The translations under genes and the position numbers were made by a program. The notes under the pieces were generated by a model. That model saw only the letters and a program-made list of their open reading frames with translations, was not told where the DNA came from and did not search any database. Positions 1 through 64,000 of a DNA stretch of 64,000 bases are shown here, one piece after another. The DNA lies in the IMG/VR virus record IMGVR_UViG_3300028592_000004, positions 165,211 through 229,210 of that record; one strand, 5' to 3'. The number at the start of each line of letters is the position of its first letter. Positions within the stretch are counted from its first letter, which is position 1.

Positions 1-1
1 G

Positions 2-274
2 GTACAGGAGTTCGTGCCCCTTCAGGTCCCCGTCGATGAAGAACACCGGAGCGTAGAGCCACTGGGAGCCGACCTTAAACGCGAAAATCCCGACAGCGCG
101 GGTATCATCTTCGTTCCGGTCGATGAGCTGGAAGCCGACCTCGTAGTCGAGGAGCTTCGGGGCCTTGTCCGTCAAGTAGGAGTGGGCCAGCGACGAAAAT
201 GCCTGCTCGAACGGGACGTCGTTCCCGGCTTCCGAGGCCCGCTTGATGTTCCGAGGCGTCAAAGTTTGAGGCAT
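2..274 (-). CDS. Hypothetical protein, 5' part only (runs off window): MPQTLTPRNIKRASEAGNDVPFEQAF...
   Basis: Open frame read manually from ATG at 274 to the window edge; absent from the ORF track because no stop lies in the window; co-directional with the RNAP genes. Confidence 0.7.
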   Translation of the reverse strand, partial: MPQTLTPRNIKRASEAGNDVPFEQAFSSLAHSYLTDKAPKLLDYEVGFQLIDRNEDDTRAVGIFAFKVGSQWLYAPVFFIDGDLKGHELLY

Positions 275-356
275 TGCACCCATCCGTGGTGAATTGCGTG
301 GCGGTCCGTGCCGTGAGGCCCATCGTATCAGTTCGACAACGACGGGCAAACATTCG

Positions 357-2273
357 TTAGAGCCCGTCCAAAACGGACGGGAGGGACTTCTTCGGTTTGA
401 GAGGGTCGGCCTCCCAGCCCTGCGTCAGACCCTCTCGACCGAAGTTGAGGGGGTTCATCGCCATCGCCGAGGGGTAGCTCGTCCCAAAGGGATCGATCGT
501 GTCGCCGCGGTGGACAGCCTTGAGCGTGCTCTTTTCTAGGTTCGAGCCGAGGTGCCGCGAGACAACGTCCTCGTCCTGTTCCAGGTTCGCCATTCCGCGG
601 ATCATCACCGGCGTGAACGGCGGCGGGTCGTCGTTGACGTCGATGTTCTGGATGCCAAACTCCTGCAGCTCCTTCACAACCGAGGGCCGGATCTTCGTTC
701 CAATCGTGTAGTGCAGGACCGGCTTCTCCAGGTACTTTCCCTTGGCACTGCCCGGGTGCATCCGGATCGTACTTGCCCGGGGTTGCCAGTTCCGTTCCAA
801 CTGCTGGTACGAGACGATGTCGTTCGGCACCCGGTCATCCAGTTCGTCGTCGAGCCGGACGTGGTTGATCAGCCCGCGTGCAAGAAGCTCGACGTTCCGG
901 CGATGGGCGCCCATGCCCGCCTCCCGGTACGCCTGAGCAAAGGCCTTGGTGTAGTACCGCCGGCCCTCCCCGATCCCCTTGTGCTCAATGATCTCAGCCG
1001 GGTTCGGGATCCCGTCGCTGAGGACGTCGCCAGCTTCGACTTCGTCACCCGGCTTGACCTTCACCTCGTGGCCGTGGCCGACGTAGTGGCGGTCATTGCC
1101 CACGGTGACGAAGAATCCACCCTGGGGCGCCGGGGTGACTTCGTTCACGCGGCCGTCGAGCTTCGAGATCGAAGCCCCGGACTTGAACGTCTTCGGGACC
1201 TGAACGAACTGGTCAATCAGCTTGAAGCCGGAGACAGCCTTGTCGGCACCGGCGACACCGCCGGAGTGCTTTGAGGAGAGCTGCCCCTGTGTCAGCTTTT
1301 CCGACAGGGCCTGGGCAGCGGCGAGTCCAACGAAGTCTCCCCGCCGCGGAAGGAATCCGCGTTCCCGGACGCCGACGTCGCGGCTCCAGACGCCATCCCC
1401 GGGACCGCCGACAGTCGGCGATCGGACAAGGATTCGCTTGAAGCCCTGGTCCTGGATGTCGCGCAGCACCTTCGGCGTCAGGATCGTGTTCCGGTCGTAA
1501 CCCGCGACCGGTGAGGCCAGGAAGGCGCCTTCGTTGTCGGCATCCTCTGTGTCGACCGGCAGCCCGCGGTTCCCGTGGTCGTAGTCGTCCGGATCGTCTG
1601 TCCCGACCGTCACCAGCCGGTGGTTGACCTGGTTGAGCTGCTTGGCAAGGTAGCCGGAGTCTTGCGTGGACCCCTTCGTATCGAGCACCCCTTTCCGGGC
1701 GCCGAACGTACCGGCGAAATACTCCACCGGCGACAGCCCTTCGGAGTACGACCGCAGCACAGGAATCGGAATCGGCCGGCCCTTGTGGTCGACGTACAGC
1801 AGGTCGGAGCCGCGGAGCGACTTCAGGTTCCCGGCGTTACCGCGGGCACCGGAGGCGATCTGCTGCCAGAAGGGATTGTTCTCCTCCCTGCTCTCGTCGA
1901 AGATCTTCTTCTCCATCGGCTCCCGGAAACCCATCGCCGCATCGACGATCTGTTGGGCTCGGTCGTCATCGTTCAGATCGCCCTTGGCAAGGATCTGATT
2001 GAGCTTGCCCTGAAGCTGTTGACGCATCTGCATCGCAGACGGCGAGACGAGCATGTCCTTCAGCCGGAAGGAGAAGCTGCCGGTGCTGGTCGCGGCGTCC
2101 CGTCCGATGTCGGAGAGACGCTTCGTGACCTCGCGGTACTGGTCGGGATACTTCTCCGCGAGTTCCTGGAAGACAGCGTTGAGGCCCTTCTTGTCGAAGA
2201 CGGCGTTCCGACCGCGCATCCCTTCCGGCAGGGCTTGATCGATGAGTAGTCGGCCTAGCGTCGTCTTGAGCAT
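357..2273 (-). CDS. DNA-directed RNA polymerase beta'-like subunit, C-terminal half (bridge helix, trigger loop)
   Basis: SGARG; GARKGVLDTKGSTQDSGYLAKQL (bridge helix); VGLAAAQALSEKLTQGQLSSKHSGG (trigger loop region). Confidence 0.93.
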   Translation of the reverse strand: MLKTTLGRLLIDQALPEGMRGRNAVFDKKGLNAVFQELAEKYPDQYREVTKRLSDIGRDAATSTGSFSFRLKDMLVSPSAMQMRQQLQGKLNQILAKGDLNDDDRAQQIVDAAMGFREPMEKKIFDESREENNPFWQQIASGARGNAGNLKSLRGSDLLYVDHKGRPIPIPVLRSYSEGLSPVEYFAGTFGARKGVLDTKGSTQDSGYLAKQLNQVNHRLVTVGTDDPDDYDHGNRGLPVDTEDADNEGAFLASPVAGYDRNTILTPKVLRDIQDQGFKRILVRSPTVGGPGDGVWSRDVGVRERGFLPRRGDFVGLAAAQALSEKLTQGQLSSKHSGGVAGADKAVSGFKLIDQFVQVPKTFKSGASISKLDGRVNEVTPAPQGGFFVTVGNDRHYVGHGHEVKVKPGDEVEAGDVLSDGIPNPAEIIEHKGIGEGRRYYTKAFAQAYREAGMGAHRRNVELLARGLINHVRLDDELDDRVPNDIVSYQQLERNWQPRASTIRMHPGSAKGKYLEKPVLHYTIGTKIRPSVVKELQEFGIQNIDVNDDPPPFTPVMIRGMANLEQDEDVVSRHLGSNLEKSTLKAVHRGDTIDPFGTSYPSAMAMNPLNFGREGLTQGWEADPLKPKKSLPSVLDGL

Positions 2274-2515
2274 CAGAACCCTACGTCGGACAGCGTGGGT
2301 GCGTCACGGTGACGGATTTGCACTTCCGATCGGTTGAGGCCCAGGTTACCCAGTACCTGCTCGAACCGAGGATCTTCAAAGGTGTAGGCCTGGACCAGGC
2401 CGTCTGCGAGTTCGATCGCAACCGCCACGATGGTTCCCTGGCGGTTGCGAATCACGACGCGACGAGCTTCTGCGACCTGGGGCTCAGCCAGCTTTTGGAA
2501 AAACTCGATCTGCAT
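2273..2515 (-). CDS. Hypothetical protein (80 aa)
   Basis: TGATG stop/start coupling to the RNAP gene. Confidence 0.65.
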   Translation of the reverse strand: MQIEFFQKLAEPQVAEARRVVIRNRQGTIVAVAIELADGLVQAYTFEDPRFEQVLGNLGLNRSEVQIRHRDAPTLSDVGF

Positions 2516-3284
2516 TACCGAGGCTCCTTGCGAGTGCCGCCAGGTTTGCCATCGACTGGGCCGGCGTCAAGGAGGACGCGGACTTGCTGACCGAGGAACC
2601 GATTCCCTGGTAGTCGCTCGCCGTCTTGCCGGCAGCCATTCCAGGGGCGGCACCCTGGATCGGGTCGATGGGTGGAATCGCACTGGGCTGACCGCCTGCG
2701 GCAGCCGCCGGGTCCATCCCCGCAGCGGCCGGATCACCGGCCGGAAGAGCTCCGGCCTGATCCTGATTGGCCATCTGCATCTGCATCGGATCGGGCGGCG
2801 GGCCGAGGGCCACGTCCGCCGGGATCGGGATCTGCATGTGGTTCATGATCTCGGCGACCATCCGCATGATCTGCCAGAGCTTCGTGTCGAGGATGGCCGG
2901 GTCGACCTTCTTCGTGGCCGGCTTGCCCATGCCGGGCATCCCGCCGGTGCCGCCCGCTCCGCCTGCTCCGCCCATCATCTGCATGGCCTGAACGACGGCC
3001 TGGACCATCGCGGGATCCGCTTGGCCCCCTCCGCCGCCCATCGGAGGCCCGGCGAGGGGATCGGCCGGCATTCCACCGCCCGGAGGCATTCCAGGGGCTC
3101 CACCCGGCGCCGGCGCTCCACCCATCGCGGCCGGATCACCACCCGGCGGCATACCCGGGGCACCGCCCGGAGGGGCTCCACCGCCAGGCGGCACGACCGA
3201 CGCCTTGAAGAACGGCTGTGCCTGACCGGGGTTGTTGGCTTCGTGCTGAGCCAGCTTGAGAATCGTCGGGTTGAGCAAGCTCAT
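2484..3284 (-). CDS. Pro/Gly/Met-rich protein, possibly virion-internal
   Basis: 266-aa low-complexity ORF with RBS (AAGGAAG), lying between the two RNAP genes. Confidence 0.7.
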   Translation of the reverse strand: MSLLNPTILKLAQHEANNPGQAQPFFKASVVPPGGGAPPGGAPGMPPGGDPAAMGGAPAPGGAPGMPPGGGMPADPLAGPPMGGGGGQADPAMVQAVVQAMQMMGGAGGAGGTGGMPGMGKPATKKVDPAILDTKLWQIMRMVAEIMNHMQIPIPADVALGPPPDPMQMQMANQDQAGALPAGDPAAAGMDPAAAAGGQPSAIPPIDPIQGAAPGMAAGKTASDYQGIGSSVSKSASSLTPAQSMANLAALARSLGNADRVFPKAG

Positions 3285-3307
3285 CTCGGCTTCCTTGCCA
3301 GAAGTAA

Positions 3308-6300
3308 TTACCGGGGATTGATAATCTCGACGTTGTCGTCCACGCCGATCTCGCCCCGGCGGTAGGCCTGTACTGCGTCTCTCACTGTAGCGAACGTCCT
3401 AGTCCGATTCGAGGTCGGCGAAGGCTTGGACGCCCGATAGAGGCCCCCAGCATACTCCTTCCCAGGCAGCTGGTGAGCGCGGAAGTTGGAGACCGCCAGC
3501 AAATTCCGGCTGGGCAGCATCTTCTCGTAGGCATCTGCGACAGCCTCGTCGCTCTGCGGAACATGGTACTGCATCGCGTCGCCGTCGAAGTCAGCGTTGA
3601 ATCCGGTGACGATCGTCGGCGAGATGTGGATCGTGTCGTCCTGGATCAGTTTCGGCCGGAACGCCATCAGGTTGTACCGGTGAAGCGTCGGTGCCCGGTT
3701 GAGCACGACCGGCCGATCTTCCATCGTCCGGAGCAGCATCGTGCGGGCGCGATCGGACCGCGACGTGACAGCTCGGGCCGCGTCCATCCGACTCATCCCG
3801 TTGCGAACCAGTCCGCGAACGATGTGCGGCTTGTAGACCTCCCACGCCTTATCTTCCGGGATCCCCACTTCGTCCATGTCGAGATCCGGGTCTGGAATGA
3901 TTGTGCCGCGACCGACCGTGTCGACCACCGAGCCGATCAGCTTCTGCTGGACGAAGCCATACTTCGGCGAACCACCGAAGATCGTCTTCAGCAGTCCCTT
4001 TACCTTGCGTTCCTGGTTCTTCGGCTGAGTCGGATCCGCCAGACCCGTGAGGGCCTTGAACGAGTTGTAGACGGCCAGGCGCTCATCACCCAGGTCGTCG
4101 AACTTGCCGGCCGCATCCTTCAGGATTCCGTTCGAATCCATGATCTCCTTGTAGAGCGCGTTGGCGTCGGCCACCATCGGTAGCTTGGAGCCCTGCATGA
4201 CAGACACCGGCCGGAACACCGGCGGAATGACCGGCACCTTCGTAAGCATCCAGTCCCGCGGGTGGATCCCGTGCTGCTCCGCGCTCTTGAGGTACTTCAG
4301 CTTCCGGATGGCCTCATCCCGCCGGGTCTTCTTGCCGGACGCGATATCCGCCCGAGCGTTCTCGATCATTCGCGGGAGGTTGATCGAGTCCAGGGCGTAC
4401 TTGATGGCGCTCGGCCCGGTGCGGTCGTTCAGCTTCTCGCGGCCGGCGAGGATGTCGAGGAACTTGTTCTCGGTCAGGCCGAGGACGCGACGGATCGGTT
4501 CCTCCATGACAGGCGACGGCATCGGCTCACTGAGCTTGATGAAGCTCCACCGGTTACCGCCGTGCCCGCCGGTCAACTCTGGATCGAACAGACCGCCCTT
4601 GACCGGGTTGAGCCCGCCCTTCCAGTCGACAGTGTCGGAATTGGTGATCTCGCGGTTGCCAGCGAACTCGTCGATGTCGGCGTCGCGGAGGGCCAGGGTG
4701 TTGAACCGTGTCCCGTTCCGCACCACGTTGATCCCGGAGCCGCGGAGCGTATCCACGAACTTCTTGTAGACCATCGGGACCTTCGGCATCGGCGGAGCGT
4801 GACCGCTCATGTACTGCGTCCAGTACTCCGGATGCTGCTGTCCGCGCACGACGGCAGCGTCACGCAGGAACTCCGTGGCTCCGTGGCTCAGGAGGGCGTT
4901 GGCATCCAGGAGACTCACCCGCTTGCTTCCGGTCTGACCACCCTTCGCCGGCAGCCCCTCGCTGGTGTAGCCGCCCATGCTCCGACCCTGGCCCTTCGAC
5001 TCGGCCGTGTGGTGGAGCTTCATGAAGTAGCGGTTGCCGGTGAAGATCCCCGGGATCTTCCGGTTGTTCGAACTCGGGTCGATCAGGTCTTCGGTGTCGG
5101 ACAGACCATTCTTCTGCAGCTCCTGCATAGCGTACTGCACAAGGTCCGGGATGTCCTTGAAGTCCTTGACGTTGTAGTGCTTGCCGGTCATCGCGGCGAT
5201 CTTGCCAAGCGTCGCCTCAACCACCTGGGCGGGGTTGGTGCGGGTGATGATCCCCAGCGGGTTGGCGAGCACTTCGTACGGCTTACCGTCTGCACCGACA
5301 GGCATCTGGCTGTCGGGGATGATCTTCGCGATGACGCCCTTGTCCCCGTAGCGGCCGGAGATCTTGTCGCCGGTCTGGGCCTGCATCACGCTCTTGACGG
5401 TGACCACGATCCCCTTGTCCGTCTTGGCGACGTCGACAACCTCTCCGGGAGAGTGGTGGTCCCAGGTCTCCGTCTGGTCAGAGAAGGACCGATCCCGGGC
5501 CTTGTGAAGTGAGTTCTTGGCCCGCTCCTTCTGCTTGGCGCCGAGGATGATCGGGTCATCCGGCTGCAGGATCGTTCCCGGCTTGACCACGCCATCGTCA
5601 TCGATCGAGTCCAGCACCTTCCGCGGGTACTTGCTCGGGAACATGCTGATGAAGTCCCGCTTCTTCGTCCGGATGTTGTCGTCCAGGTCCAGCCCGTGCT
5701 GGTACATGTGCTGACTGCTCAGCCGCTTGGCGAAGGACTCGCTGATGGCGAAGGCATCCTCAAAGTTGATCCCCTTCCAGGCGATGTAGGCCGTCCGGGC
5801 ATTCCGGCCGAGGGCCACGACTCCGTTCTTGTCGGTGTAGTTCGAGTGGGCGAGGAGCTGTCCCTGACCAACGCGATCCCCGGGCTTCACAACGGCGGTG
5901 TTGTGGAGGTAGGTCTTTCGGTTCGAGGGGTCGTGATTCCAGAGCTCGACGACTTCCTTCTTGCCGTCCGGCGTCTGAATCGTGATCTCGTCGTTGTCGA
6001 CGTGGGTGACCGTCCCGTCGACCTTGCTGCGGGATGCCCCGAACATCTCGCCGTACCGGTTCTCAAAGCTGTCGTCGACGTCCTCCGGCACGCCGGTGCG
6101 GACAAACGGAGCTTCCCCGTCGTCGAGCGAGAGGGCCTGCGTCAGCATTCGCTGGGCCATCGCCGCCCGCTGCCCCTTCATGGCCGACTTCATGGGGACC
6201 ATCGTCACCATCGGAGAGAGTGTGCTCTCCATGTTCGGCACTTCGAAGTCAACCTTGTCGCGCGGCACGAACTTCATCTTGCCGCCGACGAGCGCCGGGA

Positions 6301-7768
6301 CCTGGTCCTTGTAGGTCGCCATCGCGTTCGGGAAGGCGAGGACAGCCTTGGTGATCTCCTGCGGTGACTTGAAGACGGTCTGGCCGGTCCGCGCGTCCCG
6401 GAAGGGAGCGTACATACGGCCGTCCTTCCCCTTCTCCGCAGCGTAGGCGAAGCGGGAGTCGACACCGGCCTTGAGCGATTCAGGCGTGACCAGGCTGTCG
6501 ATGAAGCCGAACTGTCCAGGCTGGACGCTCCGCGCTTCGTCGGGCACCGAGTCGACGCTCGGGATCCCGCCCTCACCCAGCCGGCTGACGCGGTACATCT
6601 GCTCAATGAGCATCCCCGGGTTGATCTCTTCCCCGGGGTTCCCCAGACCGCTGTCGGTGATGGCGCTGAGCAGGCCGCTCGTCAGGATCCCGGACGGGAT
6701 ATGGTCCAGGTTCTTGCGGATGGTGCCCTTCCACAGCATCCGGCGGAGCATGTTCTTGTCTCGACCGAAACGCTCTGCGAGGAGATCTTCGGGGCCGAGG
6801 AGCGTCTGGAAGGCCGGGTTGTCGCGGTCGTCCGTCTCGTCTTCGCCCTTGTTGATCGCCAGCAGCTTGCGGGTGGCCGCGAGCCACGTCGGGGCGTCGA
6901 CCTTGTCGAATGCCTCGCGAAGGGTCTCCTTGTTGACCTCCGGATCGAGCTTCATCTTCCGGAAGGCTTCAGCAACGGCCTGCCCGCGCAGTCCCTCGTC
7001 CGGTTCGTTGCCGCGGACCAGCCGCCGGTAGAGCTTGTCGACCGCGCCGCGATCGTTCTTCGCCATGTTGGCGGCAGCCAGCTCGGGTCCCCACGCTTCG
7101 TTCAGCTGGGACGGCGTGACACCCATTGCCCGCAGGACCGGCCACATGGGGATCTCACCTTGGGCGATCTTGAGTTTGAAGATCCCGGACTCCGGATCCA
7201 TCATCACCCGATGCGCGAGCCCCTGGCCGGGGAGCACGTTGATGTGGGACTCCAGCTCGCCGCTCTCCTTCTGGCGGGAGAACGCTCCGGACATGAGGCG
7301 AAGCTGGTGGCCAAGCGAGTAGCGGTTCCCGCTGAGGATGAAGGCCCCGCGGTCCCCAAAGTAGGGGACGTTCGCGATTGTAGCCCGCCGTTCGGAGATC
7401 GGCTGCTGCGTGGCCAGGTCGACCAGGCGCCAGGTCCCTTTCAGCTTCCGGGACAGCGTCTTCCCGGTGAGGATGGCGTTCTTCTGGTCCTTCTTCGAGT
7501 ACCGTTCCGGCCCCTCGTACGCCGGGTCGACCAGCTCCAGCCGGTGCGTCTTGCTCTCGACCGGCTGGAACTTCATCGCGGAGTTCAGCACGTTGTCGAA
7601 GATCGACTGCCGGATGGCTGTGACGTCCCCGAAGCCTCGACGTCCGGTCGGCTGAGCGAGCGGCGGAGGAGACCAGGGAGCGGGCGCCGGAGGGGTGCCC
7701 ATTTGTGAATCCAGCCCCTGCAGCAGAGGCGAGGGGCTGGGGAGAAGGCCGTCCATGAAGTCAGGCAT
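3308..7768 (-). CDS. DNA-directed RNA polymerase: beta-like subunit fused to the N-terminal half of beta' (catalytic NADFDGD)
   Basis: beta motifs GAFILSG, TPES, NFEDA, GDKISGRYGDKGV, MKLHH, followed by beta' motifs PVIPPVFRP, NRAPTLHR, FNADFDGD. Confidence 0.95.
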   Translation of the reverse strand: MPDFMDGLLPSPSPLLQGLDSQMGTPPAPAPWSPPPLAQPTGRRGFGDVTAIRQSIFDNVLNSAMKFQPVESKTHRLELVDPAYEGPERYSKKDQKNAILTGKTLSRKLKGTWRLVDLATQQPISERRATIANVPYFGDRGAFILSGNRYSLGHQLRLMSGAFSRQKESGELESHINVLPGQGLAHRVMMDPESGIFKLKIAQGEIPMWPVLRAMGVTPSQLNEAWGPELAAANMAKNDRGAVDKLYRRLVRGNEPDEGLRGQAVAEAFRKMKLDPEVNKETLREAFDKVDAPTWLAATRKLLAINKGEDETDDRDNPAFQTLLGPEDLLAERFGRDKNMLRRMLWKGTIRKNLDHIPSGILTSGLLSAITDSGLGNPGEEINPGMLIEQMYRVSRLGEGGIPSVDSVPDEARSVQPGQFGFIDSLVTPESLKAGVDSRFAYAAEKGKDGRMYAPFRDARTGQTVFKSPQEITKAVLAFPNAMATYKDQVPALVGGKMKFVPRDKVDFEVPNMESTLSPMVTMVPMKSAMKGQRAAMAQRMLTQALSLDDGEAPFVRTGVPEDVDDSFENRYGEMFGASRSKVDGTVTHVDNDEITIQTPDGKKEVVELWNHDPSNRKTYLHNTAVVKPGDRVGQGQLLAHSNYTDKNGVVALGRNARTAYIAWKGINFEDAFAISESFAKRLSSQHMYQHGLDLDDNIRTKKRDFISMFPSKYPRKVLDSIDDDGVVKPGTILQPDDPIILGAKQKERAKNSLHKARDRSFSDQTETWDHHSPGEVVDVAKTDKGIVVTVKSVMQAQTGDKISGRYGDKGVIAKIIPDSQMPVGADGKPYEVLANPLGIITRTNPAQVVEATLGKIAAMTGKHYNVKDFKDIPDLVQYAMQELQKNGLSDTEDLIDPSSNNRKIPGIFTGNRYFMKLHHTAESKGQGRSMGGYTSEGLPAKGGQTGSKRVSLLDANALLSHGATEFLRDAAVVRGQQHPEYWTQYMSGHAPPMPKVPMVYKKFVDTLRGSGINVVRNGTRFNTLALRDADIDEFAGNREITNSDTVDWKGGLNPVKGGLFDPELTGGHGGNRWSFIKLSEPMPSPVMEEPIRRVLGLTENKFLDILAGREKLNDRTGPSAIKYALDSINLPRMIENARADIASGKKTRRDEAIRKLKYLKSAEQHGIHPRDWMLTKVPVIPPVFRPVSVMQGSKLPMVADANALYKEIMDSNGILKDAAGKFDDLGDERLAVYNSFKALTGLADPTQPKNQERKVKGLLKTIFGGSPKYGFVQQKLIGSVVDTVGRGTIIPDPDLDMDEVGIPEDKAWEVYKPHIVRGLVRNGMSRMDAARAVTSRSDRARTMLLRTMEDRPVVLNRAPTLHRYNLMAFRPKLIQDDTIHISPTIVTGFNADFDGDAMQYHVPQSDEAVADAYEKMLPSRNLLAVSNFRAHQLPGKEYAGGLYRASKPSPTSNRTRTFATVRDAVQAYRRGEIGVDDNVEIINPR

Positions 7769-7769
7769 G

Positions 7770-8849
7770 TTACGTTGGCGTCGTCATTCCGGAGAGATCG
7801 GTCTGGGAGAACCCACCCTGGTTCTGCTGCAGCCGCATTTGCATCGACTGCTGCATCTGCATCTTCCGCTGGTTCATCCGCTGGAGAGCGGACGAAGCGG
7901 CTTGGCTCGCGGAGACTCCCTTCGGCCGCACATTCGACTTGGCCGAAGGGAGCGCGGCAATCTTCTCTTCTTCGGGCGGCATGAGCGTCGCCGTCGTCGG
8001 AATCGCGGGCTTCTTCGGGGCCGGCGGCATGTGGTAGGGGACCGGCATCGCGATCACCGGCCGCGGGCTGCTGTCGTACAGCTGACGGTTCCGGCGACGG
8101 ACGGCCTCGTTCAGGGCATCCCCTTCGCTACGGCTCCGTGCCCAGTTGTAGGTCGCGAGCCCGGCCCCGCCGGCCAGCATCGCGTTCAGCAGGCCCAGCA
8201 TGCCCAGACCCTTGTTGATGATCGCACGCTTCTCGTACACGAAGTCGAGATCATCACTGGCCTGCTTACCAAGGTGCTGGGCGTTGAGAGCCTGTTCGTA
8301 CTCGTTCCGGGCCGCTGCCAGCTCGCTGTCGACTTCGTTCTTCCGTGCGGAATCGAACAGGGAGTCGGTCAGCTTGTAGCCGCCATAGAGCCCGCCGCCA
8401 AGGGCTGCGGCGCTTGCTGGCCAGGCCCAGGGAATGTCGGAGAACGTCGCGGCGTTGTCGCCCATAAGCCGGCCCATGAGCGGGCCTCGCATCTGCTCGA
8501 CGCCGTTCACGACGGGAGCGAAGACGCCGGACATGTGGCCGAGGTTCTCAGCGATCCCCGAGAGCAGGCCCGGCTTGGCCGGTGCCGCCGGGGCAGCGGC
8601 GAGCTTCTCTTCCTCGGGCTGCCGGCGGACCGGCATACGAATCGGAAGAACAACCGTGCGGTTCGGAATCTTCGGCGGAGAGGTTGTGTTCCGGTCGAAG
8701 AGGTTGAGAGCTCCGCTGGCTCCGCGGAGAGCCATCCCCGCGCCGGCGCTCAGCAAACCCATCTGGAGGAGCTGCTCAATCGATCGAGCTTTCAGCTGGT
8801 TCGTCGCCCCCGGGACGGAGTAGGGGGTCGGCATCATATTCGTCGGCAT
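7770..8849 (-). CDS. Hypothetical protein with Gly-rich hydrophobic segments (putative virion protein)
   Basis: 359-aa ORF, tightly packed, recurrent K-x-A motifs. Confidence 0.7.
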   Translation of the reverse strand: MPTNMMPTPYSVPGATNQLKARSIEQLLQMGLLSAGAGMALRGASGALNLFDRNTTSPPKIPNRTVVLPIRMPVRRQPEEEKLAAAPAAPAKPGLLSGIAENLGHMSGVFAPVVNGVEQMRGPLMGRLMGDNAATFSDIPWAWPASAAALGGGLYGGYKLTDSLFDSARKNEVDSELAAARNEYEQALNAQHLGKQASDDLDFVYEKRAIINKGLGMLGLLNAMLAGGAGLATYNWARSRSEGDALNEAVRRRNRQLYDSSPRPVIAMPVPYHMPPAPKKPAIPTTATLMPPEEEKIAALPSAKSNVRPKGVSASQAASSALQRMNQRKMQMQQSMQMRLQQNQGGFSQTDLSGMTTPT

Positions 8850-8858
8850 CCATGCACC

Positions 8859-9212
8859 CTATGTGACGTCGTGGTAGTTCTGGCTCCACTCCACGTACCA
8901 TACCATTTCTCCCGTTACCGGGTTGGGCATGGGGTGCCGGCTGTAGCAGGTGAACCACCCCGCCAGGACACGATCCATGATCCAGTGGTAACGCTTCGCA
9001 TCCTCCGGATTGCTCATCCGAAACGTGCCGCTGTTGAAGTCCTGCGACAGCGGCAAGGAATCAACTTCATCGTCCCGAAGCAAAGGCGCCGGCTCACTGG
9101 AGCCGGTCGGCATTCGCATCGGGATTCCGTCCGTGCCCGGTCCCCAAACAAGCCGACCGCCGTGAGCTTCCCCACCGCGGTCCTTGCGGAACTTTGCGAG
9201 AATCGGATGCAC
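8859..9212 (-). CDS. Hypothetical protein
   Basis: 117-aa ORF in operon context. Confidence 0.65.
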   Translation of the reverse strand: MHPILAKFRKDRGGEAHGGRLVWGPGTDGIPMRMPTGSSEPAPLLRDDEVDSLPLSQDFNSGTFRMSNPEDAKRYHWIMDRVLAGWFTCYSRHPMPNPVTGEMVWYVEWSQNYHDVT

Positions 9213-9222
9213 GAGGTGCCTT

Positions 9223-9606
9223 TCAGAACTGGAAGGACGGCTTGCGGCCCTTCAGCATCTGCTGTCGGAGCTGCCGCAGCGCGTTCCGCTGCTTGATCTG
9301 CGAGGTGTACATGTTGTACGCGGAGATCTCTTCCTGAGCACGGATCTCTTCGGGGTTGACGTCCGGCTCACGAAGTTTCGCGAGCGACAGACCGCCCAAA
9401 GCTCCCGCACCCGCGGAGAGAGCCGCGGTGCCCGCGACGCCGGCCGTCCCGAGCGTCGTGAGGGCGTTCCACGCGGTCTGTAGCGGGTTGGCCTGCTTAA
9501 CGAAGGCGACAGCCTGCTTGATACGAGCCCGAGTCTCTTCGACAGTCAGGCCCTCCTCCGCGCAGCGATAGAGGAATCCGAACTTGTAGGCTTGGGCGTC
9601 GGTCAT
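9223..9606 (-). CDS. Hypothetical protein (putative virion protein)
   Basis: Start moved to MTDAQAY (RBS GGAG); FVKQA motif followed by a Gly-rich helix. Confidence 0.7.
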   Translation of the reverse strand: MTDAQAYKFGFLYRCAEEGLTVEETRARIKQAVAFVKQANPLQTAWNALTTLGTAGVAGTAALSAGAGALGGLSLAKLREPDVNPEEIRAQEEISAYNMYTSQIKQRNALRQLRQQMLKGRKPSFQF

Positions 9607-9607
9607 C

Positions 9608-10006
9608 TCAGCTCCCGGGGGTCCAAATCGGGCTCCTCGGTACGAGGCCACCCATGTAACGATTATGGTGTTTCATCTGCCTCATGACACCAGGTTTGAA
9701 CGGATCTCCCTGTGCGTCGGCCTGCTGACAGGTTAGGATCATATCCTCGACGCACTTCTGCATCTCTGCCTTTTCTTTCGGGCAGGTGGAGCGATCCCGG
9801 CTCTGCCGGATGGCGTCCGCTCGCAGCAGGAACTCAGCGCGGGACGCAGTCTTGAACTCCCCGTCCCGTTCGTCGAGTGTTCGCAGCAGGCCGCGCTCCG
9901 CGAAGAACGTGATCCACTTGTACCGGAAGATCTTTCGGTTGGCTCCGCCTCGAATCTGAAACGGAGCTGCAGCCAAAGCACGTGACAGGCGACCGCGATG
10001 GGCCAT
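9608..10006 (-). CDS. Hypothetical protein
   Basis: Start moved to MAHRG (RBS AAGGA); fills the gap between genes. Confidence 0.55.
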   Translation of the reverse strand: MAHRGRLSRALAAAPFQIRGGANRKIFRYKWITFFAERGLLRTLDERDGEFKTASRAEFLLRADAIRQSRDRSTCPKEKAEMQKCVEDMILTCQQADAQGDPFKPGVMRQMKHHNRYMGGLVPRSPIWTPGS

Positions 10007-10022
10007 GACAGCAATCCTTTGC

Positions 10023-10994
10023 TTACCGAACGTGGAAGCGGCCTTTCCGGGACCGCTGATAAGTCGGAGGAGGGGAGTAACGTGGAGCCGCCTGGAGCTG
10101 GGGAGCCTGCGGCGGCAGTACGAACTGCGTCTGTTCGACCGGACGTGGCGCCGGCATCGGAGCCTTCTCAACCTGGGCGGGTGCAGTCTGCCCGTCCCGG
10201 ATGATGACATCGGCAACTGCCCGTTCGGCCTGCCGTGTCCGGTGGCTCTTGTACTTCGCCATCGCCAGGAACTCGTTGAGCTTCGTGACCCGGGAGTACA
10301 TGCCGTACTTCGGATTGGCGGGCGGCTCGCGACCGATGCAGATCCCGATCAGCGTGCCGGTCGGACTGAACAACCCGCCGCCGGACTCTCCGGACGTCGG
10401 GATGTGGTCGACGATAATCGCCGTGTCGTCCGTGACGATCTTGCCTTCGTTGTCCAGCCAGAGTGCCTTCCGGGCAAGCCATTCTTTCGGCTGGACGCCG
10501 AGCGGCGATCCAACCGCATGAACGACGTCACCGACACGGGGAACCCACTCCCGGTCGTCGACGTGGTCGACTGCTTTCAGACCGAGGTTGCCAGGCCCCG
10601 TGAGAAGCTGGGTGTCGTACTGGCTACTCTGCCCGATCACCGACATCTGTGCCTGGTTGGCGAAGTCCTTACCCCACTGGATGGTGTAGCGGGTGTCGTC
10701 CGAGGGGAGCTTCGCGGACTCGAAGTGAAAACAGGTCGAAACCAGGGTTCGCTCTGGGCTCGATTCGAGCACAGTTCCGGACCCGTAGTGCTCGTGATTC
10801 TGAGTGAGGTTCTGGTACTTCACTCGAACTGCAGCCTCGATCGGCTTGACGTCCGGAGCGATGTAGACCTGCCCACCGCAGACGGCCCCGAAGATCGACA
10901 GAATGATTGGCGCGATATGAAGCATCGCAAGTCCTCCGTGACTGAGAAACATCCCTGTGGTCGCACTGTATCGACCGAGATCAGTTGCCGACAA
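10023..10994 (-). CDS. Trypsin-like serine protease with signal/anchor
   Basis: GSGT, TCFH (His), Asp region, GESGGG (Ser) motifs; start may lie further downstream. Confidence 0.8.
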   Translation of the reverse strand: MSATDLGRYSATTGMFLSHGGLAMLHIAPIILSIFGAVCGGQVYIAPDVKPIEAAVRVKYQNLTQNHEHYGSGTVLESSPERTLVSTCFHFESAKLPSDDTRYTIQWGKDFANQAQMSVIGQSSQYDTQLLTGPGNLGLKAVDHVDDREWVPRVGDVVHAVGSPLGVQPKEWLARKALWLDNEGKIVTDDTAIIVDHIPTSGESGGGLFSPTGTLIGICIGREPPANPKYGMYSRVTKLNEFLAMAKYKSHRTRQAERAVADVIIRDGQTAPAQVEKAPMPAPRPVEQTQFVLPPQAPQLQAAPRYSPPPTYQRSRKGRFHVR

Positions 10995-12150
10995 GCGGGA
11001 ACGTCGGTTCCAGCATCTTCGGCACGTTTGCCAAATGCACGCGGGCTTCGCGGCTGGTGACCGTGAAGCCGTCGATCGAAGTCGTGATGTTGATGAACTT
11101 CTTGACCGTGACCTTTGGCTTCGGGTCGAGGAAGCTCACCGAGAGCGTGTCGCCCTGCCGCCGAACGGAGATCCGGACCTCGGCATTCGACGTGGCCGTG
11201 ATCCCATCAGACAGCTGGATCGTCTGACCGCCCAGCAGGCTGAGCATCGTGCCGACGAAGTCCTTCTTGTTCATCGGGACCGGGTTGCCGGCCCGCGGCA
11301 CGGGCTTGTTGTTGGCCTTCGCCAGACTGACGGCCACAGCCTCCCAGACCCGGGCGTCTTCGGGAGGTGGCTCGGCCGTTGGAGGTGGCCCGGACATCGC
11401 TGCCGGCGGCGCCACCTTCCAACGGTTCTTGTTCAGCTCGTCGACCATCGCGACCCGCGACTTCCATTCGGTCTTGAACGCGTCCTTGGCGATCGCGCCA
11501 ATGACCGGCTCGCCGATCTGGGCTACCTGACCGTCCCGGAGCCGATACCAGAACGTGAACCGCGGCAGCCGGAAGTCGGGCTCGGAGGAACCGTGATCGA
11601 CTATTCGGATGTGGGCGGTGCCGTCCATTTGCTTTCCGGTCGTGTAGACCGGCGCAAGCGACGGGGCCGTCTGGGTGATCCAGCTCTTGCAGAAGCCACA
11701 CCAGTCCGCCGTGTCGATTTCGGCCCAGAACTCAAGTCCACTGGGAGCGTGGAGGCTTTCGATCTTGATTGCTTCTTCGGGGGCGTACTGGGGGACTCGC
11801 CGGTCTTCTTCGAACGTTCCTTGGATCGGAGGGTCTTCAACCGCAGCTTGCGGAGGCGGCGGAGGCTGGACCGCTGGACCTGCTTGCACGGCGGGACCAG
11901 GTCCCACCGAATGATTCGGCACTTGAGGGTAGCCAGCTGCTCCAGCGCGGCCAGTATCTGCTGTCGTTTGTGCGGCGTCATTGACCACCTCCCGAACGTC
12001 GACGAATTCCCCGTCCGTACGGGCCAGAGCGAAACGCGCTCGGGCCAGCGAGAGATCGGCGTAGGAGGGAGCCCAATTCGACTTGTAGGACAGGTCCAAG
12101 CCTGTGCACCCGCAGAACGCGAGGAGCACGAGCAACAGAAACTGGATCAT
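10981..12150 (-). CDS. Putative lipoprotein with thioredoxin-like WCGFC motif
   Basis: Start MIQFLLLVLLAFCGC (lipobox-like); TADWCGFCK. Confidence 0.65.
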   Translation of the reverse strand: MIQFLLLVLLAFCGCTGLDLSYKSNWAPSYADLSLARARFALARTDGEFVDVREVVNDAAQTTADTGRAGAAGYPQVPNHSVGPGPAVQAGPAVQPPPPPQAAVEDPPIQGTFEEDRRVPQYAPEEAIKIESLHAPSGLEFWAEIDTADWCGFCKSWITQTAPSLAPVYTTGKQMDGTAHIRIVDHGSSEPDFRLPRFTFWYRLRDGQVAQIGEPVIGAIAKDAFKTEWKSRVAMVDELNKNRWKVAPPAAMSGPPPTAEPPPEDARVWEAVAVSLAKANNKPVPRAGNPVPMNKKDFVGTMLSLLGGQTIQLSDGITATSNAEVRISVRRQGDTLSVSFLDPKPKVTVKKFINITTSIDGFTVTSREARVHLANVPKMLEPTFPLVGN

Positions 12151-13133
12151 GCGGCGAGACTCCATTTGAGGTGCTGCAGGGTGAAGCCCTTCGCGCCAGC
12201 ACCGGTGTACGAATCGTTCTGCTTGAGCATGCGATCGACGGTCGCAAAGTCGACCGCGAAGCATCCTTCAGGCAGCTCCACTTCCTCTCCGCTTTCGCAG
12301 AAGATCTTGTTCGGGCCGATCGGCTGATTGCCCCAAGACTGCTGACAGACGAAAGCAGGCCGGTTTCCGCGGGCCAGGAAGTAACCCCGGAAGTACATGC
12401 AGTGATTCCACGTCCCGTTCGCATAGTCGAAGCCGTCGCGGTCCCGGAAGTTCCGGAAGCCGACGTTCGAGCAGACGGGGATACCACGCCAGTTGCAGAT
12501 CGAGGCTCGCGCCTCCTCGGCTGAGCGAACCGGCGCGATGTAGGTGATCGGATGCTGCCGGGACTCTGTTTCCAGCTCCGCCGGAACACCGTTACGGCTC
12601 GTGCCCCAGGTCTGAGCGATGTTGTCGTCCGGCGTCCGCAGGTCGTACTGACCGTACTTCAGGCGGAAGACGACGCCCCACTGTCGGACCCACTCCGCCA
12701 TCCAGGCCCCGTAGGAGCCCTGGTTCCCGCCGAGCCGGCCTTTCCCGATCTCGATCCGAGAGCCGGCGTAGAGCGGTTCGGTGGCCACAGGGGCAACCCA
12801 GCGCTCCAGGGAGCCGAACATGATCTGGATCAGGAACAGGTCCTGAGCGAAGCGGCCCCAGCCCTGCGAAACGCAGGTCCCCAGGGTCTGCTTGAAGGCC
12901 CGGAGCATTCGCCCCAGGACCTTCAGCTCAGCTCGCCACAGGAAGGTGTCCGGAAACGAAGCCGCCGCCATCATGGCGGGTGCAGCCTCGCGGAGGGACG
13001 GGAACCAGTTTGTGGCAGCGGCAGCAGTACGCCTGACCTCGCTCTGGTTGTTGATCCAGCCGAGGTTATCCGCCGTAAAGCCACGTGGGAGGGCGCGTGT
13101 TTGCTCACGCTTACCTCGACTACGAGCAGACAT
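12147..13133 (-). CDS. Papain-like (C1) cysteine peptidase
   Basis: Q..GTCVSQG (Cys), WNHCM (His), QQSWG motifs; start moved to MSARSR. Confidence 0.75.
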   Translation of the reverse strand: MSARSRGKREQTRALPRGFTADNLGWINNQSEVRRTAAAATNWFPSLREAAPAMMAAASFPDTFLWRAELKVLGRMLRAFKQTLGTCVSQGWGRFAQDLFLIQIMFGSLERWVAPVATEPLYAGSRIEIGKGRLGGNQGSYGAWMAEWVRQWGVVFRLKYGQYDLRTPDDNIAQTWGTSRNGVPAELETESRQHPITYIAPVRSAEEARASICNWRGIPVCSNVGFRNFRDRDGFDYANGTWNHCMYFRGYFLARGNRPAFVCQQSWGNQPIGPNKIFCESGEEVELPEGCFAVDFATVDRMLKQNDSYTGAGAKGFTLQHLKWSLAA

Positions 13134-13146
13134 CCATGTCCTCCCG

Positions 13147-13623
13147 TTAGCCGGCAACGGCCTGACAGGCCGCAGCAAGCTGACGCAGTTTGAGAACGAA
13201 CGCAGCCCGGCCGGCGTCATCCAAATCGCCAACAGGGAGCGTACGGAGCCAGGCGTCGACGACGACTGGCAATTTGACGATCAGACCCGTCTTCAGTCCG
13301 ATCCGTTCGCGGGCAGTGGCCAGCGCGGAGAGCGCGGCGGCACCGGTCTGGATCGACTTATCCAGTTCGACCGCATCGGCCGCTGCCGTGTACAGCGAGC
13401 AATAGTCGCGGGCCTTAATCTGGTAGTCGGTGAATCCGCTGGTCTGGAAGGCATCGGCGACCTGGGCGTTGAGCGTCGGGTCCGCCGGCACAGCCGGATT
13501 GACGGGGTTCACCGGGTTGACCGGGTTGACGGGGTTCGGAACAGGCTGCGGACCGGGGACCGGCGGGGCACACCCCACCAGCATCCCGAGGAGCAGCGCA
13601 CTACCGAGCAGCTTTCGCGACAT
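13147..13623 (-). CDS. Putative lipoprotein with PVN repeats
   Basis: LLGMLVGC lipobox; (PVN)n linker. Confidence 0.75.
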   Translation of the reverse strand: MSRKLLGSALLLGMLVGCAPPVPGPQPVPNPVNPVNPVNPVNPAVPADPTLNAQVADAFQTSGFTDYQIKARDYCSLYTAAADAVELDKSIQTGAAALSALATARERIGLKTGLIVKLPVVVDAWLRTLPVGDLDDAGRAAFVLKLRQLAAACQAVAG

Positions 13624-13969
13624 TCGACCCCTCCTTGGGTTCGTCGGTCGTTTGGCCCAGGGTCGTCACGACCACCTGGGTCACGGCCTGCGCGAAGGCA
13701 GGCGTGGATTCGCCGGACAGCACCAGGTCAACCTTACGGTCGCCGACCTGGAAGCTGAGCTTCGACTGCGGAACGCCACTCGATCCGCGGAGAAAGAGCT
13801 CCCGCGAGCCAAGGGCGCCGGCGCCGAGAAGCCCGGCAACGATCTGGGCAATGCTGTACCCGGACGTGAGGGGCACACCAGCGTTGGCCGCAGCGGTGAG
13901 GCCGTACGTGGCCTGGGCGGTGAGAGCCGTTCCCACGAGCGTGAGAACAGGCGCGAGGAATTTGAGCAT
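13601..13969 (-). CDS. Small membrane protein
   Basis: Two hydrophobic segments; RBS GGAG. Confidence 0.65.
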   Translation of the reverse strand: MLKFLAPVLTLVGTALTAQATYGLTAAANAGVPLTSGYSIAQIVAGLLGAGALGSRELFLRGSSGVPQSKLSFQVGDRKVDLVLSGESTPAFAQAVTQVVVTTLGQTTDEPKEGSNVAKAAR

Positions 13970-14010
13970 GAGAGGCTCCGAGAACAGTCCGTTGTCGTCG
14001 GGTTGCTGGC

Positions 14011-14520
14011 TCAGACCGCCTGAGTCAGCTTGCCGCTACGGAAGAGGTTGATCAGCTCGATCACGAGCTGGACGGCGGTGAGAACCGTCGTCGGGTTGAA
14101 GAGAAGCGAGCGCGGCCGGGCTTCCGAGTCCGGAGCGTTCGGGTCGTTCTGCAGCTCCGCCTTGACGGCGTCGACCAGGCTCTCGACGTCAGCGGCGGAG
14201 ACCTGATGGTTGTCCGACCGGCGGCGGAATACGCCGTACACGACGGCCGCGGCGGCACTGACGAGCAGCGTCCGCTCCGCGACGAACTGGGCAAGCGGGC
14301 AAACCCGATCGTCCAGCGTCGTCTTGGTCATCGCCGTGAAGGGGCAGACGAGGTTCAGGGCGAGCTGAACCGCAACCTGCGTCCCTTCATAGGAGCTGAG
14401 GTCCGCGTTGAGCAGCGGAGCCCCGGCGCTGAGGAACGCCGGGAGCTGCGACAGGTCGAGGAAGTTCTGAAGAGTGCCGACAGACTTGATCTGTGCGAAG
14501 ACGTCCATGTTGGGTCTCAT
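14011..14520 (-). CDS. Hypothetical protein
   Basis: ORF in operon context. Confidence 0.6.
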   Translation of the reverse strand: MRPNMDVFAQIKSVGTLQNFLDLSQLPAFLSAGAPLLNADLSSYEGTQVAVQLALNLVCPFTAMTKTTLDDRVCPLAQFVAERTLLVSAAAAVVYGVFRRRSDNHQVSAADVESLVDAVKAELQNDPNAPDSEARPRSLLFNPTTVLTAVQLVIELINLFRSGKLTQAV

Positions 14521-14615
14521 TCCTTGAGTGGGAGAATCCAATTCCTTGCGGCGCTAAGCATGCCGCGACTCCCCTGTTGTACCCCGAATGGACCGGCCAC
14601 GGAAGCCTCATTCCC

Positions 14616-15614
14616 TCAGCTACTTCTGATCCTCCCGTTGGACCCGATCCGGAGGTTGTCGATGTTGAATTCGCCGTCCGCGAGGACTTCCACGAAGGCG
14701 AAGCCGTGGTTCCACTTATTGATCCGCGCGTACTCCGGGTAGAGCTCGCACAGGCAGCCTGTCGACCAGGTCGCAACCTCTTGGTGCTTCCAGTTTGGCT
14801 CGGAGTGCTGACTCGACCGGTGGCCGTGACCAACCAGGACCGTGTCGTTCATCCGGAGGAACGCTCCGCGGGCCATGTTGACGGGGTTCGTCAGACCCTT
14901 CGGCAGTTCGTGCCCGTGGAAGATCGGCAGGTTGCCGGCCATGATCGGCCGCTGGTCGCCGACGATCTCGATACCGTGCTTGTCCGCGTGCAGCCAGGTT
15001 TCCAGGTCCAGCAGCGGATCATCCGCTACCTCGGCGAAGTAGTTCCAGATGTAGTGGTCCCACCGCTCGTCATGGTTCCCCTTCTTCAGGATGATCCGCG
15101 CCTTCGGGAACTCGCTGCGGAGCCACGCCAGCCCCTGACGCTGGCAGGCGATCTCTTCCTTCAGGTTCCGATCCTTGGGGTTCTTCTGGAAGCGGGAGAC
15201 CGAGTACCAGTCGCCATAGTCTCCGTTGATCAGGAGGATGTCTGGCTTCCGGTCTTTGCAGTACTTCACCGCGGCGCCGAGCGCCATCTCCGAGTGGAAG
15301 GGAAAGTGGATGTCCGACAGGACGGCCAACTGGATCCCAGTCGGGAGCACGACCGGCTCCCAGGCTTCAGCCTTGCTCGGCGGCATGGTCGGCTTCGTGC
15401 CGGCCTTTCCGTTCGGCCGTGGACTCGTTGCCTCGTCACGATGCTCCTTGCCCTTGTTGCCGCGGATGGTGCGAACGTAGTCACGGCCCTGTTCGATTGA
15501 GATGCCGTACTCCTTTGCGAGGCGCCTGGCGAGCGTTCGCGAGGCTGCATCGGGATACTCTCTACACAGCTGCTCTGCAGCCAGTCGGATTGGCCCTTTC
15601 GGTGGTTTGCTCAT
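14616..15614 (-). CDS. Calcineurin-like metallophosphoesterase
   Basis: SDIH, NGDYGD, GNHD, HGH, GHGH motifs; start moved to MSKPPK. Confidence 0.88.
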   Translation of the reverse strand: MSKPPKGPIRLAAEQLCREYPDAASRTLARRLAKEYGISIEQGRDYVRTIRGNKGKEHRDEATSPRPNGKAGTKPTMPPSKAEAWEPVVLPTGIQLAVLSDIHFPFHSEMALGAAVKYCKDRKPDILLINGDYGDWYSVSRFQKNPKDRNLKEEIACQRQGLAWLRSEFPKARIILKKGNHDERWDHYIWNYFAEVADDPLLDLETWLHADKHGIEIVGDQRPIMAGNLPIFHGHELPKGLTNPVNMARGAFLRMNDTVLVGHGHRSSQHSEPNWKHQEVATWSTGCLCELYPEYARINKWNHGFAFVEVLADGEFNIDNLRIGSNGRIRSS

Positions 15615-15973
15615 TCGGAATCCCTCCTGTATCCGAGTCGGTACAAAATACGGGCCAGGTCGGTCGCCACAGTGGCGCACCATTCCTCCGACCTGTGCCA
15701 GTCTGCGGCGTGCAGGACCTCATGGATGATGACGTCCAGCTCTCGCTCGCCCGAGATGGCGGTCGAGATCACGATCTCACGCTTCTTGAGATCGGAAGAA
15801 GAGAATGGGTGCTGGGTCTTGGCCTCACCCGTCGTGAACCCATCGAGATTACGGAGATACTTGCGGACGAACCGCCAGCGCTTCCCAAAAATGATGACCT
15901 GCTTCAGCACTCGTCCACAATCCATGTGTTGGAGGCAGTCGGATCGGTCAGTCGAAGGCGGCGCTGATGGCAC
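15611..15973 (-). CDS. Small HEXXH (zincin-like) protein
   Basis: IIHEVLHA motif; start uncertain. Confidence 0.6.
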   Translation of the reverse strand: MPSAPPSTDRSDCLQHMDCGRVLKQVIIFGKRWRFVRKYLRNLDGFTTGEAKTQHPFSSSDLKKREIVISTAISGERELDVIIHEVLHAADWHRSEEWCATVATDLARILYRLGYRRDSE

Positions 15974-18302
15974 CGGTCAACAACCCGCCCCAGAGGCCCG
16001 CTTGCTGCAGGCCCACCTGGGCCTCGGGATTGAGGCCCGCTAGGGCTCCCATTGTTTTACCCAGAAGCAACCCACCGAGAAATCCCCCAGCCCCGCTGAA
16101 GGCAACGGTCTTGGCGATGTCGAAAGGCGAAACGGAGGGCTTTCCACCGCTCCCCAGCGAGGCGGCGACGAGCGTACCGCTCGCGGCTGCAGCGACTTGC
16201 GCTGGCGTGCCACCGAAGTTCGAGCCGGGCCGTGCGGCGTCATTCCAGATCACACTCCCGAAGGCGTCGACGGGGATATTCGACAGGAACATTGTCCCCG
16301 TCATGTCCTCCGCGGCGTTGGTTTTCGTCCGACCGGACCAGCCGAAGTCGTCGGCCGGCATCTCGGAACCCATCCCAGACAGGTTCGAGTTCCACCCGTG
16401 CGGCGTCTTGAGACCCCAGTACAAACCCGGAGCAGCGCCCAGGCCGGCGCCCAGGAGCCCCAGCGTGCGTCGCATCCGCTTGCCGGAGAAGTACTGCTCC
16501 GGAAGCATGTTGTCCATCAGATAGCCGGCACCGTAGCCCAGGCCGGCTCCCAGAGCTCCACCAACCAGCGTGCTGGAGAGCGGGCTCGGCCCACCGAGCG
16601 GCTTGTTGACCTTCGACCACATGTCCGAAATCCCCTCGAACATCGCGCCCTGCTTGAACATCGTCCAGCCCGGCTCGTCGGCCGGGATCGTACTGACCAG
16701 GCCCTTCTCCGGATGGACGAACCAGCAGCCCTCTGCCTCCGCATACTTCACGACCAGCGGCGCCGCCTGCTCGTACAGAGCTCGCACCCGGGCGGGGACT
16801 TCCCGCCAACTGAGGTGTTCCAGCTCGTCGATCGCGCTCGCTTCCTTCTGGTTGCGCTGTCCGATCTCCTTCAACAGATCCCGGAACTTCATGTTGATCT
16901 CTTCCTTCTGCTCGGCCAGACGCCGCAGGTGATAGTCCGCTCCAGACCGATCATCGGTCAGGCCGAGGAACCGTTCCAGAGAGGATGGCTCCCGAGGGCG
17001 GGACAGGAAGTTCTGGATGAGGACGTTCCGCTGGTCTGTCGGAAGGTAGCCGTGACTATCGTGACGGATCCCGCGGCCTTTGACCTGAGTATCGCGAGCC
17101 TCGTTCCAGTGCGGATCCAGGATCTGCATCAGCCGAGTGCCACGGAGCGAGATCCCTTCCGAGCCGGCGGGACCGGCGAGCAGCACCGGAGCCAACCCGT
17201 TGTTGTAGCTCTCAATAATCCGCTTCCGCTCCAGGTCGGCGATACCGCCGTGGAAGAGGCCGTAGGGGATCTTGTCTCGCTCCAGGGCCGCGGCGTAGGG
17301 ACGGAGGCCGGCGTCAATGAAGTTCGAGTAGACGAGCGCTCGGCTCTTCGGGTTCTTCGCCATCTGCTCCTTGAGGAGCTTATAGGCCAGCTGCAGCTTG
17401 GGCGAGGAATCGAACGCGGCCAACGGGTCCGGGTTCGACATGAACGGGAACATCGACAGCCCGATCTGTCGCGGTCCGGTCAGGAAGGACGTCATCCGCT
17501 TCCGTTCGAGGGCGGAGAGCGGGAAGTTGTTCTGCAGCTTGTAGCGCAGGACCCAGGGGATCGAGTTCCAGAACGACCGATACGCGGTCGTCTGCTCGTC
17601 CGACATGTCAACTTCGTGCATCTCGTCTGTGCGATCCACGAGCGGCTTATCGGGAGCGTGGTAGTCGACGTGGCCCGCCAGCAGATCTTCCAGCCGGCCG
17701 ACGTTCTTCGGCTCCATCACCTGGCCGGGCGTGACACCGAACAACGAGGCGAAGAAACCCGGGCGAACCGTCTTCTGCTTGATGAACTGGTGTGTGAACG
17801 CGTCCGGCGTGATCCGCTCGCCGGTCAGGATCGACATCGGCGCCGCGAGATCGGACGGGTGATTGACGATCGGCGAGCCCGAGAGGAGGTAAACGTGCTT
17901 GGCCTTGTTCGCCAGGTCCGTCACTGCCTGCGTCCGCTGAGACTCAGGGTTCCGGATCCGGTGAGCCTCATCGACGATCAGAGTGTCCGCGGCCGGGGCC
18001 TTGCCCGCCGTCGCGCCCTCGTAGGACACAACGTTGCCCATCAGCGAGCCGTCAGTGAACTTGGCCTGCTCCTTCGCAAAGTTGGGACGCAGTGCCGCTG
18101 GCACGATAGCCGTGTACGGCTTGCCGGCGTTCTCTGCCGCAGCGATCGAGGCCAGAGTCTTCCCGCTCCCCACGTCGTGGAAGAGGAGCATGCGGGACTC
18201 TTCGTCCTTCCCGGTCTGGGCGATCCGCTTCTGTTGAGGCTGCAGCTCGACGCCCGGCAGGAGGGCCGCGATCTTCAACTGGTCAACGAAGTCGGCGTCC
18301 AT
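15948..18302 (-). CDS. SNF2-like SF2 helicase/translocase fused to a Gly-rich membrane-like C-terminal domain
   Basis: GSGKT (I), DEAH (II), SGSP (III), EGISL (V), QVKGRGIR (VI); start moved to MDADF. Confidence 0.88.
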   Translation of the reverse strand: MDADFVDQLKIAALLPGVELQPQQKRIAQTGKDEESRMLLFHDVGSGKTLASIAAAENAGKPYTAIVPAALRPNFAKEQAKFTDGSLMGNVVSYEGATAGKAPAADTLIVDEAHRIRNPESQRTQAVTDLANKAKHVYLLSGSPIVNHPSDLAAPMSILTGERITPDAFTHQFIKQKTVRPGFFASLFGVTPGQVMEPKNVGRLEDLLAGHVDYHAPDKPLVDRTDEMHEVDMSDEQTTAYRSFWNSIPWVLRYKLQNNFPLSALERKRMTSFLTGPRQIGLSMFPFMSNPDPLAAFDSSPKLQLAYKLLKEQMAKNPKSRALVYSNFIDAGLRPYAAALERDKIPYGLFHGGIADLERKRIIESYNNGLAPVLLAGPAGSEGISLRGTRLMQILDPHWNEARDTQVKGRGIRHDSHGYLPTDQRNVLIQNFLSRPREPSSLERFLGLTDDRSGADYHLRRLAEQKEEINMKFRDLLKEIGQRNQKEASAIDELEHLSWREVPARVRALYEQAAPLVVKYAEAEGCWFVHPEKGLVSTIPADEPGWTMFKQGAMFEGISDMWSKVNKPLGGPSPLSSTLVGGALGAGLGYGAGYLMDNMLPEQYFSGKRMRRTLGLLGAGLGAAPGLYWGLKTPHGWNSNLSGMGSEMPADDFGWSGRTKTNAAEDMTGTMFLSNIPVDAFGSVIWNDAARPGSNFGGTPAQVAAAASGTLVAASLGSGGKPSVSPFDIAKTVAFSGAGGFLGGLLLGKTMGALAGLNPEAQVGLQQAGLWGGLLTGAISAAFD

Positions 18303-18979
18303 GCCAGCACCCTCTCCAGCTCCATCAGAGGCTTGGCCGAGGACGTTTTCTCCGCGGCCCAAATGCAACTCGGACAGTCGTGGTCGACGACGTGCCGCTC
18401 ATTGTGGGAGCAGCGACACCGGGTCTCGTGCCCGCACTTATGTTGAAAGATCCCGTGCGCTGACGCTGCCTTCGCGACGTCGCTGTTCTCCTGCAGGATC
18501 TTCTTCTTCCGGACCGCGCAGGTGATGTGGAAATCGTACTCGTTGTTCTTGGGGCGTGCTGACAGCCCGTATGACTTGCGAAGTTTCTCCAGATCCGGAG
18601 ACTTCACTTTCAGGAACCAGACCCGCGACATTTCCTTCCAGCTCGTTGGCGCGACCTCTTGCAGCGCCCCAAGCTGGTAGTGGAACTCCCTTCCCCGCTC
18701 GACGATGACGTCGATGCCGCCAATCTGCTCGATCTCTTCCGGACGCATGACGCTGATATGCGCATTCAGCGGTTCATTGTTGTGTGGCCCGGGCAATTCT
18801 GCGCCAAGGACCCGCATCGCCGAGAAGACACCCCTGACTAGATCATTCGGGACTGTCAGCAACAGCCATCCACTCTGAGACGCAATCAGCCGGCCCGCCA
18901 AAACGGGGGCATCGACCGCGTCACCCGCGGACTTCAAGAGGTAGCCGGACGCTTCGCCTAGTTGAAAGTCTGACGTCAC
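18275..18979 (-). CDS. 2H phosphoesterase (Acb1/LigT-like) with C-terminal Cys/His-rich module
   Basis: Two HxS/T motifs (AHISV, FHITC); GTG start with RBS AGGAAAGG. Confidence 0.7.
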   Translation of the reverse strand: MTSDFQLGEASGYLLKSAGDAVDAPVLAGRLIASQSGWLLLTVPNDLVRGVFSAMRVLGAELPGPHNNEPLNAHISVMRPEEIEQIGGIDVIVERGREFHYQLGALQEVAPTSWKEMSRVWFLKVKSPDLEKLRKSYGLSARPKNNEYDFHITCAVRKKKILQENSDVAKAASAHGIFQHKCGHETRCRCSHNERHVVDHDCPSCIWAAEKTSSAKPLMELERVLAWTPTSLTS

Positions 18980-19224
18980 GGACCTTTCCTCGTAGAAGTC
19001 CAGGTCACGTCTCCCCGGATCCCCTCCCGGGGTCCTGACGGAAAATGAATTTCCGCCTCGCAACGGCATCGCAGGCACATCCGTTGCTCCTCCATAGTCT
19101 CCGCAGTTTCCCATGAGACCGTTCCTGGGAGCCCTCGCAATCCTCGCGTGAAGCTCCCTCCTAACCGGGCAGTGCCATGCCCAGACGTGACGCGTCTCAC
19201 CTTAACCGAAATCCGTACTGGTCA

Positions 19225-19599
19225 CTACTCATCTTCATTGAGATTGGGGACTTCCAGGAAAACACGGCTGACGGATTCAAATGTGATCCGGATCCAGGTT
19301 GGGGTCAGATCTTCGAGGACTTGTGTTCGGTGTTCGACCAACCTGTACACGCAGCGCTCAACTGCGTTGTACAGGTTGTCCTCGGACCGAATTGCCTGCA
19401 GTCGGTTGACAACTGGGCTCAAACGTCGCATCAATCCCAGAAAGATCTTCTGCAGACGCCTGCCTTCGAGGTCCGACTCGATGGCAAGGCGGGACAGAGG
19501 CTCTCCGCGCTCAACGCATTCCATCACCGCCGCGGTGATGGACATTGCCAACGTTTGCCAGATCAGCCATTCCTGGGTGATCGGCAGCTTCCTAGCCAT
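19225..19599 (-). CDS. Hypothetical protein
   Basis: Start moved to MARKLP, overlapping the upstream stop. Confidence 0.55.
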   Translation of the reverse strand: MARKLPITQEWLIWQTLAMSITAAVMECVERGEPLSRLAIESDLEGRRLQKIFLGLMRRLSPVVNRLQAIRSEDNLYNAVERCVYRLVEHRTQVLEDLTPTWIRITFESVSRVFLEVPNLNEDE

Positions 19600-20395
19600 T
19601 GGAGAAGACTTCCCACAGCTGTGCGTACTTCGGTCCCGAGAGGACCGGAGTCTGCGGGCACTCATCACTCGGCAGGTGATTTCGGACGAGACGGAACAGA
19701 TCCCGGTAGGTCGCCTGCGGAGGCAGCTTCGGGATCAGCTGCTGCAGGTAGTACGAGAAGGCACCCTTCGGGCGCCCGTCGAACTCCGTGTCGAAGGCGA
19801 ACTCCTTGTCGCTGCAAGCGGACATGCAGACGACCCCCTGCGTCATCCACGCCAGGGGCATGTGCTCTTGCTTGAGGGCGGTATCGATCGACTTCTGCAG
19901 CCCCTTGAACTGCGGCAGATCGTACGGAGGCAGGAAGCGTTTCTTCACCCGCTTGCCGGGCTTCTTCTTCGGAGCGGACCGCATGACCGTTCCGGAGTGG
20001 CAGCTGTCGGCGATCAGAGCTACCCGAGCTTCCGGCTTGCGGTTCTGGTCGAACAGGAGGTACAGCTCATCGTCCAGAATCAGCTCGTTGTCGAGGTCGT
20101 AGGGGCACCAGGCTTCGTCTCGACCGTCGATCTCATCGCCATCCAAGTCGGGCACCCAGGTCCCGTGGCCGGCGAAGGTGATGATGGCCAACTCGTTCGG
20201 CCCGGTGGCCTGCAGGAGTTCCGTCAGACCCTTCAGGATGTTGGCGCGGGTGGCCTCCTTTTCGAGCAGAACGTTCTGAACCTGGACACCTCGCTCGACA
20301 AGCAGGGTGGCCCAGTCCTGAGCGTCGTTGACAGCCCCGTAGAGCTCCATCTCCGAGTTGGCGTAGTTGATGCCGATGCACAGTGCACGCTTCAT
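19592..20395 (-). CDS. Metacaspase / caspase-family (C14) peptidase
   Basis: ALCIGINY, FAGHG (His), ADSCHSG (Cys), GAFS; strong RBS. Confidence 0.92.
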   Translation of the reverse strand: MKRALCIGINYANSEMELYGAVNDAQDWATLLVERGVQVQNVLLEKEATRANILKGLTELLQATGPNELAIITFAGHGTWVPDLDGDEIDGRDEAWCPYDLDNELILDDELYLLFDQNRKPEARVALIADSCHSGTVMRSAPKKKPGKRVKKRFLPPYDLPQFKGLQKSIDTALKQEHMPLAWMTQGVVCMSACSDKEFAFDTEFDGRPKGAFSYYLQQLIPKLPPQATYRDLFRLVRNHLPSDECPQTPVLSGPKYAQLWEVFSNG

Positions 20396-20413
20396 GACGT
20401 TCCTCCTTGAACG

Positions 20414-21271
20414 TTAGCGGACGGCCGTCAGCTGATCCGGGCTGACATAGAACCGTCCAAGGCCCCGTCGTCGCTGATCTTCGTGAAACAGGGCGTGTTC
20501 GCAGTCACCGCCACGATAGGCCGAGACTGAGAACGCGTCCATCGTGTAGACGGCCATTCCTCCGAACGCCGACAACACCGGGATCAGCGGGGCGCCACGG
20601 TGGATCCGGTAGCCGCGGACAGCCGGGTCTCCCGGCTTGTGCGGTTCTGGATGCTTGAGGCTCCGCCAGGCCCACACGTCGAAGTTGGCGAATCCTGTCG
20701 GGCTCGTCCAGCTGGGTTCTGCCTGCAGTCCAAACGAGGCACAGGCATCCCAGTCCGACTCCGCGAAGGTCCGGCAAACCCCCGGCAGTGAAAAGGCCAG
20801 GGTGTCGAAGTCGAGCACGATGACGTAGTCGAACTCGGAGAAGTGGCTGAGCACGTATTCGCGGTAGACGTTCCGGCAGGAGGCCAGGCCGCAGGAACGG
20901 GCCACGCTTCGCTTCGACGGGAACCGATGCTGACCGAGCTTGTGACACATCGTGTGCCACCGGTCATCCTCAAAGGATTCGGCCTGCAGCAGGTCCACCG
21001 TGTTGTCGTGGGAGTCGTTCTCGTAGACAACGACCGTTCCTTCCCGGAAGCATTCCAGCAGGGCCGTCACCTGCGGGATCAGCGTCGGAAGAATGTGGCC
21101 CACGTCACGAGCCAGGCCGCAGATAGCGACCCGGCTACTCCGCATCTTGTGCAGTCCGATCTGGACCCGTTCCACCAGAGAGTGCTGAACCGGGAAGTTT
21201 CGATCCAAGATCAGACCGAACCGTTCCGCCGTCAGCGGTGCCTGCTCTGCAGGCGCAGTCTCGCTGTCCAT
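20414..21271 (-). CDS. Glycosyltransferase (GT-A fold, CAP59/GT69-like)
   Basis: ICGLARD, YENDSHDNT, DFD, SAFGG, CEH motifs. Confidence 0.8.
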   Translation of the reverse strand: MDSETAPAEQAPLTAERFGLILDRNFPVQHSLVERVQIGLHKMRSSRVAICGLARDVGHILPTLIPQVTALLECFREGTVVVYENDSHDNTVDLLQAESFEDDRWHTMCHKLGQHRFPSKRSVARSCGLASCRNVYREYVLSHFSEFDYVIVLDFDTLAFSLPGVCRTFAESDWDACASFGLQAEPSWTSPTGFANFDVWAWRSLKHPEPHKPGDPAVRGYRIHRGAPLIPVLSAFGGMAVYTMDAFSVSAYRGGDCEHALFHEDQRRRGLGRFYVSPDQLTAVR

Positions 21272-21307
21272 AGCCACCTCCGCAGCAGGTATTCAATACC
21301 CGCGGAT

Positions 21308-22015
21308 TCAATTCCGCTCGCCGACCTTCTGGAAGACATACGTCTCGATGTCTTCGCGGCCGGCCGCAGCCTCCAGGCGATGATGCACGCGGCACACCAG
21401 ATCGTACCGCCGGAGCCAGGACCGCAGGCCATCGTCGGTGAAGTAGTAGTAGTGCTCGTTCGGCCGGTAGTGCTTGGACTCGCGAATCCGATCGAGGTTC
21501 TTGAAGATCGGGATCGAGGTGACGAGATAGTCCCCGGGGCGGATCCGATCGAAGAGGAGGTGCGGCTCGGGGATGTGCTCCAGAACGTCCCACAGAGTCC
21601 AGGCGACGACGCCCTTTGGCGGCAGATGGGTGTAGATGTCGAGCCACATCCGCCGCTCTTCAAGCCATGCCTTGGCCTTGGCGTTCACGTCGTAGCCATA
21701 GAGCACAAGACCGGGGACCTTCGTGGCCTCGAACTGAGCGTGGCGCCGCTGATCCAGCGCTTCGAGGAAGGCCCCGTCGCCAATGCCGATGTCGATCACC
21801 GTGTAGGGATTGAGACGCTCGACGGTGTTGATCCGGGCTTCCTGCAGCTTGGTGAAGATCTCCAGGTCACGGTAGACGGTGTACTTGTCGAAGTAGGCGT
21901 CGTCGTAAGGGACGCTCTTCCGCATGTCCGTCTGGTAGGCAAGGCCCGGGTAATCGCAGATCGAGAGGTCTGCACCCGACAGCCGTGCCGGGTAGTGAGC
22001 AATCACGCGATCCAT
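21308..22015 (-). CDS. Class I SAM-dependent methyltransferase
   Basis: IDIGIGDG, GYDVN, WDVLEHIPEP; start moved to MDRVI. Confidence 0.82.
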   Translation of the reverse strand: MDRVIAHYPARLSGADLSICDYPGLAYQTDMRKSVPYDDAYFDKYTVYRDLEIFTKLQEARINTVERLNPYTVIDIGIGDGAFLEALDQRRHAQFEATKVPGLVLYGYDVNAKAKAWLEERRMWLDIYTHLPPKGVVAWTLWDVLEHIPEPHLLFDRIRPGDYLVTSIPIFKNLDRIRESKHYRPNEHYYYFTDDGLRSWLRRYDLVCRVHHRLEAAAGREDIETYVFQKVGERN

Positions 22016-22905
22016 CACGTCATCCTGTTGAGAAGTCTGGCCAGGTGCTCTCCGACGAAGTCGAAGGATTGGTGAGGAGCGTAATACACGTCCTGCCACT
22101 TGTACAGATGCGTGTTCACGGATCGTATGGCCATCTGATCCGGTCGCAGGACTTTCGCCGCGGACACCGACAGCGAACTGTCGATGCCGATGTAGTAGGA
22201 AGCCTTCCGCAAGAGCTTGATCCCCTGCAGCAAGGTTGTCTGACCGCTCAGGTCGACGAAGTTCGGATAGGGTGGGATCGCCTCGGACTTGTCATTCAGG
22301 ACGTAGCCCGTGACCCCTTTGAAGTTGAGCCAGGAGGAAAGGCAGGCCCAGTCGTCCTTCGAAAAGTCACGACGACGATCGCGCTTATCTGAGGAGTAGG
22401 GGCAGATGATGGCATAGCGCTCGTGGTTGACCAGACCCTTCGTCTCAATCGAGCGGAGGCCGATCTGACTGCCAATGTACTGACGGAAGCCGCGACGAAT
22501 CGCGTGAAACTGGACGAGGATGCTCCAGTCGTCTGCCGCCATGACCTCCTGCGGCACCTTGTGGCCTTGGAGACGCTGCTCAGCAACGAAGTCCGGGAGC
22601 GAGTGGTAGCACCAACGCTCGTCCCAGTTCTCCCACACGGAGCGGTGTTCGAGGACCCGCGGCAGTGCGAGCTTGAGGATCTCGCGGACTGGTTCTTCCT
22701 TGCGGGTGCAGTAGAAGACGCGACGGATTCGCTCGCGTTCGGGGTCCGTCATGAAGGCGTCGAGCGCCAGGACATCGCCGATTCCGCCGGTCACAAAAAG
22801 AGAGTCGGACTCGACCGACCCCGAAGAGACTGGTCGAGTCCGACGAACGACTCGTCGAGCTTGGCGTACCTGCGCCGCGGCTTGAAGACGACGGATAGGG
22901 ACCAT
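22015..22905 (-). CDS. Glycosyltransferase family 9 (heptosyltransferase-like)
   Basis: GGIGD, DLSGQTTL, IGIDSS motifs. Confidence 0.78.
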   Translation of the reverse strand: MVPIRRLQAAAQVRQARRVVRRTRPVSSGSVESDSLFVTGGIGDVLALDAFMTDPERERIRRVFYCTRKEEPVREILKLALPRVLEHRSVWENWDERWCYHSLPDFVAEQRLQGHKVPQEVMAADDWSILVQFHAIRRGFRQYIGSQIGLRSIETKGLVNHERYAIICPYSSDKRDRRRDFSKDDWACLSSWLNFKGVTGYVLNDKSEAIPPYPNFVDLSGQTTLLQGIKLLRKASYYIGIDSSLSVSAAKVLRPDQMAIRSVNTHLYKWQDVYYAPHQSFDFVGEHLARLLNRMT

Positions 22906-23160
22906 GCTCGCTTTGCCTTCTGCTGTAGCGGTGCAGCGTCTTGCTTCGGAACGACGCTTCGTGGATCGCAGGTGGAATCTTGAGGACTACCGCTCGACGG
23001 GCATTTGCAGTTCCATCTCCCGACACCGCCCAGGGTGCTATGCGTGCCTTATCGAGCTGCCGCACCCACAGCGATTGCTCGCTGCGACCCTGCCCTTGGT
23101 TGTTCTCGTCGGCACAGAGCAGGGTCGTTGGCAGACAACATCTGAGCAGCCAGCGTCGAA

Positions 23161-26043
23161 TTACGCAAGCTGAAGTACGTTGTAGAACTTGGTCGCTTCC
23201 TGCTCGGTCAGGCCATACATCCGCTGCACGTAGGGCACACCGAGGATCGCCGGCGTGTACTTCGCGCTCTGGATCTGCTTGGCCAGATTCTGATCTCCCG
23301 CCGCCGAATTGCGGACGATCTGCGCGAGCTGCTGGTCAGGCATCTGCAGCATCTGCATCCGCATCTGCGGGCTCTTCATGATCTGGGACATCTCGCTGCC
23401 GGAGATCATCTGGTCCTGAAGGAAGCCGCCGAGGGAACCGGCCGGCTGTGCTGCAGGATCCGGAGCAGGGGGAGCTGCAGGATTCGGGGCAGGTGGAGTT
23501 GCAGGAGCGGGCGCTCCGGGAGCTGCACCGCCTACGGCACCACCCGCCACAGCGCCAGGACTCTGAACGCCAGCGCCGGCACCGGCACCCGCACCAGCAC
23601 CCGGGGCTCCGCCGCCTACGGCACTACCCGCCGCGGCACCCGCACCGGGGGCTCCGCCAACTGCGGCACCAGCACCAGGGGCTCCGCCAACCGCCCCACC
23701 TGCCGCAGCACCCGGCATGGGCGACAGGGTCGGTGCGGGAGCCGGACCCTGCTGACCTCCCATGAAGCCGCCGATCAGGTCCTGGATGCCGCCCATGTTG
23801 TTGCCGTAGGCCACAGCACCGGCCGCACCGAGGCCGAGAGCGCTCATCAGGGCACCCATCAGGCCACCCTCGCCGCCCAGCATACTGGCGATCCCCATGA
23901 GACCGACCGGCAGGCCGATGACCAGGGCTGCCTGTTCCCACGTGTCGAGCTGCTTGAAGCCCTCCAGGAAGCCCATGAAGCCCTGCGGCGAGGCTTCGAC
24001 ACGACCATCCGCGGCCAGCCCCTGGAACGCCGTCTCGATATCGTCGGTCGTGAATCCGCCCTGCGACCACCGCTGCCAAATCTGATCCGGAGCTTCACCC
24101 GTCTTCTGAGCGTACTCGGGGAGGAGGCCCTGCAGGGTCGTCTCGACTTCCTGTGCGGCCTGCTCGGGCGCGATCTCCCCGGACTCGACTCGACGAAGAA
24201 CGTCGCGAGCTTGATCCTGAGGAGCCATCGGCGGCTGCGGTGCTCCCGGCTGCGGCTGGCCCGGCTGCGGCTGGCCCGGCTGAGGCGCACCGGCTTCCGG
24301 CATCGGACCCCCACCTTGCTCACCCGGGTTGTTCGGCATAGCCGGCGGAGCGGGTTCCGTGCTGCCTTGGGCGTCCGGATTGAGCGTCTCAGCCGGTTCC
24401 ATCGGCGGAGCGCCGTCCTGGTTCAGCGCCGCACCGGCCGCGTTGCCTGCAGCCTGATACCCGGCACCGGTCAGCCCCATGCCTGTGACGGCCTTACCGC
24501 CGCTCCAGAGAGCCTGTCCGGCGGGCATGGCTCCGTAGCTCGGCGCCGCGGCGGCGCCCATCGCACCGCCGATGGCCGCGTTTCCGACGCCACTGGCCAG
24601 CCGGCTTGCGGTTTCCACGCCACCCCGCAGGTTGTCGGGAACTGCGTTCCACTGAGCGTTCTGGTTCTGGCTGACGTTCGTCCCGTTCGGAAGCGGGTTG
24701 CCAAACGGATTCGACATCACGGCCCCGACGTCCTTCATGCCGGCCATCGTGCTGTCACCCATCGAGCGGGTGAAGGCGTCTGCACCAGGCGTCAGGTCAG
24801 TTCCGAGAACGGCGTCACTGGCCCGAGCCCCGAGCGAGCCAAGCCCACCCATCGCCGTCCCCACGCCGCCCACAGCCGCCTGGGTCGCCCCACGGCCGGA
24901 AGTGATGGAGTTGCGGAGCATGTTGACACCGGTGTCCCAGCCGCCCTTCAGTGCGCGACCAGCGGCGGACACACCCTTGCCGGCGTAGTCCCACATGCCG
25001 TTCCCACCGGCAGCCGGCGGCTTCGGCACGTCGAGCTTCGGGGCGGGGATCTTCGGAGGCGTCGGAGCCTTAAAGGGCTGAATCGAGGTCGAGGACGGAC
25101 CAGCCATCGAGCCCCAAGCCCGCTTCACGGTCCGCGAGTTGAACTCGTCCCAGGCTTCCTTCACGGAAGGCAGGTAGGACGCGATCTTCTCGATCGACGC
25201 GGAGGCACGTTCCTCGCTCATACCGCACTGGGCGCAGTAGCGAATGATCCCCAGGAGCTCAGCGGCACCGGCCGAGCTGGTCTTGTAGAGGGCCTCGTAC
25301 TGCCGGAGCTGCTCGTCTTCGTCCGGCTGCGAGTTAAGCTGCTGCAGCAGGTAGGCCAGCCCCAGACCGCCAGCACCAACCCCGGCAGCAAGCGGGCCGT
25401 GATCCTTGAGCCAGTTCACACCCTTCTGGAACATCCCCGGTTCCTGAGGAGCCTGGGGCGGAACGGGACTGGGCGCCGGCGCCGAGACCGGAGCGGGCAT
25501 GACCGCGTCGGCCAGACCCTGGCCCAACCGGGCCGGCAGGTTCGCCGGGGACGGTCCGCCAGGCTGCTGCGAATCCAGAAGGCTCAGCCCGCCGCCCAGA
25601 ACACCAAGCCCGCCCGCGGCGGTCGCCAGGGGCCGCACCATGTCGCTGGCACGGACCGGAGTCGGAGCCATCGGTGTCGGCGTCGGCTTGTTGCCCATCT
25701 GGCCGCGAGCGTAGTCCCACAGCCCACGGCCGATCTGAACCTGCTGCTCCGGCGTCGCAGTCGGCTGGGTGCCACCCAGCGACTTGAAGATCACGGTCGG
25801 ATCCATCGGTGATCCGCCCGTGCCCGGCGATGTGACTGGACCGGCCTTCGGCCCCGTCATCGTCGGCGTACCTTCCGAGAAGGACCGGAAGAACCGCTCA
25901 AAGATGTTCTTCGCCGGAGGTCCCGGGATGCCGGGCTTTGCCGTCCCGAAGTAGGCTGCGGAGCCGCTGGGTCGTCCCCAGGCCTTCTTCACGCGGTTCT
26001 GAGCAACTTCTTCGAAGATCTGGCCGTAAGTCTTCTCTGCCAT
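23161..26043 (-). CDS. Large Pro/Gly/Ala-rich protein (putative virion-internal/ejected protein)
   Basis: ~960 aa; (PGQPQ)n and (GA)n repeats; several K-x-A motifs. Confidence 0.75.
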   Translation of the reverse strand: MAEKTYGQIFEEVAQNRVKKAWGRPSGSAAYFGTAKPGIPGPPAKNIFERFFRSFSEGTPTMTGPKAGPVTSPGTGGSPMDPTVIFKSLGGTQPTATPEQQVQIGRGLWDYARGQMGNKPTPTPMAPTPVRASDMVRPLATAAGGLGVLGGGLSLLDSQQPGGPSPANLPARLGQGLADAVMPAPVSAPAPSPVPPQAPQEPGMFQKGVNWLKDHGPLAAGVGAGGLGLAYLLQQLNSQPDEDEQLRQYEALYKTSSAGAAELLGIIRYCAQCGMSEERASASIEKIASYLPSVKEAWDEFNSRTVKRAWGSMAGPSSTSIQPFKAPTPPKIPAPKLDVPKPPAAGGNGMWDYAGKGVSAAGRALKGGWDTGVNMLRNSITSGRGATQAAVGGVGTAMGGLGSLGARASDAVLGTDLTPGADAFTRSMGDSTMAGMKDVGAVMSNPFGNPLPNGTNVSQNQNAQWNAVPDNLRGGVETASRLASGVGNAAIGGAMGAAAAPSYGAMPAGQALWSGGKAVTGMGLTGAGYQAAGNAAGAALNQDGAPPMEPAETLNPDAQGSTEPAPPAMPNNPGEQGGGPMPEAGAPQPGQPQPGQPQPGAPQPPMAPQDQARDVLRRVESGEIAPEQAAQEVETTLQGLLPEYAQKTGEAPDQIWQRWSQGGFTTDDIETAFQGLAADGRVEASPQGFMGFLEGFKQLDTWEQAALVIGLPVGLMGIASMLGGEGGLMGALMSALGLGAAGAVAYGNNMGGIQDLIGGFMGGQQGPAPAPTLSPMPGAAAGGAVGGAPGAGAAVGGAPGAGAAAGSAVGGGAPGAGAGAGAGAGVQSPGAVAGGAVGGAAPGAPAPATPPAPNPAAPPAPDPAAQPAGSLGGFLQDQMISGSEMSQIMKSPQMRMQMLQMPDQQLAQIVRNSAAGDQNLAKQIQSAKYTPAILGVPYVQRMYGLTEQEATKFYNVLQLA

Positions 26044-26099
26044 CGCGCAACATCCTTGTCGCAAACTGGAACGTGGAGAAGATCACGATACCAGAAACG

Positions 26100-26750
26100 T
26101 CACCGGACGCGAATCCCGAGACCGCAAGCGTTCTTGTCCGGGTGGTGGCACACCTCAATGAAGGTGGCCTGTTTCTCGATCGCTTTGATGTGCAACCAGA
26201 TCCCCATTGGACCGCACAACGAGTGCCGAAGGGGGTTCGAGTCAGCGAGGTGCTGGAGGCCCAGAACAGTCGCCTGCTGGCCCTTGTTGTGGTAATCCGC
26301 GAGGAGCCGCTTCCCGTCGAGCGACGACAGCAGCACGCCGGAGTAGGTGCCGCCGATCTGAAATGTGTTCGTGCCGCCGTTGTAGTTCAGCGGCAACCAC
26401 TTCCGCACCCGCTCGTAGAAGATGAACTCGGGCTCGCTGTCGATCGCGTCCACGGTTCGGAACCCGGGGACACGGGCCAGGTAGGCGGCGGTCAGCGTCG
26501 CCAGGGCTCCGTTTTCGGCCCCGACGTGCAAGAAGGAATGGACCTTCTTGTCGCGAAGAAGATTGAGGAACGCCGCGTACTCGGTGGGAACAACGCCTGG
26601 AATTTCTGCGTCAGCGATCGCGCCGGCCAGGTAGGTTTCGTTCTGCAGATCAAAAGGGGTCGCCTCGTGCAGCAGACGGATTGCGATCGCCTCGACCCCC
26701 TGCCACCAACCAAACAGATCTCCGATCGTCAGCTGCTGCTCAATCGTCAC
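26100..26750 (-). CDS. Hypothetical protein, possibly methyltransferase-like
   Basis: FLHVGAENG resembles motif I. Confidence 0.55.
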   Translation of the reverse strand: MTIEQQLTIGDLFGWWQGVEAIAIRLLHEATPFDLQNETYLAGAIADAEIPGVVPTEYAAFLNLLRDKKVHSFLHVGAENGALATLTAAYLARVPGFRTVDAIDSEPEFIFYERVRKWLPLNYNGGTNTFQIGGTYSGVLLSSLDGKRLLADYHNKGQQATVLGLQHLADSNPLRHSLCGPMGIWLHIKAIEKQATFIEVCHHPDKNACGLGIRVR

Positions 26751-26935
26751 GATGGATTCAATCCCAACCCTGCCCCGGCCAGAACACGGAGGCAGGACTC
26801 TGACTCCGCGGCGACGCGTTTACGGCAGGCGCTGCACGCGTCCGTACGGACGATAACCGGCTTGTCCTTCTTCGGGCAACGGCAGGTGAGAATGACCTGT
26901 CCGCAGCTGCACTTTTCCGTTCGGTGGTTGTGCAC
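26747..26935 (-). CDS. Small Cys-rich (zinc-ribbon-like) protein
   Basis: CSCG...CRC...CSAC. Confidence 0.6.
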   Translation of the reverse strand: MHNHRTEKCSCGQVILTCRCPKKDKPVIVRTDACSACRKRVAAESESCLRVLAGAGLGLNPS

Positions 26936-26936
26936 G

Positions 26937-27293
26937 TCAGCTCTCCTTGTTGGCAGCCTCGATCAGGCTCGGGATATCGGGATCGTCGCCCAGGGACGAG
27001 ACCACAATCTCGACGTACTCCTCGATCGTCGCATCGGGGATTCCTGGATGGGCTGCAGCGTACCGCTCCGCCAGAGTACGCTTCAACCGCCGGGCAATAA
27101 TGCCCCGGGGTCGGCGCTTCGCCTGAGCGAGCTGCGTCTCCGCGCTCTTCCGCGAGCAGAAGCGAATCACGCTGAACAGAAGCTGGACGAGCGAGAGTGC
27201 CAGCATCGGATCAAACTGAGGCGCAGAAGATTGCCCCAGGCGCCTCGCGACGCGCTGGGGCAGTTCCGTTGACCAGTCCATGACGGACCTCAC
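26937..27293 (-). CDS. Hypothetical protein
   Basis: GTGA overlap with the upstream gene. Confidence 0.6.
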   Translation of the reverse strand: MRSVMDWSTELPQRVARRLGQSSAPQFDPMLALSLVQLLFSVIRFCSRKSAETQLAQAKRRPRGIIARRLKRTLAERYAAAHPGIPDATIEEYVEIVVSSLGDDPDIPSLIEAANKES

Positions 27294-27919
27294 TCAAGAG
27301 GCGGCGCGATGCCAGCCGGACACTCGACGATCATGTGTGTCTCCGACCGGACCAGATCCGGCCGGGCGCCGGCGCCACTGGGCGTCCCGAACACCGTGCA
27401 CCAGTAGATTGTGCCCGCGGCGGTCTTGGCGATGCCAAATCCCACCTCGGTGAAGGCGCGGTTCGTAATGTTCCGTCGATGGCCGGAGCTGTTCATCCAG
27501 CCGTCCATCACTGCGTTGACGTCCCGGTAGCCGTAGGCCACGTTCTCGCCGACTGCACGGAGCTGGTAGCCCTCGTTCTGCACCCGCTGCATCACGTCGG
27601 AACCGCCGGCACCCATGTGCGACATCCGCTGATACTGGGCCATCCACGTGGCGTGCTTCTGGGCAGCCGACATCAGCAGCCGGTTGATCTGCAAAGCGCC
27701 CGAATTCCGGGCCTGGTTGTGGGCGTTGAGGAGCTGACGAACGTCCTCCGAGTATTCCGGCTGAGGTGCCGGTTCTGGCTGCGGCTCAGGCTGGGGTTCT
27801 GGTTCGGGAGGAACCGGCGGAGCGGGCGGAACCGGAGGAGGAACCGGGTCCGGTTGCGGCGGCTTCGGCGGATTCCACATCCACCGGAAGAAGTTCGCGA
27901 TCGCGTTCAGGAAGTTCAC
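27290..27919 (-). CDS. CAP/SCP-domain protein with Pro-rich N-terminus
   Basis: HNQAR, AQKHA, GENVA, WMNSSGHRRNI motifs. Confidence 0.9.
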   Translation of the reverse strand: MNFLNAIANFFRWMWNPPKPPQPDPVPPPVPPAPPVPPEPEPQPEPQPEPAPQPEYSEDVRQLLNAHNQARNSGALQINRLLMSAAQKHATWMAQYQRMSHMGAGGSDVMQRVQNEGYQLRAVGENVAYGYRDVNAVMDGWMNSSGHRRNITNRAFTEVGFGIAKTAAGTIYWCTVFGTPSGAGARPDLVRSETHMIVECPAGIAPPLE

Positions 27920-29493
27920 TTCGTGTCCTCCATGAGCCCCATCTTGCACAGAGCCGTCTTAGCCGGACTCGGCGGTCCCAGCATCGCACCGGTCCCGGCA
28001 TAGCCGGTCAGGGCGCCCAGGCCCGTTCCCAGGAGCGATCCGATCTGACCGCCAGCCCGAGCTCCTTCCATACCCCCGCCGGCCGCACCGCCGAGAAGGG
28101 CTCCAGCTGCGCCGCCAAGTCCGAAGCCTAGCCCGCCGCCGAGAGCCGTACCACCGCCGCGAATCGCACCCCGCGCAGCACCTTCGAGCATGTCGCCTCG
28201 ATCGGATCCGTCTGCGGCTCCGAACAAGGTGCCAAAGCCGATTCCGGGAATAGCACCGCCCGAAGCAGCGCCGAGGCCTTGAACACCGTACATCTTCGCC
28301 AGGATCTGGGGCGATATGTTCTGCATCTGCTGCGTGACCTGATCCAAATCCGGCAGGTCAAGCCGCGTGCTCATCTTCGTAAGAGCCGTCTTGGCCGGAG
28401 TGGACTTGCCCCGACCGACGAACTTACCGCCCATCGCCCGCCGCTCGCGAGGAGCCTTCGCTGGTTTCTGATTCACTGCGGCCTCCATGCCGGTCTTAGA
28501 AAAGGTCTGGTCGAAAACGACTCCGCCAGTCCCGAGGATGTCATTCAGCAGATAACGCTGCAAGAGGGTCTTCAGATGATCCATTCTTGTGCGGCCCGCG
28601 AAATCGTCGACCGTCTGATCTCGACGCCACGTCCGAAGCTGGCTGAAGGGAATGGGTTCCTGCATTCCCGGATCGCCGGTGGCTGTCCGCTTCAGGTAGT
28701 CCCAACCGACATTTCGCTCCTCCGGACTGAGACCGAAGTCCCAGTGGTCGAAGATGCGGGTCTTGTCGCCCATCTGCTGCGTTCCGTGCCGAGCCAAGAT
28801 CTCGGACCACGGATCGTTCGGCGTCGTGTGCGTGTCTTCGACGATGCGGTCCGAGTCCGGGTAACGAGAGAGGGCATCCGGCTTCAGCTGCAGGTGCTCA
28901 TACGTCCCGGGGATCCCGCCGGAGAGCGGCTTGCCGTTCGGCTTGAACGACGGAGTGAACGGCTTCATGCCGGTACTCTCGAAGATCTCCGTACCCTCCC
29001 GGACTGGAAGGTTGAGGTGGCGGCGCAGAAGCTCGCGACGGGAGTCGATCCCGAACTGCGGTTTCCGCATCTCGTTCCGCAGCATGTCCGTCATCTGGGT
29101 GTCGGGCTTGTCCAGGATCATCGTGTCCCAGACGTGCTGCAGCGATCGGGGACGAAGCATCTCCCCGTGCGACTTTCGAGCAGTGCTCTGATACTCGTAG
29201 GGCATCAGGTTGTTCGCCAGATACCGGCGAGCCCGATCGCCCACGAGGTTTCCGATGCCGGCCCCGGCCGCAGCTCCGACGCCGAGGTGGGTGGCCAGGC
29301 TCGGCTGGTCCTTCGAATCATCGGGCGTCATCGCCCGGGAGAGCCCGTAAGTGCCAAGCCCTCCCAGGGCGCCGACTGCAGCCCCACCCAGCGTGTCCGG
29401 AAGCCGGATCGTCGGCATGTGATACTTCACATCCGCCAACCCGAATCCGAGCTTCGTCATTGCCTGTCGCGCCGCGAGTCCATCCGTGGACAT
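27916..29493 (-). CDS. Hypothetical protein with Gly-zipper segments (putative virion protein)
   Basis: 525-aa ORF, RBS GGAG, K-x-G/S motifs. Confidence 0.7.
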   Translation of the reverse strand: MSTDGLAARQAMTKLGFGLADVKYHMPTIRLPDTLGGAAVGALGGLGTYGLSRAMTPDDSKDQPSLATHLGVGAAAGAGIGNLVGDRARRYLANNLMPYEYQSTARKSHGEMLRPRSLQHVWDTMILDKPDTQMTDMLRNEMRKPQFGIDSRRELLRRHLNLPVREGTEIFESTGMKPFTPSFKPNGKPLSGGIPGTYEHLQLKPDALSRYPDSDRIVEDTHTTPNDPWSEILARHGTQQMGDKTRIFDHWDFGLSPEERNVGWDYLKRTATGDPGMQEPIPFSQLRTWRRDQTVDDFAGRTRMDHLKTLLQRYLLNDILGTGGVVFDQTFSKTGMEAAVNQKPAKAPRERRAMGGKFVGRGKSTPAKTALTKMSTRLDLPDLDQVTQQMQNISPQILAKMYGVQGLGAASGGAIPGIGFGTLFGAADGSDRGDMLEGAARGAIRGGGTALGGGLGFGLGGAAGALLGGAAGGGMEGARAGGQIGSLLGTGLGALTGYAGTGAMLGPPSPAKTALCKMGLMEDTK

Positions 29494-29525
29494 CCTGCTC
29501 CCTCCGTGGAAGCGCGATTATCGGA

Positions 29526-30188
29526 TCAGCCGGCCTTCGGTGCCAGAAAGTCTGCAACTTCCGATGTCTTCTCCTGCGGCACAACGAGCGTGTTGTGGAA
29601 GGCCGTTCCCGTCTTCCACCCCTGAACGATGTGCTGCATCCCTTCGCGGAGACCCCGTACCCGGTTGTGGATCCGGTCCATTTCGCGGGTGTTCCAGAGG
29701 CCGGGAACGAAGAGGGCCGAGCCGCCAGCCTTGTAGAAGCGAAGGCACTGATGGAGTGTGTCGTCGATCAGGACCGCACCAGGCTTCGCCAACTCCTGCT
29801 TGTGGTTCCCGATGAATGTCTGCGTCCGGAAGTGTTTCGGCAGGTGCTTGGCGACCCAGTCGATCTTGCCGGCAGAAGCAAAGGACAGACCCGGGTGCTC
29901 ACGATCGTGCATCCACGGCGGCGCGGTCAGAATGAACTGCTTGCTCCGCGGGAAGTGAGCGTCGACCAGTTGGAGGATGTCCTCCATGTACTCGGTCGGC
30001 TTGAGGTTCGCCCACCACTCATAGCTCGTCAGGCCGAAGAACGCGTCGTGTGTCACGCCCACAGCTCCGTAGAACTCGTACGGTTCAGTCGGTGGCGTTC
30101 GGTTGACCAGCTCGAAGGCAGCGGCGTGCATGTCAGCCAGCACACCGTCGAGGTCGATGTAACACACCGGTTCCGGTCTCTCACGCAT
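29526..30188 (-). CDS. HAD-family 5'(3')-deoxyribonucleotidase-like protein
   Basis: DLDGVLAD, ILT, K.DW, LIDD. Confidence 0.82.
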   Translation of the reverse strand: MRERPEPVCYIDLDGVLADMHAAAFELVNRTPPTEPYEFYGAVGVTHDAFFGLTSYEWWANLKPTEYMEDILQLVDAHFPRSKQFILTAPPWMHDREHPGLSFASAGKIDWVAKHLPKHFRTQTFIGNHKQELAKPGAVLIDDTLHQCLRFYKAGGSALFVPGLWNTREMDRIHNRVRGLREGMQHIVQGWKTGTAFHNTLVVPQEKTSEVADFLAPKAG

Positions 30189-30786
30189 GATCAATTCCCG
30201 CGGATTGAAATGTGGCGTTCAGCCACGGAAAGGGCACGTCCGGGATCGGCCGGCCCAGAAACTTGCAGAGGGGCTCCCACCCTTCTGTGATTCGCATGTA
30301 GAGCAGCTTGTCCGGACGTCCCAGGAAGTGCTGCCCGACTTCCTGCTTTCGCTGGCGGAACGCCTGTCGCAGAGTCTCGTCGTCGTTCGTGTGGACGCAG
30401 CCGAGGTTGAGGAGGCGAAGCAAGTCGGTCAGGTTTGCCCAACGTAGCGCTTCGATCGCACGACGGTTCACCCTGGCAAGCTGCCGCTGCATGGAGGCGA
30501 CCCATGCGTCTTCGTCGCGGTCGAGCAGGATGAAGCGAGCGTTCGGGTAGGCCCGGTCGAGTTCCCGAAACCGGAACGTCATAACGTTGATGACGGTGTC
30601 GAACTCTTCCAGCAAGCTGTAGTCGACCTTCCCTTGAAGGAGACAGTTCGTCGTGTCCTTCACGTGCCGCCCGGGGCAACCGTGCGTGACCTTGAAGCCA
30701 CCGAGGATGTTCAGAGCTTCGGCGAGTGAACAGGTGCCTGTCTTGGACAGACTCACGTCGAAGAGGAAGGGGTGGTTGTGATCCAT
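30181..30786 (-). CDS. Sulfotransferase-family P-loop protein
   Basis: SKTGTCSL, YPNARFIL, GWEPLCKFLG, PFPWLN. Confidence 0.85.
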   Translation of the reverse strand: MDHNHPFLFDVSLSKTGTCSLAEALNILGGFKVTHGCPGRHVKDTTNCLLQGKVDYSLLEEFDTVINVMTFRFRELDRAYPNARFILLDRDEDAWVASMQRQLARVNRRAIEALRWANLTDLLRLLNLGCVHTNDDETLRQAFRQRKQEVGQHFLGRPDKLLYMRITEGWEPLCKFLGRPIPDVPFPWLNATFQSAGIDHA

Positions 30787-30789
30787 CAG

Positions 30790-30860
30790 TTACCCCGCTG
30801 GGATTCGAACCCAGACTACCGGCACCAAAGACCGATGTGCTGCCGTTACACCACAGAGTA
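30790..30860 (-). tRNA. tRNA-Gln(TTG)
   Basis: Cloverleaf, loop CT-TTG-GT, T-loop GTTCGAATC. Confidence 0.88.
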
Positions 30861-31033
30861 AGCAAAAGACCCCGTCGCATGACAGGGTCTTTCGTGTCCC
30901 GGATCGCTATCGGAATGCCGAACGCACGCAACCAGATGGCCCTTTTGGGAACCACGAGCCGAAGCTCACAGAAGACTATTCGCTTTCCGGGCAATTCCAA
31001 CGGGATCCTAGCCGACAGTTGGGGGTTGAGCAA

Positions 31034-31104
31034 TACCGCGTATGGGATTCGAACCCACCTAAGCCGTTAGAAAGACGGCTGTCCTCCCCGAAGACGAACG
31101 CGGC
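31034..31104 (-). tRNA. tRNA-Glu(TTC)
   Basis: Stem GCCGT/ACGGC, loop CT-TTC-TA, T-loop GTTCGAATC. Confidence 0.8.
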
Positions 31105-31108
31105 ATAG

Positions 31109-31195
31109 CGGAAGTCGAGGGACTCGAACCCTCACACCCTTGCGGGCCGTCCAGGTAGCAACCGGCGCCGGCAAACCAGTGGCCGGATGACTTCC
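31109..31195 (-). tRNA. tRNA-Ser(GCT)
   Basis: Loop TT-GCT-AC, long variable arm, G73. Confidence 0.8.
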
Positions 31196-31198
31196 AAG

Positions 31199-31282
31199 CG
31201 GAAAGCCGAAGAATCGAACTCCACGCGTTTTACCGCGCCCCCGGTTTTCGAGACCAGTTTGCCTCCGTTGGCGGGACCTTCC
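31199..31282 (-). tRNA. tRNA-Ser(CGA)
   Basis: Loop CT-CGA-AA, long variable arm. Confidence 0.85.
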
Positions 31283-31287
31283 GTAAG

Positions 31288-31431
31288 TGACGATGCCAGG
31301 AATCGAACCTAGTGAGCAGGCCACATTGGCAGTACCTCCCGCCGCTCTGCATGCGAGCGGACAGTCCCTTCCACCGTTGGCTGATCTGCACTGGCCATAC
31401 ACCAGTCCCTCTGCCATTGAGGATCATCGTC
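31288..31431 (-). ncRNA. tRNA-like RNA (144 nt) with ~70-nt insertion in the variable region
   Basis: Acceptor GACGATG/CATCGTC, D arm CCTC/GAGG, stem ACTGG/CCAGT with loop TGTATGG, T arm CTAGG-TTCGATT-CCTGG. Confidence 0.65.
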
Positions 31432-31435
31432 AAAG

Positions 31436-31511
31436 TAGCAGCGACAGGGATCGAACCTGCATGCACACGGGTCTGAGCCGTGCCGCTCTGTCCAACATGG
31501 CGTACGCTGCC
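31436..31511 (-). tRNA. tRNA with CAG anticodon (Leu), short variable arm
   Basis: Stem CACGG/CCGTG, loop CT-CAG-AC, 5-nt variable loop. Confidence 0.78.
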
Positions 31512-31515
31512 GTCT

Positions 31516-31785
31516 TTATCGACTGGCATCACCAGTCGCTCGCCTGTGATTACGAATCTGCTGGTGCGGTGAGGACGGCTCAGGATAGGGAACACTCGCC
31601 GACCGCACCGTCCATCCCGCTTCCCAGTTGCCATCTTCGTCACGCAGGCGAATCATGCGGCCGACGATAGCGAACTTGGCGGGAATCCAACTCGTGGTTC
31701 GCTCTAATCCACGAGGGGTTAGTCGCTCCAGGAGGCATTGACAGTACAGGTCGCGAGAACGGGATGGAGTATGAGGTGCAAACAT
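31516..31785 (-). CDS. Hypothetical protein within the tRNA cluster
   Basis: 89-aa ORF with RBS AGGAG. Confidence 0.6.
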   Translation of the reverse strand: MFAPHTPSRSRDLYCQCLLERLTPRGLERTTSWIPAKFAIVGRMIRLRDEDGNWEAGWTVRSASVPYPEPSSPHQQIRNHRRATGDASR

Positions 31786-31798
31786 GATGGTCTCCTAG

Positions 31799-31881
31799 TA
31801 CCGAGAGCCGGAGTCGAACCGACAAGATCGCAATGATGGCGAGTCTACAGCTCGCGGGGCCTTCCAATGCCCAATCTCGGT
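31799..31881 (-). tRNA. tRNA-Tyr(GTA)
   Basis: Stem GCGAG/CTCGC, loop CT-GTA-GA, long variable arm. Confidence 0.85.
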
Positions 31882-31969
31882 GGGGCGGGCCACTTCACCT
31901 GATCCGAGTCCGGGAGTGGTGTCACAAGCACCTTCCCTTCTGTCAGGCCGTAGTACCCGTACGGACGTG

Positions 31970-32039
31970 AGACGCCGGTCAGTGTCGAGCTGACCTCACC
32001 ATCGTTTGCTGCGACGGGCCATCCCGGATGGACGGCGTC
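31970..32039 (-). tRNA. Degenerate tRNA-Cys(GCA)-like gene
   Basis: Acceptor GACGCCG/CGGCGTC+U73, loop CA-GCA-AA (A33), T-loop CTCGACA, tiny D loop. Confidence 0.55.
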
Positions 32040-32109
32040 TTGTGGCTGCGACGGGCGGTAAACCGCCACCGCGACGTCTACGCGGTGTCCAAACGTCGCA
32101 GCCTTTGAG

Positions 32110-32182
32110 CACAGCCCCAGGGAATCGAACCCTGCCAATCGAATTTGGAGTTCGACTCGCCAGCCTTGGATCATTGGGCCGT
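32110..32182 (-). tRNA. tRNA-Trp(CCA)
   Basis: Stem TCGAA/TTCGA, loop CT-CCA-AA; D arm weak. Confidence 0.75.
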
Positions 32183-32188
32183 GTGAGG

Positions 32189-32260
32189 CCGGAGCGACCG
32201 GAATCGAACCGGTGACCACCGGGTTTCAACCGATGACTCTACCAACTGAGTTACGCTCCG
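32189..32260 (-). tRNA. tRNA-Phe(GAA)
   Basis: Canonical D arm (CTCAGTTGGTAGAG), loop TT-GAA-AC. Confidence 0.9.
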
Positions 32261-32498
32261 AAATGGAACGCTCGGTAGGGTCTGTTGTCGAAGAGACTGT
32301 CTGCCGAGCTGCCTTAGAGGCAATACCACTCGAACGACTCAAGGGCGCACAAGAGGCCGGATGAGCGTTCAAGGGAACTCAGGCTAAACAGTTCGCGGGC
32401 CATTTGATTTTGTCTCAGGAGGACGGGCAGCCAAGCGGCTGCCCGTCTCACTTCCCACTCAGGAGGCTCGGGTTTGATACCGAAGCATCGACTCCTGA

Positions 32499-32526
32499 AG
32501 CATACCTGCGATCAATCAGCTGTCAA
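32499..32526 (-). promoter_or_regulatory. Sigma70-type promoter upstream of the tRNA cluster
   Basis: TTGACA-N16-TATGCT on the minus strand in an intergenic region. Confidence 0.65.
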
Positions 32527-32533
32527 GCAGAGA

Positions 32534-33091
32534 TTATGGATGCCACACCTCATGGTTCATCAGGCCCTCGCAACCACCGAGTGGACCCTCGACGACGCGG
32601 TACTCAATGCCAGCCTTCTTGATCCGAGCCACGCCCTTCGAAACTGTCTGAGCGTATTTCTTGTAGGTCCGATCCAGTGCCGGTTTGTGGACCACGACAG
32701 CTTTCAGCCCCGCCATGATGACGGCCCGCGCACAGCGCTCGCAGATGGCCCAAGGGCAGTAGAGGATGGCGCCACGGGTAACGATCCCAGACCGAGCCGC
32801 GGTGAAGATGACGTCTTCCTCGGCATGGACGACTATGTCGTCCTTCACCTTCAGGTTTTCTTCGGTCGGCTCGAAGCCGAAGGGCAACCGGTTACAGCCA
32901 TAGATCAGCAGCGCGTCTCGATCATCTTCTGTTGCGAGCAGGGACCCGTTCTTCGTTTTCGGGTCGTCGCTCTTCTCTGCAGCGACCTGGTAGCACAGAC
33001 GGAGCGCGGTGCGGTCTGTACGGCCTTCGTCTATCTCCTTGGATCGCTTCAGCAGGGTGAGGAGATTGTGCGGCCGGGTCTTGTCTTCCAT
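32534..33091 (-). CDS. dCMP deaminase
   Basis: HAEE and PWAICERC zinc motifs; RBS AAGGAGG before MEDKT. Confidence 0.88.
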   Translation of the reverse strand: MEDKTRPHNLLTLLKRSKEIDEGRTDRTALRLCYQVAAEKSDDPKTKNGSLLATEDDRDALLIYGCNRLPFGFEPTEENLKVKDDIVVHAEEDVIFTAARSGIVTRGAILYCPWAICERCARAVIMAGLKAVVVHKPALDRTYKKYAQTVSKGVARIKKAGIEYRVVEGPLGGCEGLMNHEVWHP

Positions 33092-33195
33092 GACGTGAGC
33101 CTCCTTGCTCAACGCACCTTAGACCTTCTGATAGCTAAAGAAAAGCACCTGGCCCGGCCGAAGCCGGGCATGATGCTCGTAGATCAGGAGAAACG

Positions 33196-33475
33196 AGAGG
33201 GTCTCCCGGCGCTGTCATTGTTGCGTCCAACTCGAACGTCGGGAGACCCTCTTCAGGCATACAAAGCCCAGGCGACGGGAACGGATATTGAGGCGGGCCA
33301 GCACTCGCACCGCTCGACCGCCGCCTGGGACTACGAAACCCGATCACAGGAACAAGAGCAGGCGGGCCAGCTCTACCCTCGCTCAACTGTGATCGGGCTT
33401 GAATGTGAAAGACCGCCGAACATGACGTACGGGAAGGGAACGTCTGAGGGTAACCTTCCCAGATCGGCTCGACGG
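33196..33475 (-). ncRNA. Cluster of structured RNA modules, including a Y-RNA-like unit (33413-33475)
   Basis: Consecutive long hairpins; two share GGAAC..GGCGGGCCAGC..CGCTC (plus strand); the third has the same CGAACATG..GGTAAC..TCGGCTCG signature as the Ro60-adjacent array. Confidence 0.6.
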
Positions 33476-33659
33476 GCCAGAGGAACCGACGTCCAGGCTG
33501 GGATTAACAGCTGGCTGCCAGTTTCGAGAGCGTTTTTCGCCACCTCTCTCGTGGGCGACCGCGGACGGCCAGGAACGTTCCTGGCAATCCGGCCGGCTGA
33601 GCCGGCATAGCAGTTCACAACAAACGAACTGCAGCCACGGTGGGCTCTCGCCGCTCCCG

Positions 33660-34301
33660 TTATACCCAGTGCGCTGTTGCCTTGGCAGCGAAACCGATCA
33701 GCCAGGTGTACCCGCAGATCCCGGCGGAGATCCCGAGCGTCCGAGCCACTTCGGCTCCTTCCTCGGCCGTCTTCTTCGCCGCGGCCTCAACACCGACCGA
33801 ACGTGATGTTCGCAGGACGAGGTGGATCACGCGAACACTGTCACCACCAAGCCTGGATTCGAAGCTCCGCGGCATTGCGGTCGGCTCGTCGGAAATGCAG
33901 ATCGAGATCTCGTCTGGCGCCGTTCGCTGAAGGATGGCCGCTCGACTCGGCTTTGTATCCTGCTCCTTCTCATACCCCAGGCACTCGAAGATCGGCTGAG
34001 TCGTCAGCCCCGTGCGACGAACCCGCTGAACACGGAAGATACTGTTGCCGTGCTCGATCTCTTTGCCGTCGACGATCCGCATCTCGTGGACCATCATCGT
34101 CCGGTTGTCGAGGGAGCGGAGCGAAAGGAACGTCTCTCCGGTCGGCTGGATCTTGCCGTTGCACTCTTCGTACACCAGCTTGAACCGGCCGGTCACGGCG
34201 TCGATGCCGAGACCTTCTCGGAGCTGGGCTTCGGTGTCGTCGGCCAGAGCCGGCACCGCGATCAGACACGCCACAAACATGAACGCAAGCTGACGAAACA
34301 T
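33660..34301 (-). CDS. Secreted protein, possibly TIGR03067-like (planctomycete) domain
   Basis: Signal peptide; ISICIS..P..PRSFES segment resembles the family. Confidence 0.55.
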   Translation of the reverse strand: MFRQLAFMFVACLIAVPALADDTEAQLREGLGIDAVTGRFKLVYEECNGKIQPTGETFLSLRSLDNRTMMVHEMRIVDGKEIEHGNSIFRVQRVRRTGLTTQPIFECLGYEKEQDTKPSRAAILQRTAPDEISICISDEPTAMPRSFESRLGGDSVRVIHLVLRTSRSVGVEAAAKKTAEEGAEVARTLGISAGICGYTWLIGFAAKATAHWV

Positions 34302-34493
34302 GACTCGGCTCCTCAGAAATGGAAAGACCCAGGCGGAATGCCTGGGTCTTGTGGGCTAAGTGAATCCACTATGTTTATTGACGCGTTTCGGAGCGGAATT
34401 TAGGTCTCCAAACGCCTTCGGCGCTTGCCTCGCTCGTATCCGCTCACGTAATCGACGCCCCGTCGCTTGGACATCGGTCGAGCGCTGAACGCG

Positions 34494-35144
34494 TCATTGA
34501 AGCCGCGCTGCCATTCTCTCCGCGCTGGCGACGGTGGACTCGGTGATTTTGTCGACAACGACGATCTCCTCGGCTTTGACCGGGGTGAATGATCCAATCA
34601 TTCCGACAGTCACTTTCCCATGTACTGCGAAGATCGGGACGATCTCACAGTCGACCCAGGCGACTTTTGCGTCTGGGGTGATCCGGAATCGCATCCGGAA
34701 CATCCGGGCCTCCGCAACCGCGGCTGCCCAGTCTGCCGTCACGGCCGGCCGGTCCTGCGGGTGAATCGCAGCCTTCCAGCCGTGACCGAGCGCTTCTTCC
34801 AGGGTAAGCCCCGTCAGGTATCGCCACTCAGGCGAAACCCAGACGCAGTACCCGTGCTCGTCCGTCTGAATGACAGCCAGGGCCAGGTCGGAGACGATCC
34901 GTTGGACCATGCCATTCATGCGCACGAGGCCGTGCTCGATCCGATTGATCGAGTCCTTCATCGTCGAACCAGAGTTGGTCGAGAACTGATCGGCGATGGA
35001 GTTCAGCGTGGAGTACGCCTTGTGGAGGTTCACCCCGAGGCGAACGAATCCAAAAATGGCCCCACACAGTCCGGATCCGCCACCGATCAACCAGGCCCAA
35101 AATTCCCAGCTCGACAGCCAGGTCGTGATCAGGTTGTCTCCCAT
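34494..35144 (-). CDS. Membrane-anchored PAS-domain protein
   Basis: N-terminal TM helix; TDEHG..WVS..W..LTG..EEALGHGW..AIHPQDR PAS signature. Confidence 0.85.
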   Translation of the reverse strand: MGDNLITTWLSSWEFWAWLIGGGSGLCGAIFGFVRLGVNLHKAYSTLNSIADQFSTNSGSTMKDSINRIEHGLVRMNGMVQRIVSDLALAVIQTDEHGYCVWVSPEWRYLTGLTLEEALGHGWKAAIHPQDRPAVTADWAAAVAEARMFRMRFRITPDAKVAWVDCEIVPIFAVHGKVTVGMIGSFTPVKAEEIVVVDKITESTVASAERMAARLQ

Positions 35145-35223
35145 CCAGACGCCTCCTTGCGTGCGGGGTCGAAGGATGCAGCCTAAACCACCTCAAGGGA
35201 CCGCTCAAGGTCCGGGTTTTCCC

Positions 35224-36117
35224 TTACCCGTGCTGGGTGAGCCACTCCAGGTACACCGGAAGGTTCTCCTTCAGGCGCCGGATCGGCTTGTACGCCATCT
35301 TCTGCCGGGCCTTCGAGATGTTGCACAGCGTGAACGCCTGGTAGTTCCGACCGTACGGATTCGGGATCCACTCAACCTCCCAGTCGTTCCCGAAGATCAT
35401 GATCGCCAGGTCCCGGAAGGACGTCGCGACGCCGGACCCGATGTTGAAGATGTCGCTCATCTGGTGGAAGCCGGCCCGATGGAACGCCTGAACGGCGTCA
35501 TCGACGTGCAGCCAATCCCGCTGCTGACTTCCATCCTCGAACAGCTTTGGAGTCTCGCCGCGGAGCTTGGTCTTGAGCAGCTGATGCACCATGCTCGCAC
35601 GGAGCCCCTTGTGGGACTCACCCGGGCCGTAGGTGTTGCACAGCCGCAGACCGACTGCGTTGATCCCGTGGTTTTCAGCGACCTGTTGAACCGCCCGCTC
35701 CATGTTGAGCTTGCTCTGTCCGTACAGGTTGCAGGTTCCCACCGGAGTGACGCCCTCCACGTACGGCGCCGGCGCATCGCCATAGACAGCTGTCGAGCTG
35801 GCGTAGACGAACTGAGGACAGCCACGACTGATGACCTGGTCCATCAGGCGCATCGTGTCGGCAACGTTGATCCGGTCGTAGGCCCCGGCATCTTCACCGC
35901 GGGTGTCGTTCAAGGCGGCAAGGTGATAGCAGACGTCAATCTTCTTCGGCAGATCGTCCGGGGAGATCCCGTACAACCCTCGGTAGATCGGAATACCGGG
36001 CGGCACATTGCCGTTTCCACCGGTCACGGAATAGACCTCCTGTCCATACGCAACGAGGGAAGCGGCCAGGGCTCGGCCGATAAAACCGGACGCGCCGGTC
36101 ACCAGTGCAACGGTCAT
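35224..36117 (-). CDS. NAD-dependent epimerase, ADP-L-glycero-D-manno-heptose-6-epimerase-like
   Basis: TGASGFIG, YASS.AVYG, YGQSK, YGPGESHKG..ASMV. Confidence 0.85.
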   Translation of the reverse strand: MTVALVTGASGFIGRALAASLVAYGQEVYSVTGGNGNVPPGIPIYRGLYGISPDDLPKKIDVCYHLAALNDTRGEDAGAYDRINVADTMRLMDQVISRGCPQFVYASSTAVYGDAPAPYVEGVTPVGTCNLYGQSKLNMERAVQQVAENHGINAVGLRLCNTYGPGESHKGLRASMVHQLLKTKLRGETPKLFEDGSQQRDWLHVDDAVQAFHRAGFHQMSDIFNIGSGVATSFRDLAIMIFGNDWEVEWIPNPYGRNYQAFTLCNISKARQKMAYKPIRRLKENLPVYLEWLTQHG

Positions 36118-36353
36118 GAGTCCTCCAGAAGAATGCCAAGAACACGACAGAACAGAGCAATGAGCCGCATCGCAATGAAGGAATGCAGCATCAGCGAGAA
36201 GCCAGTTATCATCTGCCCTTCGGACGGGAGCCGAGCCAGGGCAAGGAGCGCGAACATGATGCAGCAGCCGATGAGAAAGCGCCAGCTGATCCAGCTGACC
36301 GTATCAGCCGCAGAAATCCATTCCTCCGAGCTCAACTGCATGCCGGCCTCCAT
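36114..36353 (-). CDS. Small membrane protein
   Basis: Two hydrophobic helices; ATGA overlap. Confidence 0.5.
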   Translation of the reverse strand: MEAGMQLSSEEWISAADTVSWISWRFLIGCCIMFALLALARLPSEGQMITGFSLMLHSFIAMRLIALFCRVLGILLEDS

Positions 36354-36375
36354 CCATAGGGGTGTGGGATTGTAG

Positions 36376-36852
36376 TCAGGCCGCTTCCTGAATTGCGACC
36401 TGACCGTAGTAGGCCACCGACTTTCGGGTCAGGCCCTGGTCCGCCATGTCACGAAGCATCTCGCTGTTCATCCAGCGGAGTTCGAGGTGCTCGTCCGACA
36501 GCCGCGGCGGCTGATCCGGATTCTTCGGCTTTGCAACATAGATCAGACACTGATGTGAGTGCGTCGGCGTGATCGGATGAACGTCGACGAACCGCGGTCT
36601 GGGCATCGGGGTGATGTCCGGTTCCAGCTGAGGCGGCACCTCGGCCAGGATCTCGACTTCGAGCCCGGTCTCTTCGTCAGTCTCGCGATGGAGTGCGGCG
36701 AGGACTGTCTCGTTGATTTCGATATGACCGCCGATCGGCAGCCACAGGCCGATCTTCTTGTGGTGGCACATCAGGACTTGGCCGTGCATAACGATGTAGA
36801 GGGCAACGGTCCAGTCGAGAGCGTAAAAGATGTGGGGCAACGTGGTCTCCAA
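36376..36852 (-). CDS. NUDIX hydrolase
   Basis: GGHIEINETVLAALHRETDEETGL Nudix box. Confidence 0.9.
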   Translation of the reverse strand: METTLPHIFYALDWTVALYIVMHGQVLMCHHKKIGLWLPIGGHIEINETVLAALHRETDEETGLEVEILAEVPPQLEPDITPMPRPRFVDVHPITPTHSHQCLIYVAKPKNPDQPPRLSDEHLELRWMNSEMLRDMADQGLTRKSVAYYGQVAIQEAA

Positions 36853-36855
36853 ATG

Positions 36856-36884
36856 AAAAGACCCGCAGCAAACGCTGCGGGTCT
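36856..36884 (-). terminator. Intrinsic terminator after the Ro60 gene
   Basis: 11-bp stem AGACCCGCAGC/GCTGCGGGTCT followed by a T-tract on the minus strand. Confidence 0.7.
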
Positions 36885-36904
36885 GGTGAGGGATCGATCG
36901 CGAG

Positions 36905-38530
36905 CTACTTCACGAAGCTCGCCATCACGGCAGGAACGTCGGCCGACGCGCCGACGATGTCGAGCTGACCGGCATCCTTCGGGTCAGCGACCGAGAACCG
37001 CGTGGCCGTCAAAGCACACACGATGAGTTTGGCCGGACGGTTCATCTGCTCGCGGTACATCTGCAGGGCCTGGGAGGCGTGGATCTGCCCCGCCCAGCTC
37101 TCGTTGTCCGTGTAGATGACGAAGACGTCGACCTCGATCTTGTGGGCCAGAGCGTACAACATCGGCAGGGCGCAGTCGGTCCCACCGAAGTTGAGCTTCC
37201 GCATCTCAGCGATCGCTGTCGGAATCGTGTCCCGGACGCCAATCGCCAACGGCGTCACCGCCGCAGTGTCGTACCGGCCGTTACGACCCGCCGTGAAGGC
37301 AACGACATGCGTCTCCTCTTCCGTCCGGATCGGGATCAGAGCCAGAGCCGTCGCCGCCTCCGCCGCCGAGAGACCGGGCACGCTCGCGACGTGGCTACTG
37401 TGCATACTCCCGCTGACGTCGACGCCGAGCAGGTACTTCTTGTTCGTCGGCTCCAGGTACTGGAAGGCCTTGTAGAAGCCGTCGTCGAGGGCGGAGATGA
37501 TCCGTTGATCGACGTTCCAGGTCAGGGACCCCTTCACACCCTTACCGTTCGCGTAGACCTTCGAAGCGAGCAGAAGAGCGAACGGGTGGACCCGTTCCTT
37601 CTTCAGCCGATCCGGGTTGGTCAAGGCGTTCGTGACGAACCTGGTCGTGCTCGACAACGGCTTGATGAGGTCGATGGACGTCATCTTGCCGAGGTTTCGC
37701 ACCATCGCCGTCAGCCCCATGTGCGGCAGGAGGGCCTCCCACACCTTCGGCTCGTTGAGGTACTCGGTCGGGATCGCTTCCCGCGGCAGCTGGTACGTCT
37801 CGATCGCCTTGATGATCTCCTTGGCCGACGTCGCCGCCTTCGCAGCTTCGAAGCCCAGAATCGCGGGAGCCTCGCTGCCGGCACGGCCGTGGGCGATCCA
37901 GTCGAACACCTTGCCGTGCGGACTGTCGGAAGGCACCTTCGGCTTCGACAGCCGGAGGACGTCGCGATGGGACCACGCCTTGCCGCCTTCCGAGACGACT
38001 CGCGACTGATACTTGACGGCCTGATAGGCAGCCTGATCCGCCGGCCGGCTGAGATACCAATTCTGAATGGCACGCTTGAGGCCGCGACCCCAGCCCCGGA
38101 ACTGCTCGACGGCATCGACGAACTGGAACAGGTGATAGCCCGTCCGGCAGATGTCGTTCAACGCAGCGAGGGCCTGCTGACCGAGCTCTTCCTTCTGGCC
38201 GGCGAGGTACGCCAGGACGAAGACCGCCTGGTCGTTCTTCGGCGCCAGGGCTTCGAGGCTGATCCGGCGGGTCATTTCGAGGACACGCTTGGCGTCCTCC
38301 TGCACGCACTTGGCCAGGACGGCGATGCTGTCCTGCGTCATCTTCTGTTCGGTGACGTAGTACGATCCGCCCATCGTGCCGAGGATCAGGAAGCGTTCAA
38401 GCTGCTTCCAGTGATCAACGACGAACGAGAAGCCGCCAGCGTTGTTTTTCTCCATCGGCTTGCCGGGGATCGGCTGCGACTGCGGAGTCTGACGGGTGGA
38501 AGCCGAACGTGCGTAGCGTGACGCGTTCAT
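36905..38530 (-). CDS. rsr: Ro60-related TROVE + vWA domain RNA-binding protein
   Basis: NNAGG, RFLILG, GWGR, KYQSR, SHRDVLRL, DVSGSM (MIDAS), GGTDC, YTDNE. Confidence 0.95.
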   Translation of the reverse strand: MNASRYARSASTRQTPQSQPIPGKPMEKNNAGGFSFVVDHWKQLERFLILGTMGGSYYVTEQKMTQDSIAVLAKCVQEDAKRVLEMTRRISLEALAPKNDQAVFVLAYLAGQKEELGQQALAALNDICRTGYHLFQFVDAVEQFRGWGRGLKRAIQNWYLSRPADQAAYQAVKYQSRVVSEGGKAWSHRDVLRLSKPKVPSDSPHGKVFDWIAHGRAGSEAPAILGFEAAKAATSAKEIIKAIETYQLPREAIPTEYLNEPKVWEALLPHMGLTAMVRNLGKMTSIDLIKPLSSTTRFVTNALTNPDRLKKERVHPFALLLASKVYANGKGVKGSLTWNVDQRIISALDDGFYKAFQYLEPTNKKYLLGVDVSGSMHSSHVASVPGLSAAEAATALALIPIRTEEETHVVAFTAGRNGRYDTAAVTPLAIGVRDTIPTAIAEMRKLNFGGTDCALPMLYALAHKIEVDVFVIYTDNESWAGQIHASQALQMYREQMNRPAKLIVCALTATRFSVADPKDAGQLDIVGASADVPAVMASFVK

Positions 38531-38607
38531 GGGAAGCCTTTCCTACAAAAGAAAACGCCGAACAGGATGCTCGGCGTGAGTGGTCAGCGAGGCCCGCTGA
38601 AAGAATC

Positions 38608-38740
38608 CGTGAACATGGGGCTGATGTCCCTGTTTGACGTGTGCTATCTACTACACTACGGCCCCGTGAAAGAGGGGCCGCTGGGAGTTGCACCCAGGCT
38701 ACGCGATTGGAAATCGATAAGGAACGTCATTCGGCTCACG
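38608..38740 (-). ncRNA. Y RNA-like 1 (YrlA type, with permuted tRNA domain)
   Basis: Terminal helix CGTGAGCCGA/ATGTTCACG; internal T arm, loop-closed acceptor stem, D arm. Confidence 0.8.
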
Positions 38741-38748
38741 AATGCGAA

Positions 38749-38881
38749 ATCACGAACATGGAAGTTGGCATCCAGTCAATTCTTGTGCTCTACCGCTGAG
38801 CTACAGCGCCTTTCGACGCCGACTGGATTTGAACCAGTGACCCCAAGATCCGATGAGAACAGATACCGATCGGCTCGTGAT
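38749..38881 (-). ncRNA. Y RNA-like 2 (YrlA type)
   Basis: ATCACGAGCCGA/ATGTTCGTGAT helix; GGTTCAAATCC T arm, then TAGCTCAGCGGTAGAGC D arm. Confidence 0.82.
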
Positions 38882-38888
38882 GTTTTGA

Positions 38889-38955
38889 ACTGCGAACATG
38901 GAAGTCGTCGAGGGAGTCATCTTAACAGGATAACCCTCAGCATTCGGCTCGCAGT
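38889..38955 (-). ncRNA. Y RNA-like 3 (short, no tRNA domain)
   Basis: ACTGCGAGCCGA/ATGTTCGCAGT helix, shared GTTATC motif. Confidence 0.7.
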
Positions 38956-38963
38956 GTCTGGAG

Positions 38964-39091
38964 CCGTGAACATGAAATTGCAAGTCCGCGTTTTGGTCTC
39001 GTGCTCTACCGATTGAGCTACATGGGCTTCCGCCCCTGGACGGATTCGAACCGCCAACCTCAAGAGATAACGAACTAACTTCGGCTCACGG
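38964..39091 (-). ncRNA. Y RNA-like 4 (YrlA type)
   Basis: CCGTGAGCCGA/ATGTTCACGG helix; GGTTCGAATCC T arm, then TAGCTCAATCGGTAGAGC D arm. Confidence 0.82.
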
Positions 39092-39100
39092 TGTATTGAA

Positions 39101-39176
39101 CCCGAACGTGGGACCAACAGAAGGCGTTTTGGGCTCCGGTTGGGGAGCAAAGGTAACCGTCTGTCTTCGGCTCGGG
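39101..39176 (-). ncRNA. Y RNA-like 5 (short, no tRNA domain)
   Basis: CCCGAGCCGA/ACGTTCGGG helix, GTTACC motif. Confidence 0.7.
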
Positions 39177-39180
39177 AAGG

Positions 39181-39278
39181 CGGGCGATGGAGGAATCGAA
39201 CCTTCGGTAACGATCATCAGTCGGCTCGTTTCCGAGCATGGAATTGACAATCGGTTGCACACCAACGTGCGATCGCCC
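39181..39278 (-). ncRNA. tRNA-shaped RNA with the Ro-binding-like helix in place of the anticodon arm (permuted Y RNA)
   Basis: Acceptor GGGCGAT/ATCGCCC, T arm GAAGG-TTCGATT-CCTCC, internal ATGCTCG-GAAA-CGAGCCGA. Confidence 0.68.
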
Positions 39279-39545
39279 AGTTGGACGGAGTCTACCGACT
39301 CCGTCCTTGATTGCAAGACCAGACACGCGGTCTAGGTCGTCGGTTCACCCTCGGCGGGCGGATTCGAAGCCGGATCCTTGGCCGGATCCCGCAGCAAGTT
39401 CGGAGGCATCACCATGTACATCCCCATCGGAGAGGTGCAGGCCACGACGATTTGCCCCGAGAAGGCAATGAGAAAAATGTCCACAACGTACCGCACGAAA
39501 TTGCGCAACATGGAACATCTCCGGACAGACGAGCTTGTCCGCGGC

Positions 39546-39854
39546 TCAACGTGAGGCCGCGGAAACCGACGCAACGATCTCTTCGAACGTCGGGTAGTTT
39601 TTGATTGGCGTGTCTGCTCCGATGAGGCCAGCATCGAGCAGAGCTTGCTTTCGCACTTCAGATAGCGCGGCTTCCTTCGGGATGGTCCCGAAGTCTCCGT
39701 CACCTCGTAGCGCCCACGTCGGCCGCTGGCCGGCCGGCATGTCTTGACAGCGTGCCGGATCAGCTGGGCCAAACCAGATCCGAGCGTTTTCGAACCGATG
39801 TCCGTTCACATAGACGCGGACATGGTCCCCCTTTCGCCAGAGGGTCAGTTTCAT
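39546..39854 (-). CDS. Hypothetical protein
   Basis: TGATG coupling. Confidence 0.6.
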   Translation of the reverse strand: MKLTLWRKGDHVRVYVNGHRFENARIWFGPADPARCQDMPAGQRPTWALRGDGDFGTIPKEAALSEVRKQALLDAGLIGADTPIKNYPTFEEIVASVSAASR

Positions 39855-40231
39855 CAGATTCCCGCTCCATCCAGGTTCTCATTGAGGACTCCACGAGTCA
39901 GGCCCAGATGACGGATCTGATCTGTCATCGGGCCGTACCAGTTGAAGATGAGAGCGGATCCTCCTGGACCGAAGGAGGAATTGATGTAGCCGGTCGAGAG
40001 GACGATGTCCGTCATCTCTCCTTCGGCCAGCGGGATATGCCAGATGCCGTTCTTGCCCTCGGTCGCGCCGAGGTCTTCAAGGATCTGGCGTCGCCACCGA
40101 AACTCACGCTTCTGGTCCTGTTCAGTGACGGGATAGATGTCGAGCTTGCGAGCACATTCAAGACATTGCCCAGGTCTCGATTCCTCGCGAGCGGTGTAGC
40201 GTTTTTTGCGAAGACATTCCTCGCAGAACAC
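39854..40231 (-). CDS. Hypothetical protein with N-terminal CxxC...CxxC
   Basis: RBS AGGAGG; zinc-finger-like motif. Confidence 0.65.
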   Translation of the reverse strand: MFCEECLRKKRYTAREESRPGQCLECARKLDIYPVTEQDQKREFRWRRQILEDLGATEGKNGIWHIPLAEGEMTDIVLSTGYINSSFGPGGSALIFNWYGPMTDQIRHLGLTRGVLNENLDGAGI

Positions 40232-40603
40232 TCAGTCCTCCTGGAGGTAGGTTCGTATCTGGTCGAGCACGCTGAACGCGAACTGCACGTAGTCCTCACC
40301 TTCCTTGGTGGCCGTGTAGTATCGCGCCCGGAAGCCATGTAGCTCGTCTTCGTCCGATAGCCGGCCGGAGAGCAAGCCCTGATCCTCCAGAGCCGCCATG
40401 CTCTGATAGAAGGAAGCGACGTCATGCGGGTAGCCAGCCCGCTCCAGCGTCATGCGAATGACCCGTCCCGGCGCGGTCGTCCGCACCGTCTGGGCCAAGA
40501 TCAGCAGGATCTCCAGTGAGACATCGGCCAACGTCTGTGGCGGACGAAAGGCTGGCTCGTTGAGTTGGTGGATCCAGTTGAGAATGGAACGAAAGGGGTT
40601 CAT
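40232..40603 (-). CDS. PadR-like winged-helix protein
   Basis: SFYQSMAALEDQGLL...RARYYTATKEG. Confidence 0.7.
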   Translation of the reverse strand: MNPFRSILNWIHQLNEPAFRPPQTLADVSLEILLILAQTVRTTAPGRVIRMTLERAGYPHDVASFYQSMAALEDQGLLSGRLSDEDELHGFRARYYTATKEGEDYVQFAFSVLDQIRTYLQED

Positions 40604-41211
40604 CAGTCGACTCGAATTTCGACTGCGGAAGCGTCGGCGTTCTCGCGAACATCGTCCGGCATCCGCCGGGCAGTGAGCTTGTTCTCGTGGGCCTGGCGGA
40701 ACGCGCTGAGAGTCATGTCCAGCAGCCGGGCCAACATCGGAATCGCGTTCTGGATCGCAGTCGCTTCGTCGTCAGCGAAGGTGATCCAGCGTTCGCCGCC
40801 GGGAGCGTAGACGGCCCACCGCGGCTTCTCGGTTTGAGCGTGGGACTCGCGAACGAGCCGACCCTCCTTGTCGAGCTTGATCAGCGGACGTCGCATTCCG
40901 ACGTCCCGGGTCAGAGAATTCATCTCGTCGATGAGTTCCTGCAGGATCGGCAACCAACCACGCTGTCGAATCTCGCGGAGCAGATTCGCTCCGTGCGGGC
41001 CGAAGTTCTGCACAACGACCTGGTTGGGCAGGAGGATGTAGTTGCTGTTGCCGTTCGTGTAGAGGATCGTCGGCGGGCCGCTTTTGTGCCTGACCCGGTT
41101 GTTGATCTCGCAACTTTCGGTCAAGAACCGCTCCCAGGTGCGACCCTTCGGTTGATCACCCAGCAGAGCCTGGATCGGAACCGGGACTTCCACTTTTGCT
41201 TTGACTGGCAT
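40603..41211 (-). CDS. Hypothetical protein
   Basis: Start moved to MPVKAK (RBS GGAG). Confidence 0.6.
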   Translation of the reverse strand: MPVKAKVEVPVPIQALLGDQPKGRTWERFLTESCEINNRVRHKSGPPTILYTNGNSNYILLPNQVVVQNFGPHGANLLREIRQRGWLPILQELIDEMNSLTRDVGMRRPLIKLDKEGRLVRESHAQTEKPRWAVYAPGGERWITFADDEATAIQNAIPMLARLLDMTLSAFRQAHENKLTARRMPDDVRENADASAVEIRVD

Positions 41212-41677
41212 CACTCTCTCCAGAGGTGTCGTTCTCCCAGGGCAAGCCGACTTCCGCGGAGCGGTCTTCGACTGACGGGAGTTGTCCAAACAGTTGGGCC
41301 TCAACGAAGGTGGCCAACGCGCGGAGGGTGAGACCCAGCGGGTACTTCACCTTGTAGGCCAGCTTCGAGAGCCGGCCGTACTCGTTGGCGTGGCGAATCA
41401 TCAGGATCAGGGCGCCGGCACACTCCTGCTCATGCCCCGGTTTGACGTTCTTGTCGCCGCCGTAGTCCTTGTTGTTCGGATCAGAGGAGTGGCAGACCAT
41501 TCCCGGTGCTTTGCCGGTGCGGAGGCCATTCCACAGACGCCGAAGATTCTTGATCGAGTACCACTTCGCCGGATGCGGCTTCCCGTGGTTGACCTTGAGA
41601 AAGGGGCAGGTGTCGCAGACCCGAATCATCTTGGCGGCACTGCGGCCGATCTGCCCGATCTTAGGCTTCTTGCTCAT
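41156..41677 (-). CDS. Cys-rich protein (CxxCPF...CH...CAG, DUF6283-like)
   Basis: Motif pattern; paralogous to 48507-48959. Confidence 0.65.
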   Translation of the reverse strand: MSKKPKIGQIGRSAAKMIRVCDTCPFLKVNHGKPHPAKWYSIKNLRRLWNGLRTGKAPGMVCHSSDPNNKDYGGDKNVKPGHEQECAGALILMIRHANEYGRLSKLAYKVKYPLGLTLRALATFVEAQLFGQLPSVEDRSAEVGLPWENDTSGESDASQSKSGSPGSDPGSAG

Positions 41678-42012
41678 TCCTGCTTTCTGGGTTCGATAGG
41701 TTCGGCGATCAGATTCTCTTTCTTCATCAGAGCGAAGAGATCGGCCTGCTCGATCAGGTGCCGAGTCTCCTGAGCTGAAAGCTGCTTGCGGTGATCCGCT
41801 TCGAGCTTGTCGATGTGAGCCCGCCAGTCCCGACGTTCCTGGCGAATAAGAGAGTTCAGCCGGCTGATCTCCCGGCTGTCTTCGCGGCGAGCGTCACTGT
41901 ACCGCTCCTGAAGTTCGCGACGTGCCTTGCCGTGAGTATCGTTCAGAGCGAAGAACGTCAGCATCCAGGTGATGCCGACCAGCAAGCCGGCCTTAACGAG
42001 ATCCATCTTCAT
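41674..42012 (-). CDS. Membrane-anchored coiled-coil protein
   Basis: Start moved to MKMDL (RBS AGGAGG); TM helix plus charged helix. Confidence 0.6.
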   Translation of the reverse strand: MKMDLVKAGLLVGITWMLTFFALNDTHGKARRELQERYSDARREDSREISRLNSLIRQERRDWRAHIDKLEADHRKQLSAQETRHLIEQADLFALMKKENLIAEPIEPRKQE

Positions 42013-42038
42013 GGTGACCTCCTGTCGTTCGGCCCATT

Positions 42039-42314
42039 CTACTTCTCCTTCTTCCCGAACTGAATCAACCCCTTGAAAACGAAGAACCCACGGGCCTTCG
42101 CTTCCTTGAGGAAGTCTGTCAGAGAAACGCGGCAGCGACAAACTGTTCGATCGCCTAGAAAGACCTCCCAGTTGTCGCCGCCGGACGCGTTTCGAGCCCA
42201 GCCCGAGACTGGCCGGATGCTCTCCGGCGGAATCTCCTGCTTGAGCTGGGCACTCAGTAGCCGAGCGGCTTTAGCCCGCTGCAGCCCCACAGAAACAAAA
42301 TGCGGACGTCTCAC
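42039..42314 (-). CDS. Hypothetical protein
   Basis: GTGA overlap. Confidence 0.55.
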   Translation of the reverse strand: MRRPHFVSVGLQRAKAARLLSAQLKQEIPPESIRPVSGWARNASGGDNWEVFLGDRTVCRCRVSLTDFLKEAKARGFFVFKGLIQFGKKEK

Positions 42315-42778
42315 CCACGTGCCTTACGGATCTGGGCCATCTCGTCTGGCACGTAAATGCCAGCGACGCGGAAGAGCGTGAGAACGACCTTACCGATCGG
42401 CGTCAGCACCAGGCTCTTGTTGACCCAGTGATCGCTCTCCCGCCGCGGATTGCGGATTGTCGGGATGACGCTGGGATTCTCGATCACCAGGCCTCGATTG
42501 ACCAGGGCCATCTGGGTGGCGATCACGTTATTCGGCCGGAGGACGCTGCCGCCCTCCCGCGTCCGAGCCCAGTGCATTCCGCCTTCGATGCTCGTCAACA
42601 TCTCCATCATCGGCTCGCTCAGGGTCAGGTGGAACCCGGTCCTGAGTGCGGTGCGAAGGAAGGCCGCAGAGCTATTGGCCAGGATCTCGTTCGCACCCGA
42701 CTTCTTCACCTTCGCTGCGCCCTTGAGCCGGCGCTGGTCGTCTTTTCGAATTCGAACTGTCGGTTTACGGGTTGCCAT
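42311..42778 (-). CDS. Hypothetical basic protein, possibly winged helix
   Basis: RBS AAAGGA; ALVNRGLV...LTPIG. Confidence 0.65.
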   Translation of the reverse strand: MATRKPTVRIRKDDQRRLKGAAKVKKSGANEILANSSAAFLRTALRTGFHLTLSEPMMEMLTSIEGGMHWARTREGGSVLRPNNVIATQMALVNRGLVIENPSVIPTIRNPRRESDHWVNKSLVLTPIGKVVLTLFRVAGIYVPDEMAQIRKARG

Positions 42779-42787
42779 AGGGTCCTT

Positions 42788-43345
42788 TCAATCCGCGGGT
42801 TTTGAAATTCGAAGACAGGGAGATGCCTTCGCAACACGATTCCAATCGTTGACGATCGTGAGATCGATCCCGTTGGTGGCGTCTCTCGCGGCCTCCTTGA
42901 ACCGCCAGAAGACTTCGTGGACGGCCTTGCAATGCTGGCAGCTCCAGCACCGTTTGCGGCCAGGCACAAGCTCGTCAGCCAGCTTGTCGAAGCACTGACG
43001 GGCTAGGTCCGGTGGCGTCTTAAAGAAGTCGCTCCCGAACAGCCACTCCAGCTTGTCGTACTCGTAGTCGCTGCGAACCGTATGGCAGTCGTAGACGTCC
43101 TTCGGCTCGACCCAACGCTCGCAAGCCAGCGTATGGAGGTGCATCGCAACGACGATCAGCAGTCCCTCGGCCTGCCTCTCCGGCGGATCAACGAACCCGA
43201 TGACGCGACCGAAGAAGTCGCTGCCAGCGGTTCGCCATTGAATGAAATCGCCTCGCTTGGCATGGGAGTTCCGGCCAGGCGAGGCGATTGGAATTTCGGG
43301 AAGGCGAACCTCCCCTTCAGTGGTGACGGTGACGTCTGTTCGCAT
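42788..43345 (-). CDS. Hypothetical protein
   Basis: 185-aa ORF, RBS GGAG. Confidence 0.65.
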   Translation of the reverse strand: MRTDVTVTTEGEVRLPEIPIASPGRNSHAKRGDFIQWRTAGSDFFGRVIGFVDPPERQAEGLLIVVAMHLHTLACERWVEPKDVYDCHTVRSDYEYDKLEWLFGSDFFKTPPDLARQCFDKLADELVPGRKRCWSCQHCKAVHEVFWRFKEAARDATNGIDLTIVNDWNRVAKASPCLRISKPAD

Positions 43346-43407
43346 GGATCTCCGGGATGAACATGGGCAGCCAGCCGAACGCGAGGATCGTCAGGCCAAT
43401 GACAACA

Positions 43408-43614
43408 TCAAATCGGTTCAGCATCCTGCGGTCCCTTGTAGAAGTGCCGGACCATGTCCGGCTGTTGAACTCCGACGATAAAGACATCCCCTTGTGGGCC
43501 GGGAACGTACGGCGGACCCGTATGTCCGGGAGGCCCAGGGATACCTTGCGGTCCCTGGGGACATCCACAGCGTCCACGGCACCCCAGCACTCCCTGCACT
43601 TCAATCGGTTCCAT
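43408..43614 (-). CDS. Short collagen-like (Gly-X-Y) peptide
   Basis: GPQGIPGPPGHTGPP..PGPQG; RBS AAGGA; competing overlapping frame 43317-43619. Confidence 0.45.
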   Translation of the reverse strand: MEPIEVQGVLGCRGRCGCPQGPQGIPGPPGHTGPPYVPGPQGDVFIVGVQQPDMVRHFYKGPQDAEPI

Positions 43615-43615
43615 C

Positions 43616-44602
43616 TCATTCCTTGAGTGAGTACGGAGCCAACACGTGGACTCCACCAACGTCAACGTGGTGGGTGGTTAGCTCCAGCGGTTCGTTGTAG
43701 TCCCGGAACTTCGGGACGCACGCATTATCCTCACCGATCCGGAAATAACCAGTGGACATCCACGGCGCACGGTGCATGCTCGTGTGGCGCTCCGGCAACG
43801 TCCGGTAGTAGAGACGGTTCTTGTTGACCGGCGTCCCCGGCACAGGCCGGTTGAACGACAGGCCCACGACAGGCCCGCTGGGCATCGCAGTCGCGCTCAG
43901 GCGAACCCGGGCCAGCGTCGCGGCGAAGTATCTCGCCAGGATCCACTTGTGATCCTGGCCGGGATAGAACACCTGGTAGGCCGTGTAGTAGTACTGCCGC
44001 TGCTCCTCGGGGATGTCTCCCTTCCAGCCAGCGTTCTGCAGATCCGTGCCGGTGGCCCGGCCCTGCAGGTAGTTGTAGAACAGCGGCGCCAGGTTCTCGA
44101 CTTCGAGGCTGAAGGACGACCAGTTCGTCAGCATCGATTCCCGGATGGGTACGACACTGTCGCCGAGCATGAACTTCAGGAGCCGCTCGAACTTGGCAGC
44201 GTACTCATCGATCGCGGCGGCGCGAGTGACGCCGAACAGCACCCGGTCCGTAAGGTCCTCGATCCGGACGTGAAACTCGACTTCCTTCCCGTGCCGCCGC
44301 ATGCCGTCCCGCAGGCACAGCAGCTGACGGACAGCGAAGAACTCCAGGATGTCGAGCGGGGTCGCGTCCTGCTTGCTGCTGCCCCAGGGAACGAGCACGT
44401 TCAGCCGATCCGAAGACCGCAGCACGCCCCGAATCGCCGCCTGGACTTCCGGGGACGGCATCGGTCCGTAGCGTCGCTGCTTCGTGCCGAACAATTCCGC
44501 GGAGATGGCTTCGAACTGCACTTCGGAGGACACGTTCATCTTGGGGAAGGACGTGTACATGAATTGCGTGATCAGGTCTTCGTAGGTCACAGCTATCCTC
44601 AT
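43616..44602 (-). CDS. Hypothetical enzyme-like protein (328 aa)
   Basis: Long ORF with globular composition; no family recognised with confidence. Confidence 0.75.
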   Translation of the reverse strand: MRIAVTYEDLITQFMYTSFPKMNVSSEVQFEAISAELFGTKQRRYGPMPSPEVQAAIRGVLRSSDRLNVLVPWGSSKQDATPLDILEFFAVRQLLCLRDGMRRHGKEVEFHVRIEDLTDRVLFGVTRAAAIDEYAAKFERLLKFMLGDSVVPIRESMLTNWSSFSLEVENLAPLFYNYLQGRATGTDLQNAGWKGDIPEEQRQYYYTAYQVFYPGQDHKWILARYFAATLARVRLSATAMPSGPVVGLSFNRPVPGTPVNKNRLYYRTLPERHTSMHRAPWMSTGYFRIGEDNACVPKFRDYNEPLELTTHHVDVGGVHVLAPYSLKE

Positions 44603-44646
44603 GACGTTGGTGGTGGTAGAACGAAATCACCGACAGGAGGTCAGTG

Positions 44647-44874
44647 ATGCCGTTCCGAAGCAAATCGCAACAGAGATGGATGTTCGCCGCCGAGGCCAGA
44701 AACGAGCTGCCCAAAGGGACAGCTCGTCGCTGGGCCAAGGAGACAAAGAAACAGAAGGGCGGGTTTACGGCCCTTCCGGAGAAGGTTCCTCAGACGGAGA
44801 AGACGGCTGCGGATCTTGCCCGTATAGCCCTTCGCGCAGTGTTTGCCGGGTCATCGACCGAACAAAGTCGATGA
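44647..44874 (+). CDS. Small basic phage protein (MPFRSKSQQRWMFA...LPEKV type)
   Basis: RBS AGGAGG; N-terminal motif familiar from phage proteins; the only convincing plus-strand gene. Confidence 0.75.
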   Translation: MPFRSKSQQRWMFAAEARNELPKGTARRWAKETKKQKGGFTALPEKVPQTEKTAADLARIALRAVFAGSSTEQSR

Positions 44875-45808
44875 CGCGGTCATTGCCCGCCGCAGCGCGG
44901 AACAGGATAACGCGGTGCATCGCGACCAGATCCGCGTTCGTGATCGGGCCATCCGCTTCCAGGGCCTGCCGAACACCGTCGTGGAGCGATCCGACGATCG
45001 GCGGGAAAAGGATGTCGTACAGCCCGTGCAGATCCAGATCCTCCGTGTCTGACACGAACATGCACAGATCCCGGAGGAGCCGTACAATGCGATTCCGCTG
45101 ATCAACGTCCATGTTCGGCAGGACGTCTTCCTGGGCTACCGATCCACGAATCAGATTCGCTATCGGCTCGATCCGGGTCACGGTCAGATACTCCGAGGGA
45201 CCGATGACCAGCCCGTAGGCGGCAACGACCATGTCCTGGTTCTCGGCCAGATCTTCCTGGACCTCAGACAAGGACTGCTCGTTTGTCGGGTCCTCCTCCA
45301 GGGTCTCGCGTTCGCCGGGCTCAACTTCGATCAAAGACGGGATCGTGATGGACCCCGTGCGATGCTCGATCGTCATCAGCACGGGAAGCCGATCCGGCTC
45401 CATGTCCTCCTCGTCGTCATCGTCGTCAGCGTCGTCGGGCTCATTAGCGAGCCCCTGGATCTCGTCCCGCAACCTCTTGTTCCGGAGATTGATCGTGCGA
45501 TGGGCCTTCGCCAGCTCGTCCTGCGTTTCCTTGGGATCCCAGGTACCCTCGGCGCCGACAGCGGCCATCGTCTTATGGATCGGCACGCCGACCGAGGCGA
45601 AGTACGCCTCGACTCCGCCAGTGAGGCCGTCCATGTCGAGTAGGACGAGCCCGGAACGTGTCACCTCCGCGGCCACGGACGAGGCAAATGAAAACGCACG
45701 ATAGAACTCGGTCATCGCTTCCTGGAGCCGTCGAATCGCGTCGCTGCCCTCCGGAGCTCCGCTTTGAGCCAAAATCAGTGAAACGTGGTGTGGGCCAAGA
45801 ACCTTCAT
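44765..45808 (-). CDS. Acidic hypothetical protein
   Basis: Start moved to MKVLG (RBS GAGGA); overlaps the plus-strand gene tail-to-tail. Confidence 0.65.
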   Translation of the reverse strand: MKVLGPHHVSLILAQSGAPEGSDAIRRLQEAMTEFYRAFSFASSVAAEVTRSGLVLLDMDGLTGGVEAYFASVGVPIHKTMAAVGAEGTWDPKETQDELAKAHRTINLRNKRLRDEIQGLANEPDDADDDDDEEDMEPDRLPVLMTIEHRTGSITIPSLIEVEPGERETLEEDPTNEQSLSEVQEDLAENQDMVVAAYGLVIGPSEYLTVTRIEPIANLIRGSVAQEDVLPNMDVDQRNRIVRLLRDLCMFVSDTEDLDLHGLYDILFPPIVGSLHDGVRQALEADGPITNADLVAMHRVILFRAAAGNDRVIDFVRSMTRQTLREGLYGQDPQPSSPSEEPSPEGP

Positions 45809-45828
45809 GAGTGTCCTCTGGAAATGAA

Positions 45829-45854
45829 GAAAGGCCACCCGGAGGTGGCCTTTC
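45829..45854. terminator. Intrinsic terminator-like hairpin
   Basis: GAAAGGCCACC/GGTGGCCTTTC stem. Confidence 0.6.
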
Positions 45855-45880
45855 GTGTGACGCGGTGTGGGAGACTCAGG

Positions 45881-47191
45881 CTACGGTGCCTGGGTCGTCT
45901 TCGGCGGCAGGTTGAGGAGTGAGCTGGGCGACATCGGACCAACGTAGATCGTCGGGAATGAGCCCTTCCACTTCTCAATCTGGGTCTTCTGAACCTCCAG
46001 CTGCCGCAGCTGCAGGTAAATCGGAAGCTGCTCGCGAGCCTTCTCAATCTCGTAGGCCGACGCATCGGCACGAGCTTTAGTGGCCTCCGCTTCCGCTTCC
46101 GCACGCAGTTGAGTCGCGGACGCCTCGCCCTGTGCGGCGACCTTTGCGGCGTCGGCCTTACCCTGGGCTTCCTTCTGGAGAGCCGCCGCCTTGGAAGTGG
46201 CGATCGTCTGCTCTTGCTCGGCGTTGAACACCTCGACGAGCTTCGTCTGGATGCTCTTGTCCTTGTAGATGAAGCCGCCCGAGATCCCCAGGTTGGTGAT
46301 CGTGATCCCGCGTTCGACAAAGAACGCAGTCGTGGCTTCGATAACCTTCTTGATGTGCGGTGTCGCTTCCAGCCGGAGCTTGTCCATCCGCTGGTCGGTG
46401 ACTTCGAGCCCGAAGGCGGTCTGGACGTAGGCTCGAACCTCACGGTCCAGCACTTCGGCGAGCGTCTCGTTCCTGTAGTTGTGCAGGAACTTGACCGCGT
46501 CGTCGCGGGATGCGATTCGTGCCGTGACAGTCCATCCGGTGGAGAACTCCACCTGATCCGCCGTCATGACCCAGATGGCTTCGTTCTTGTTCGACGTACC
46601 GCTGTTCTCGTCGGCCGTCCATTCCCGGGTGACCGGCGAACGATCGACCTTGATCACGATAGCTGCGTCGCGCCACTCGCCGTCCGCACCCATGTACTCA
46701 TAGCCTTTCGGGACCCACTGCTGCGGGATCTCGACCTGCTTGGTATTGACGAGCTTGGCTTTCAGGAAGGCTTCGCTTTCCGTCGAGGCCTGGTCAGCGT
46801 TGTCGCCGACGTAGGGGATGACGAACGCCTCTTCGTTCGTGCCGATCGTTTCGAACTTCACCGGTTTGAACGGCTTCCACCAGCAACCACTGGAAAGCAG
46901 AGGGAGCAGCAGAGCAGCGCCGGTGGTCCACTTTTTGAACCACTGCTTGTCGACCCCGCCGATCAGGATCGCGAGCGCGACCAAGGTCAGAAGCCCGCCA
47001 CCGACAGCCCAGCCGCTGTTCTCCAGACGGCGACGGAGCCGCTGCTCCGCCACTTTATCTTGCTGCCCGGCGTCGAACTGGGCGTGGATGGACTCATGCG
47101 TTTGCCGGACAACAGTGGTCTCCTCGTAGTATGCCCGGGCGCCGACAAACGCACCGAACATGATGAGTACGACGATCAGCCGATAGATCAT
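45881..47191 (-). CDS. SPFH/band-7-like membrane protein
   Basis: TM helices, GITITNLGI strand, Ala/Glu-rich coiled coil, IEKWKG.FP tail. Confidence 0.75.
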   Translation of the reverse strand: MIYRLIVVLIMFGAFVGARAYYEETTVVRQTHESIHAQFDAGQQDKVAEQRLRRRLENSGWAVGGGLLTLVALAILIGGVDKQWFKKWTTGAALLLPLLSSGCWWKPFKPVKFETIGTNEEAFVIPYVGDNADQASTESEAFLKAKLVNTKQVEIPQQWVPKGYEYMGADGEWRDAAIVIKVDRSPVTREWTADENSGTSNKNEAIWVMTADQVEFSTGWTVTARIASRDDAVKFLHNYRNETLAEVLDREVRAYVQTAFGLEVTDQRMDKLRLEATPHIKKVIEATTAFFVERGITITNLGISGGFIYKDKSIQTKLVEVFNAEQEQTIATSKAAALQKEAQGKADAAKVAAQGEASATQLRAEAEAEATKARADASAYEIEKAREQLPIYLQLRQLEVQKTQIEKWKGSFPTIYVGPMSPSSLLNLPPKTTQAP

Positions 47192-47259
47192 TGGAACAGG
47201 CTCCTGCAGGAAAGGGACGTAACACGAACGGCAAACCGTGCCGATCGGATCACGGGAAA

Positions 47260-47820
47260 TCATTTCGGATTGAGCTTGGCGTAGAGCTCGTCAAGACGCT
47301 TCTGAAGATGACCGGCTTTGATCAACTGGTGCAGCCGCTGTCGGGTGAACCCCAATAGCGCCTGGCAACGCTTACCGGAAACCAGCTCGGGACCGAACCG
47401 CCACATCTTATGACTTGGGCTATCGCTGAGAACCCAGTTATCCGGACCCAACGGCTGATCAGGATCTCGCTTCCGCAGATAGCGATTTGGTGGCAACGGA
47501 CCAACGACGGCAAAGAACGCCTTGAAGGACGCCTGCCATTCTGGAACCATCAAGTGACGGTGGTTATTCCAACCAGAATAAGTATGCCGATCCTTCGACG
47601 TGGGGTTGCCGCGATTAGAGACGCACCCACAAGACTTCTGAACGTAAAGCGCGGTCCGAGTTACGTCAAACTCCTTACCGCACTTCGGGCACCGACAAGC
47701 GTAGACAGCGATGTTCCGAACGAAGCCCAAATGCCGTAGGACCTCAATTCCAGTCGCGGTTGTCTGGCCTGAGATGTCTTTGAACCTGGTCCCCTTAGCG
47801 GGGCGAGGATCGATTTCCAT
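47260..47820 (-). CDS. Degenerate HNH homing-endonuclease-like protein
   Basis: CRCPKCG, KSCGC, VPEW.ASFKAF; HNH active-site segment altered. Confidence 0.6.
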   Translation of the reverse strand: MEIDPRPAKGTRFKDISGQTTATGIEVLRHLGFVRNIAVYACRCPKCGKEFDVTRTALYVQKSCGCVSNRGNPTSKDRHTYSGWNNHRHLMVPEWQASFKAFFAVVGPLPPNRYLRKRDPDQPLGPDNWVLSDSPSHKMWRFGPELVSGKRCQALLGFTRQRLHQLIKAGHLQKRLDELYAKLNPK

Positions 47821-47826
47821 AGGTCC

Positions 47827-48219
47827 TCAGCCCGAAACGGGCCAGTCAGTGGTGACGGAAAAGCCGCGGTCTGCGGCGAACGCCTCAACGATCGCGAACT
47901 TGGGATCCGGGCCGACAAAGCCGAGAACCTTGACGAAACGTCGGGAGCCGCGGGCGAGATCAGTGAAATCCTTCACGTACGAACGGAGACCTTTGTACTT
48001 AATCCCGAGCCGCTGCAGCAGATCTCGTACGGCCTCCTTCGTTTCCTTCGCATCAGTCCTCGGAGTGTCAAGCCGGGCGCCTTCAAGAGACAGCTTGAGG
48101 CCGACCACCTCCAATGCGGACCGGAGCTTACCGGGATCGACTTTGTAGGTCGAGCCCGGGTGGTGCAGTTGGACGTCGTCTGAGAGCATCAGACAGAGAA
48201 GTTCGATGCGATCTGTCAT
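47827..48219 (-). CDS. Hypothetical protein
   Basis: Start moved to MTDRI (ATGA overlap). Confidence 0.6.
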   Translation of the reverse strand: MTDRIELLCLMLSDDVQLHHPGSTYKVDPGKLRSALEVVGLKLSLEGARLDTPRTDAKETKEAVRDLLQRLGIKYKGLRSYVKDFTDLARGSRRFVKVLGFVGPDPKFAIVEAFAADRGFSVTTDWPVSG

Positions 48220-48404
48220 CGGCACAGGCTCACAATGAAGAGCAGAGGGATGAGGAACAGCAGCCAAATGTGAATCAGCGCGTTCCACCGGAAAAGCTCG
48301 CGACCCTGCGGTGTCACGTTGTCGCCAACAATGGCCCACAGCAGGAAAAGGAATATCTGGAAGAGGAGATCCGCTCCCGCAAACCAGTTGAGGAACGTGG
48401 TCAT
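48216..48404 (-). CDS. Small membrane protein
   Basis: Two TM helices; ATGA overlaps at both ends. Confidence 0.6.
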   Translation of the reverse strand: MTTFLNWFAGADLLFQIFLFLLWAIVGDNVTPQGRELFRWNALIHIWLLFLIPLLFIVSLCR

Positions 48405-48598
48405 TCCAGGAACTTCCCGTGGGGTAAGGCGGCGGAAAACTCCCAAGCGTCGTACGGCTCGCCGTCGTCGTCCCGCTTCGTGCGTGCGAGGGCGTCAACG
48501 TCATAGTCACGAACTTCGACGACGAGATCGTCCGGGAGGTTTCGAATCTCCTGAACTGCTCCGTGCTTGACCACCACGGTTATGCTTGGGTTTGACAT
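48401..48598 (-). CDS. Hypothetical protein (65 aa)
   Basis: ITVVVKHGAVQ...VEVRDYD small phage protein pattern. Confidence 0.65.
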   Translation of the reverse strand: MSNPSITVVVKHGAVQEIRNLPDDLVVEVRDYDVDALARTKRDDDGEPYDAWEFSAALPHGKFLE

Positions 48599-48959
48599 CG
48601 TGCTTCGATCCTAGAGGTTGACTGTGGTATTCCTCGATCGTGAATGGTGCGATCGTCGCATCGTCCGTGATCTTCATCGCGAACTCGGCAGCCTGCTGTT
48701 TCTCTTCGTCGTGAAACCGCTTCAGAACGGAACGTCCGTAGCGAAGGGCGCCGATGCAGTGGTTGCCGTGCTCCAGCACGGCGTCATCGTCGAGTCCGAG
48801 CTGCTTGAGCCGCGGGATATCGACGTGGCAGATCATGTCTCCATCGTGATGAACGATGTTGTGCAGATCCTGAGGCGTCAGAGGGCCGAGCCAGCCGCGA
48901 GGAGCGCCCTGGCGAAAGGGACACTCCTGGCACATGCGCAGCCGATCGTATCGAGGCAT
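48507..48959 (-). CDS. Cys-rich protein (CxxCPF...CH...CIG, DUF6283-like)
   Basis: Start moved to MPRYD (RBS AGGAG). Confidence 0.65.
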   Translation of the reverse strand: MPRYDRLRMCQECPFRQGAPRGWLGPLTPQDLHNIVHHDGDMICHVDIPRLKQLGLDDDAVLEHGNHCIGALRYGRSVLKRFHDEEKQQAAEFAMKITDDATIAPFTIEEYHSQPLGSKHDVKPKHNRGGQARSSSGDSKPPGRSRRRSS

Positions 48960-48966
48960 ACTGCTC

Positions 48967-49881
48967 CTAGTGAATGTCGAGCGCACGGGCGTGATCCGCG
49001 TGCATGATCTCGTGCGGAATGGCGCGGCGGGCCAGATCGAGAATGGCATCCAGCGGAAGCCGCTCGTCGATCTCCGCCTCAGCGACAGAGCCCCACTTCG
49101 ATTCGTACCAGACATCTCCACGCCACTGAGCGCGGACACCGCCTACGAAGAGGGCATAGAAGCCAGGCTGGACGGGTACGGCGACCCAGGTTGTTTCGCC
49201 GGCGAACTGCCGGAGCTGGTTGTGATTTCGCCACTTGTAGGTGTACTGGTCTTCCGGCAGCGACGGCTTGTAGCGGTCAGACGTACGCCCGAAGAACAGA
49301 CTGCCACGAGGAGAGATCCCTAGCAGCATCAGGTCAGGATCGGACTGCGGAAAATCGATCACGGGTTGCAGCAGGATCGTCTTGATCCGGGCCGCGTGCT
49401 TTCGGGTCCGCTCTCGCAGCCGCTTGTAGAGCAGCTCGTAGCGATCCGGCCAGCACCGTCGCCAAAGAACCCAAGCATGCTTCGGCAGAGACGTCCGGCT
49501 GCACCGCGAGAAGAAGAACGCAATCCGGCGCTTCTTTCCGCGGGTGAACCAGGCCATGTAGAAGTGCATCCGGCGGTGTCGGTCTTTGTGAGAGAAGCTG
49601 TACTCCTCTGGAAACCGAACGGCGAAGCCGTAGATCACACCGGAAGGCGAAAACGCCTGATCCGCGTACCGGGCCAGTATGCCGTTGATCTGGCCGTCAG
49701 TCGGCCGTTGCGACGGCGGAATAAGACGCTGGATCTCCTGCAGCCGATACTTGCGCTGAAGGTAGGACGGATCCGTCAGCTTCCAGGTCTTCTCGACAAG
49801 CACCTTCAGCCGGTTGTAGACCTGAGGGTGCATCCCGGCCGTCCGATTCCGACCGACCTGCTTCTTACGACCCCTGGGCAC
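48967..49881 (-). CDS. Hypothetical basic protein
   Basis: 304-aa ORF, RBS GGAGG. Confidence 0.7.
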   Translation of the reverse strand: MPRGRKKQVGRNRTAGMHPQVYNRLKVLVEKTWKLTDPSYLQRKYRLQEIQRLIPPSQRPTDGQINGILARYADQAFSPSGVIYGFAVRFPEEYSFSHKDRHRRMHFYMAWFTRGKKRRIAFFFSRCSRTSLPKHAWVLWRRCWPDRYELLYKRLRERTRKHAARIKTILLQPVIDFPQSDPDLMLLGISPRGSLFFGRTSDRYKPSLPEDQYTYKWRNHNQLRQFAGETTWVAVPVQPGFYALFVGGVRAQWRGDVWYESKWGSVAEAEIDERLPLDAILDLARRAIPHEIMHADHARALDIH

Positions 49882-50128
49882 GAAACGCCTCCACCAGCTG
49901 CATCAGCTCTTCGAATCGCTCGTCGTCGATGTCCGGGTCCCACGCTCTCCAGATCGTCTTGGTCTGGAAGTACGTGAAAACGTGCCGCTTCATGTCGTGG
50001 CGAACGCCAGAGACCATGAACTCGGCGGCGAGCTTTGCGACTTGTTCAGCATCCGTGTCGGCCATCCGGTTGGCGTGACGGACATTGCGTGCATACCGCG
50101 TCTCTAAGACGACTTCCGGCTGATCCAT
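49865..50128 (-). CDS. Hypothetical protein
   Basis: Start moved to MDQPE. Confidence 0.55.
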   Translation of the reverse strand: MDQPEVVLETRYARNVRHANRMADTDAEQVAKLAAEFMVSGVRHDMKRHVFTYFQTKTIWRAWDPDIDDERFEELMQLVEAFRAQGS

Positions 50129-50129
50129 G

Positions 50130-50765
50130 TCAGATCCGATAAACAGGCGAATGCTCGTCCGGCTTCGCAAACAGCTCCGGCCGCTTGTGCTCGTACAGAT
50201 TCTTCGGCCAAACCGCGATCACAGTCCGACCACTGCCCTCGTAGGCGTTGTTGACTGCCTCTGTCAGTGCTGCACTGGAGCTCACGTTTGTCAGGTAGTC
50301 CTTCGAGCCCTGGATGATCGCCGGCTCCAGGTTGATACTGCATGACAACTCGGTGTCCTGTACCACCAGAATGCAGTAGTCCTGGTGGTGACCATCCGGC
50401 GCTTCGAGCAGGGCTGTATCGTCGTCCAGCCGCTCAAAATGGATCTGCCCATTCAGGATCGACAGCCGGATCGCAGAGGCTGGACCGTCCGCATGAACAA
50501 GGATAACGTCCTTGCCATCCGGCGAATCGAAGACCCCACCGCCGTACAGTTCCGTGAAACTGTCGGCACCTCTCTCCTCGACGGGATAGTGCGGCTTCTT
50601 GGCTGCAGGCGGGGACACCACCTTCTTTTCTTTCAGCACCTGCGAACTCGTGCCTCGCGGCCTGCCCTTCGGCCAACCGCCGCGGCGTCGCGGTTTGCGT
50701 TCTTCAACTTCATCCAGGTCGTACGACTCCTTCGCACGAACCGTGGTTGCTTTCCTTTTGGCCAT
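50130..50765 (-). CDS. Hypothetical protein with AT-hook-like basic N-terminus
   Basis: RRGGWPKGRPRG; start moved to MAKRK. Confidence 0.6.
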   Translation of the reverse strand: MAKRKATTVRAKESYDLDEVEERKPRRRGGWPKGRPRGTSSQVLKEKKVVSPPAAKKPHYPVEERGADSFTELYGGGVFDSPDGKDVILVHADGPASAIRLSILNGQIHFERLDDDTALLEAPDGHHQDYCILVVQDTELSCSINLEPAIIQGSKDYLTNVSSSAALTEAVNNAYEGSGRTVIAVWPKNLYEHKRPELFAKPDEHSPVYRI

Positions 50766-50772
50766 GACCTTC

Positions 50773-51225
50773 TCAATACGAATGGAGATGCTCATTCCGC
50801 GGCCGGTTGCAGTGATCGACGTCGGCCAGCGTGGAGTTGAGCGGAAAATGCGTGATGTGCCCGCAACAGTCGTGATCGCGGTAGTAGCCCTTCTCGTCGC
50901 TCCACCTCTCCCTCGGGAGGAAGCGATGATCGACAACGAACCCGCGATACTTCCGGCGGAAGTAGATCATGTACGTCACCCAGATCGAGTTGGCGATCGT
51001 GACGTTGAGGGCGCCGACGGCACTGAACCACGCCCGGTAGCTCGGGTAGTAGATGAAGACGTTCCAGTAGCCCCAGGCAGTGAAAAAAGCGATCGGAAAG
51101 ATCGAGATTCCCTTCAGCACCTTGTCTCTTCGGATCTGGCGAATGTTCAACCAGACCAGACAGCCACCGACGATTTCAAACAGCCCGTTTGTAAAGTCCA
51201 GCCAGCTCACGATGCCTCCGAGCAT
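50773..51225 (-). CDS. Three-TM membrane protein (PQ-loop-like)
   Basis: Three hydrophobic helices, K..KGIS motif. Confidence 0.65.
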   Translation of the reverse strand: MLGGIVSWLDFTNGLFEIVGGCLVWLNIRQIRRDKVLKGISIFPIAFFTAWGYWNVFIYYPSYRAWFSAVGALNVTIANSIWVTYMIYFRRKYRGFVVDHRFLPRERWSDEKGYYRDHDCCGHITHFPLNSTLADVDHCNRPRNEHLHSY

Positions 51226-51455
51226 CAAGCGTTGTCCCCGTCCGGGACGAGAAGCCCAGGTTCGTCCTCGGGCTCGACCCATTCTGTCGGGTGGACGTCG
51301 AACTCGGCAATCTCAGGGTTGCCGATCTCATCAAGAACGCCCGGCGTCGAAGTCGCCGTGTCGAGTAACTGCCCAAGACAAACCCGGATATCCTCCGGGG
51401 TCGTCTTGGATGGATCAAACGTCACGCCCAGCATGAGCGTGATACTCGTCTTCAT
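51225..51455 (-). CDS. Hypothetical protein
   Basis: Coupled stops and starts. Confidence 0.6.
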   Translation of the reverse strand: MKTSITLMLGVTFDPSKTTPEDIRVCLGQLLDTATSTPGVLDEIGNPEIAEFDVHPTEWVEPEDEPGLLVPDGDNA

Positions 51456-51691
51456 TTGGACCCCGCAAGGGAGCAGTCAGGCTGCTCCAAGAACAAAAGC
51501 GGATCGTCCACAATCGGGTGCGATAGCGCAGCCGGCTTGTTGACGTCCGCTTCGACACTGTCCATGAACTCTCTCTCACTGCGGCTGGACTCGACAGCGT
51601 CGTGTCCGGCCAGCGGCAAGGCGATTAGCGTGACCACAATGACCAGCTCTGCAAACGGAAGGCAGCCCAGGGCTGCCAGAACAGCTTTCAT
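51452..51691 (-). CDS. Small membrane protein
   Basis: RBS GGAGG; hydrophobic N-terminus. Confidence 0.5.
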   Translation of the reverse strand: MKAVLAALGCLPFAELVIVVTLIALPLAGHDAVESSRSEREFMDSVEADVNKPAALSHPIVDDPLLFLEQPDCSLAGSK

Positions 51692-51704
51692 GAGGGCTGC
51701 CTCC

Positions 51705-51734
51705 AAAAGAAAGGGCCTCCCCGAAAGGAGGCCC
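51705..51734 (-). terminator. Intrinsic terminator after the DUF1559 gene
   Basis: GGGCCTCC/GGAGGCCC stem plus TTTCTTTT on the minus strand. Confidence 0.7.
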
Positions 51735-51753
51735 CGGTGCCGGAAAAGGAAAC

Positions 51754-52923
51754 TCAGTTGGTCGACGGGAGGTCGACCTGTTCTCCGTCGTTACGAGCGA
51801 TCAGCTTCGCGATGACGGCGCCGTCGGTGTTCTCGCTCAGGAACCGAACGGCTCCATCAGCGAAGACAGCCTGAGCACCACCCACATGGAAGCTGTAGAT
51901 CTCGTCGTTCGGGCCACAGTTGTTGGTCGTCCACGGGCAACCCGGGGTCGGGCTGGTCGGTCCACCGGTCGGACGATTGTTGTTGTTGATCAGACGATGC
52001 GTCGAACCAGCCTGAGCCGGCGGGCCGGACACACCACTGCCGTTGTCGGGATCAGCCCACCGATTCGGGCACCGGCTGGCCGAGCCCGATCCGGAAGCGT
52101 CCTTGCAGTTGTCCGTGGTCCCACCGTTAGCGGTGGAGGCCAGGTACTTGCTGCGGATCCCGCCGTTGGCAGTGAGGTACTGCTTGCCGGCGTCTTCCGC
52201 GATCGCGACCGTGTTGCTGGTTCCGTCCGTGATCAGACCCATCGCGGTGCCGCCCAGAGACAGAGCTCCATCGCGACGCGAGTTCCGATCCGTGGACGTC
52301 GCCGGATTCCGCCGGCCGAGGGCCACCGTCGTCGCCGAGGTCCCCGTCAGGTCCGTCGACGCGATCACGATGTCGGTGTAGACGGTCGGCATGTAGTCGG
52401 TCTGACCGTACCCCATCTCATCATCGACGTAGACACCGTTGCTCGGGCAGAGCAGGGCGGCGATCTTCGTCTTGGCGGCTTCCCGGTTCCGGTACTGCGG
52501 CGAGGTCGTGACCGTGCTGGCGGCGTTGTAGTGGTACTTCAGGTCCATCGTGTTGTACACGGGCGCCTGATCGAAGTACGGCAGCAGCGACGTGAACGTC
52601 GAATGCGGATCGAACGCCGTGTCGTGCTTCGTGCCCACCCACTGACCGTTGGTGAGGGTCAGCCCCTCGGTCGCCAGCCCGGACGCCTGCGTGGCCGTCC
52701 AGTTCGTTCCTTCCCCACCACTCGGGAACCGCTTGTAGGCGGACTCGTAGTTGTGGAGAGCCAGTCCCATCTGCTTCAAATTGTTCTTGCAGGTGCTGCG
52801 ACGAGCAGCCTCGCGCGCCTGCTGGACCGCTGGCAGCAGGATTGCCACCAGGACTGCGATGATCGCGATGACCACCAGCAGCTCAATCAACGTGAAACCC
52901 CGACGCAAAGAAGAACGTGCCAT
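51754..52923 (-). CDS. DUF1559 protein with prepilin-type N-terminal cleavage/methylation motif and H-X9-DG motif
   Basis: [51 protein letters not shown]; ITDGTSNT; [14 protein letters not shown]. Confidence 0.96.
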
Positions 52924-53037
52924 CGGAAAAACCCTTGGCCTGTCACTCACAGGCAGAGGCCGTCTGAGACGGCGGATGTGGAGCGAATGCTCCAAAACAA
53001 ATGCCAGGAGTATTGCACCCCTGGCACCTGTGACTTG

Positions 53038-53526
53038 TCAACTCGGATCGGCCGCGGCTTTGGCAGCGGTCTTCGGCTGCCAGTTCGGATTCCGCAGCCG
53101 GCGGATCTCTTCGCGAGCCGCGATACCGACAGCCCGCTGGAAGCCCAGCCGGCGCCAGAACGGCTCGTTCTTGCCGAAGTTGTACTTGCCGTGCAGCTCG
53201 GTTCCGTCCGGTCGAACGACCGTGACCGAGGTGAAGCCGCCCTTGGCCGAGACAACCTGGCCGAAGGGAATCATGGAGAGCTGCGGGAAGCCGAAAGGAC
53301 GCTCCCCTCTCCAGACGAGCTTGCCATCGGCCTGAGCCAGTTCGAAGTCGTGACGAGTCATCACGGTATCGAACGTGACCGGCTTGCCTGGATCGGCGAT
53401 CTCGACAGCCACTCCTTCAAGCCGGCGGTAGTGCCGACCCTTGATGAAGTAGCCGTTGTCGAGCAGAAGTTTCACTGTGTTCAATGGATCCTCACGGAAT
53501 GCGAAGTGGTGTGTAGCCAGCGGCAA
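53038..53526 (-). CDS. Hypothetical protein
   Basis: ORF; start uncertain. Confidence 0.6.
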
Positions 53527-53717
53527 TCCGAAATCGGTTGATCCGCTGATAGAGAGCTAACCGGCCGTACTGTTGAGCGAAACGGCGCTGGCAAGCTGAG
53601 ATGTCGGAGCGGTCGTAGGTCCGCTCCCAGAACAGAAGGTAGATTCGGAACATCCGTAGGCTCATACGGCCCTCAGAATGATCCTGTCTTGCATGGCCCA
53701 GACGAAGTCTGCACCGT

Positions 53718-54149
53718 TCACCCAGCTCCCGGTGGAGCAGCGTCAAAGTGTGACTCATTGTCTCCTACCCGAATGCCCCGGTCTTTGAGATACCGGCGGA
53801 GTTTGACTTCCGTGCCTATGAAATAGCCCTTAACGCTGCCGACCATCATGTCCGGTGCGTTTGCGTACAGCGTGTCCAAGGACAACACCACGTCGCGTAG
53901 CAACTCCTGCTCCACAGTCAGACGGGTCAGAGGAACAGCATCCACGCCCTTGGAAGCGCGAACCTGATCCTCGACCCATCGCATCGCCATGAACGTTCGA
54001 TCCGCGACCTTCGTGCGAAAGACGCGAGTCTGAGTTCGTTTCGGGAAGTCGATCGCCGCGGTGACCGTCTTCGGCGTCGTCCAGAGCCGGACAGGAACTC
54101 CAGCCAGCTCGTAAGTTTCGTTTGGTTTCCGAGAAGGCAGTCTGTTCAC
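53718..54149 (-). CDS. Hypothetical protein
   Basis: GTGA overlap. Confidence 0.6.
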   Translation of the reverse strand: MNRLPSRKPNETYELAGVPVRLWTTPKTVTAAIDFPKRTQTRVFRTKVADRTFMAMRWVEDQVRASKGVDAVPLTRLTVEQELLRDVVLSLDTLYANAPDMMVGSVKGYFIGTEVKLRRYLKDRGIRVGDNESHFDAAPPGAG

Positions 54150-54742
54150 GTGAGCCTTTTCACAAAAACGGTTTCGTCCTCGCTGCTGAAGTCCGCGCGG
54201 AACTTTCGCCCCTTACGGACGAAGGTCGCCGACTTCTTGGGTCGACGATCCAGGACGACGACCTCCTCGCCGGTCCATGTCGTCAGGGCGGTGCCTTGGC
54301 CGTGCCGCTTCTGGTAGAAGATGCGGCCCTGACCTACTTCGCAGGTCTCGTCCAAGCCTTTGATCTCGGCTGTGCTGAGGAGCTGGTTGTGAACCTTGGC
54401 CTCCTCCGGCGTCACCGGGACCTGGCCAAAGGTCGAATCGAAGACGAGCCCGGCCTCGTTGTCGAAAAGGAAGCCGAGGTGGTGCCTCGTACCCTCCTGA
54501 ACAAAAGTGAGGAAGCCACCAGTTCGATCGAGCGGAGGAAGCTCTGGAGGTTTAACCCCGGGCAGCCGGCCGATCATAACCGCGTGCGCGATCGTCGTCT
54601 GGCGTCTTCCGGAGGCCGACATCGCGACCCAGCCAGCTTTGGCCTTTTCCAGTGACTCCGTAATGCCGGCGACGGCTTGAAGCTCCTGGATCGCGATCGG
54701 GCCTTGATCGTCATCAAAGACGTTCGGATACGTGTCAGCCAT
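54146..54742 (-). CDS. Hypothetical protein
   Basis: 198-aa ORF, RBS GAGGA. Confidence 0.7.
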   Translation of the reverse strand: MADTYPNVFDDDQGPIAIQELQAVAGITESLEKAKAGWVAMSASGRRQTTIAHAVMIGRLPGVKPPELPPLDRTGGFLTFVQEGTRHHLGFLFDNEAGLVFDSTFGQVPVTPEEAKVHNQLLSTAEIKGLDETCEVGQGRIFYQKRHGQGTALTTWTGEEVVVLDRRPKKSATFVRKGRKFRADFSSEDETVFVKRLT

Positions 54743-54932
54743 GATGGTTCCTCGGGTGAAAGTTGCGGCTCCGCCACACGGCTGGAACCATTGAACCGTG
54801 CGAGTTTAGCCTTAACTCCTGCTATAACCCTGTGATCAAGATGGATGAACTAGCGGGAGCGACTGTCTGTAAGCATGGCCCTTCTGCTGACCTTCCTGCC
54901 GGCGCACCAGTTTCCTACAGGATGTAACGCTC

Positions 54933-55077
54933 GCCAGGGCTGTGGGTGCATTGCCCGGAATCCTGGCCACTTACTCAGCGTTCCACGGGTGGTCCTGAGC
55001 GGCTAGCGCTTCAGGCCTCATCCGTGCTCGCCCCTGGCAGCGGGGCTAGAAACAGAGGTTGATTGTCAGAGCCTCTG
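54933..55077. ncRNA. Structured repeat copy A (putative TnpB/Cas12f-type guide RNA scaffold)
   Basis: Homologous to copies B-D, with compensatory stem changes. Confidence 0.75.
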
Positions 55078-55183
55078 CTCTTGGACTGTTCGGGCTTGAG
55101 TCGAAAATGGCTCGTGCCTGACTGCGACGTACAGCGGCCTGCGCAGCGGAGGAGCGTTTCTGCGTTAATCTGGCCAGCAGGGA

Positions 55184-55253
55184 CCACAACATCAGGATCG
55201 AGACGTGGTGCTAAAGGTCCTCACGTTCTACCGCCACAACATCAGGATCTAGA
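55184..55253. repeat. Direct repeat CCACAACATCAGGATC(G/T)AGA x2, period 50 bp
   Basis: 55184-55203 and 55234-55253, 19/20 identical. Confidence 0.8.
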
Positions 55254-55263
55254 TCCAAACATT

Positions 55264-55408
55264 GCCGGGGCTGTGGACACATTGTCCTGAATCCCGGCCA
55301 CTTACGCAGCGTTCCGCGAGCGGTTCCGAGCGGCGAGCGCATTCAGACCTTACTCGCGCTTGGCCCCGGTGATGGGCCTAGACATCGGGGTTGAAAGTCA
55401 GAGCCCCT
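55264..55408. ncRNA. Structured repeat copy B (putative guide RNA scaffold)
   Basis: As copy A; abuts the stop codon of 55407-55727. Confidence 0.75.
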
Positions 55409-55727
55409 ATTCGGATGCAGCAGCGACTGCCGACTTCTTGGCCTTGTGGCGGATCGCCTGGGTGACCTGGCGCTCCGTCGTGACGATGGCGTGCTTGTGG
55501 CTGGTTCGCATGGCGTCCCAGCGGCCGGCACTGATCCCGACGACAATCGCGTTCGGGTTCTGCTTCTGAACTCGCACGAGCTGCTGCTCAGCGAACTCAG
55601 CATTGCAGAAGATCAGCATCCGCCCCTTCGGATCAACGAAGGGGACCGGCTGCGGATCTGATGGAGTGAAGATGGCCCACCGGATCGAATGCGACCGGTG
55701 GCGAAGAGCGGGTTCAAACTTGGCCAT
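55407..55727 (-). CDS. Hypothetical protein; resembles 61101-61475
   Basis: SIRW...VPFVDPKGRMLI...VGISAGRW vs SIRW...IPFRDAEGKIVV...IGMGAHKW. Confidence 0.7.
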   Translation of the reverse strand: MAKFEPALRHRSHSIRWAIFTPSDPQPVPFVDPKGRMLIFCNAEFAEQQLVRVQKQNPNAIVVGISAGRWDAMRTSHKHAIVTTERQVTQAIRHKAKKSAVAAASE

Positions 55728-55770
55728 GAACTGATCCTTCAGAGGATGGAGTGAACGGAACGCAGCATCG

Positions 55771-56313
55771 TCACTCGGACGGGGCTTGTCCAGGCTCCTC
55801 GTTAGGGAGGTTCGCCTTCACCGCCGCCGCCAGGTTGTCGTAAACGTGGGCAATCCCCTCCGGCGACACGGACGAGAGCAGCACAACACGCTCGCTCATC
55901 CGGACTTCGTCTTCAGGCATGCCGGTCTGATCTTCAGCGTGCGGCAGGAGGAAGAGGATGTACTCCATATCGTCCGGCAGAATCGCCTTGAACGATTCCT
56001 CAACCACGGACGCCCAGTCGTCGCGAGTCTTGGCATCCAACTCGTTCAGGAGCGCCGGCTGACCGTCGTGGCGATAGTGCAGGTGACGTAGATACAGGCC
56101 AGCGTAGTAGATCGACATCAGCCGCGGTGGCAAGCTGCTCACAGTCATCCCGTGGAGCAGCGTCTCGCCAGTGTGCTTCTCGCCCGGTCCCGGCCGCACG
56201 CCGAAATTGAACGAGAAGTCGGTATCGGGCGGGAGCAGGTCAACAACCGCAAGCCGGATCTTTTCACCGAGCTCGCGCTGCTCCTCAGCCGACAGGTCTT
56301 TGAACGATTTCAC
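55771..56313 (-). CDS. Hypothetical protein with internal duplication
   Basis: Two similar halves (..LLPPDTDF..SSLPP / ..ILPDDMEY..SSVSP). Confidence 0.65.
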   Translation of the reverse strand: MKSFKDLSAEEQRELGEKIRLAVVDLLPPDTDFSFNFGVRPGPGEKHTGETLLHGMTVSSLPPRLMSIYYAGLYLRHLHYRHDGQPALLNELDAKTRDDWASVVEESFKAILPDDMEYILFLLPHAEDQTGMPEDEVRMSERVVLLSSVSPEGIAHVYDNLAAAVKANLPNEEPGQAPSE

Positions 56314-56585
56314 AACAAGCCTTTCGTTTTCAGGCGTTCAACGATGAAGGCCTCGCAGTCCTCTCGGGTCGCAGGGCCGAAGATGGATTTACCGAACCAA
56401 GCAGCAGCCTGCTGATCCGACTTAGCAAGCGGATGGGCTGAGCCCCGTTCGACAACGATCGTGCGTCGCGGACTAACGCCGACGACTAGAAGATGGTGTT
56501 TGTTGGCCAGCGCTTCGAGGCGCCGCATCTGCTCCTGGATCTCGGCAATCCGAGCAGACTCAGATGGGGTAAACTCCCGAGCCAT
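56310..56585 (-). CDS. Hypothetical protein
   Basis: Start moved to MAREF (RBS AAGGAG). Confidence 0.6.
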   Translation of the reverse strand: MAREFTPSESARIAEIQEQMRRLEALANKHHLLVVGVSPRRTIVVERGSAHPLAKSDQQAAAWFGKSIFGPATREDCEAFIVERLKTKGLL

Positions 56586-56619
56586 AGACTCCTTTCCGGA
56601 TTCAATACCCGCGGATTGC

Positions 56620-56847
56620 TTATCGAGGAATGATGAAGCCGATCGCAAACCCAAAAAGGAATGCAAACGCCATAAGGCCGTACTCAGACGTATCGGACGT
56701 GATCGGTTTCGGAACAGGCTTGCCCTCATCGCAGAAGGCGCACCACCAATGCTCTGCAGCCAAGTAGTGCGGAGTCGGTTCGATCTGGCAGCCGCAAGGC
56801 TTCCGGACCCACTCAATCGTTGGGGCGTCGATTGTCGTCGCGTCCAT
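56620..56847 (-). CDS. Small Cys-containing protein with C-terminal TM helix
   Basis: Start moved to MDATT (RBS GGAG). Confidence 0.5.
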   Translation of the reverse strand: MDATTIDAPTIEWVRKPCGCQIEPTPHYLAAEHWWCAFCDEGKPVPKPITSDTSEYGLMAFAFLFGFAIGFIIPR

Positions 56848-57097
56848 GCTTAGCTCCGTAGATTGCATCGTGTAATCGGATCGACAGGTACATGGCGGAT
56901 GATGCCCCGCAACCAGCCGAGAACCCGAGGGTCCAGTCGCCCTTGACCACGAGAAAGACCAGGGCGACATCCAGGAACGCCATCAGGAAGGCCGTGACAA
57001 TGACCAGGCGCATGTGTCCGCCGATGACGTTCTTGTACTGGAATCCTTTAAGGAATACAGCCACAAACGACATGACGAACGAAACGAGGTAGATCAC
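56813..57097 (-). CDS. Small membrane protein
   Basis: Three TM helices. Confidence 0.65.
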   Translation of the reverse strand: MIYLVSFVMSFVAVFLKGFQYKNVIGGHMRLVIVTAFLMAFLDVALVFLVVKGDWTLGFSAGCGASSAMYLSIRLHDAIYGAKHGRDDNRRPND

Positions 57098-57705
57098 TTC
57101 CCTTCCAGAAACTTGACCGTGTTCACCAGCACCTGGGCGAGCTGTCGTGAGATCCGGAACCGCGGCGTGTTGATGAGGATGCTGCGGAGGATGTTGCCGT
57201 TGCGATGACGCTCGCTGCTCGCCTTCCAGTCGAGGGTCATCTCCAGGATGGCCGGCAGGTTCATCTCGTTGATCGGAGAGACGTCGTTTGCCGCCTCCTC
57301 TTGGAGCCGAGCGACCAGCCGCTCCTTGACAGCCTGCGGGATATCCGTCGACCGCTCCAGCGCAGAAATATCGGAGAGCATCTCCGGATCGGGCGTACCT
57401 TCCCGGTAATGCTCGGGATGATGGTCGTTGCGGCCGTAGTGGTGATCCAGTGCTGGCTTGAGAGCCGCAAGGAACTCCTTGTACTGCGGGTCCCCGAATG
57501 TCACGCCGTCAAGCAACGGCGTGTAGACAGCGAAGAACTCCGCTTCGGGAGACTGCAACTTGGAGAGGTCATGCCTCGATGCGCGAAGGAGAAGCTCCGT
57601 CGCCATGACGCCGAGAAGGTCACGAACCCGCGAGATGTGCGCCTGGGTCTGGACTTTCGACTCCGCCAGCGCGAGCGGGGTCACTTCCGGAAGTTGACTC
57701 GTCAA
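57094..57705 (-). CDS. DUF5662-like (HD-related) protein
   Basis: HDLSKL, HHYGRNDHHPEHY, EMTLDWKA motifs. Confidence 0.8.
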   Translation of the reverse strand: MTSQLPEVTPLALAESKVQTQAHISRVRDLLGVMATELLLRASRHDLSKLQSPEAEFFAVYTPLLDGVTFGDPQYKEFLAALKPALDHHYGRNDHHPEHYREGTPDPEMLSDISALERSTDIPQAVKERLVARLQEEAANDVSPINEMNLPAILEMTLDWKASSERHRNGNILRSILINTPRFRISRQLAQVLVNTVKFLEGK

Positions 57706-58402
57706 CGAATACTCCTTGAGGTTTCAGCCGACTGATCGCACAGATGGCGTCAGCGGCCAAGACGATATCCGACAGCAAAGCGCTGTCAAAGATAATGCGA
57801 ACCGCAGGGACTTCCTGTCCGTTGCGAGGCGGCAAGGACGTTGCTCTCACCTCCAGAACAGGCAGCCACCGGAACTCGCGTGAGTGAAGCCACAGGAACT
57901 TGTCCCCGACGACCACCTGAGCAGCCGCTGCCTCGTAGATGTCTCGGCCGGGTGCCAACCCACGCTCGTACACCAGACTTGCCAAACCGTCGAGGTTGGG
58001 CACCAGCGAGGCCAGAGACTGATTCGTGCGAATGAGCTTGTCCTCCGTGCGTCGAAGGTCGTTTTGAAGCTCATAGACCAGTCCTTCGACCGCCCCACTG
58101 ACCGTATCGTCATAGGCGTCGAACTTGACGTGATCGACAGAAATCACTGCCCGCACCATTCCCGAAGGAGTGGTCTGGACGCGAATGAAGTTGATGGGCT
58201 GGAGTCCATCGTATTCGCGTGTCTCAACCCAGAACGCTTCAGCGTGAAAGAACCCTTCGAACTCTCCAGTTTGCAGCTTTACGGCCGTCTCAATGGACTT
58301 CTCGTCGAGCTGCGGTACGGCCCGAGCAAGCTCGCGGCGAAATTCGAGAGCGAGGTCGTTAGCTTCGAGCGCTGACTTGGGCAGTTTGATCTCGTCGGTC
58401 AT
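57620..58402 (-). CDS. Hypothetical protein
   Basis: 260-aa ORF, ATGA overlap. Confidence 0.65.
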   Translation of the reverse strand: MTDEIKLPKSALEANDLALEFRRELARAVPQLDEKSIETAVKLQTGEFEGFFHAEAFWVETREYDGLQPINFIRVQTTPSGMVRAVISVDHVKFDAYDDTVSGAVEGLVYELQNDLRRTEDKLIRTNQSLASLVPNLDGLASLVYERGLAPGRDIYEAAAAQVVVGDKFLWLHSREFRWLPVLEVRATSLPPRNGQEVPAVRIIFDSALLSDIVLAADAICAISRLKPQGVFVDESTSGSDPARAGGVESPDPGAHLAGS

Positions 58403-58788
58403 GGTTGGCGACTGAGCCTTTCAAAGAGGAGATCCATCTCCAGCAGGTTCTCCGGTGCCAGTTCATCCGGCACGAAGTTCCAGCGGACATGGGTGTCAAA
58501 GAAGATCACCTCGATCCGCCGGCCATATCGGGAAAGGAGGTACGTCGGTGGGCCGTTGTTGGTGGCGTCCTCAAAGCCCTCCTGGAGGAGAACCGCGGGC
58601 GTGAGTTTGACCAGGCGCCGTTCTTCCATCGCCACAAGATGGCCGGCGAGCGTCATGAGGTCACGACGCTTCTGGCTGATGTTGACGTGCGGCACGGGGC
58701 CGACGTCAGATCGGTAGGGATCCAAACCCTGGCGGCTGTCCAGCTGCCGCTTGAGTGCTTCAACGAATGCCGTTCCACGAACGATCAT
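58399..58788 (-). CDS. Hypothetical protein
   Basis: Start moved to MIVRG. Confidence 0.6.
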   Translation of the reverse strand: MIVRGTAFVEALKRQLDSRQGLDPYRSDVGPVPHVNISQKRRDLMTLAGHLVAMEERRLVKLTPAVLLQEGFEDATNNGPPTYLLSRYGRRIEVIFFDTHVRWNFVPDELAPENLLEMDLLFERLSRQP

Positions 58789-58930
58789 TCCAGTCCTGTC
58801 CTTCCTGTTGAGGCTTCTTAACCCAAGCCTGATGCTCGTACGTGTCTGCAAGGACAACGAGCACAAAGGCAAACGTGATGAATACGATCATGGCCGCGAG
58901 CACCATGAGCATTTGAATGAGAATGTCCAT
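58760..58930 (-). CDS. Small membrane protein
   Basis: RBS AGGAG before MDILIQ; one TM helix. Confidence 0.55.
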   Translation of the reverse strand: MDILIQMLMVLAAMIVFITFAFVLVVLADTYEHQAWVKKPQQEGQDWNDRSWNGIR

Positions 58931-59169
58931 AGTGCGTCGACTCCCTGATATCTGCGGATGAGACGGCCACCTCTCGTAACTGCGGGATTCTTCACCGGCA
59001 TTGTCCTGCGGGGTGCCGGCAGCTGCCTGCATGCGCCATGCTCTGCTTTCGTGAACGATGGTCCTGCACAGAACCTAGAGCCGAGACCTGCATCCATTGG
59101 GCTGAGCTGCCTCGTGCGTGTGAACCTGCCCTCCATAGCAACCTGCCGAAAGGCCTCCTAGCGAACGTC

Positions 59170-59311
59170 TCGGGGCTGTGGACACGTTGTCCTGAATCCC
59201 GACCTTTCACAGCGTTCCGCGAGTGTCTCCAGGCGGCTAGCGCTCTGGATCTGATTCGCGCTTCGCCCTTGCAGCGGGCGTAGACACAGGGGTTGATAAT
59301 CAGTGCCCCTG
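59170..59311. ncRNA. Structured repeat copy C (putative guide RNA scaffold)
   Basis: As copy A. Confidence 0.75.
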
Positions 59312-59692
59312 CTCTGGGAATTGTTCAACGTAATCTCACGTTCAGGACGTGGCACATTGTCTGCAATACGGACAGCAGACGCTGCCTAACCGGATTGTGC
59401 TGCCTTGATCCTGCGACATTCCCCGTAGACCTGCTGACGTACGGACTTCTTTCTGTCATGACACGATCGTCTGACGTGATACTGCGTCCGAGCGGAACAT
59501 CACTCGCCGTGTCGGTGCTGTTGCGTCCCTGAGGTCATTGCAGTGCGCCAGTGCCGGAAGCTGCGTCCGAACCCTAACGAGGTGTACTCGAACGTCCGAA
59601 TCTTGCCGCAATGGTATCCTGTCGCTCCTTGCAAAGCCGACACACTTCTCCAGGGACTTGCAGTCGAGTTTCAGGCGGGTGCACCGGACGTT

Positions 59693-59835
59693 TCGGGGCT
59701 GTGAGCACATTGCTCGGAATCCCGATCTCTTTCTCAGCGTTCCGCGGTCGAACCGGGGCGGCTAGCGCTCCCGGTCGACACCGCGCTTGGCCCTGGCAAT
59801 GGGCCTGATCCAAGGAGTTGAAGGTCATTGCTCCT
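59693..59835. ncRNA. Structured repeat copy D (putative guide RNA scaffold), overlapping the stop codon of the TnpB-like gene
   Basis: As copy A; occupies the position typical of a TnpB omega-RNA. Confidence 0.8.
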
Positions 59836-61126
59836 GGCTCGTCTCGCCTTCGTCGGAGGACTCTTCCTCCTTCTCCGGCGGCGTCTTGGCACGAACCACG
59901 ATCCGCTTCGCACGAGCCTTCTGTTCGATCATGGTGCCAAGCATGGCCCACGGGAACGAGGGTGCGAAGGAGTGGTCCGTATCGTCATAAACGATCTCCG
60001 CCACTTTACGGCGGGCTGCGTAGGCAACAAGTGAGGCACTCACCTGGTGGCACAGCGTCTGGAGCCGGTTCCGGTCACGCCGGGCCTTCTCCTGAACGTG
60101 AGCTTGGAACGGCTTTCCGTCCCGCCGCGGTTTCCGATACTCGGCCTTGCGGTCGTCGCTCAGTCGAGACAACTCCCGCAGGTGGGCCGCGTGCCGGTTC
60201 GAAATCATCCGGGCGTTATCGGCGTTGTAGTTCCAGATCCGCTGATCGTCCATGTCTACGCAGACCAGGAGCGAATCCTTGTCTGAGCGAACCATCAGCG
60301 TGTTGTCGGGAATGGACTCTCCCTTGATGGGGAGCCACCCGACGATCTTCGCCATCAACCGCCGGCTCGACCGGTTCCCGTTTCCGTTCTCTCGGTCCTT
60401 GTTCGCCGGCCGGTGATCGCCGGGCTTGCCTTCGATTTCCAGCAGCGCCGCCTGGCCCAGGAGCTCGGGATGCTCCATCAGCCATTCGATCGCCTTCGTC
60501 TGCCGCTTGAACTGCCGGCCGGCAGAGAGCATCAGCTCGTGCCGCACTCCGCCGACATTGGCGATCAGGAAGATCCGCTCGTCCTTGCGTTCCAGCTTGA
60601 ACCCGTCCGGCCGAATGGGAACCGGCTGCGGAAAGCGGAAGCTCGGCGGCGCAATCGCGTTTCGCCAGATCATGTCATATCGCAATTTGCGATAGCGCTG
60701 CTCGACTGACATCAGAACCGCCGAAGCGGTTCCCTTGCCGATCGTCTGCCACGATGCCAGCTCTGGTCCCATCCCGTACAGGTAGATCGGCGGCATCTTC
60801 GGCAGTTTCTCCTCGCCGGGACCGCGGACAACGTCGTTCGCCAGCAGCTTCCGGATCGCCCAGTTGCTGAGGTGAGTCACTGCCTCCTGTGCCTGCCGCA
60901 GGATCGGGCGAAAGACCTCCCAGTCCGCCGAGGCGATCGGGATCGTCATCGCGCGGATCGCGTAGGTCTTGCCCCAGCACTCCGAGCAGGTGAGCGTACT
61001 CCCAACGTTCTTCCAACCCCGCGGCGGGCGAGGCTTCCCTTTCACGGTCGGCTTGACGTTGCGCAAGGCGCCGCAGACCGAGCAAGCAATTTCGACAGTT
61101 TCAGTTGACGTTGTCGCCGTCTCCAT
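59825..61126 (-). CDS. Nuclease-dead TnpB/Cas12f-like RNA-guided protein with N-terminal zinc finger
   Basis: CSVC..CSEC; PSFRFPQPVPI; basic bridge helix ending RNRLQTLCHQVSASLVAYA; IVYDD (RuvC-II-like); FPWAMLGTMIEQKA; RuvC-I Asp position degenerate (LMVRSD); no C-terminal Zn ribbon or RuvC-III. Confidence 0.75.
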   Translation of the reverse strand: METATTSTETVEIACSVCGALRNVKPTVKGKPRPPRGWKNVGSTLTCSECWGKTYAIRAMTIPIASADWEVFRPILRQAQEAVTHLSNWAIRKLLANDVVRGPGEEKLPKMPPIYLYGMGPELASWQTIGKGTASAVLMSVEQRYRKLRYDMIWRNAIAPPSFRFPQPVPIRPDGFKLERKDERIFLIANVGGVRHELMLSAGRQFKRQTKAIEWLMEHPELLGQAALLEIEGKPGDHRPANKDRENGNGNRSSRRLMAKIVGWLPIKGESIPDNTLMVRSDKDSLLVCVDMDDQRIWNYNADNARMISNRHAAHLRELSRLSDDRKAEYRKPRRDGKPFQAHVQEKARRDRNRLQTLCHQVSASLVAYAARRKVAEIVYDDTDHSFAPSFPWAMLGTMIEQKARAKRIVVRAKTPPEKEEESSDEGETSQEQ

Positions 61127-61475
61127 TGAGCCCTCCGAAGGTAGTGAGTAGAAGTGCCTGTACCTTTGCCTTCATCTTCTCGATGATCGCGAGCCACTCG
61201 GCCTCAGTCTCGATCTCAACGTGCGGCATCTCCGACTGGAAGAGACGCCACTTATGTGCGCCCATGCCGATTCGAGCAACACCGCGATCGGCGCCAGCTT
61301 TCTGTGCGTCTTCATCGAGCCGCTGCAATATGGTGTCCGCAAGTGCCAGCGACTTCGGGACCACGATCTTCCCTTCCGCGTCGCGGAAGGGAATTTCATA
61401 ACCGCCAAGGTAACTAAGCATAAAGAACCAACGAATCGATGGCACCCCGGTTACATTGACCCTGATAGGTTCCAT
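61101..61475 (-). CDS. Hypothetical protein; resembles 55407-55727
   Basis: RBS GAGGA; overlaps the start of the TnpB-like gene. Confidence 0.7.
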   Translation of the reverse strand: MEPIRVNVTGVPSIRWFFMLSYLGGYEIPFRDAEGKIVVPKSLALADTILQRLDEDAQKAGADRGVARIGMGAHKWRLFQSEMPHVEIETEAEWLAIIEKMKAKVQALLLTTFGGLNGDGDNVN

Positions 61476-61484
61476 GACGTCCTC

Positions 61485-61518
61485 AAAAGAAAAGAGACGG
61501 CAGGAAAGTCCTGCCGTC
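61485..61518 (-). terminator. Intrinsic terminator
   Basis: GACGGCAGGA/TCCTGCCGTC stem plus TCTTTTCTTTT on the minus strand. Confidence 0.75.
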
Positions 61519-61527
61519 CCGGGATAG

Positions 61528-61956
61528 CTACTCTCCGTCAGCCAGCTTGCGGTACGCCTCGATCTGAGCGAGCTCGGCTGCGGTGAACAGCTCGGGCTGC
61601 GTCGGCTGAGGCATCCGGGCTCGCTTGTAAAGGCGAGCCAGCCAGAAGTGATCGATGTGGTAGCCGCTACGGTACGCTTCCATCGTCACCAGCTTTCCGG
61701 CTTCACGCGTGGCCGGCCAATCCGGGACCGGAACGTATTCCGAAGTCTCGGGACAGGCCAGCTTGAAGTTCGGTTGCGGTCGATTCAGTGGCCGGTTCTG
61801 AGGTTGCTTTCCCTCTTGCCGATACCACGTCGCCGCCAGAGAGGTGTGCTTCCTCATCACCAGACAAAGGCGCTTGAGGAGGGCACAGGTTTCGTAGTTA
61901 CAGGGGTGGAATCCGTACCTGGATTCCGTCTCTTTGCGTTCGGTGACCTGAGTCAT
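61528..61956 (-). CDS. Hypothetical protein
   Basis: Start moved to MTQVT (RBS GGAG). Confidence 0.65.
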   Translation of the reverse strand: MTQVTERKETESRYGFHPCNYETCALLKRLCLVMRKHTSLAATWYRQEGKQPQNRPLNRPQPNFKLACPETSEYVPVPDWPATREAGKLVTMEAYRSGYHIDHFWLARLYKRARMPQPTQPELFTAAELAQIEAYRKLADGE

Positions 61957-62305
61957 CGTTGGGTTCTCCCAATTTGAGCAGTTGATATCTCTTGAGGAGA
62001 CGCCGTGTCTCCCCACTGACAAGACCTGTGGCAATCGCTGTCGCCTCGTTATTCCGTGCCGGCTCATGGAAGAGCACGAACGGAATGTGACAGTGCTGGA
62101 GGTGGGCAGCGCAAGCATTGAGCTGCCGAAGATCCTTGACCCCACACAAAGCAAGATGGGGATGTTCTTCCCACGTCAGATTCAAGAGGTGTTTAGCCTC
62201 CAGAGCTGCGTGGACCGCCTGCACGGCCCGTTGGGGCGGCGGTAGATCTTGTCGGACGAAGATGTAGAGATACTGCGTCACTGGGAGGTGCGGTCAATGT
62301 TCCAT
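61898..62305 (-). CDS. Peptidyl-tRNA hydrolase 2 (Pth2)-like protein with in-frame UGA at codon 4
   Basis: YIFVRQDL..QRAVQAVHAA, FHEP...TAIAT; AAGGAGG 8 nt before ATG GAA CAT TGA CCG CAC CTC CCA GTG ACG, in frame; ends in TAA. Confidence 0.75.
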
Positions 62306-62335
62306 TGTGAGGTCCTCCTTCTGAAATGAACCCTG

Positions 62336-62409
62336 TGTCGGGGGCGGGATTCGAACCCGCAACCAACGGATTTGAAGTCCGGTGCTCTAACCATTTGAGC
62401 CACCCCGAC
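62336..62409 (-). tRNA. tRNA with UCA anticodon (opal suppressor; not tRNA-Sec)
   Basis: Acceptor GTCGGGG/CCCCGAC+A73, D arm GCTC/GAGC, loop CT-TCA-AA, short variable loop, T arm GCGGG-TTCGAAT-CCCGC. Confidence 0.9.
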
Positions 62410-62442
62410 AACAGGGGACTCTACGAGACTGACGACCGGCCG

Positions 62443-62889
62443 TCAATCTTCCTTGGCCGTCTGCAGCCACTCGCCGAGAGCGAGGGCCGACTCGTACGAG
62501 ACATACAGCCGCACATCCTCGCAGACGGCCAGACGGCCATCCGGGGTGCAGACGGAGACCGCAATGTTCGTGAGCTGGCAGTCGACAAGAACGACGCCAC
62601 CAAGAAGCAACTTCCTACCATCAGCACCTGTGATATCGGCGTACTGGCGGTAGAACTGCTCAAGTAAGGCCCGCGGACCGAGGACCCGCGACAAATGCAC
62701 GGCGCCATACTTCGGCGACTTCCCGGGCGAGGACAGCTGCACGGAGCCGATCCGCCGTAGCTGAACCAGCAAACCCACTCCATCCATCCACTCGGGAATG
62801 AGCATCTTCGCGTGGAAGATGTTCGGATCGGGCGGTATCGCCTTGGGACGAAAGAACGCTGCGATCCAACCAAACACACGTCGAAGCAT
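62443..62889 (-). CDS. Hypothetical protein
   Basis: RBS AGGAG. Confidence 0.6.
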   Translation of the reverse strand: MLRRVFGWIAAFFRPKAIPPDPNIFHAKMLIPEWMDGVGLLVQLRRIGSVQLSSPGKSPKYGAVHLSRVLGPRALLEQFYRQYADITGADGRKLLLGGVVLVDCQLTNIAVSVCTPDGRLAVCEDVRLYVSYESALALGEWLQTAKED

Positions 62890-62898
62890 GGCGGACTC

Positions 62899-63258
62899 CT
62901 AGTTCATCTCGGCGTGACGACGGAGGCTCCGTCTGACCATCGCGCCGAGTTCTTCGTGATCGACCCACTTTCCCCGTTCAAGGAAGCCGTCCTCCAAGTC
63001 CGACGTTCGGACGAAGAACCGGACAGTCGTCTCTCCGCCGGCCGACTCCGTCTTGACGAGAGCATCGAAGACGAGGCCCGTCATGCCGACGAAGAAGACC
63101 GGCTTCAGGTTCGTTTCCAGGACACCGTCGTACGTCTTCGAGCGGATGCGGCGAGTCCGCTTCTTGTCCTGGTACATGTCGTACGCGTTCACGAGGAGCG
63201 CGTCGCGCACGGTTTCCGTCATCGGCTTGTCGCCCTGCATCAGACAGTACATCTGCAT
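62899..63258 (-). CDS. Hypothetical protein
   Basis: RBS GAGGA. Confidence 0.65.
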   Translation of the reverse strand: MQMYCLMQGDKPMTETVRDALLVNAYDMYQDKKRTRRIRSKTYDGVLETNLKPVFFVGMTGLVFDALVKTESAGGETTVRFFVRTSDLEDGFLERGKWVDHEELGAMVRRSLRRHAEMN

Positions 63259-63278
63259 CGTGGGTTCCTCGGTTGGGG

Positions 63279-63836
63279 TTATTCGCGGATGCCACTTTTA
63301 TTCCGAGCCAGCCAGAGCTTTTCGTCAAGGTCCACCGGGTGGATCTCCAGGCGATCGGCTTCGGCCAGGAACAGCTGCGTCACCCGCTCGTATTCACGCT
63401 TGGACTGGGGCGTGATCTTCGGGACATTGTGGCCTTGCTCCGCGAGCCAGGCCAAGATGTGAACATCCAGGACCGCGTAGCGATCCCGGCGGTTCGACCA
63501 CCGCATGAAGAAGCGGCTTGTCTTCTGCTTGATCCCTTTGATGGCCTCCAGCTCCGCGACCGTACATGTGGCCAGATCGAGCTGGGCTCTCAACAGGCCG
63601 TGAAAGGCCGCGGAGTTCTTGTCGTAGTTGCCGACGCGAGCAGCCTTGAGGCAACTCACCAGCGTCGGCATCCTCTGAGGTAGGGACGCGAACCACGTCC
63701 CCTTCCAGAGACCGCGACGTTCGAGCTCTTCGAAGAGCACGATCATCTTGGCTTCTGCGAACCTCGCCGATTTGCCGGCGACGATCACCGCGTAGAGAAC
63801 CTTGTATTCCAGATCCTTTGGAAACGACCGAGGCAT
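63279..63836 (-). CDS. Helix-hairpin-helix DNA glycosylase-like protein (8-oxoG glycosylase type)
   Basis: LEAIKGIKQKTSRFF (HhH) and YAVLDVHIL. Confidence 0.8.
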   Translation of the reverse strand: MPRSFPKDLEYKVLYAVIVAGKSARFAEAKMIVLFEELERRGLWKGTWFASLPQRMPTLVSCLKAARVGNYDKNSAAFHGLLRAQLDLATCTVAELEAIKGIKQKTSRFFMRWSNRRDRYAVLDVHILAWLAEQGHNVPKITPQSKREYERVTQLFLAEADRLEIHPVDLDEKLWLARNKSGIRE

Positions 63837-64000
63837 CTTCTACCTTTTGAGCGGGTACAGCGGTTCGATCAGAACGTCGCCTGCAACCCACTTCTCCTGA
63901 GAGGTAAAACCACTCGTATATAGTGACGCAATTCCGCTGCCAATGAAGGCGTCGCTGCCGAACGCCATGTGCGGCCGGAAGATCATATCGCCCAGCAACA

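Follow-up and report, generated by a model that had tools for sequence, protein, structure and literature searches.

Nuclease-dead Cas12f proteins that act with sigma-E as transcriptional activators (dCas12f-sigma-E; PMC13472631; structures 9n9c and 9n9m) combine a Cas12f fold truncated after RuvC-II with a single guide RNA, composed of a scaffold and a 3' guide without a separate tracrRNA. Several full guide-RNA genes are found per genome, and some guides autoregulate the locus. The family described here resembles these activators in each of these respects, but it has no rpoE or HTH partner, bears an N-terminal four-cysteine zinc ribbon, and its profile matches 9n9c more weakly (1e-5) than active Cas12f (1e-10). 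The carriers and taxa also differ, being soil phages, plasmid-like elements, Acidobacteriota and Planctomycetota.

A CRISPR-associated cluster of dead Cas12f proteins outside the sigma-E group was noted bioinformatically by Hoffmann/Wiegand et al. ('Exapted CRISPR-Cas12f homologs drive RNA-guided transcription', PMC13472631, Extended Data Fig. 1a,b). Going by its description only, that cluster shares with the present family a dead Cas12f shortened at its C-terminus, a putative guide RNA that covaries and separates the gene from a CRISPR array, an association with RND efflux (at loci L188 and L189 the gene directly follows an AcrB-type pump) and members in Bacteroidota MAGs (here L184, from Saprospiraceae). 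The window analysed, a stretch of 64,000 nucleotides, differs in that a single vestigial unit is what is left of the array, with five dispersed whole scaffold-guide units instead, and in its carrier, a 229-kb jumbo phage; most relatives reside on mobile elements.

TldR proteins are TnpB-like nuclease-dead repressors, some of them phage-borne, that repress by blocking RNA polymerase (Wiegand et al., 10.1101/2023.11.30.569447; PMC13622181). They share with the present family a deteriorated RuvC site, a C-terminal truncation, and a guide RNA gene that either adjoins the protein gene at its 3' end or overlaps it there; the family differs in ranking with Cas12f, in the arrays of its relatives and in its multiple guide units. 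Cas12f/TnpB-like proteins without arrays nearby have been reported in a survey of huge phages from soil (PMC11748809). Type V-F Cas12f (Cas14), which employs a tracrRNA:crRNA pair or an engineered sgRNA, is matched best of all, in sequence as in structure (9i8y, 8j12, 9nzq), and is alike in protein size (~420 aa), in its 36-37-nt repeats and in the location of the guide 3' of the repeat. It differs in being nuclease-active, with RuvC and the TNB zinc finger both complete, and in being usually accompanied by cas1/cas2/cas4; here the tracr-like part is instead naturally fused to the first repeat. Cas12m and Cas12c, which are larger proteins whose RuvC is intact and serves in RNA processing, silence without cutting DNA, and this is their likeness to the phage system proposed here; dispersed genes for whole sgRNAs are not known from either. 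Compact type V effectors carried by phages often lack acquisition genes.

The phage system is read here, with a probability of about 0.62, as a catalytically dead, C-terminally truncated Cas12f-type protein with five guide-RNA genes, which would modulate transcription by binding alone.

The Cas12f-like protein and its gene

59825..61126 (-): nuclease-dead Cas12f-like gene, 433 aa (profile, Foldseek, PADLOC, family alignment)
61101..61475 (-): ORF of 124 aa that runs into the start of the Cas12f-like gene, no detectable homology
61494..61520 (-): strong terminator-like hairpin and T-run upstream of the operon, 12-bp stem with 8 G-C pairs

The initial annotation, made from the sequence alone, had assigned the 433-aa product a TnpB/Cas12f-like fold, and the family profile, the predicted structure and PADLOC agree on this assignment. 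Searched against the PDB, the family profile matches Cas12f1 9i8y with E 1e-10, dCas12f 9n9c with 1e-5 and TnpB with ~1e-4. The best 60+ Foldseek matches to the AlphaFold model (pLDDT 87) are without exception Cas12f, TnpB or Cas12, with a best E of 2.7e-16 and ~400 columns matched to Cas12f chains, and the PADLOC Cas12f model scores the ORF at E 1.8e-11. The protein comprises an N-terminal four-cysteine zinc ribbon, a WED/REC region and a truncated RuvC domain that extends one helix-strand past the RuvC-II strand and then ends. An incomplete RuvC and a missing C-terminal zinc finger had been proposed as well, and the alignments bear this out: against SpCas12f1 the family alignment reaches chain residue 373 of 500 and no further, and against 9n9c it reaches the C-terminus, so that the TNB zinc finger and RuvC-III are absent, a lack shared with published dCas12f. 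At the RuvC-I aspartate position, placed by secondary-structure register, the family has R/S/K/H/E/A/M, and the residue in the phage protein appears to be Arg. An aspartate is conserved at the RuvC-II position (YDD); it may support some residual chemistry, for example RNA processing.

The carrier is, as had been supposed, a jumbo phage with its own RNA polymerase, a multisubunit enzyme encoded in this 229-kb soil phage. The hairpin at 61494..61520 probably marks the start of a transcription unit containing the 124-aa ORF, the Cas12f-like gene and scaffold copies D and C. The 124-aa ORF has no Pfam or PHROG match and is not kept beside the gene in other loci.

Scaffold copies, RNA structure and linkage to the gene

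59693..59843 (-): scaffold copy D, covariance model match 59685-59843, 175.7 bits
59170..59318 (-): scaffold copy C, covariance model match, 174.5 bits
55264..55416 (-): scaffold copy B, covariance model match, 172 bits
54933..55084 (-): scaffold copy A, covariance model match, 172.7 bits
L181 379-538, at ~31.8 kb on the contig: scaffold copy E, same phage, outside the window

Repeat search and alignment recover the four homologous elements first recognized in the window, copies A-D, which are ~150 nt each with 76% mean column identity in the four-copy alignment. Copy E lies ~36 kb from them, measured around the genome, and a specific sequence pattern matches exactly five scaffold copies in the 229,210-bp phage genome. 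The five, all intergenic, are distributed over two clusters and one distant site and have the same orientation as the genes that flank them; a promoter motif common to the copies was sought upstream of them and none was found. The reported overlap of copy D with the stop codon is also seen: the gene ends at 59825, within the model match, and the copy starts ~18 nt before the stop codon, a gene-overlapping position common to the close relatives L009, L010 and L011. Duplication of whole scaffolds, as first suggested, now extends to five copies in this phage, eight in L003 and two in L186. The five phage units are identical across three independently assembled samples.

The scaffold consists of three 5' stems and a pseudoknotted hairpin. 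RNAalifold applied to the minus strand of the four copies yields 42 pairs, 19 of them with compensatory changes, and every stem variant quoted in the initial annotation is present. Across 35 copies from 24 loci, in an alignment fitted to the covariance model and hence biased in favour of structure, 94% of cells pair (33-45% when the partners are slid), double changes are found in 41 of the 42 pairs, and the observed values were reached in 0 of 500 shuffles. The GCTG/CAGC pseudoknot noted earlier covaries, its third pair being TA in 12 copies, GC in 12, AT in 3 and CG in 2, and it is fully paired in 28 of 30 copies. An excess of G-U over A-C pairs (22 vs 5) gives the RNA the same sense as the gene, here the minus strand. 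An Rfam search with the scaffold matched no family.

That these elements are the cognate RNA scaffolds of the protein is supported by a covariance-model scan of its relatives. In 4/4 metagenome loci, 3/3 close relatives and 11/11 MAG loci the gene is immediately followed, on its own strand, by the scaffold, and every model-verified match from a gene-blind DNA pattern search shows the same arrangement. Gene and scaffold adjoin in all 23 independent loci examined, and none of these has a scaffold without a family gene in the same genome. No neighbour or partner gene is conserved across 22 loci, and the module is therefore protein plus RNA.

Array ancestry and candidate guides

Nine loci among the relatives carry arrays of 2-8 units, with 36-nt repeats and ~35-nt spacers, in which the first repeat is fused to the last stem of the scaffold. 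The system is therefore CRISPR-derived, and its RNA a natural single-guide RNA. The earlier view of the RNA as simply a TnpB omega-RNA needs revision, since by score the family is nearer Cas12f than TnpB and its relatives carry arrays fused to the scaffold.

55234..55263 (-): repeat-derived hairpin with GUGG(CGG) motif, fused to copy B (R2, the 3' model, alignment)
55204..55233 (-): copy B spacer, 30 nt, delimited by repeat module and partial repeat
55184..55203 (-): partial repeat (3' half) at the end of copy B's vestigial array of one spacer, 19/20 identity
59633..59692 (-): variable 3' flank of copy D, presumed guide inside, unlike all other copies' flanks
59110..59169 (-): variable 3' flank of copy C, with a shortened repeat segment, UUCGG, then the presumed guide
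54873..54932 (-): variable 3' flank of copy A, presumed guide inside (flank comparison, 3' model)

The four 16-nt flanks quoted in the initial annotation are all found at the copies. As judged by the 3' model, the sequence right after the pseudoknot in copy B, first read as a guide, is a repeat-derived, full hairpin module; in copies C and E it is probably repeat-derived too, with the terminal motif kept and the hairpin shortened. By this alignment the true guides would begin ~20-35 nt further 3'. Copy B aligns full-length to the 3' model, including the repeat hairpin, with 60 bits, and its module is the equivalent of the first CRISPR repeat in array-bearing relatives. The last 20 nt (3') of the module recur 50 nt downstream as a partial repeat, 19/20 identical, and the layout of hairpin, spacer and partial repeat recurs in L010. 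The statement that no CRISPR array lies nearby is not wholly correct, for a hairpin resembling a repeat, then a 30-nt spacer and part of a repeat, come after copy B (55263-55184). In copy C the UUCGG motif occurs 17 nt past the pseudoknot stem, and copy A is aligned with the repeat hairpin deleted. The copy B spacer is the best-delimited candidate guide within the window; guide boundaries are provisional for C and E, and for A and D only the presumed region is given.

Comparison of the 130 nt downstream of each of the five phage copies with ~116 kb (~51%) of the phage genome revealed no targets. Each flank 16-mer of A-D is unique, by exact match, across the whole 229-kb contig, and the first 16 nt of the copy B spacer, the end expected to pair nearest the TAM, likewise do not recur exactly in the phage genome. 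Against metagenomes this spacer gave matches at chance level only, and no TAM was derivable. The targets probably lie beyond the phage's own genome, in the host chromosome or competing elements, or else are imperfectly matched.

Two phage contigs that are 99.5% identical are distinguished almost solely by their first spacer, in keeping with a guide function. Local self-targets occur in one relative only, L086, for 2 of 43 spacers. Spacer 1 matches a site in its own locus at 34/34 positions (39/39 including the repeat end), ~36 nt upstream of the gene's own promoter TTGACC-17-TTTAAA, and spacer 6 matches an HTH gene 1.1 kb away at 25/26. Only a non-cutting effector could tolerate such self-matches, and the perfect match of a spacer to this relative's own promoter region supports non-cutting regulation.

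Proposed transcriptional control and its alternatives

In the regulatory reading, the scaffold-guide units would be co-transcribed with phage operons or embedded between them, and the RNAs would be bound by the protein. Each would run from a tracr-like scaffold through a CRISPR repeat remnant to a unique guide, supplied by the variable 3' segment. The complexes would attach to complementary double-stranded DNA, leave it uncut, and so block transcription, or modulate it in some other way, at as many as five different sites, with transcriptional control as the expected outcome.

It is conceivable, with a much smaller likelihood, that binding without cleavage serves an immune-like interference, the guides silencing rival phages, plasmids or host defence genes outside any fixed regulatory circuit. 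The relatives on phages, plasmid-like and conjugative elements, their 2-8 unique spacers per array, and the phage guides without a match in their own genome (within the parts and exact 16-mers tested) would suit such a role, as would the guide turnover seen between the two near-identical phage contigs. Yet the five phage units do not vary among the three samples, no spacer match beyond chance was found among ~190 unrelated viral loci, no cas1/cas2 for spacer acquisition was seen at the loci examined, and the sole targets identified are self-targets in regulatory positions. Interference of this kind would resemble that of Cas12m/Cas12c and of huge-phage arrays.

Activation in place of repression seems unlikely. 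The complex would then recruit polymerase, possibly the phage's own, or a sigma-like factor to sites that the guides specify, as dCas12f does with sigma-E. The truncation point is structurally the same as that of 9n9c, the phage has its own polymerase, and the perfect self-target in L086 lies upstream of the -35 element and not over the promoter, a typical position for an activator. However, no sigma factor or other partner is conserved beside the gene in the 22 loci, neighbouring ORFs in the phage have no sigma or HTH Pfam matches, and the family scores nearer active Cas12f than the sigma-E clade. No link between the system and the phage polymerase was demonstrable.

That the elements are instead cis-acting RNA structures, for example 5'-UTR or intergenic processing or antitermination sites, through which the protein would control adjacent phage genes by binding RNA and target no DNA, is improbable. 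The intergenic placement of all five copies in the sense of the flanking genes and the empty search for DNA targets are as this proposal would predict, but the relatives join the scaffold to repeat-spacer arrays whose spacers match DNA elsewhere, the protein folds as RNA-guided DNA binders do, and copy D is at the gene 3' end, the usual place of cognate guide RNAs of the TnpB/Cas12f type. Least credible is the view that the system is the remains of a CRISPR-Cas12f or TnpB element, in decay and without function, for despite the lost nuclease site, the vestigial array after copy B and the absence of the 3' hairpin in five of the eight L003 copies, compensatory changes keep every stem in five copies that are ~25% diverged, and the protein family, with 715 representatives at E<1e-30, is large, consists of full-length members (almost all 380-450 aa) and keeps its conserved motifs.

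RNA-guided regulation by binding remains the preferred reading. On this reading the system is a variant, carried by a phage, of the RNA-guided gene regulators built on nuclease-dead Cas12f that were described recently, and one in which an ancestral arrangement of gene, fused scaffold and mini-array would have given rise, in the phage, to duplicated whole scaffold-guide units.

The Cas12f-like protein and its phage

The 433-aa product of the gene at 59825–61126 belongs to a family whose full-length proteins measure ~380–450 aa, with 28 members in the first set and 1,369 representatives in a family profile search (715 at E<1e-30). Searches with the protein alone in Pfam, PHROGs, NCBIfam and by phmmer in the PDB gave nothing useful and no direct PDB match; its identity emerged solely from the family profile, PADLOC and the structure. 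The family profile matches Cas12f1 (PDB 9i8y, 1e-10), Cas12f (9nzq, 2e-9), the deposited nuclease-deactivated Cas12f 9n9c (1e-5) and TnpB/AsCas12f (~1e-4), and the PADLOC Cas12f model matches the single sequence with an E value of 1.8e-11. A confident AlphaFold model (pLDDT 87) finds solely Cas12f, dCas12f, TnpB and larger Cas12 proteins in Foldseek (best E 2.7e-16, ~400 columns), and in the BFVD viral library it matches viral TnpB-like proteins labelled 'transposases'. The bilobed WED-REC-RuvC fold of the Cas12f/TnpB superfamily is thus recognized by sequence profile and by structure.

Profile alignments span the WED/REC and RuvC-II regions. Because they end at position 373 of 500 in SpCas12f1 (9i8y) and reach the extreme C-terminus of the 365-aa dCas12f 9n9c, the zinc-finger/TNB domain and RuvC-III must be missing. 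Indeed the protein ends ~20 residues past the last RuvC strand, without a RuvC-III; past residue ~413 there is only a disordered acidic tail, homologues stop at the same point, and no C-terminal zinc-finger/TNB domain is present. The RuvC D-E-D triad is incomplete. The position of the RuvC-I aspartate is occupied by Arg279, as judged by secondary-structure register from the AlphaFold model; across the family this column holds R, S, K, H, E, A or M and is non-acidic in most members. A conserved Asp (YDD) remains at the RuvC-II position, and the N-terminus bears a CxxC...CxxC zinc ribbon that is almost invariant in the family. The initial annotation, which had described a protein devoid of the RuvC-I aspartate, RuvC-III and the C-terminal zinc ribbon, is supported in these respects, with the RuvC-I assignment made by register.

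The Cas12f-like gene ends in TGA, and ~1.2 kb upstream of it is a tRNA gene with anticodon UCA (75 nt, 62335–62409, minus strand). ARAGORN labels this tRNA SeC, yet it has normal tRNA length and an Rfam tRNA score of 73.9 bits; it could be an opal (UGA) suppressor. Read-through of the TGA was discounted, since by eye it would add only ~20 codons before a TAG and would not restore RuvC-III.

Features of the window and the fifth scaffold copy
360–2273 and 3311–7768, minus strand: unusually arranged multisubunit RNA polymerase genes (1,486-aa and 638-aa ORFs)
30789–32260, minus strand: cluster of seven tRNA genes (Gln, Glu, Ser, Leu, Tyr, Trp, Phe)
36908–38530, minus strand: Ro60/TROVE protein with a vWA domain (Pfam E 1e-56 and 8e-38)
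51754–52995, minus strand: gene with N-terminal methylation (pseudopilin-type) and DUF1559/SBP_bac_10 domains
54933–55084, minus strand: scaffold copy A
55264–55416, minus strand: scaffold copy B
59170–59318, minus strand: scaffold copy C
59693–59843, minus strand: scaffold copy D
59825–61126, minus strand: nuclease-dead Cas12f-like gene
L181 (another piece of the same phage, outside the window), 379–538: scaffold copy E

The window displays jumbo-phage hallmarks: fused and split multisubunit RNA polymerase genes, a SNF2 helicase, the seven-tRNA cluster and the Ro60/TROVE gene. The 1,486-aa polymerase ORF combines beta (Rpb2 domain 6) with the N-terminal part of beta-prime (Rpb1 domains 1–2), and the 638-aa ORF contains Rpb1 domain 5. 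The usual partners of Ro60 are Y RNAs. The DUF1559 N-methyl family is greatly expanded in Planctomycetes, and the member found here hints at a host in that phylum. The phage was assembled at 229.2 kb in three samples, between which the scaffold region is identical.

A structured RNA linked to the gene

Repeat search and alignment located the four homologous elements of the initial annotation, copies A–D, where it had placed them. A covariance model built from these four found relatives elsewhere but no further copy in the window; the fifth, copy E, lies elsewhere in the same phage. A variant-specific pattern occurs exactly five times in the 229,210-bp IMG/VR contig, whose final 64,000 bases are the window, and in no other viral contig.

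On the minus strand, on which every gene in this section of the window is encoded, RNAalifold folds the four copies into three 5' stems and a 3' hairpin with 42 pairs, 19 of which show compensatory changes. When 35 copies from 24 loci are aligned by fitting to the covariance model, which biases the result towards structure, 94% of cells pair, compared with 33–45% when partners are slid by 1–3 columns; double changes occur in 41 of the 42 pairs, and none of 500 shuffles reached the observed values. The proposed GCTG/CAGC pseudoknot gains independent support, with a third pair that varies among T-A, G-C, A-T and C-G and with all four positions paired in 28 of 30 cases. G-U pairs exceed A-C mismatches by 22 to 5, which indicates that the transcript has the sense of the protein gene. 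Rfam holds no family that matches the scaffold. The copies share no upstream promoter motif, and neither sigma-70-like promoters nor terminators were found beside them; a strong terminator-like hairpin does lie upstream of a 124-aa ORF overlapping the Cas12f-like gene at its start.

In each of the 23 independent loci examined, the scaffold lies immediately downstream of the gene and shares its strand. This linkage holds in four distant metagenome loci (L001, L003, L004, L005), in three close relatives (L009–L011), whose scaffold, like copy D, starts ~18 nt ahead of the stop codon, and in eleven loci from MAGs of Bryobacteraceae and other Acidobacteriota, Planctomycetaceae, Pirellulales, Saprospiraceae and Saccharibacteria-labelled bins. 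A DNA pattern blind to the gene returned 120 stretches from IMG/VR, among which the covariance model picked out six true scaffolds; five adjoin a family gene, and copy E is the remaining one. Thus the true gene-blind hits either adjoin a family gene or belong to this phage, and independent occurrence of the element, which would have told against the original proposal, was not seen. A conserved structured RNA is genetically linked to the protein gene.

The first pattern was unspecific, and most of its hits fell on an unrelated conserved stretch of 61 nt in gut phages, which was ruled out as a scaffold, having no match to the covariance model. Chance matches to a 61-nt stretch came from many ~20–40-kb viral contigs of one sample, 3300045988 (L064–L183).

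No neighbouring protein is conserved across 22 loci, be it a sigma factor, an HTH protein or cas1/cas2. Flanking ORFs have no sigma or HTH match in Pfam, and an operonic rpoE was not found. A search for the subclade of the window's gene found no cellular genome and, in IMG/VR, only this phage; GenBank phages and PLSDB plasmids yielded no homologue.

CRISPR repeats behind the scaffold

The origin of the RNA becomes apparent from its relatives. There the pseudoknot stem is followed by a further 7-bp covarying hairpin and a conserved YNCGG(G) motif, a module that recurs with a periodicity of ~72 nt. Nine loci carry arrays of 2–8 repeats of ~36 nt, with unique spacers of ~35 nt. The last scaffold stem has its 3' arm at the start of the first repeat, so the scaffold corresponds to a tracr-like RNA that is naturally joined to that CRISPR repeat; in the relatives a mini-array follows this natural single-guide RNA.

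Guide loci in relatives of the phage system
L003, 11495–14438, plus strand: eight scaffold copies in 3 kb, ~300 nt apart, downstream of a family gene on a 112-kb phage-like contig
L010, 2202–2300, and L011, 3261–3450 (closest relatives): scaffold, repeat hairpin, one spacer and a partial repeat
L086, 2300–4420 and 833–1597, minus strand: six-spacer array on a 56-kb phage contig
L139, 2810–2853, and L076, 1492–1533: 99.5%-identical phage contigs that differ almost solely in the first spacer
L188, 2884–6015, and L189, 1237–5274 (Bryobacteraceae MAGs): family gene directly after an AcrB/AcrD/AcrF-type RND pump gene

The phage copies retain this module to varying degrees, as judged with a second covariance model that covers the scaffold's 3' half and the repeat module. 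Copy B matches it over its full length (60 bits): a repeat hairpin with GUGGCGG, a 30-nt spacer and a partial repeat occupy 55263–55184, and this is a one-spacer vestigial array. The same layout occurs in L010, with a spacer of ~29 nt, and in L011, where the interval is much longer (~120 nt). Copy E retains GCGGG 24 nt past the stem and copy C retains UUCGG 17 nt past it; in the alignments of copies A and D the hairpin is deleted. The 3' flanks differ from copy to copy. The initial annotation had read the 16 nt following each copy as guides. Because the repeat hairpin or motif is retained, these strings derive from the repeat in B and probably also in C and E; the true guides start further 3', delimited in B and provisionally so in C and E.

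Duplication of whole units is seen in the relatives as well. In L003, three of the eight copies have the full 3' part with the pseudoknot hairpin, and the other five keep only the three 5' stems before they diverge; in L186 the scaffold is present twice. The phage copies are ~25% diverged with their structure kept by compensatory changes, and are therefore not recent products of transposition. Guides may also be exchanged. L139 and L076 each have a four-repeat array without visible cas1/cas2 and share the first 6 nt of the first spacer, and the difference in that spacer is evidence of guide replacement or turnover.

Two spacers of L086 point to the element itself. A promoter-like element, TTGACC-17-TTTAAA, precedes the dead-Cas12f gene of L086, and ~36 nt upstream of this element is an inverted match to spacer 1 of 34/34 nt (39/39 with the repeat end). 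For spacer 6, 25/26 nt match an HTH_20-domain gene, on its coding strand, 1.1 kb downstream. Such self-directed spacers are expected of a regulator that does not cut. The other 41 spacers have no match within a few kilobases around their own loci.

The five guides of the phage show no comparable target. The flanks marked in the initial annotation had been offered for a target search, which in the window and the fetched loci gave only chance-level matches with three mismatches. Their 16-mers (A–C from the first base, D from the third) found in IMG/VR the guide locus and scattered chance matches, and have no second exact copy across the whole phage contig. The spacer of copy B is matched in IMG/VR by itself only, in the phage, and an 18-mer search of metagenomes gave matches that end at 18–21 nt. 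No part of the 130 nt downstream of any copy has a significant match in ~116 kb (51%) of the phage genome, including the further pieces L245–L248. Two candidates were set aside: a 14-nt match of the copy A flank in L246, which does not extend, and a 16-nt, one-mismatch match of an L003 guide, which lies inside a gene and within chance expectation. Phage-genome and metagenome searches thus gave neither a target nor a TAM/PAM for the five guides, so targets would lie outside the phage, in the other half of its genome, or be imperfectly matched.

Known systems and a possible role in infection

Nuclease-dead derivatives of TnpB and Cas12f have been recognized only recently as natural RNA-guided transcription factors. 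The experimentally studied types, TldR and dCas12f-sigma-E, come from bacterial genomes or prophages. The closest counterpart seems to be a cluster treated in one sentence and an extended-data figure of the dCas12f-sigma-E study (PMC13472631), in which dead Cas12f proteins lie near CRISPR arrays and covarying putative gRNAs, with an RND-efflux target. Nine relatives have the layout of that cluster (Extended Data Fig. 1), whereas the window has only the one-spacer vestige after copy B. An AcrB-type RND pump gene, the kind of gene targeted in the published cluster, here precedes the family gene in L188 and L189; in L188 the family gene overlaps its end. The first guide-region sequences of these two loci are alike at ~14 of 20 nt by eye, and no local target was found for them. 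Likened by its description, the family is probably this CRISPR-associated cluster or close kin.

The dCas12f-sigma-E systems themselves use single guide RNAs with 14–16-nt 3' guides, sometimes several per genome, for sigma-E-mediated activation (PMC13472631). The phage system resembles them in its truncation after RuvC-II and in a single gRNA with a variable 3' part, but there rpoE, encoding a sigma-E with a C-terminal extension, adjoins dcas12f, and here it does not. TldRs are TnpB-derived repressors guided by omega-RNAs, mostly with one guide (10.1101/2023.11.30.569447). Identity with a TldR was rejected: Cas12f outranks TnpB both by profile (1e-10 versus ~1e-4) and in Foldseek (1e-16 versus 1e-10), and the relatives bear repeat-spacer arrays, which are not expected of TldRs. 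A canonical CRISPR-Cas locus is rejected too, because the Pfam lists of the fetched loci contain no cas1/cas2 adaptation genes, and so is an IS200/IS605 transposon, since no neighbour has a transposase match in Pfam.

The core of the original proposal, in which a dead Cas12f-like protein has several guide-RNA genes of its own, therefore stands, and its omega-RNA origin gives way to one in the repeat-spacer arrays of the relatives. Likewise a transposase is indeed lacking by Pfam among the neighbours, but the statement that no CRISPR array lies nearby fails with the vestige after copy B. The protein and RNA probably form a non-cutting RNA-guided DNA binder, and we infer a regulatory function for it.

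It is possible, at a probability of roughly 0.3, that the phage, virulent in this reading, carries a stand-alone programmable DNA-binding system with five guides that rewires transcription during infection and is reprogrammed by duplication of sgRNA genes and replacement of their 3' segments. Whole sgRNA genes would be duplicated and their 3' segments swapped, rather than spacers acquired. Candidate targets would be host chromosomal genes or rival mobile elements, and the system may act together with the multisubunit RNA polymerase that the phage encodes.

New here are the jumbo-phage carrier and the replacement of the array by five dispersed whole guide genes, together with a family that is large, resides mostly on mobile elements and includes one relative with a perfect self-match of autoregulatory type. 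The compact ~420-aa protein with its natural ~150–180-nt sgRNA is of interest for tool building. This third, CRISPR-array-linked branch comprises more than 700 clusters at 50% identity, is carried largely by phages and by plasmid-like and integrative elements, and needs no partner gene. L086 gives a clear example of autoregulatory type, and the jumbo-phage locus offers a testable case of how phages might use RNA guides to program transcription of the host or their own. If the proposed role is correct, the jumbo phage would encode the first phage-borne multi-guide RNA-guided regulator, and would exemplify the dissolution of CRISPR arrays into dispersed guide genes.

Follow-up and report, generated by a model that had tools for sequence, protein, structure and literature searches.

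Nuclease-dead relatives of Cas12f and TnpB are newly recognised natural RNA-guided transcription factors, and as their partners set whether a target is repressed or activated, a new partner protein would matter. Inactivated Cas12f-derived TnpBs have lost RuvC-III and are accompanied by duplicated omega-RNA arrays (Altae-Tran et al. 2023, PMC10691335), and dCas12f proteins are truncated at the C-terminus and use single guide RNAs in which the guide lies 3' (Hoffmann, Wiegand et al., PMC13472631; PDB 9n9c). The TldRs originate from IS605-type TnpB and are paired with fliC or oppF, the host paralog of which is silenced (bioRxiv 10.1101/2023.11.30.569447; PMC13418256; PMC13622181).

The window investigated here is a 64,000-nucleotide stretch of a 229-kb soil phage genome (IMG/VR record IMGVR_UViG_3300028592_000004), which encodes on its minus strand a 433-aa protein (59825..61126), the product of the single effector gene in the whole genome. 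An earlier note, made from the DNA letters alone, had called the gene TnpB-like, and the label was borne out: the AlphaFold2 (AF2) model (pLDDT 87.4) matched AsCas12f in a full-length Foldseek search (E 4e-16), along with TnpB and Cas12k; an HMM of the effector family found SpCas12f1 (1e-10) and a natural nuclease-deactivated Cas12f (1e-5) in the PDB; and PADLOC identified a Cas12f (1.8e-11). The protein was detected by no model of Pfam, NCBIfam or PHROG, and a search for relatives in IMG/VR and in GTDB genome contigs returned none besides the window's own record. The profile alignment to Cas12f stopped near residue 365–375 of the 422–500-residue chains, and in the AF2 model only a disordered acidic tail of about 20 residues was seen past the last strand, after residue 413. 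As modelled, the effector is a Cas12f-fold protein that is C-terminally truncated, ending before RuvC-III and the zinc finger, and since these are missing it is probably nuclease-dead. In an alignment of 28 homologs, no conserved acidic residue was seen at the RuvC-I strand, the position of which was assigned from the family alignment and the strand order of the model, or at the "YDD" RuvC-II position. When compared to its counterpart in a related phage contig (L020), the effector gene showed 37 synonymous and 2 non-synonymous differences. By analogy with dCas12f and TldR, the protein is probably an RNA-guided DNA binder.

The locus shares with the inactivated Cas12f-derived TnpBs and dCas12f the Cas12f fold, a truncation removing RuvC-III and the zinc finger, the lack of a CRISPR array and the multiplication of scaffolds into multi-copy sets, and relaxase or phage-integrase genes were found near two of the homologs (L001, L006), as has been reported for those systems. 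As in the dCas12f group, a single omega-RNA-like scaffold with a variable 3' tail arises from the 3' end of the gene. In contrast to dCas12f, no sigma-E or HTH partner was seen and the gene upstream differs at every locus; the carrier is a 229-kb phage with scaffolds at three genome places, the effector escapes Pfam, NCBIfam and PHROG, many scaffold copies end in a hairpin tail, and no target was found. With the TldRs the effector has in common that it is a compact nuclease-dead protein of the TnpB family with an adjacent guide RNA, that such proteins are often phage-encoded and that regulation by RNA-guided DNA binding is to be expected. It differs from them in that no cargo gene of the fliC or oppF kind was seen, and in that Cas12f, not ISDra2-type TnpB, gives its best structure and sequence matches. 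The analysis documents a Cas12f-derived dead effector family missed by standard family libraries, together with its covarying scaffold. It also shows that large phages and mobile elements, probably of Planctomycetota, can carry dispersed sets of 5 to 8 scaffold copies per element.

Four scaffolds, all on the minus strand, had been described in the window, and they proved to be real structured RNAs with differing 3' tails. Each was matched by the covariance model R1. Scaffold D (59680..59849, 183 bits) overlaps the last 25 nt of the effector ORF, so that the effector stop codon lies within it; its conserved part extends to 59694 and its variable 3' tail from 59693 downwards. The free-standing scaffold C (59157..59324, 180.9 bits) follows 523 nt farther on, with its own variable tail from 59170 downwards. 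Scaffold B (55252..55422, 173 bits) begins at the 3' end of a small gene, here named S1, and has a tail from 55265 downwards which folds as a 30-nt hairpin with G-U pairs. Scaffold A (54921..55090, 181.4 bits; tail from 54934 downwards) is likewise free-standing and lies downstream of S1, 331 nt beyond scaffold B. A fifth copy, scaffold E, is found at genome positions 31824-31993, and the five are dispersed over three places in the phage genome; another locus (L003) holds eight.

Compensatory changes were found in 19 of 42 pairs when only the four copies of the window were compared. When the comparison was widened to 28 copies, drawn from 17 loci, 93.8% of the cells were paired and 39 of the 42 pairs showed compensatory changes, against 33–43% for slid controls. 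All 16 independent loci had an R1 match after the effector gene, in most cases with an overlap of 16–25 nt at the stop codon, and every effector homolog found had at least one scaffold copy downstream. Judged from covariation and gene order, the scaffolds are a covarying structured-RNA family strictly linked to the effector. Among the 150 candidates scored per genome, no scaffold copy was found in five candidate host-like genomes.

A guide function is here putative for the scaffolds, as no tail target was found. The 3' tails had no self-targets in the phage genome, and a search of the five candidate host-like genomes and of 398 Planctomycetaceae-related genomes gave only chance-level, non-homologous matches. 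A search of IMG/VR with exact 20-mers from tails D, C, A and E yielded one match, which was for tail D and fell within a tail gene. The viral contig concerned is high in GC and unrelated, and the match is probably due to chance. The tail is a hairpin in several loci as well as in scaffold B, which is odd for a guide. A direct repeat of family D9 (55184..55253, minus strand) consists of two 20-nt copies 50 nt apart, containing a 16-nt exact repeat (E 0.001), and its first copy supplies the 3' arm of the hairpin that follows scaffold B. The sequencing runs containing the stretch were soil DNA metagenomes only, with no RNA; contigs of four runs, over 6,000 bases, gave fragments only and no structural variants were seen among them. 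According to a Table 4 test, a tRNA(UCA) was apparently not a sign of TGA recoding.

Two small ORFs on the minus strand, S1 (55407..55727, 106 aa) and S2 (61101..61475, 124 aa), had drawn attention to the locus by shared motifs, and all three motifs can be read from both translations: SIRW (residues 14–17 in S1, 13–16 in S2), VPFVDPKGR or IPFRDAEGK (28–36 in both) and GISAGRW (64–70) or GMGAHKW (70–76). Their placement was as described, S1 just 5' of the pair B/A, and S2 5' of the effector gene followed by D and C. The S1 stop codon (55407-55409) falls within the first stem of scaffold B, and the last codons of S1 are thus scaffold sequence. S2 and the start of the effector gene share 26 nt, in an arrangement that looks translationally coupled, as in real partners such as rpoE-dcas12f. 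A strong hairpin resembling an intrinsic terminator (61494..61520, minus strand; 12 pairs and a T run) precedes the start codon of S2 by 18 nt, and S2 therefore appears to open a new unit comprising S2, the effector, scaffold D and scaffold C.

The explanation that we consider best overall, with a probability of roughly 0.6, is that S1 and S2 are ancient paralogous leaders, that the dead Cas12f-like effector works with scaffolds supplied in trans, and that S is no conserved component of the system. One transcript would carry S2, the effector and scaffolds D and C, and a second would carry S1 and scaffolds B and A, with S1 and S2 most likely being the translated leaders of these guide RNA-bearing transcripts. 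The lone effector would then most likely bind every one of the five scaffold RNAs in trans, those of the orphan pair B/A and of the distant scaffold E among them, and the complex would act as a non-cutting, RNA-guided DNA-binding regulator in the manner of dCas12f and TldR. That both paralogs adjoin scaffolds would be most simply explained if a unit made up of a leader gene and scaffolds had undergone a single segmental duplication, or a move, long ago in this phage lineage.

The earlier note had suggested that the small protein might be part of the RNA-guided system, and had set beforehand a neighbourhood analysis of homologs as a test. The suggestion did not hold in this analysis. With the family HMM (best E 1.8), no S-like ORF was found in 15 independent effector loci, among them those of the 48–60% identical effectors L004, L014 and L015; around effectors L001, L003, L007, L021 and L023 the search covered the flanks. 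The genes upstream of the effector homologs were different at each locus and mutually unrelated. Conversely, the three S-family loci outside (L024, L025, L026) gave neither an effector HMM match nor an R1 match on short contigs (about 1.1, 2.4 and 1.05 kb), and neither effector nor scaffold was found in the whole 155-kb phage record that holds the last of them (G001, 75% complete). S homologs elsewhere are thus unlinked to effector and scaffold, and the S protein is not a regular or conserved component of the RNA-guided machinery, a result that saves effort.

It might still be that in this lineage S assists or partners the dead effector, in the way that sigma-E serves dCas12f, with S1-B-A being a duplicated cassette that has lost its effector and retained the partner and two guides. 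Each paralog directly precedes a scaffold unit, which is unlikely by random gene placement and makes a lineage-specific functional tie possible; the overlap of S2 with the effector start and its position after the terminator point to one operon; and the short tail and scaffold-derived last codons of S1 fit a deletion that fused S1 to a scaffold. Known dead Cas12f proteins, moreover, use a partner encoded upstream (PMC13472631). We nevertheless regard this as unlikely, as an S-like gene is absent from all 15 of the other effector loci, S-family genes exist where there is neither effector nor scaffold, scaffold E has no S-like gene upstream, there is no effector trace next to S1, and the family scans revealed neither a sigma nor an HTH signature in S, nor any other that is related to nucleic acids or RNAP. 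A partner of this type could, for example, connect the complex on the DNA with a further factor. The more specific proposal that the S proteins were recruited here as dedicated effector partners, each paralog co-expressed with its own guide pair, is doubtful; if true, the guide sets would be coupled to different adaptors and hence give different outputs at their targets.

Regarding the history of the two units, a cassette duplication in which the second copy lost its effector had been proposed, which would account for both paralogs being 5' of scaffolds. The paralogous positions and the effector-less state of B/A stood, but no trace was left at the DNA level: similarity between the two units was absent from the upstream regions, from the gene DNA and between the S1 3' end and the effector DNA, and no effector remnant was found between S1 and scaffold B. 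An old segmental duplication of an S/scaffold unit is plausible. An orthology of the scaffolds by position (D with B, C with A) was not seen, all pairwise identities being 65–77%.

Alternatively, S1 could be a decaying, pseudogene-like remnant of a rearrangement, with S2 the sole working gene and the adjacency of scaffold B a scar. S1 is the most divergent member of the family, has a shorter C-terminal tail than the rest, lacks, as does S2, the basic N-terminus seen in the outside members, and stops within scaffold sequence; its only close relative is the identical copy in L020. The S1 ORF is intact, however, and retains every core motif and all predicted secondary-structure elements as far as the last helix, which makes a remnant improbable; the identity in L020 argues only weakly for a maintained gene, as the surrounding DNA there is identical overall too. 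The relatives of S2 share 98% and 81% identity with it.

Chance likeness or convergence of two unrelated small proteins, to which the low identity (23% over 96 columns) and the modest pairwise E-values (BLASTP 0.001, for a single pair) might point, is scarcely credible, since the Smith-Waterman score of 62 was reached by none of 5,000 double shuffles (24.5 ± 4.2), S1 and S2 were reciprocal best hits among the 3,259 stop-to-stop ORFs of the whole 229-kb genome, and outside sequences recover both. The pairwise and HMM alignments that the earlier note had named as its check thus placed the similarity beyond chance. A profile search of 1.84 billion proteins yielded three more members of the family (P0032, P0034 and P0035), and an HMM built from these alone ranked S2 first (2.5e-12) and S1 second (2.1e-4) among the phage ORFs, the third-ranked ORF reaching only E 2.4. 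The member from L025 (P0034) bridges the two by BLASTP (S2 6e-7, S1 5e-5). By these sequence comparisons, S1 and S2 are true, ancient paralogs of about 23–25% identity.

The S family, newly defined here, is tiny and unannotated; its members are phage proteins of 105–155 aa, and it occurs in large soil phages both with and without an RNA-guided system. Scans of S1, S2 and the other members against Pfam, PHROGs, NCBIfam and PADLOC gave nothing usable, the best being a Pfam DUF3110 match of one member at E 0.22, and an ESM Atlas feature look-up of S2 gave no usable match. The fold order is beta-beta-beta-alpha-beta-alpha-beta-alpha. When the AF2 model of S2 (pLDDT 78) was searched with Foldseek, no match was obtained at E ≤ 0.001; VIA-align gave Z 7.1 and 6.2 against Tic22 chains, within the "common arrangement" range of the tool, and Atlas clusters of DUF3110, Tic22 and SseB gave TM 0.50–0.54. 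These alpha/beta domains are the nearest shapes to the model, with a similar order of strands and helices and no significant sequence match, and the modelled S fold weakly resembles them, a likeness that is uninformative on function. To our knowledge, none of the three families is known from phage RNA-guided systems. Our best guess is that the S protein belongs to the early region of the phage as a small module that binds proteins.

S1 (55727..55407, minus strand; 106 aa) and S2 (61475..61101, minus strand; 124 aa) are two small ORFs that adjoin guide-RNA-like structured repeats (scaffolds), and an earlier note had proposed that they are paralogs on account of the motifs SIRW, (V/I)PF.D..G(R/K) and G....(R/K)W. 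Both translations were found to carry these motifs, and the kinship held in pairwise and profile alignments. BLASTP aligned the two proteins at 23% identity (E 0.001), their Smith-Waterman score of 62 exceeded the mean of 5,000 double shuffles by nearly nine standard deviations (0/5,000 equalled it), and they were reciprocal best hits among 3,259 phage ORFs, much longer ones included. Word-based searches with S1 and S2 returned only near-identical copies, and an exhaustive profile search added three small proteins (P0032, P0034 and P0035; 128–154 aa) with the common motifs IRW(F), PF.DG.(G/R)+ and MG..KW.LF. The P0034 gene matched both S1 and S2 in BLASTP. A profile built from these three proteins alone, without any protein of the window, ranked S2 first (2.5e-12) and S1 second (2.1e-4) in the phage, with no other phage ORF under E 2; the test is not fully independent, as the three had been recruited with a joint S1 and S2 profile. 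Taken together, the outside profile and the shuffles make homology very likely, and on these comparisons S1 and S2 can be considered established as old paralogs, with no DNA-level similarity left between them. The outside members of the family (P0032, P0034, P0035 and the protein encoded at 5968–6345 of locus L026) share an Arg/Lys-rich N-terminal stretch, e.g. KRKRRRKH, which is absent from S1 and S2.

An AlphaFold2 model of S2 from the six-sequence family alignment showed a small alpha/beta domain (pLDDT 78, pTM 0.68), for which Foldseek found nothing significant in the PDB. The top match in an exhaustive structural aligner was Tic22 (Z 7.1 and 6.2, a range that the tool rates as a common arrangement), and an Atlas search gave clusters of DUF3110, Tic22 and SseB at TM 0.50–0.54. 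The likeness of the S2 model to Tic22, SseB and DUF3110 is a lead rather than an assignment.

The gene downstream of S2 (61126..59825, minus strand) encodes a 433-aa effector in which nothing was detected by Pfam, PHROGs or NCBIfam, and 27 homologs were found at 30–60% identity. The AlphaFold2 model built from the homolog alignment was confident (pLDDT 87) and aligned along its whole length with Cas12f chains (AsCas12f, E 4e-16), with TnpB, Cas12k and Fanzor ranking lower. The family profile likewise matched Cas12f among PDB sequences (E 1e-10) as well as a natural "nuclease-deactivated Cas12f" (9n9c; 1e-5), and the PADLOC Cas12f model matched the single effector sequence at 1.8e-11. The alignments stop at a strand-helix-strand after the RuvC-II motif, where nuclease-active Cas12f chains have 50–125 more residues comprising a zinc finger and the RuvC-III aspartate, whereas the effector has only some 20 disordered acidic residues. 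The family shows no conservation at the positions expected for the RuvC-I aspartate and RuvC-II glutamate ("VRT..D" and "YDD"), and its sole invariant acidic residue is D325, located in a helix. Given the missing C-terminus and the unconserved RuvC-I and RuvC-II positions, the effector is best interpreted as a nuclease-dead derivative of Cas12f. Comparison with a 98.9% identical contig revealed 37 synonymous and 2 non-synonymous differences in the effector gene, a ratio indicative of strong purifying selection. Inactivated Cas12f-derived TnpBs have been described that lost RuvC-III, gained duplicated omega-RNA arrays and have genes for relaxase, MobC and phage integrase in their vicinity (PMC10691335). 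The RNA-guided system found here belongs to this already described kind; our literature search found no paper on this particular phage family.

The four scaffolds of the window (A–D) have about 150 nt in common at 65–77% identity, and their conservation ends at ...CACAGCCC(C/T)G, beyond which the sequences diverge. RNAalifold predicted 42 pairs from these four copies, with compensatory changes in 19 of them. A covariance model built from the four copies located a fifth one, scaffold E, outside the window (genome 31824–31993, equal to 1501–1670 of locus L012; minus strand; 147 bits). It is free-standing and intergenic; the effector gene is about 190 kb away, and an unrelated small ORF ends 158 nt before the scaffold. 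In each independent locus examined, the same model placed at least one scaffold 3' of the effector homolog, mostly overlapping the effector stop codon by 16–25 nt as scaffold D does. The largest set was an array of eight scaffolds spaced about 260–370 nt apart, behind an effector homolog on a 112-kb phage-like contig (L003 7489–10442), and another locus (L023) had two copies. Across 28 scaffold copies, 93.8% of cells were paired and both-side changes occurred in 39 of 42 pairs (slid controls, 33–43%), figures somewhat favoured by the fitting of the alignment to the covariance model. Judged by covariation and linkage, the scaffold RNA is real and belongs with the effector. Orphan copies keep their structure, as would be expected if a single effector used them in trans.

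The variable tails 3' of the scaffolds gave no targets in the phage, in 398 genomes from the family to which the closest host-like MAG belongs, or in IMG/VR. One exact 20-nt match to tail D, in a gene whose product resembles a tail protein, on an unrelated viral contig of high GC (IMGVR_UViG_2513237176_000001, 1205–1224; L123), is probably due to chance, about 0.2 such matches being expected. Immediately after the conserved end, 26–30 nt of variable sequence form a clean hairpin in scaffold B (55226–55265, G-U pairs included) and at the effector loci L014, L015, L016, L019, L006 and L022, and no such hairpin was seen in scaffolds A, C, D and E. These hairpins would be odd for a guide; the tails may act as guides or terminators, or have another role. 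A 20-nt direct repeat (55184–55203 and 55234–55253, minus strand; 19/20 identical, 50 nt apart) follows closely on scaffold B. One copy coincides with the 3' arm of the hairpin, and a 16-nt piece of the hairpin recurs 50 nt downstream.

S1, S2, the effector gene, scaffolds A–D and the neighbouring elements are all encoded on the minus strand, in the order tRNA(UCA), PTH2-like ORF, hairpin, S2, effector gene, D, C, seven unannotated ORFs, S1, B and A. Because a strong terminator-like hairpin (61520..61494, minus strand) lies directly upstream of S2, and S2 and the effector gene overlap by 26 nt, S2, the effector, D and C would form one transcript. Scaffold B begins in the last codons of S1, and scaffold D likewise in the last codons of the effector gene; in both units, a translated ORF enters the first stem of one scaffold, and the next scaffold lies some hundreds of bases further on. 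For this reason we read S1 and S2 as putative leader genes of two guide-RNA-bearing transcripts, in which the S1 mRNA would carry B and A as the effector mRNA would carry D and C. A single ancient duplication of a segment with leader gene and scaffold could have left both paralogs beside scaffolds, with no functional tie needed. The earlier note had instead suggested that the whole cassette was duplicated and that one copy then lost the effector. This fits the short C-terminus of S1, which ends in scaffold-derived codons, but such an event is not demonstrable since no DNA similarity survives between the cassettes, no effector remnant is present in the S1 unit and the scaffolds do not pair as D with B and C with A.

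That the S protein is itself part of the system, as also suggested, ran counter to the gene neighbourhoods. Profiles of two and of six family sequences found no S-like ORF in 15 independent effector loci, which include those of the closest effectors (L004, L014 and L015 at 60%, 55% and 48% identity, respectively). What lies immediately upstream of the effector varies by locus (a HerA-like ATPase, a methyltransferase, ORFs of 67, 71, 154, 198 and 273 aa, or divergently oriented genes), and these genes showed no kinship to one another. Conversely, in L024 and L025 other small ORFs come after the S-family gene, with neither effector nor scaffold in the 0.5–1 kb present, and the 155-kb viral record (75% complete) holding the S gene of L026 has neither anywhere. 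Scaffold E has no S-like gene upstream, and the arrangement seen here recurs only in L020, a near-identical relative. A lineage-specific recruitment of the S protein to the RNA-guided system retains only a modest probability. One subclade of effectors has a gene for a 226–250-aa protein between effector and scaffold (L021 4279–4959 and L022 7184–7936). The two copies are homologous, their products matching each other at E 1e-36 and ParB_N weakly, and this gene is a more plausible clade-specific accessory than the S family.

The window is the final 64 kb of a 229,210-bp IMG/VR record from a soil metagenome, which is complete according to CheckV and has a G+C content of about 60%. The sequencing runs carrying the region are DNA metagenomes only. 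A DUF1559-type protein gene with a prepilin-like N-terminus (51754–52995, minus strand) is host-derived and serves as a pointer to the host; its nearest relatives, at up to 59% identity, are from Planctomycetota and Schlesneria-like MAGs, which makes a planctomycete host likely. Across 53808–64000, L020 (98.9% identical) diverges from the window as a mosaic, near zero from 53808 to about 59800 and with 3–6% differences within the effector, a 208-aa ORF and a 127-aa ORF (59825–62281), a pattern suggestive of a recent recombination event at the effector locus. The window also has, at 30789–32260 (minus strand), tRNA genes for seven amino acids (Gln, Glu, Ser, Leu, Tyr, Trp and Phe) in one cluster, a common feature of large phages. 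A further tRNA of normal size (75 nt; 62335–62409, minus strand; Rfam tRNA 73.9 bits) has the anticodon UCA, is called SeC by ARAGORN and adjoins the PTH2-like peptidyl-tRNA hydrolase ORF (61898–62281, minus strand). It resembles an opal suppressor, but TGA, which is also the stop codon of the effector gene, terminates more long phage ORFs than either other stop.

Follow-up and report, generated by a model that had tools for sequence, protein, structure and literature searches.

Why would a large phage that uses TGA as its main ordinary stop codon encode a tRNA with an anticodon matching TGA, directly upstream of a small gene that itself begins with an in-frame TGA? We addressed this question for a 64,000-nucleotide stretch (the window) at the end of the 229-kb IMG/VR contig IMGVR_UViG_3300028592_000004. 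An earlier note on this sequence had pointed to an opal-suppressor tRNA, a perfect Shine-Dalgarno sequence and an early UGA in frame with a Pth2-like ORF, and had proposed a readthrough switch. All of these elements were confirmed, and the following features could be identified, all on the minus strand.

62418..62446 (-): promoter-like site (TTGACG, 17 nt, TAGAGT) just upstream of the tRNA; a pattern match only, with 0.5 expected by chance in the region
62336..62409 (-): opal-suppressor-type tRNA, anticodon UCA, short variable arm, no encoded CCA
62314..62320 (-): Shine-Dalgarno sequence AAGGAGG, 15 nt after the tRNA and 8 nt before the leader ATG
62297..62305 (-): three-codon leader ATG GAA CAT (Met-Glu-His)
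62294..62296 (-): in-frame TGA followed by C (UGA-C), cognate to the adjacent tRNA(UCA)
62282..62293 (-): four sense codons (CCG CAC CTC CCA) between the stop and the GTG, translated only if the TGA is read through
61898..62281 (-): ORF with predicted Pth2 fold, 127 codons from GTG (62281-62279), ending in TAA; the GTG is a possible alternative start or reinitiation codon
61528..61956 (-): conserved downstream ORF of 142 aa, of unknown function, overlapping the end of the Pth2-like gene
61494..61520 (-): intrinsic-terminator-like hairpin (12 pairs plus T-run) closing the putative tRNA/Pth2-like/ORF142 unit

The tRNA and the stop-led Pth2-like gene

The tRNA is canonical, with an Rfam score of 73.9 bits (E 1e-15) over the full model, the best of any tRNA in the window. 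ARAGORN places it at 62335-62409 with anticodon tca, and the anticodon loop reads CU-UCA-AA. With 74 nt, a 7-bp acceptor stem and a 5-nt variable region it is not a selenocysteine tRNA, and the 'SeC' label given by ARAGORN only reflects the anticodon. Its amino-acid identity could not be resolved from the best E. coli matches; the nearest E. coli tRNA is tRNA-Trp with a weak 75–77% identity; the same comparison gave a plasmid tRNA-Arg for the tRNA of homologous locus L128 (L numbers denote loci of the homologous gene family), and nothing for that of phage CBB. No terminator-like site lies on this strand between the tRNA and the Pth2-like gene, and no purine-rich site precedes the GTG. The Shine-Dalgarno sequence can pair with CCUCC after the stop, but this fold is no better than that of shuffled sequences (z = +1.3). 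The downstream ORF shows 33% identity (E 2e-16) to the gene in the same position in L002, but has no Pfam or PHROG hit.

As the earlier note had stated, the genome is not globally recoded, at least within the 64 kb of the 229-kb contig that was examined. Of 64 confident minus-strand genes in the window, 42 end in TGA, and 22 of those overlap a start codon. No other real gene in the window has a comparable arrangement of Shine-Dalgarno sequence, ATG, short leader and TGA; the candidates at 39808 and 21662 lie out of frame inside real genes.

The Pth2-like assignment is confirmed at fold level. The ORF product was modelled with AF2 with good confidence (pLDDT 87.5, pTM 0.76), and its 12 best PDB fold matches are all Pth2 structures (E 6e-6 to 4e-4; TM 0.61–0.75 to 2zv3, 3erj, 1wn2, 1xty and 1q7s). 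The window protein scores 19.3 bits (E 1.3e-3) against the Pfam PTH2 model (PF01981), below the cut-off of 23, whereas 21 of 31 family members match at E<=0.01, and the XacN1 and Xoo-sp13 forms pass the cut-off at 25.3 and 29.5 bits. The family profile hits PDB 24bt_A (deposited as a peptidyl-tRNA hydrolase) at E 3.8e-5 and the Pth2 structure 2zv3 at E 0.023. In these alignments the putative catalytic Lys of the 'GK' motif aligns with a conserved Gln (Q17) and the Asp of 'DAG' with a near-invariant Glu (E73), while the Thr (T81) is kept. The protein therefore belongs to a divergent subfamily, and hydrolase activity is not assured.

Conservation of the early stop and the neighbouring anticodon

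The early in-frame stop is a trait of the family rather than of this locus alone. In about 37 of 50 distinct homologous phage loci, a Shine-Dalgarno site is followed by an ATG, 1–12 codons and an in-frame stop, and then by 2–10 codons before the conserved first strand, in most cases with no ATG, GTG or TTG in between. In comparison, only 61 of 452 control ORFs (13%) have any in-frame ATG leader (Fisher 5e-19), although the statistics treat related loci as independent. The stop is TAG in 36 of 37, against a background of 21%, and the next base is a purine in 31 of 32. Residues between the stop and strand 1 are conserved (x-x-Pro, Glu-His-Ala, Thr-Gln-Tyr), and changes are synonymous in the Thr and Tyr codons that lie upstream of the annotated ATG of L002 and in the leader Thr codon of L048/L051. 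The codon aligned with the GTG of the window is Thr or Cys in the nearest relatives.

Wherever a suppressor tRNA was found beside such a gene or in the same genome, its anticodon matched the stop. TAG goes with tRNA(CUA) in at least 14 cases, i.e. L002/3/26, L037, L039/40, L042, L045, L062, L063, L065, L066, L127, ME3, CBB, XacN1 and RsoM2USA. Only two loci have a TGA leader with a tRNA identified nearby, namely the window and L128/L129, and both carry tRNA(UCA). The closest relative (65% identity) has TAG plus an adjacent tRNA(CUA). In the tree, in which the early stop is spread over both main clades, the window (TGA) pairs with L002 (TAG) inside a clade with L128 (TGA) and L127 (TAG), suggesting at least one and probably two coordinated switches of codon and anticodon, albeit with supports of 88, which are not decisive. 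Some family members next to a tRNA(CUA) have ordinary starts (L004, L014). L027 remains ambiguous, as it has a TGA before the gene, but the upstream frame is long and open, Rfam finds no tRNA there, and an internal ATG exists.

The second TGA/UCA locus was found by the representative-protein search. A search with the 15-mer anticodon arm found 59 viral loci, seven of them with tRNA(tca), but only the contig of the window itself has a Pth2-like gene. A scan of bacterial genomes yielded only two Planctomycetota MAG contigs, both with a TAG leader and tRNA(CUA). The arrangement is also present in the cultured jumbo phages CBB, GAP32, BF, ME3, XacN1 and RsoM2USA. The canonical PTH2 paralog of CBB, in contrast, is ungated and has a plain start, while the HD-like partner gene also carries in-frame TAGs in RsoM2USA, BF, GAP32 and CBB.

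Readthrough and alternative explanations

These data support the readthrough interpretation of the earlier note, and we propose, with reasonable confidence, that the tRNA(UCA) and the Pth2-like gene form a matched two-part cassette, probably transcribed together. Ribosomes would load at the strong AAGGAGG, start at the ATG at 62305 and meet UGA at codon 4, where RF2 may terminate and release a tripeptide. Alternatively, the phage's own suppressor tRNA decodes the UGA and the ribosome continues into the Pth2-like protein, which gains an eight-residue N-terminal extension, so that its production is tied to how well the tRNA competes with the release factor. That readthrough actually occurs is inferred from sequence, without expression, charging or proteomic data. 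The further suggestions of the note, a sensor of termination or tRNA status and a link to bar-type minigene drop-off, likewise remain inference. As to function, our preferred reading is that this specialised Pth2 paralog handles tRNA-ester products linked to suppression, either as feed-forward clean-up of peptidyl-tRNA or stalled ribosomes caused by readthrough of normal stops, or as negative feedback on the charged suppressor tRNA, which would matter here because two thirds of the phage's genes end in TGA.

The strongest alternative, which we consider unlikely but cannot exclude in this window, is that the leader only delivers ribosomes, which terminate at the TGA and restart at the GTG 12 nt downstream, the tRNA being merely a neighbour. 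A GTG lies four codons after the TGA in the window, and in L128 an ATG follows directly (TGAATG), so that reinitiation could yield protein without suppression in exactly the two TGA cases; 'Y-M-Y' members also have an internal ATG that gene callers use. However, most members have no canonical start between the stop and the conserved strand, the residues there are conserved, and the GTG is not conserved in relatives. Nor does coupling explain why the stop is TAG in 36 of 37, never TAA, or why it tracks the neighbouring anticodon.

Less likely still is a release-factor sensor that needs no phage tRNA, in which the early UGA or UAG reports low RF2 or RF1 activity through near-cognate host readthrough. 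The very short leaders and the exclusive use of the single-RF stops TAG and TGA would fit, and UGA-C may be an intrinsically leaky context in E. coli, so that host tRNA-Trp might suffice. Against this, suppressor tRNAs with the matching anticodon are strongly co-located or co-occur, and background readthrough of UAG by host tRNAs is normally very low.

Similarly improbable is a wider reassignment in which TGA is read as sense in a set of (late) genes. Some relatives (L031, L020, L062) have further internal TAGs, and the database proteins P0023 and P0073 were called with TAG=Q, although the Q at the stop position in such proteins reflects the alternative code used and is no evidence for the inserted residue. 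No other in-frame TGA was found in the window, although this covers only 28% of the genome and limited recoding of late genes elsewhere is not excluded. XacN1 and similar phages are annotated compactly with the standard code, read-through of their 18 amber-terminated genes gave nothing, and the position of the stop at codons 2–13 is conserved. An assembly error or decaying pseudogene is very improbable: although there is no independent assembly of this particular TGA and the GC3 of the gene is 0.59 against about 0.77 for the genome, the same architecture appears in dozens of independent assemblies and in cultured phage genomes, and the ORF is intact, models confidently and keeps all family-invariant residues.

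Related systems and orphan suppressor tRNAs

In stop-codon-recoded phages (Lak megaphages, crAss-like phages and jumbo phages; PMC6784885, PMC10607447, PMC13037316), phage-encoded suppressor tRNAs decode in-frame TAG or TGA in late genes, and expression of those genes is proposed to depend on the tRNA. Here, TGA is the main stop, and the visible target is one specific small gene, plus an HD-like partner in relatives, with the stop at a conserved position right after a strong Shine-Dalgarno sequence, often beside the tRNA itself, and switching together with the anticodon. In prfB, an early in-frame UGA likewise makes output depend on competition at a single-RF stop, but escape is by +1 frameshifting and the product is the factor being sensed. 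Canonical PTH2 of archaea, eukaryotes and jumbo phages (PMC7824862; e.g. CBB_392) shares the fold and the VR-DL...Q..HA and T-A motifs, but the present protein is a separate paralog, fused or adjacent to an HD-like domain. Lambda bar minigenes resemble the leader in being 2–4-codon ORFs behind a strong Shine-Dalgarno sequence, of the kind that generates short peptidyl-tRNAs, but they are stand-alone, not in frame with a hydrolase gene, and involve no stop-anticodon matching; the link is only a resemblance. Programmed readthrough in Qbeta A1 and retroviral gag-pol also decodes a leaky stop at low frequency, but extends a functional upstream protein with host tRNAs, whereas here the upstream product is a peptide of 1–12 residues and a dedicated phage tRNA is supplied. 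No description of a stop-gated Pth2 gene was found in the literature searched.

A more speculative possibility is that the suppressor tRNA, the stop-gated Pth2-like protein and, in relatives, the HD-like partner form a self-regulating module, in which the hydrolase acts on the aminoacyl- or peptidyl-tRNA(Sup) esters of the suppressor itself, so that suppression induces its own brake. Such a homeostat, the inverse of RF2 autoregulation, would let a phage run a nonsense suppressor at a set level without wrecking termination of its own genes. This remains tentative, but it would explain orphan suppressor tRNAs in non-recoded jumbo phages.

Many jumbo phages that use the standard code carry suppressor tRNAs with no known purpose; for XacN1 no target genes could be identified (PMC5852040), and for RsoM2USA the targets could only be guessed at (PMC8504454). 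The present finding supplies a first likely target that is specific, conserved and co-varies with the tRNA anticodon, namely a specialised Pth2-type protein and, in several phages, also its HD-like partner. It explains why that gene is truncated or missing in the annotations of GAP32, CBB, BF and RsoM2USA, and apparently of the Yersinia and Erwinia relatives, where the tblastn match has no annotated feature. It also offers a natural orthogonal tRNA/leader switch, and a possible intermediate stage on the road to full stop-codon recoding.

Anatomy and genomic context of the tRNA and the Pth2-like gene

The earlier note described a tRNA with a UCA anticodon followed by a Pth2-like ORF with an in-frame TGA at codon 4, and this description was found to be accurate. 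All features are on the minus strand, and those from the ATG to the end of the ORF are in one frame:

62336-62409 (-), full-length tRNA with anticodon tca
62320-62314 (-), AAGGAGG, fifteen bases after the tRNA
62305-62303 (-), ATG, 8 nt after AAGGAGG, followed by GAA and CAT
62296-62294 (-), TGA, followed by CCG CAC CTC CCA
62281-62279 (-), GTG, the first codon of the listed ORF
61898-62281 (-), Pth2-like ORF of 127 codons, ending in TAA at 61898
61528-61956 (-), next ORF, conserved in the same position in the nearest relative

The tRNA was identified with Rfam (73.9 bits, E 1e-15) and is the best-scoring tRNA in the whole window. The anticodon was read by ARAGORN; since the tRNA is 74 nt long, with a 7-bp acceptor stem and a 5-nt variable region, the ARAGORN label 'SeC' only reflects the anticodon. 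No CCA is encoded. There is no purine-rich site before the GTG. A promoter-like site is located just upstream of the tRNA, no terminator-like site separates the tRNA from the Pth2-like ORF, and a strong terminator-like hairpin follows the next ORF. The GC3 of the Pth2-like gene is 0.59, compared to about 0.75-0.85 for neighbouring genes, suggesting that the tRNA/Pth2-like cassette was acquired horizontally.

The window is 100% identical to one end of a 229-kb IMG/VR contig, has a G+C content of 61.6%, and is almost entirely coded on the minus strand. It looks like a jumbo phage, since it encodes RNA-polymerase beta-like proteins, a helicase and a Ro60-like RNA-binding protein. In particular, two large ORFs (357-2273 and 3308-7768, both on the minus strand) match phage multisubunit RNA-polymerase beta-type families, which marks the contig as a jumbo phage with its own RNAP. 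The Ro60/TROVE-like protein (36905-38530, minus strand; phrog_850, E 6e-65) lies next to a 138-nt tRNA-like element (38673-38810, minus strand; Rfam tRNA 31.9 bits), which may be a Y-RNA-type partner. In addition, ARAGORN finds a cluster of seven tRNAs (Gln, Glu, Ser, Leu, Tyr, Trp, Phe) at 30789-32260 (minus strand), of which only three reach the Rfam tRNA gathering score, so that the others are atypical. TGA is the main stop codon: 42 of 64 confident genes end in TGA, and 22 of those overlap the next start codon. Within the window, no other in-frame TGA flanked by coding signal was found, nor any other real gene with an SD-ATG-short-leader-TGA arrangement. Hence, this part of the genome is not recoded.

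A divergent subfamily with a predicted Pth2 fold

The protein encoded in the window matches Pfam PTH2 only weakly (E 1.3e-3, 19.3 bits, cut-off 23), but 21 of 31 relatives match PTH2. The family profile finds PDB chains deposited as peptidyl-tRNA hydrolase, i.e. 24bt_A at E 3.8e-5 and the Pth2 structure 2zv3 at E 0.023. An AlphaFold model built on 25 relatives is confident (pLDDT 87.5, pTM 0.76), and its 12 best PDB matches are all Pth2 structures (2zv3, 3erj, 1wn2, 1rlk, 1xty, 1q7s; TM 0.61-0.75). The subfamily is divergent, as the Lys of the Pth2 'GK' motif aligns with a conserved Gln, and the 'DAG' Asp aligns with a near-invariant Glu. The family is large, with 1775 clusters at E<=1e-10. 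In a genome collection of 185,579 species, scanned only for the conserved N-terminal peptide pattern of the family, just two contigs encode a relative. Both are Planctomycetota MAG contigs (1.68 and 0.50 Mb; loci L065 and L066), with a TAG leader and a tRNA(CUA) about 600 nt downstream, and their Pth2-like ORFs also end in TAG. These loci lie inside large bacterial contigs; this may be a prophage and a hint at the host range of this phage group. Jumbo phages also carry a canonical PTH2 (PMC7824862); in phage CBB this copy (CBB_392) keeps the GK Lys and has an ordinary start.

Conservation of the early stop and its match to the suppressor anticodon

About 50 distinct homologous loci (designated here by L-numbers) were collected from viral, metagenome, genome and GenBank phage collections. 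In about 37 of them, the conserved N-terminal strand (Y-x-Y-x-F-V-R-x-D) is preceded in frame, 2-10 codons upstream, by a stop codon; in the three forms with a fused N-terminal domain, the stop instead lies just before that domain. The stop is itself preceded by ATG plus 1-12 codons, usually with an SD, and the leader is very often Met-Thr-stop. In most of these loci no ATG, GTG or TTG lies between the stop and the strand. The intervening residues are conserved (x-x-Pro, Glu-His-Ala, Thr-Gln-Tyr), and close pairs differ by synonymous changes both there and in the leader. In contrast, among 452 other ORFs of at least 100 codons in the same DNA, 61 have any in-frame ATG leader and 8 have ATG+SD+TAG (Fisher test, 5e-19). 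The stop is TAG in 36 of 37, against a background of 21%, and never TAA, and the following base is a purine in 31 of 32; these p-values ignore shared descent. Family tree analysis places the TAG-leader state in both main clades, with ordinary starts arising several times. One possible decoupled or remnant leader is found at L004 (3539-3600), where a tRNA(CUA) is directly followed by AAGGA and then ATG AAA TTA GAT TTT TTG TAG; readthrough would add only six codons before a TGA, and the Pth2-like gene lies 460 nt further on with an ordinary ATG.

[quoted passage not shown] The nearest relative (65% identity; L002, L003 and L026, the last from the same metagenome as the window) has a tRNA(CUA) in the same position, followed by GGAG, ATG CCC TTC CCG TAG and five codons leading into the conserved strand. 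A second TGA case is L128/L129 (53% identity), with tRNA(UCA), AAAGGAG and ATG TCC ACG CTC ATG TGA directly before the gene, while L127, in the same subclade, has tRNA(CUA) and a TAG leader. The tree groups (L127 TAG, L128 TGA, (window TGA, L002 TAG)) with SH-aLRT 88, which implies two codon switches on this tree, although one is not excluded, and each is mirrored by the neighbouring anticodon. Elsewhere, TAG leaders are located within a few kb of tRNA(CUA) in L037, L039/40, L042, L045, L062, L063, L065, L066 and phage ME3; in CBB the tRNA(CUA) is 4 kb away, and XacN1 and RsoM2USA have them according to their papers (PMC5852040; PMC8504454). No mismatched pair was seen.

The gated gene is present in Serratia phage BF, Cronobacter GAP32, Pectobacterium CBB, Acinetobacter ME3, Xanthomonas XacN1 and Xoo-sp13, Stenotrophomonas RAS14 and Ralstonia RsoM2USA; Yersinia and Erwinia relatives were also matched, on the basis of tblastn only. 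In annotation, the gene is either started at an internal ATG that removes strand 1 (GAP32_397, CBB_406) or missed entirely (BF, RsoM2USA), and the Yersinia and Erwinia matches also have no annotated feature. Two CUA suppressor tRNAs have been reported in XacN1, but reading through the 18 annotated amber stops revealed nothing, so that no targets could be identified (PMC5852040), and the RsoM2USA paper likewise has no target (PMC8504454). Full-text literature searches found no paper linking a Pth2 gene to an in-frame stop or a suppressor tRNA.

An HD-like protein (weak Pfam HD match) occurs in three arrangements: fused N-terminally to the Pth2-like domain in XacN1, Xoo-sp13 and RAS14, with the TAG leader in front of the fusion; immediately downstream in L029, L034, L036, L038, ME3, BF, GAP32 and CBB; and as a separate nearby gene in RsoM2USA. 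No HD-like homolog was found in the window. The RsoM2USA copy (RsoM2USA_91; L060:3406) has its own ATG AAA TCG TAG leader, and the BF, GAP32 and CBB copies (L053/L057/L058:2950) share a conserved internal in-frame TAG that splits their annotation into two small CDS, suggesting a small amber-gated gene set. A second partner domain of unknown function is adjacent upstream of the Pth2-like gene in L004 (by eye only), L005/L006 (L006:3606-3983) and L008, looks by eye to be fused N-terminally in L014 and L016 (N-terminal regions), and is a separate gene in CBB (CBB_461; L064:38385-38711). The CBB copy has an ATG CTA TAG 26 codons before its annotated start, which may be chance. In L009 (position 2125), L012, L013 and L032, the gene just upstream of the Pth2-like gene also has a GAAAGGAA, ATG AAA ATG AAA TAG leader in frame with a 120-codon ORF of unknown function. 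Neighbouring genes are often translation-related, including tRNA arrays, peptide deformylase, a CCA-adding enzyme, and genes annotated as valyl-tRNA synthetase and glutamyl-tRNA amidotransferase. Phage-encoded tmRNA genes, one of them permuted, lie within about 1.5 kb of the Pth2-like gene in three unrelated loci (L015:774-1167, L016:3369-3690, L041:3087-3473).

Proposed mechanism and alternatives

From these comparisons we infer that ribosomes start at the SD-led ATG, that the phage tRNA(UCA) competes with RF2 at codon 4, and that only readthrough yields the Pth2-like protein. The conserved context (a Thr codon before the stop and a purine after TAG; UGA-C here) fits selection on decoding efficiency, given the context effects that probably operate in E. 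coli. The purpose is less certain. A specialised, tRNA-linked paralog that is made only when suppression works suggests one of two roles: it may clean up the by-products of readthrough (peptidyl-tRNA, ribosomes run to mRNA ends), or it may act back on the suppressor tRNA to hold suppression at a tolerable level. The second role would matter in a phage whose own genes mostly end in TGA.

Termination followed by reinitiation is possible at the GTG in this window, and at the ATG in L128, but it cannot explain the lack of start codons in most of the family, the exclusive use of TAG or TGA, or the anticodon match. A pure release-factor sensor that uses host near-cognate tRNAs ignores the co-located suppressors. 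Genome-wide recoding is contradicted within the window, and assembly error is contradicted by the comparative data, although this one TGA has no second assembly.

The interpretation put forward in the earlier note, namely that the hydrolase is made only when the suppressor tRNA outcompetes RF2, is supported as far as sequence comparison can take it. What emerges is broader than the original finding: a conserved cassette of suppressor tRNA plus stop-gated Pth2-like gene in jumbo phages, which appears to be undescribed.
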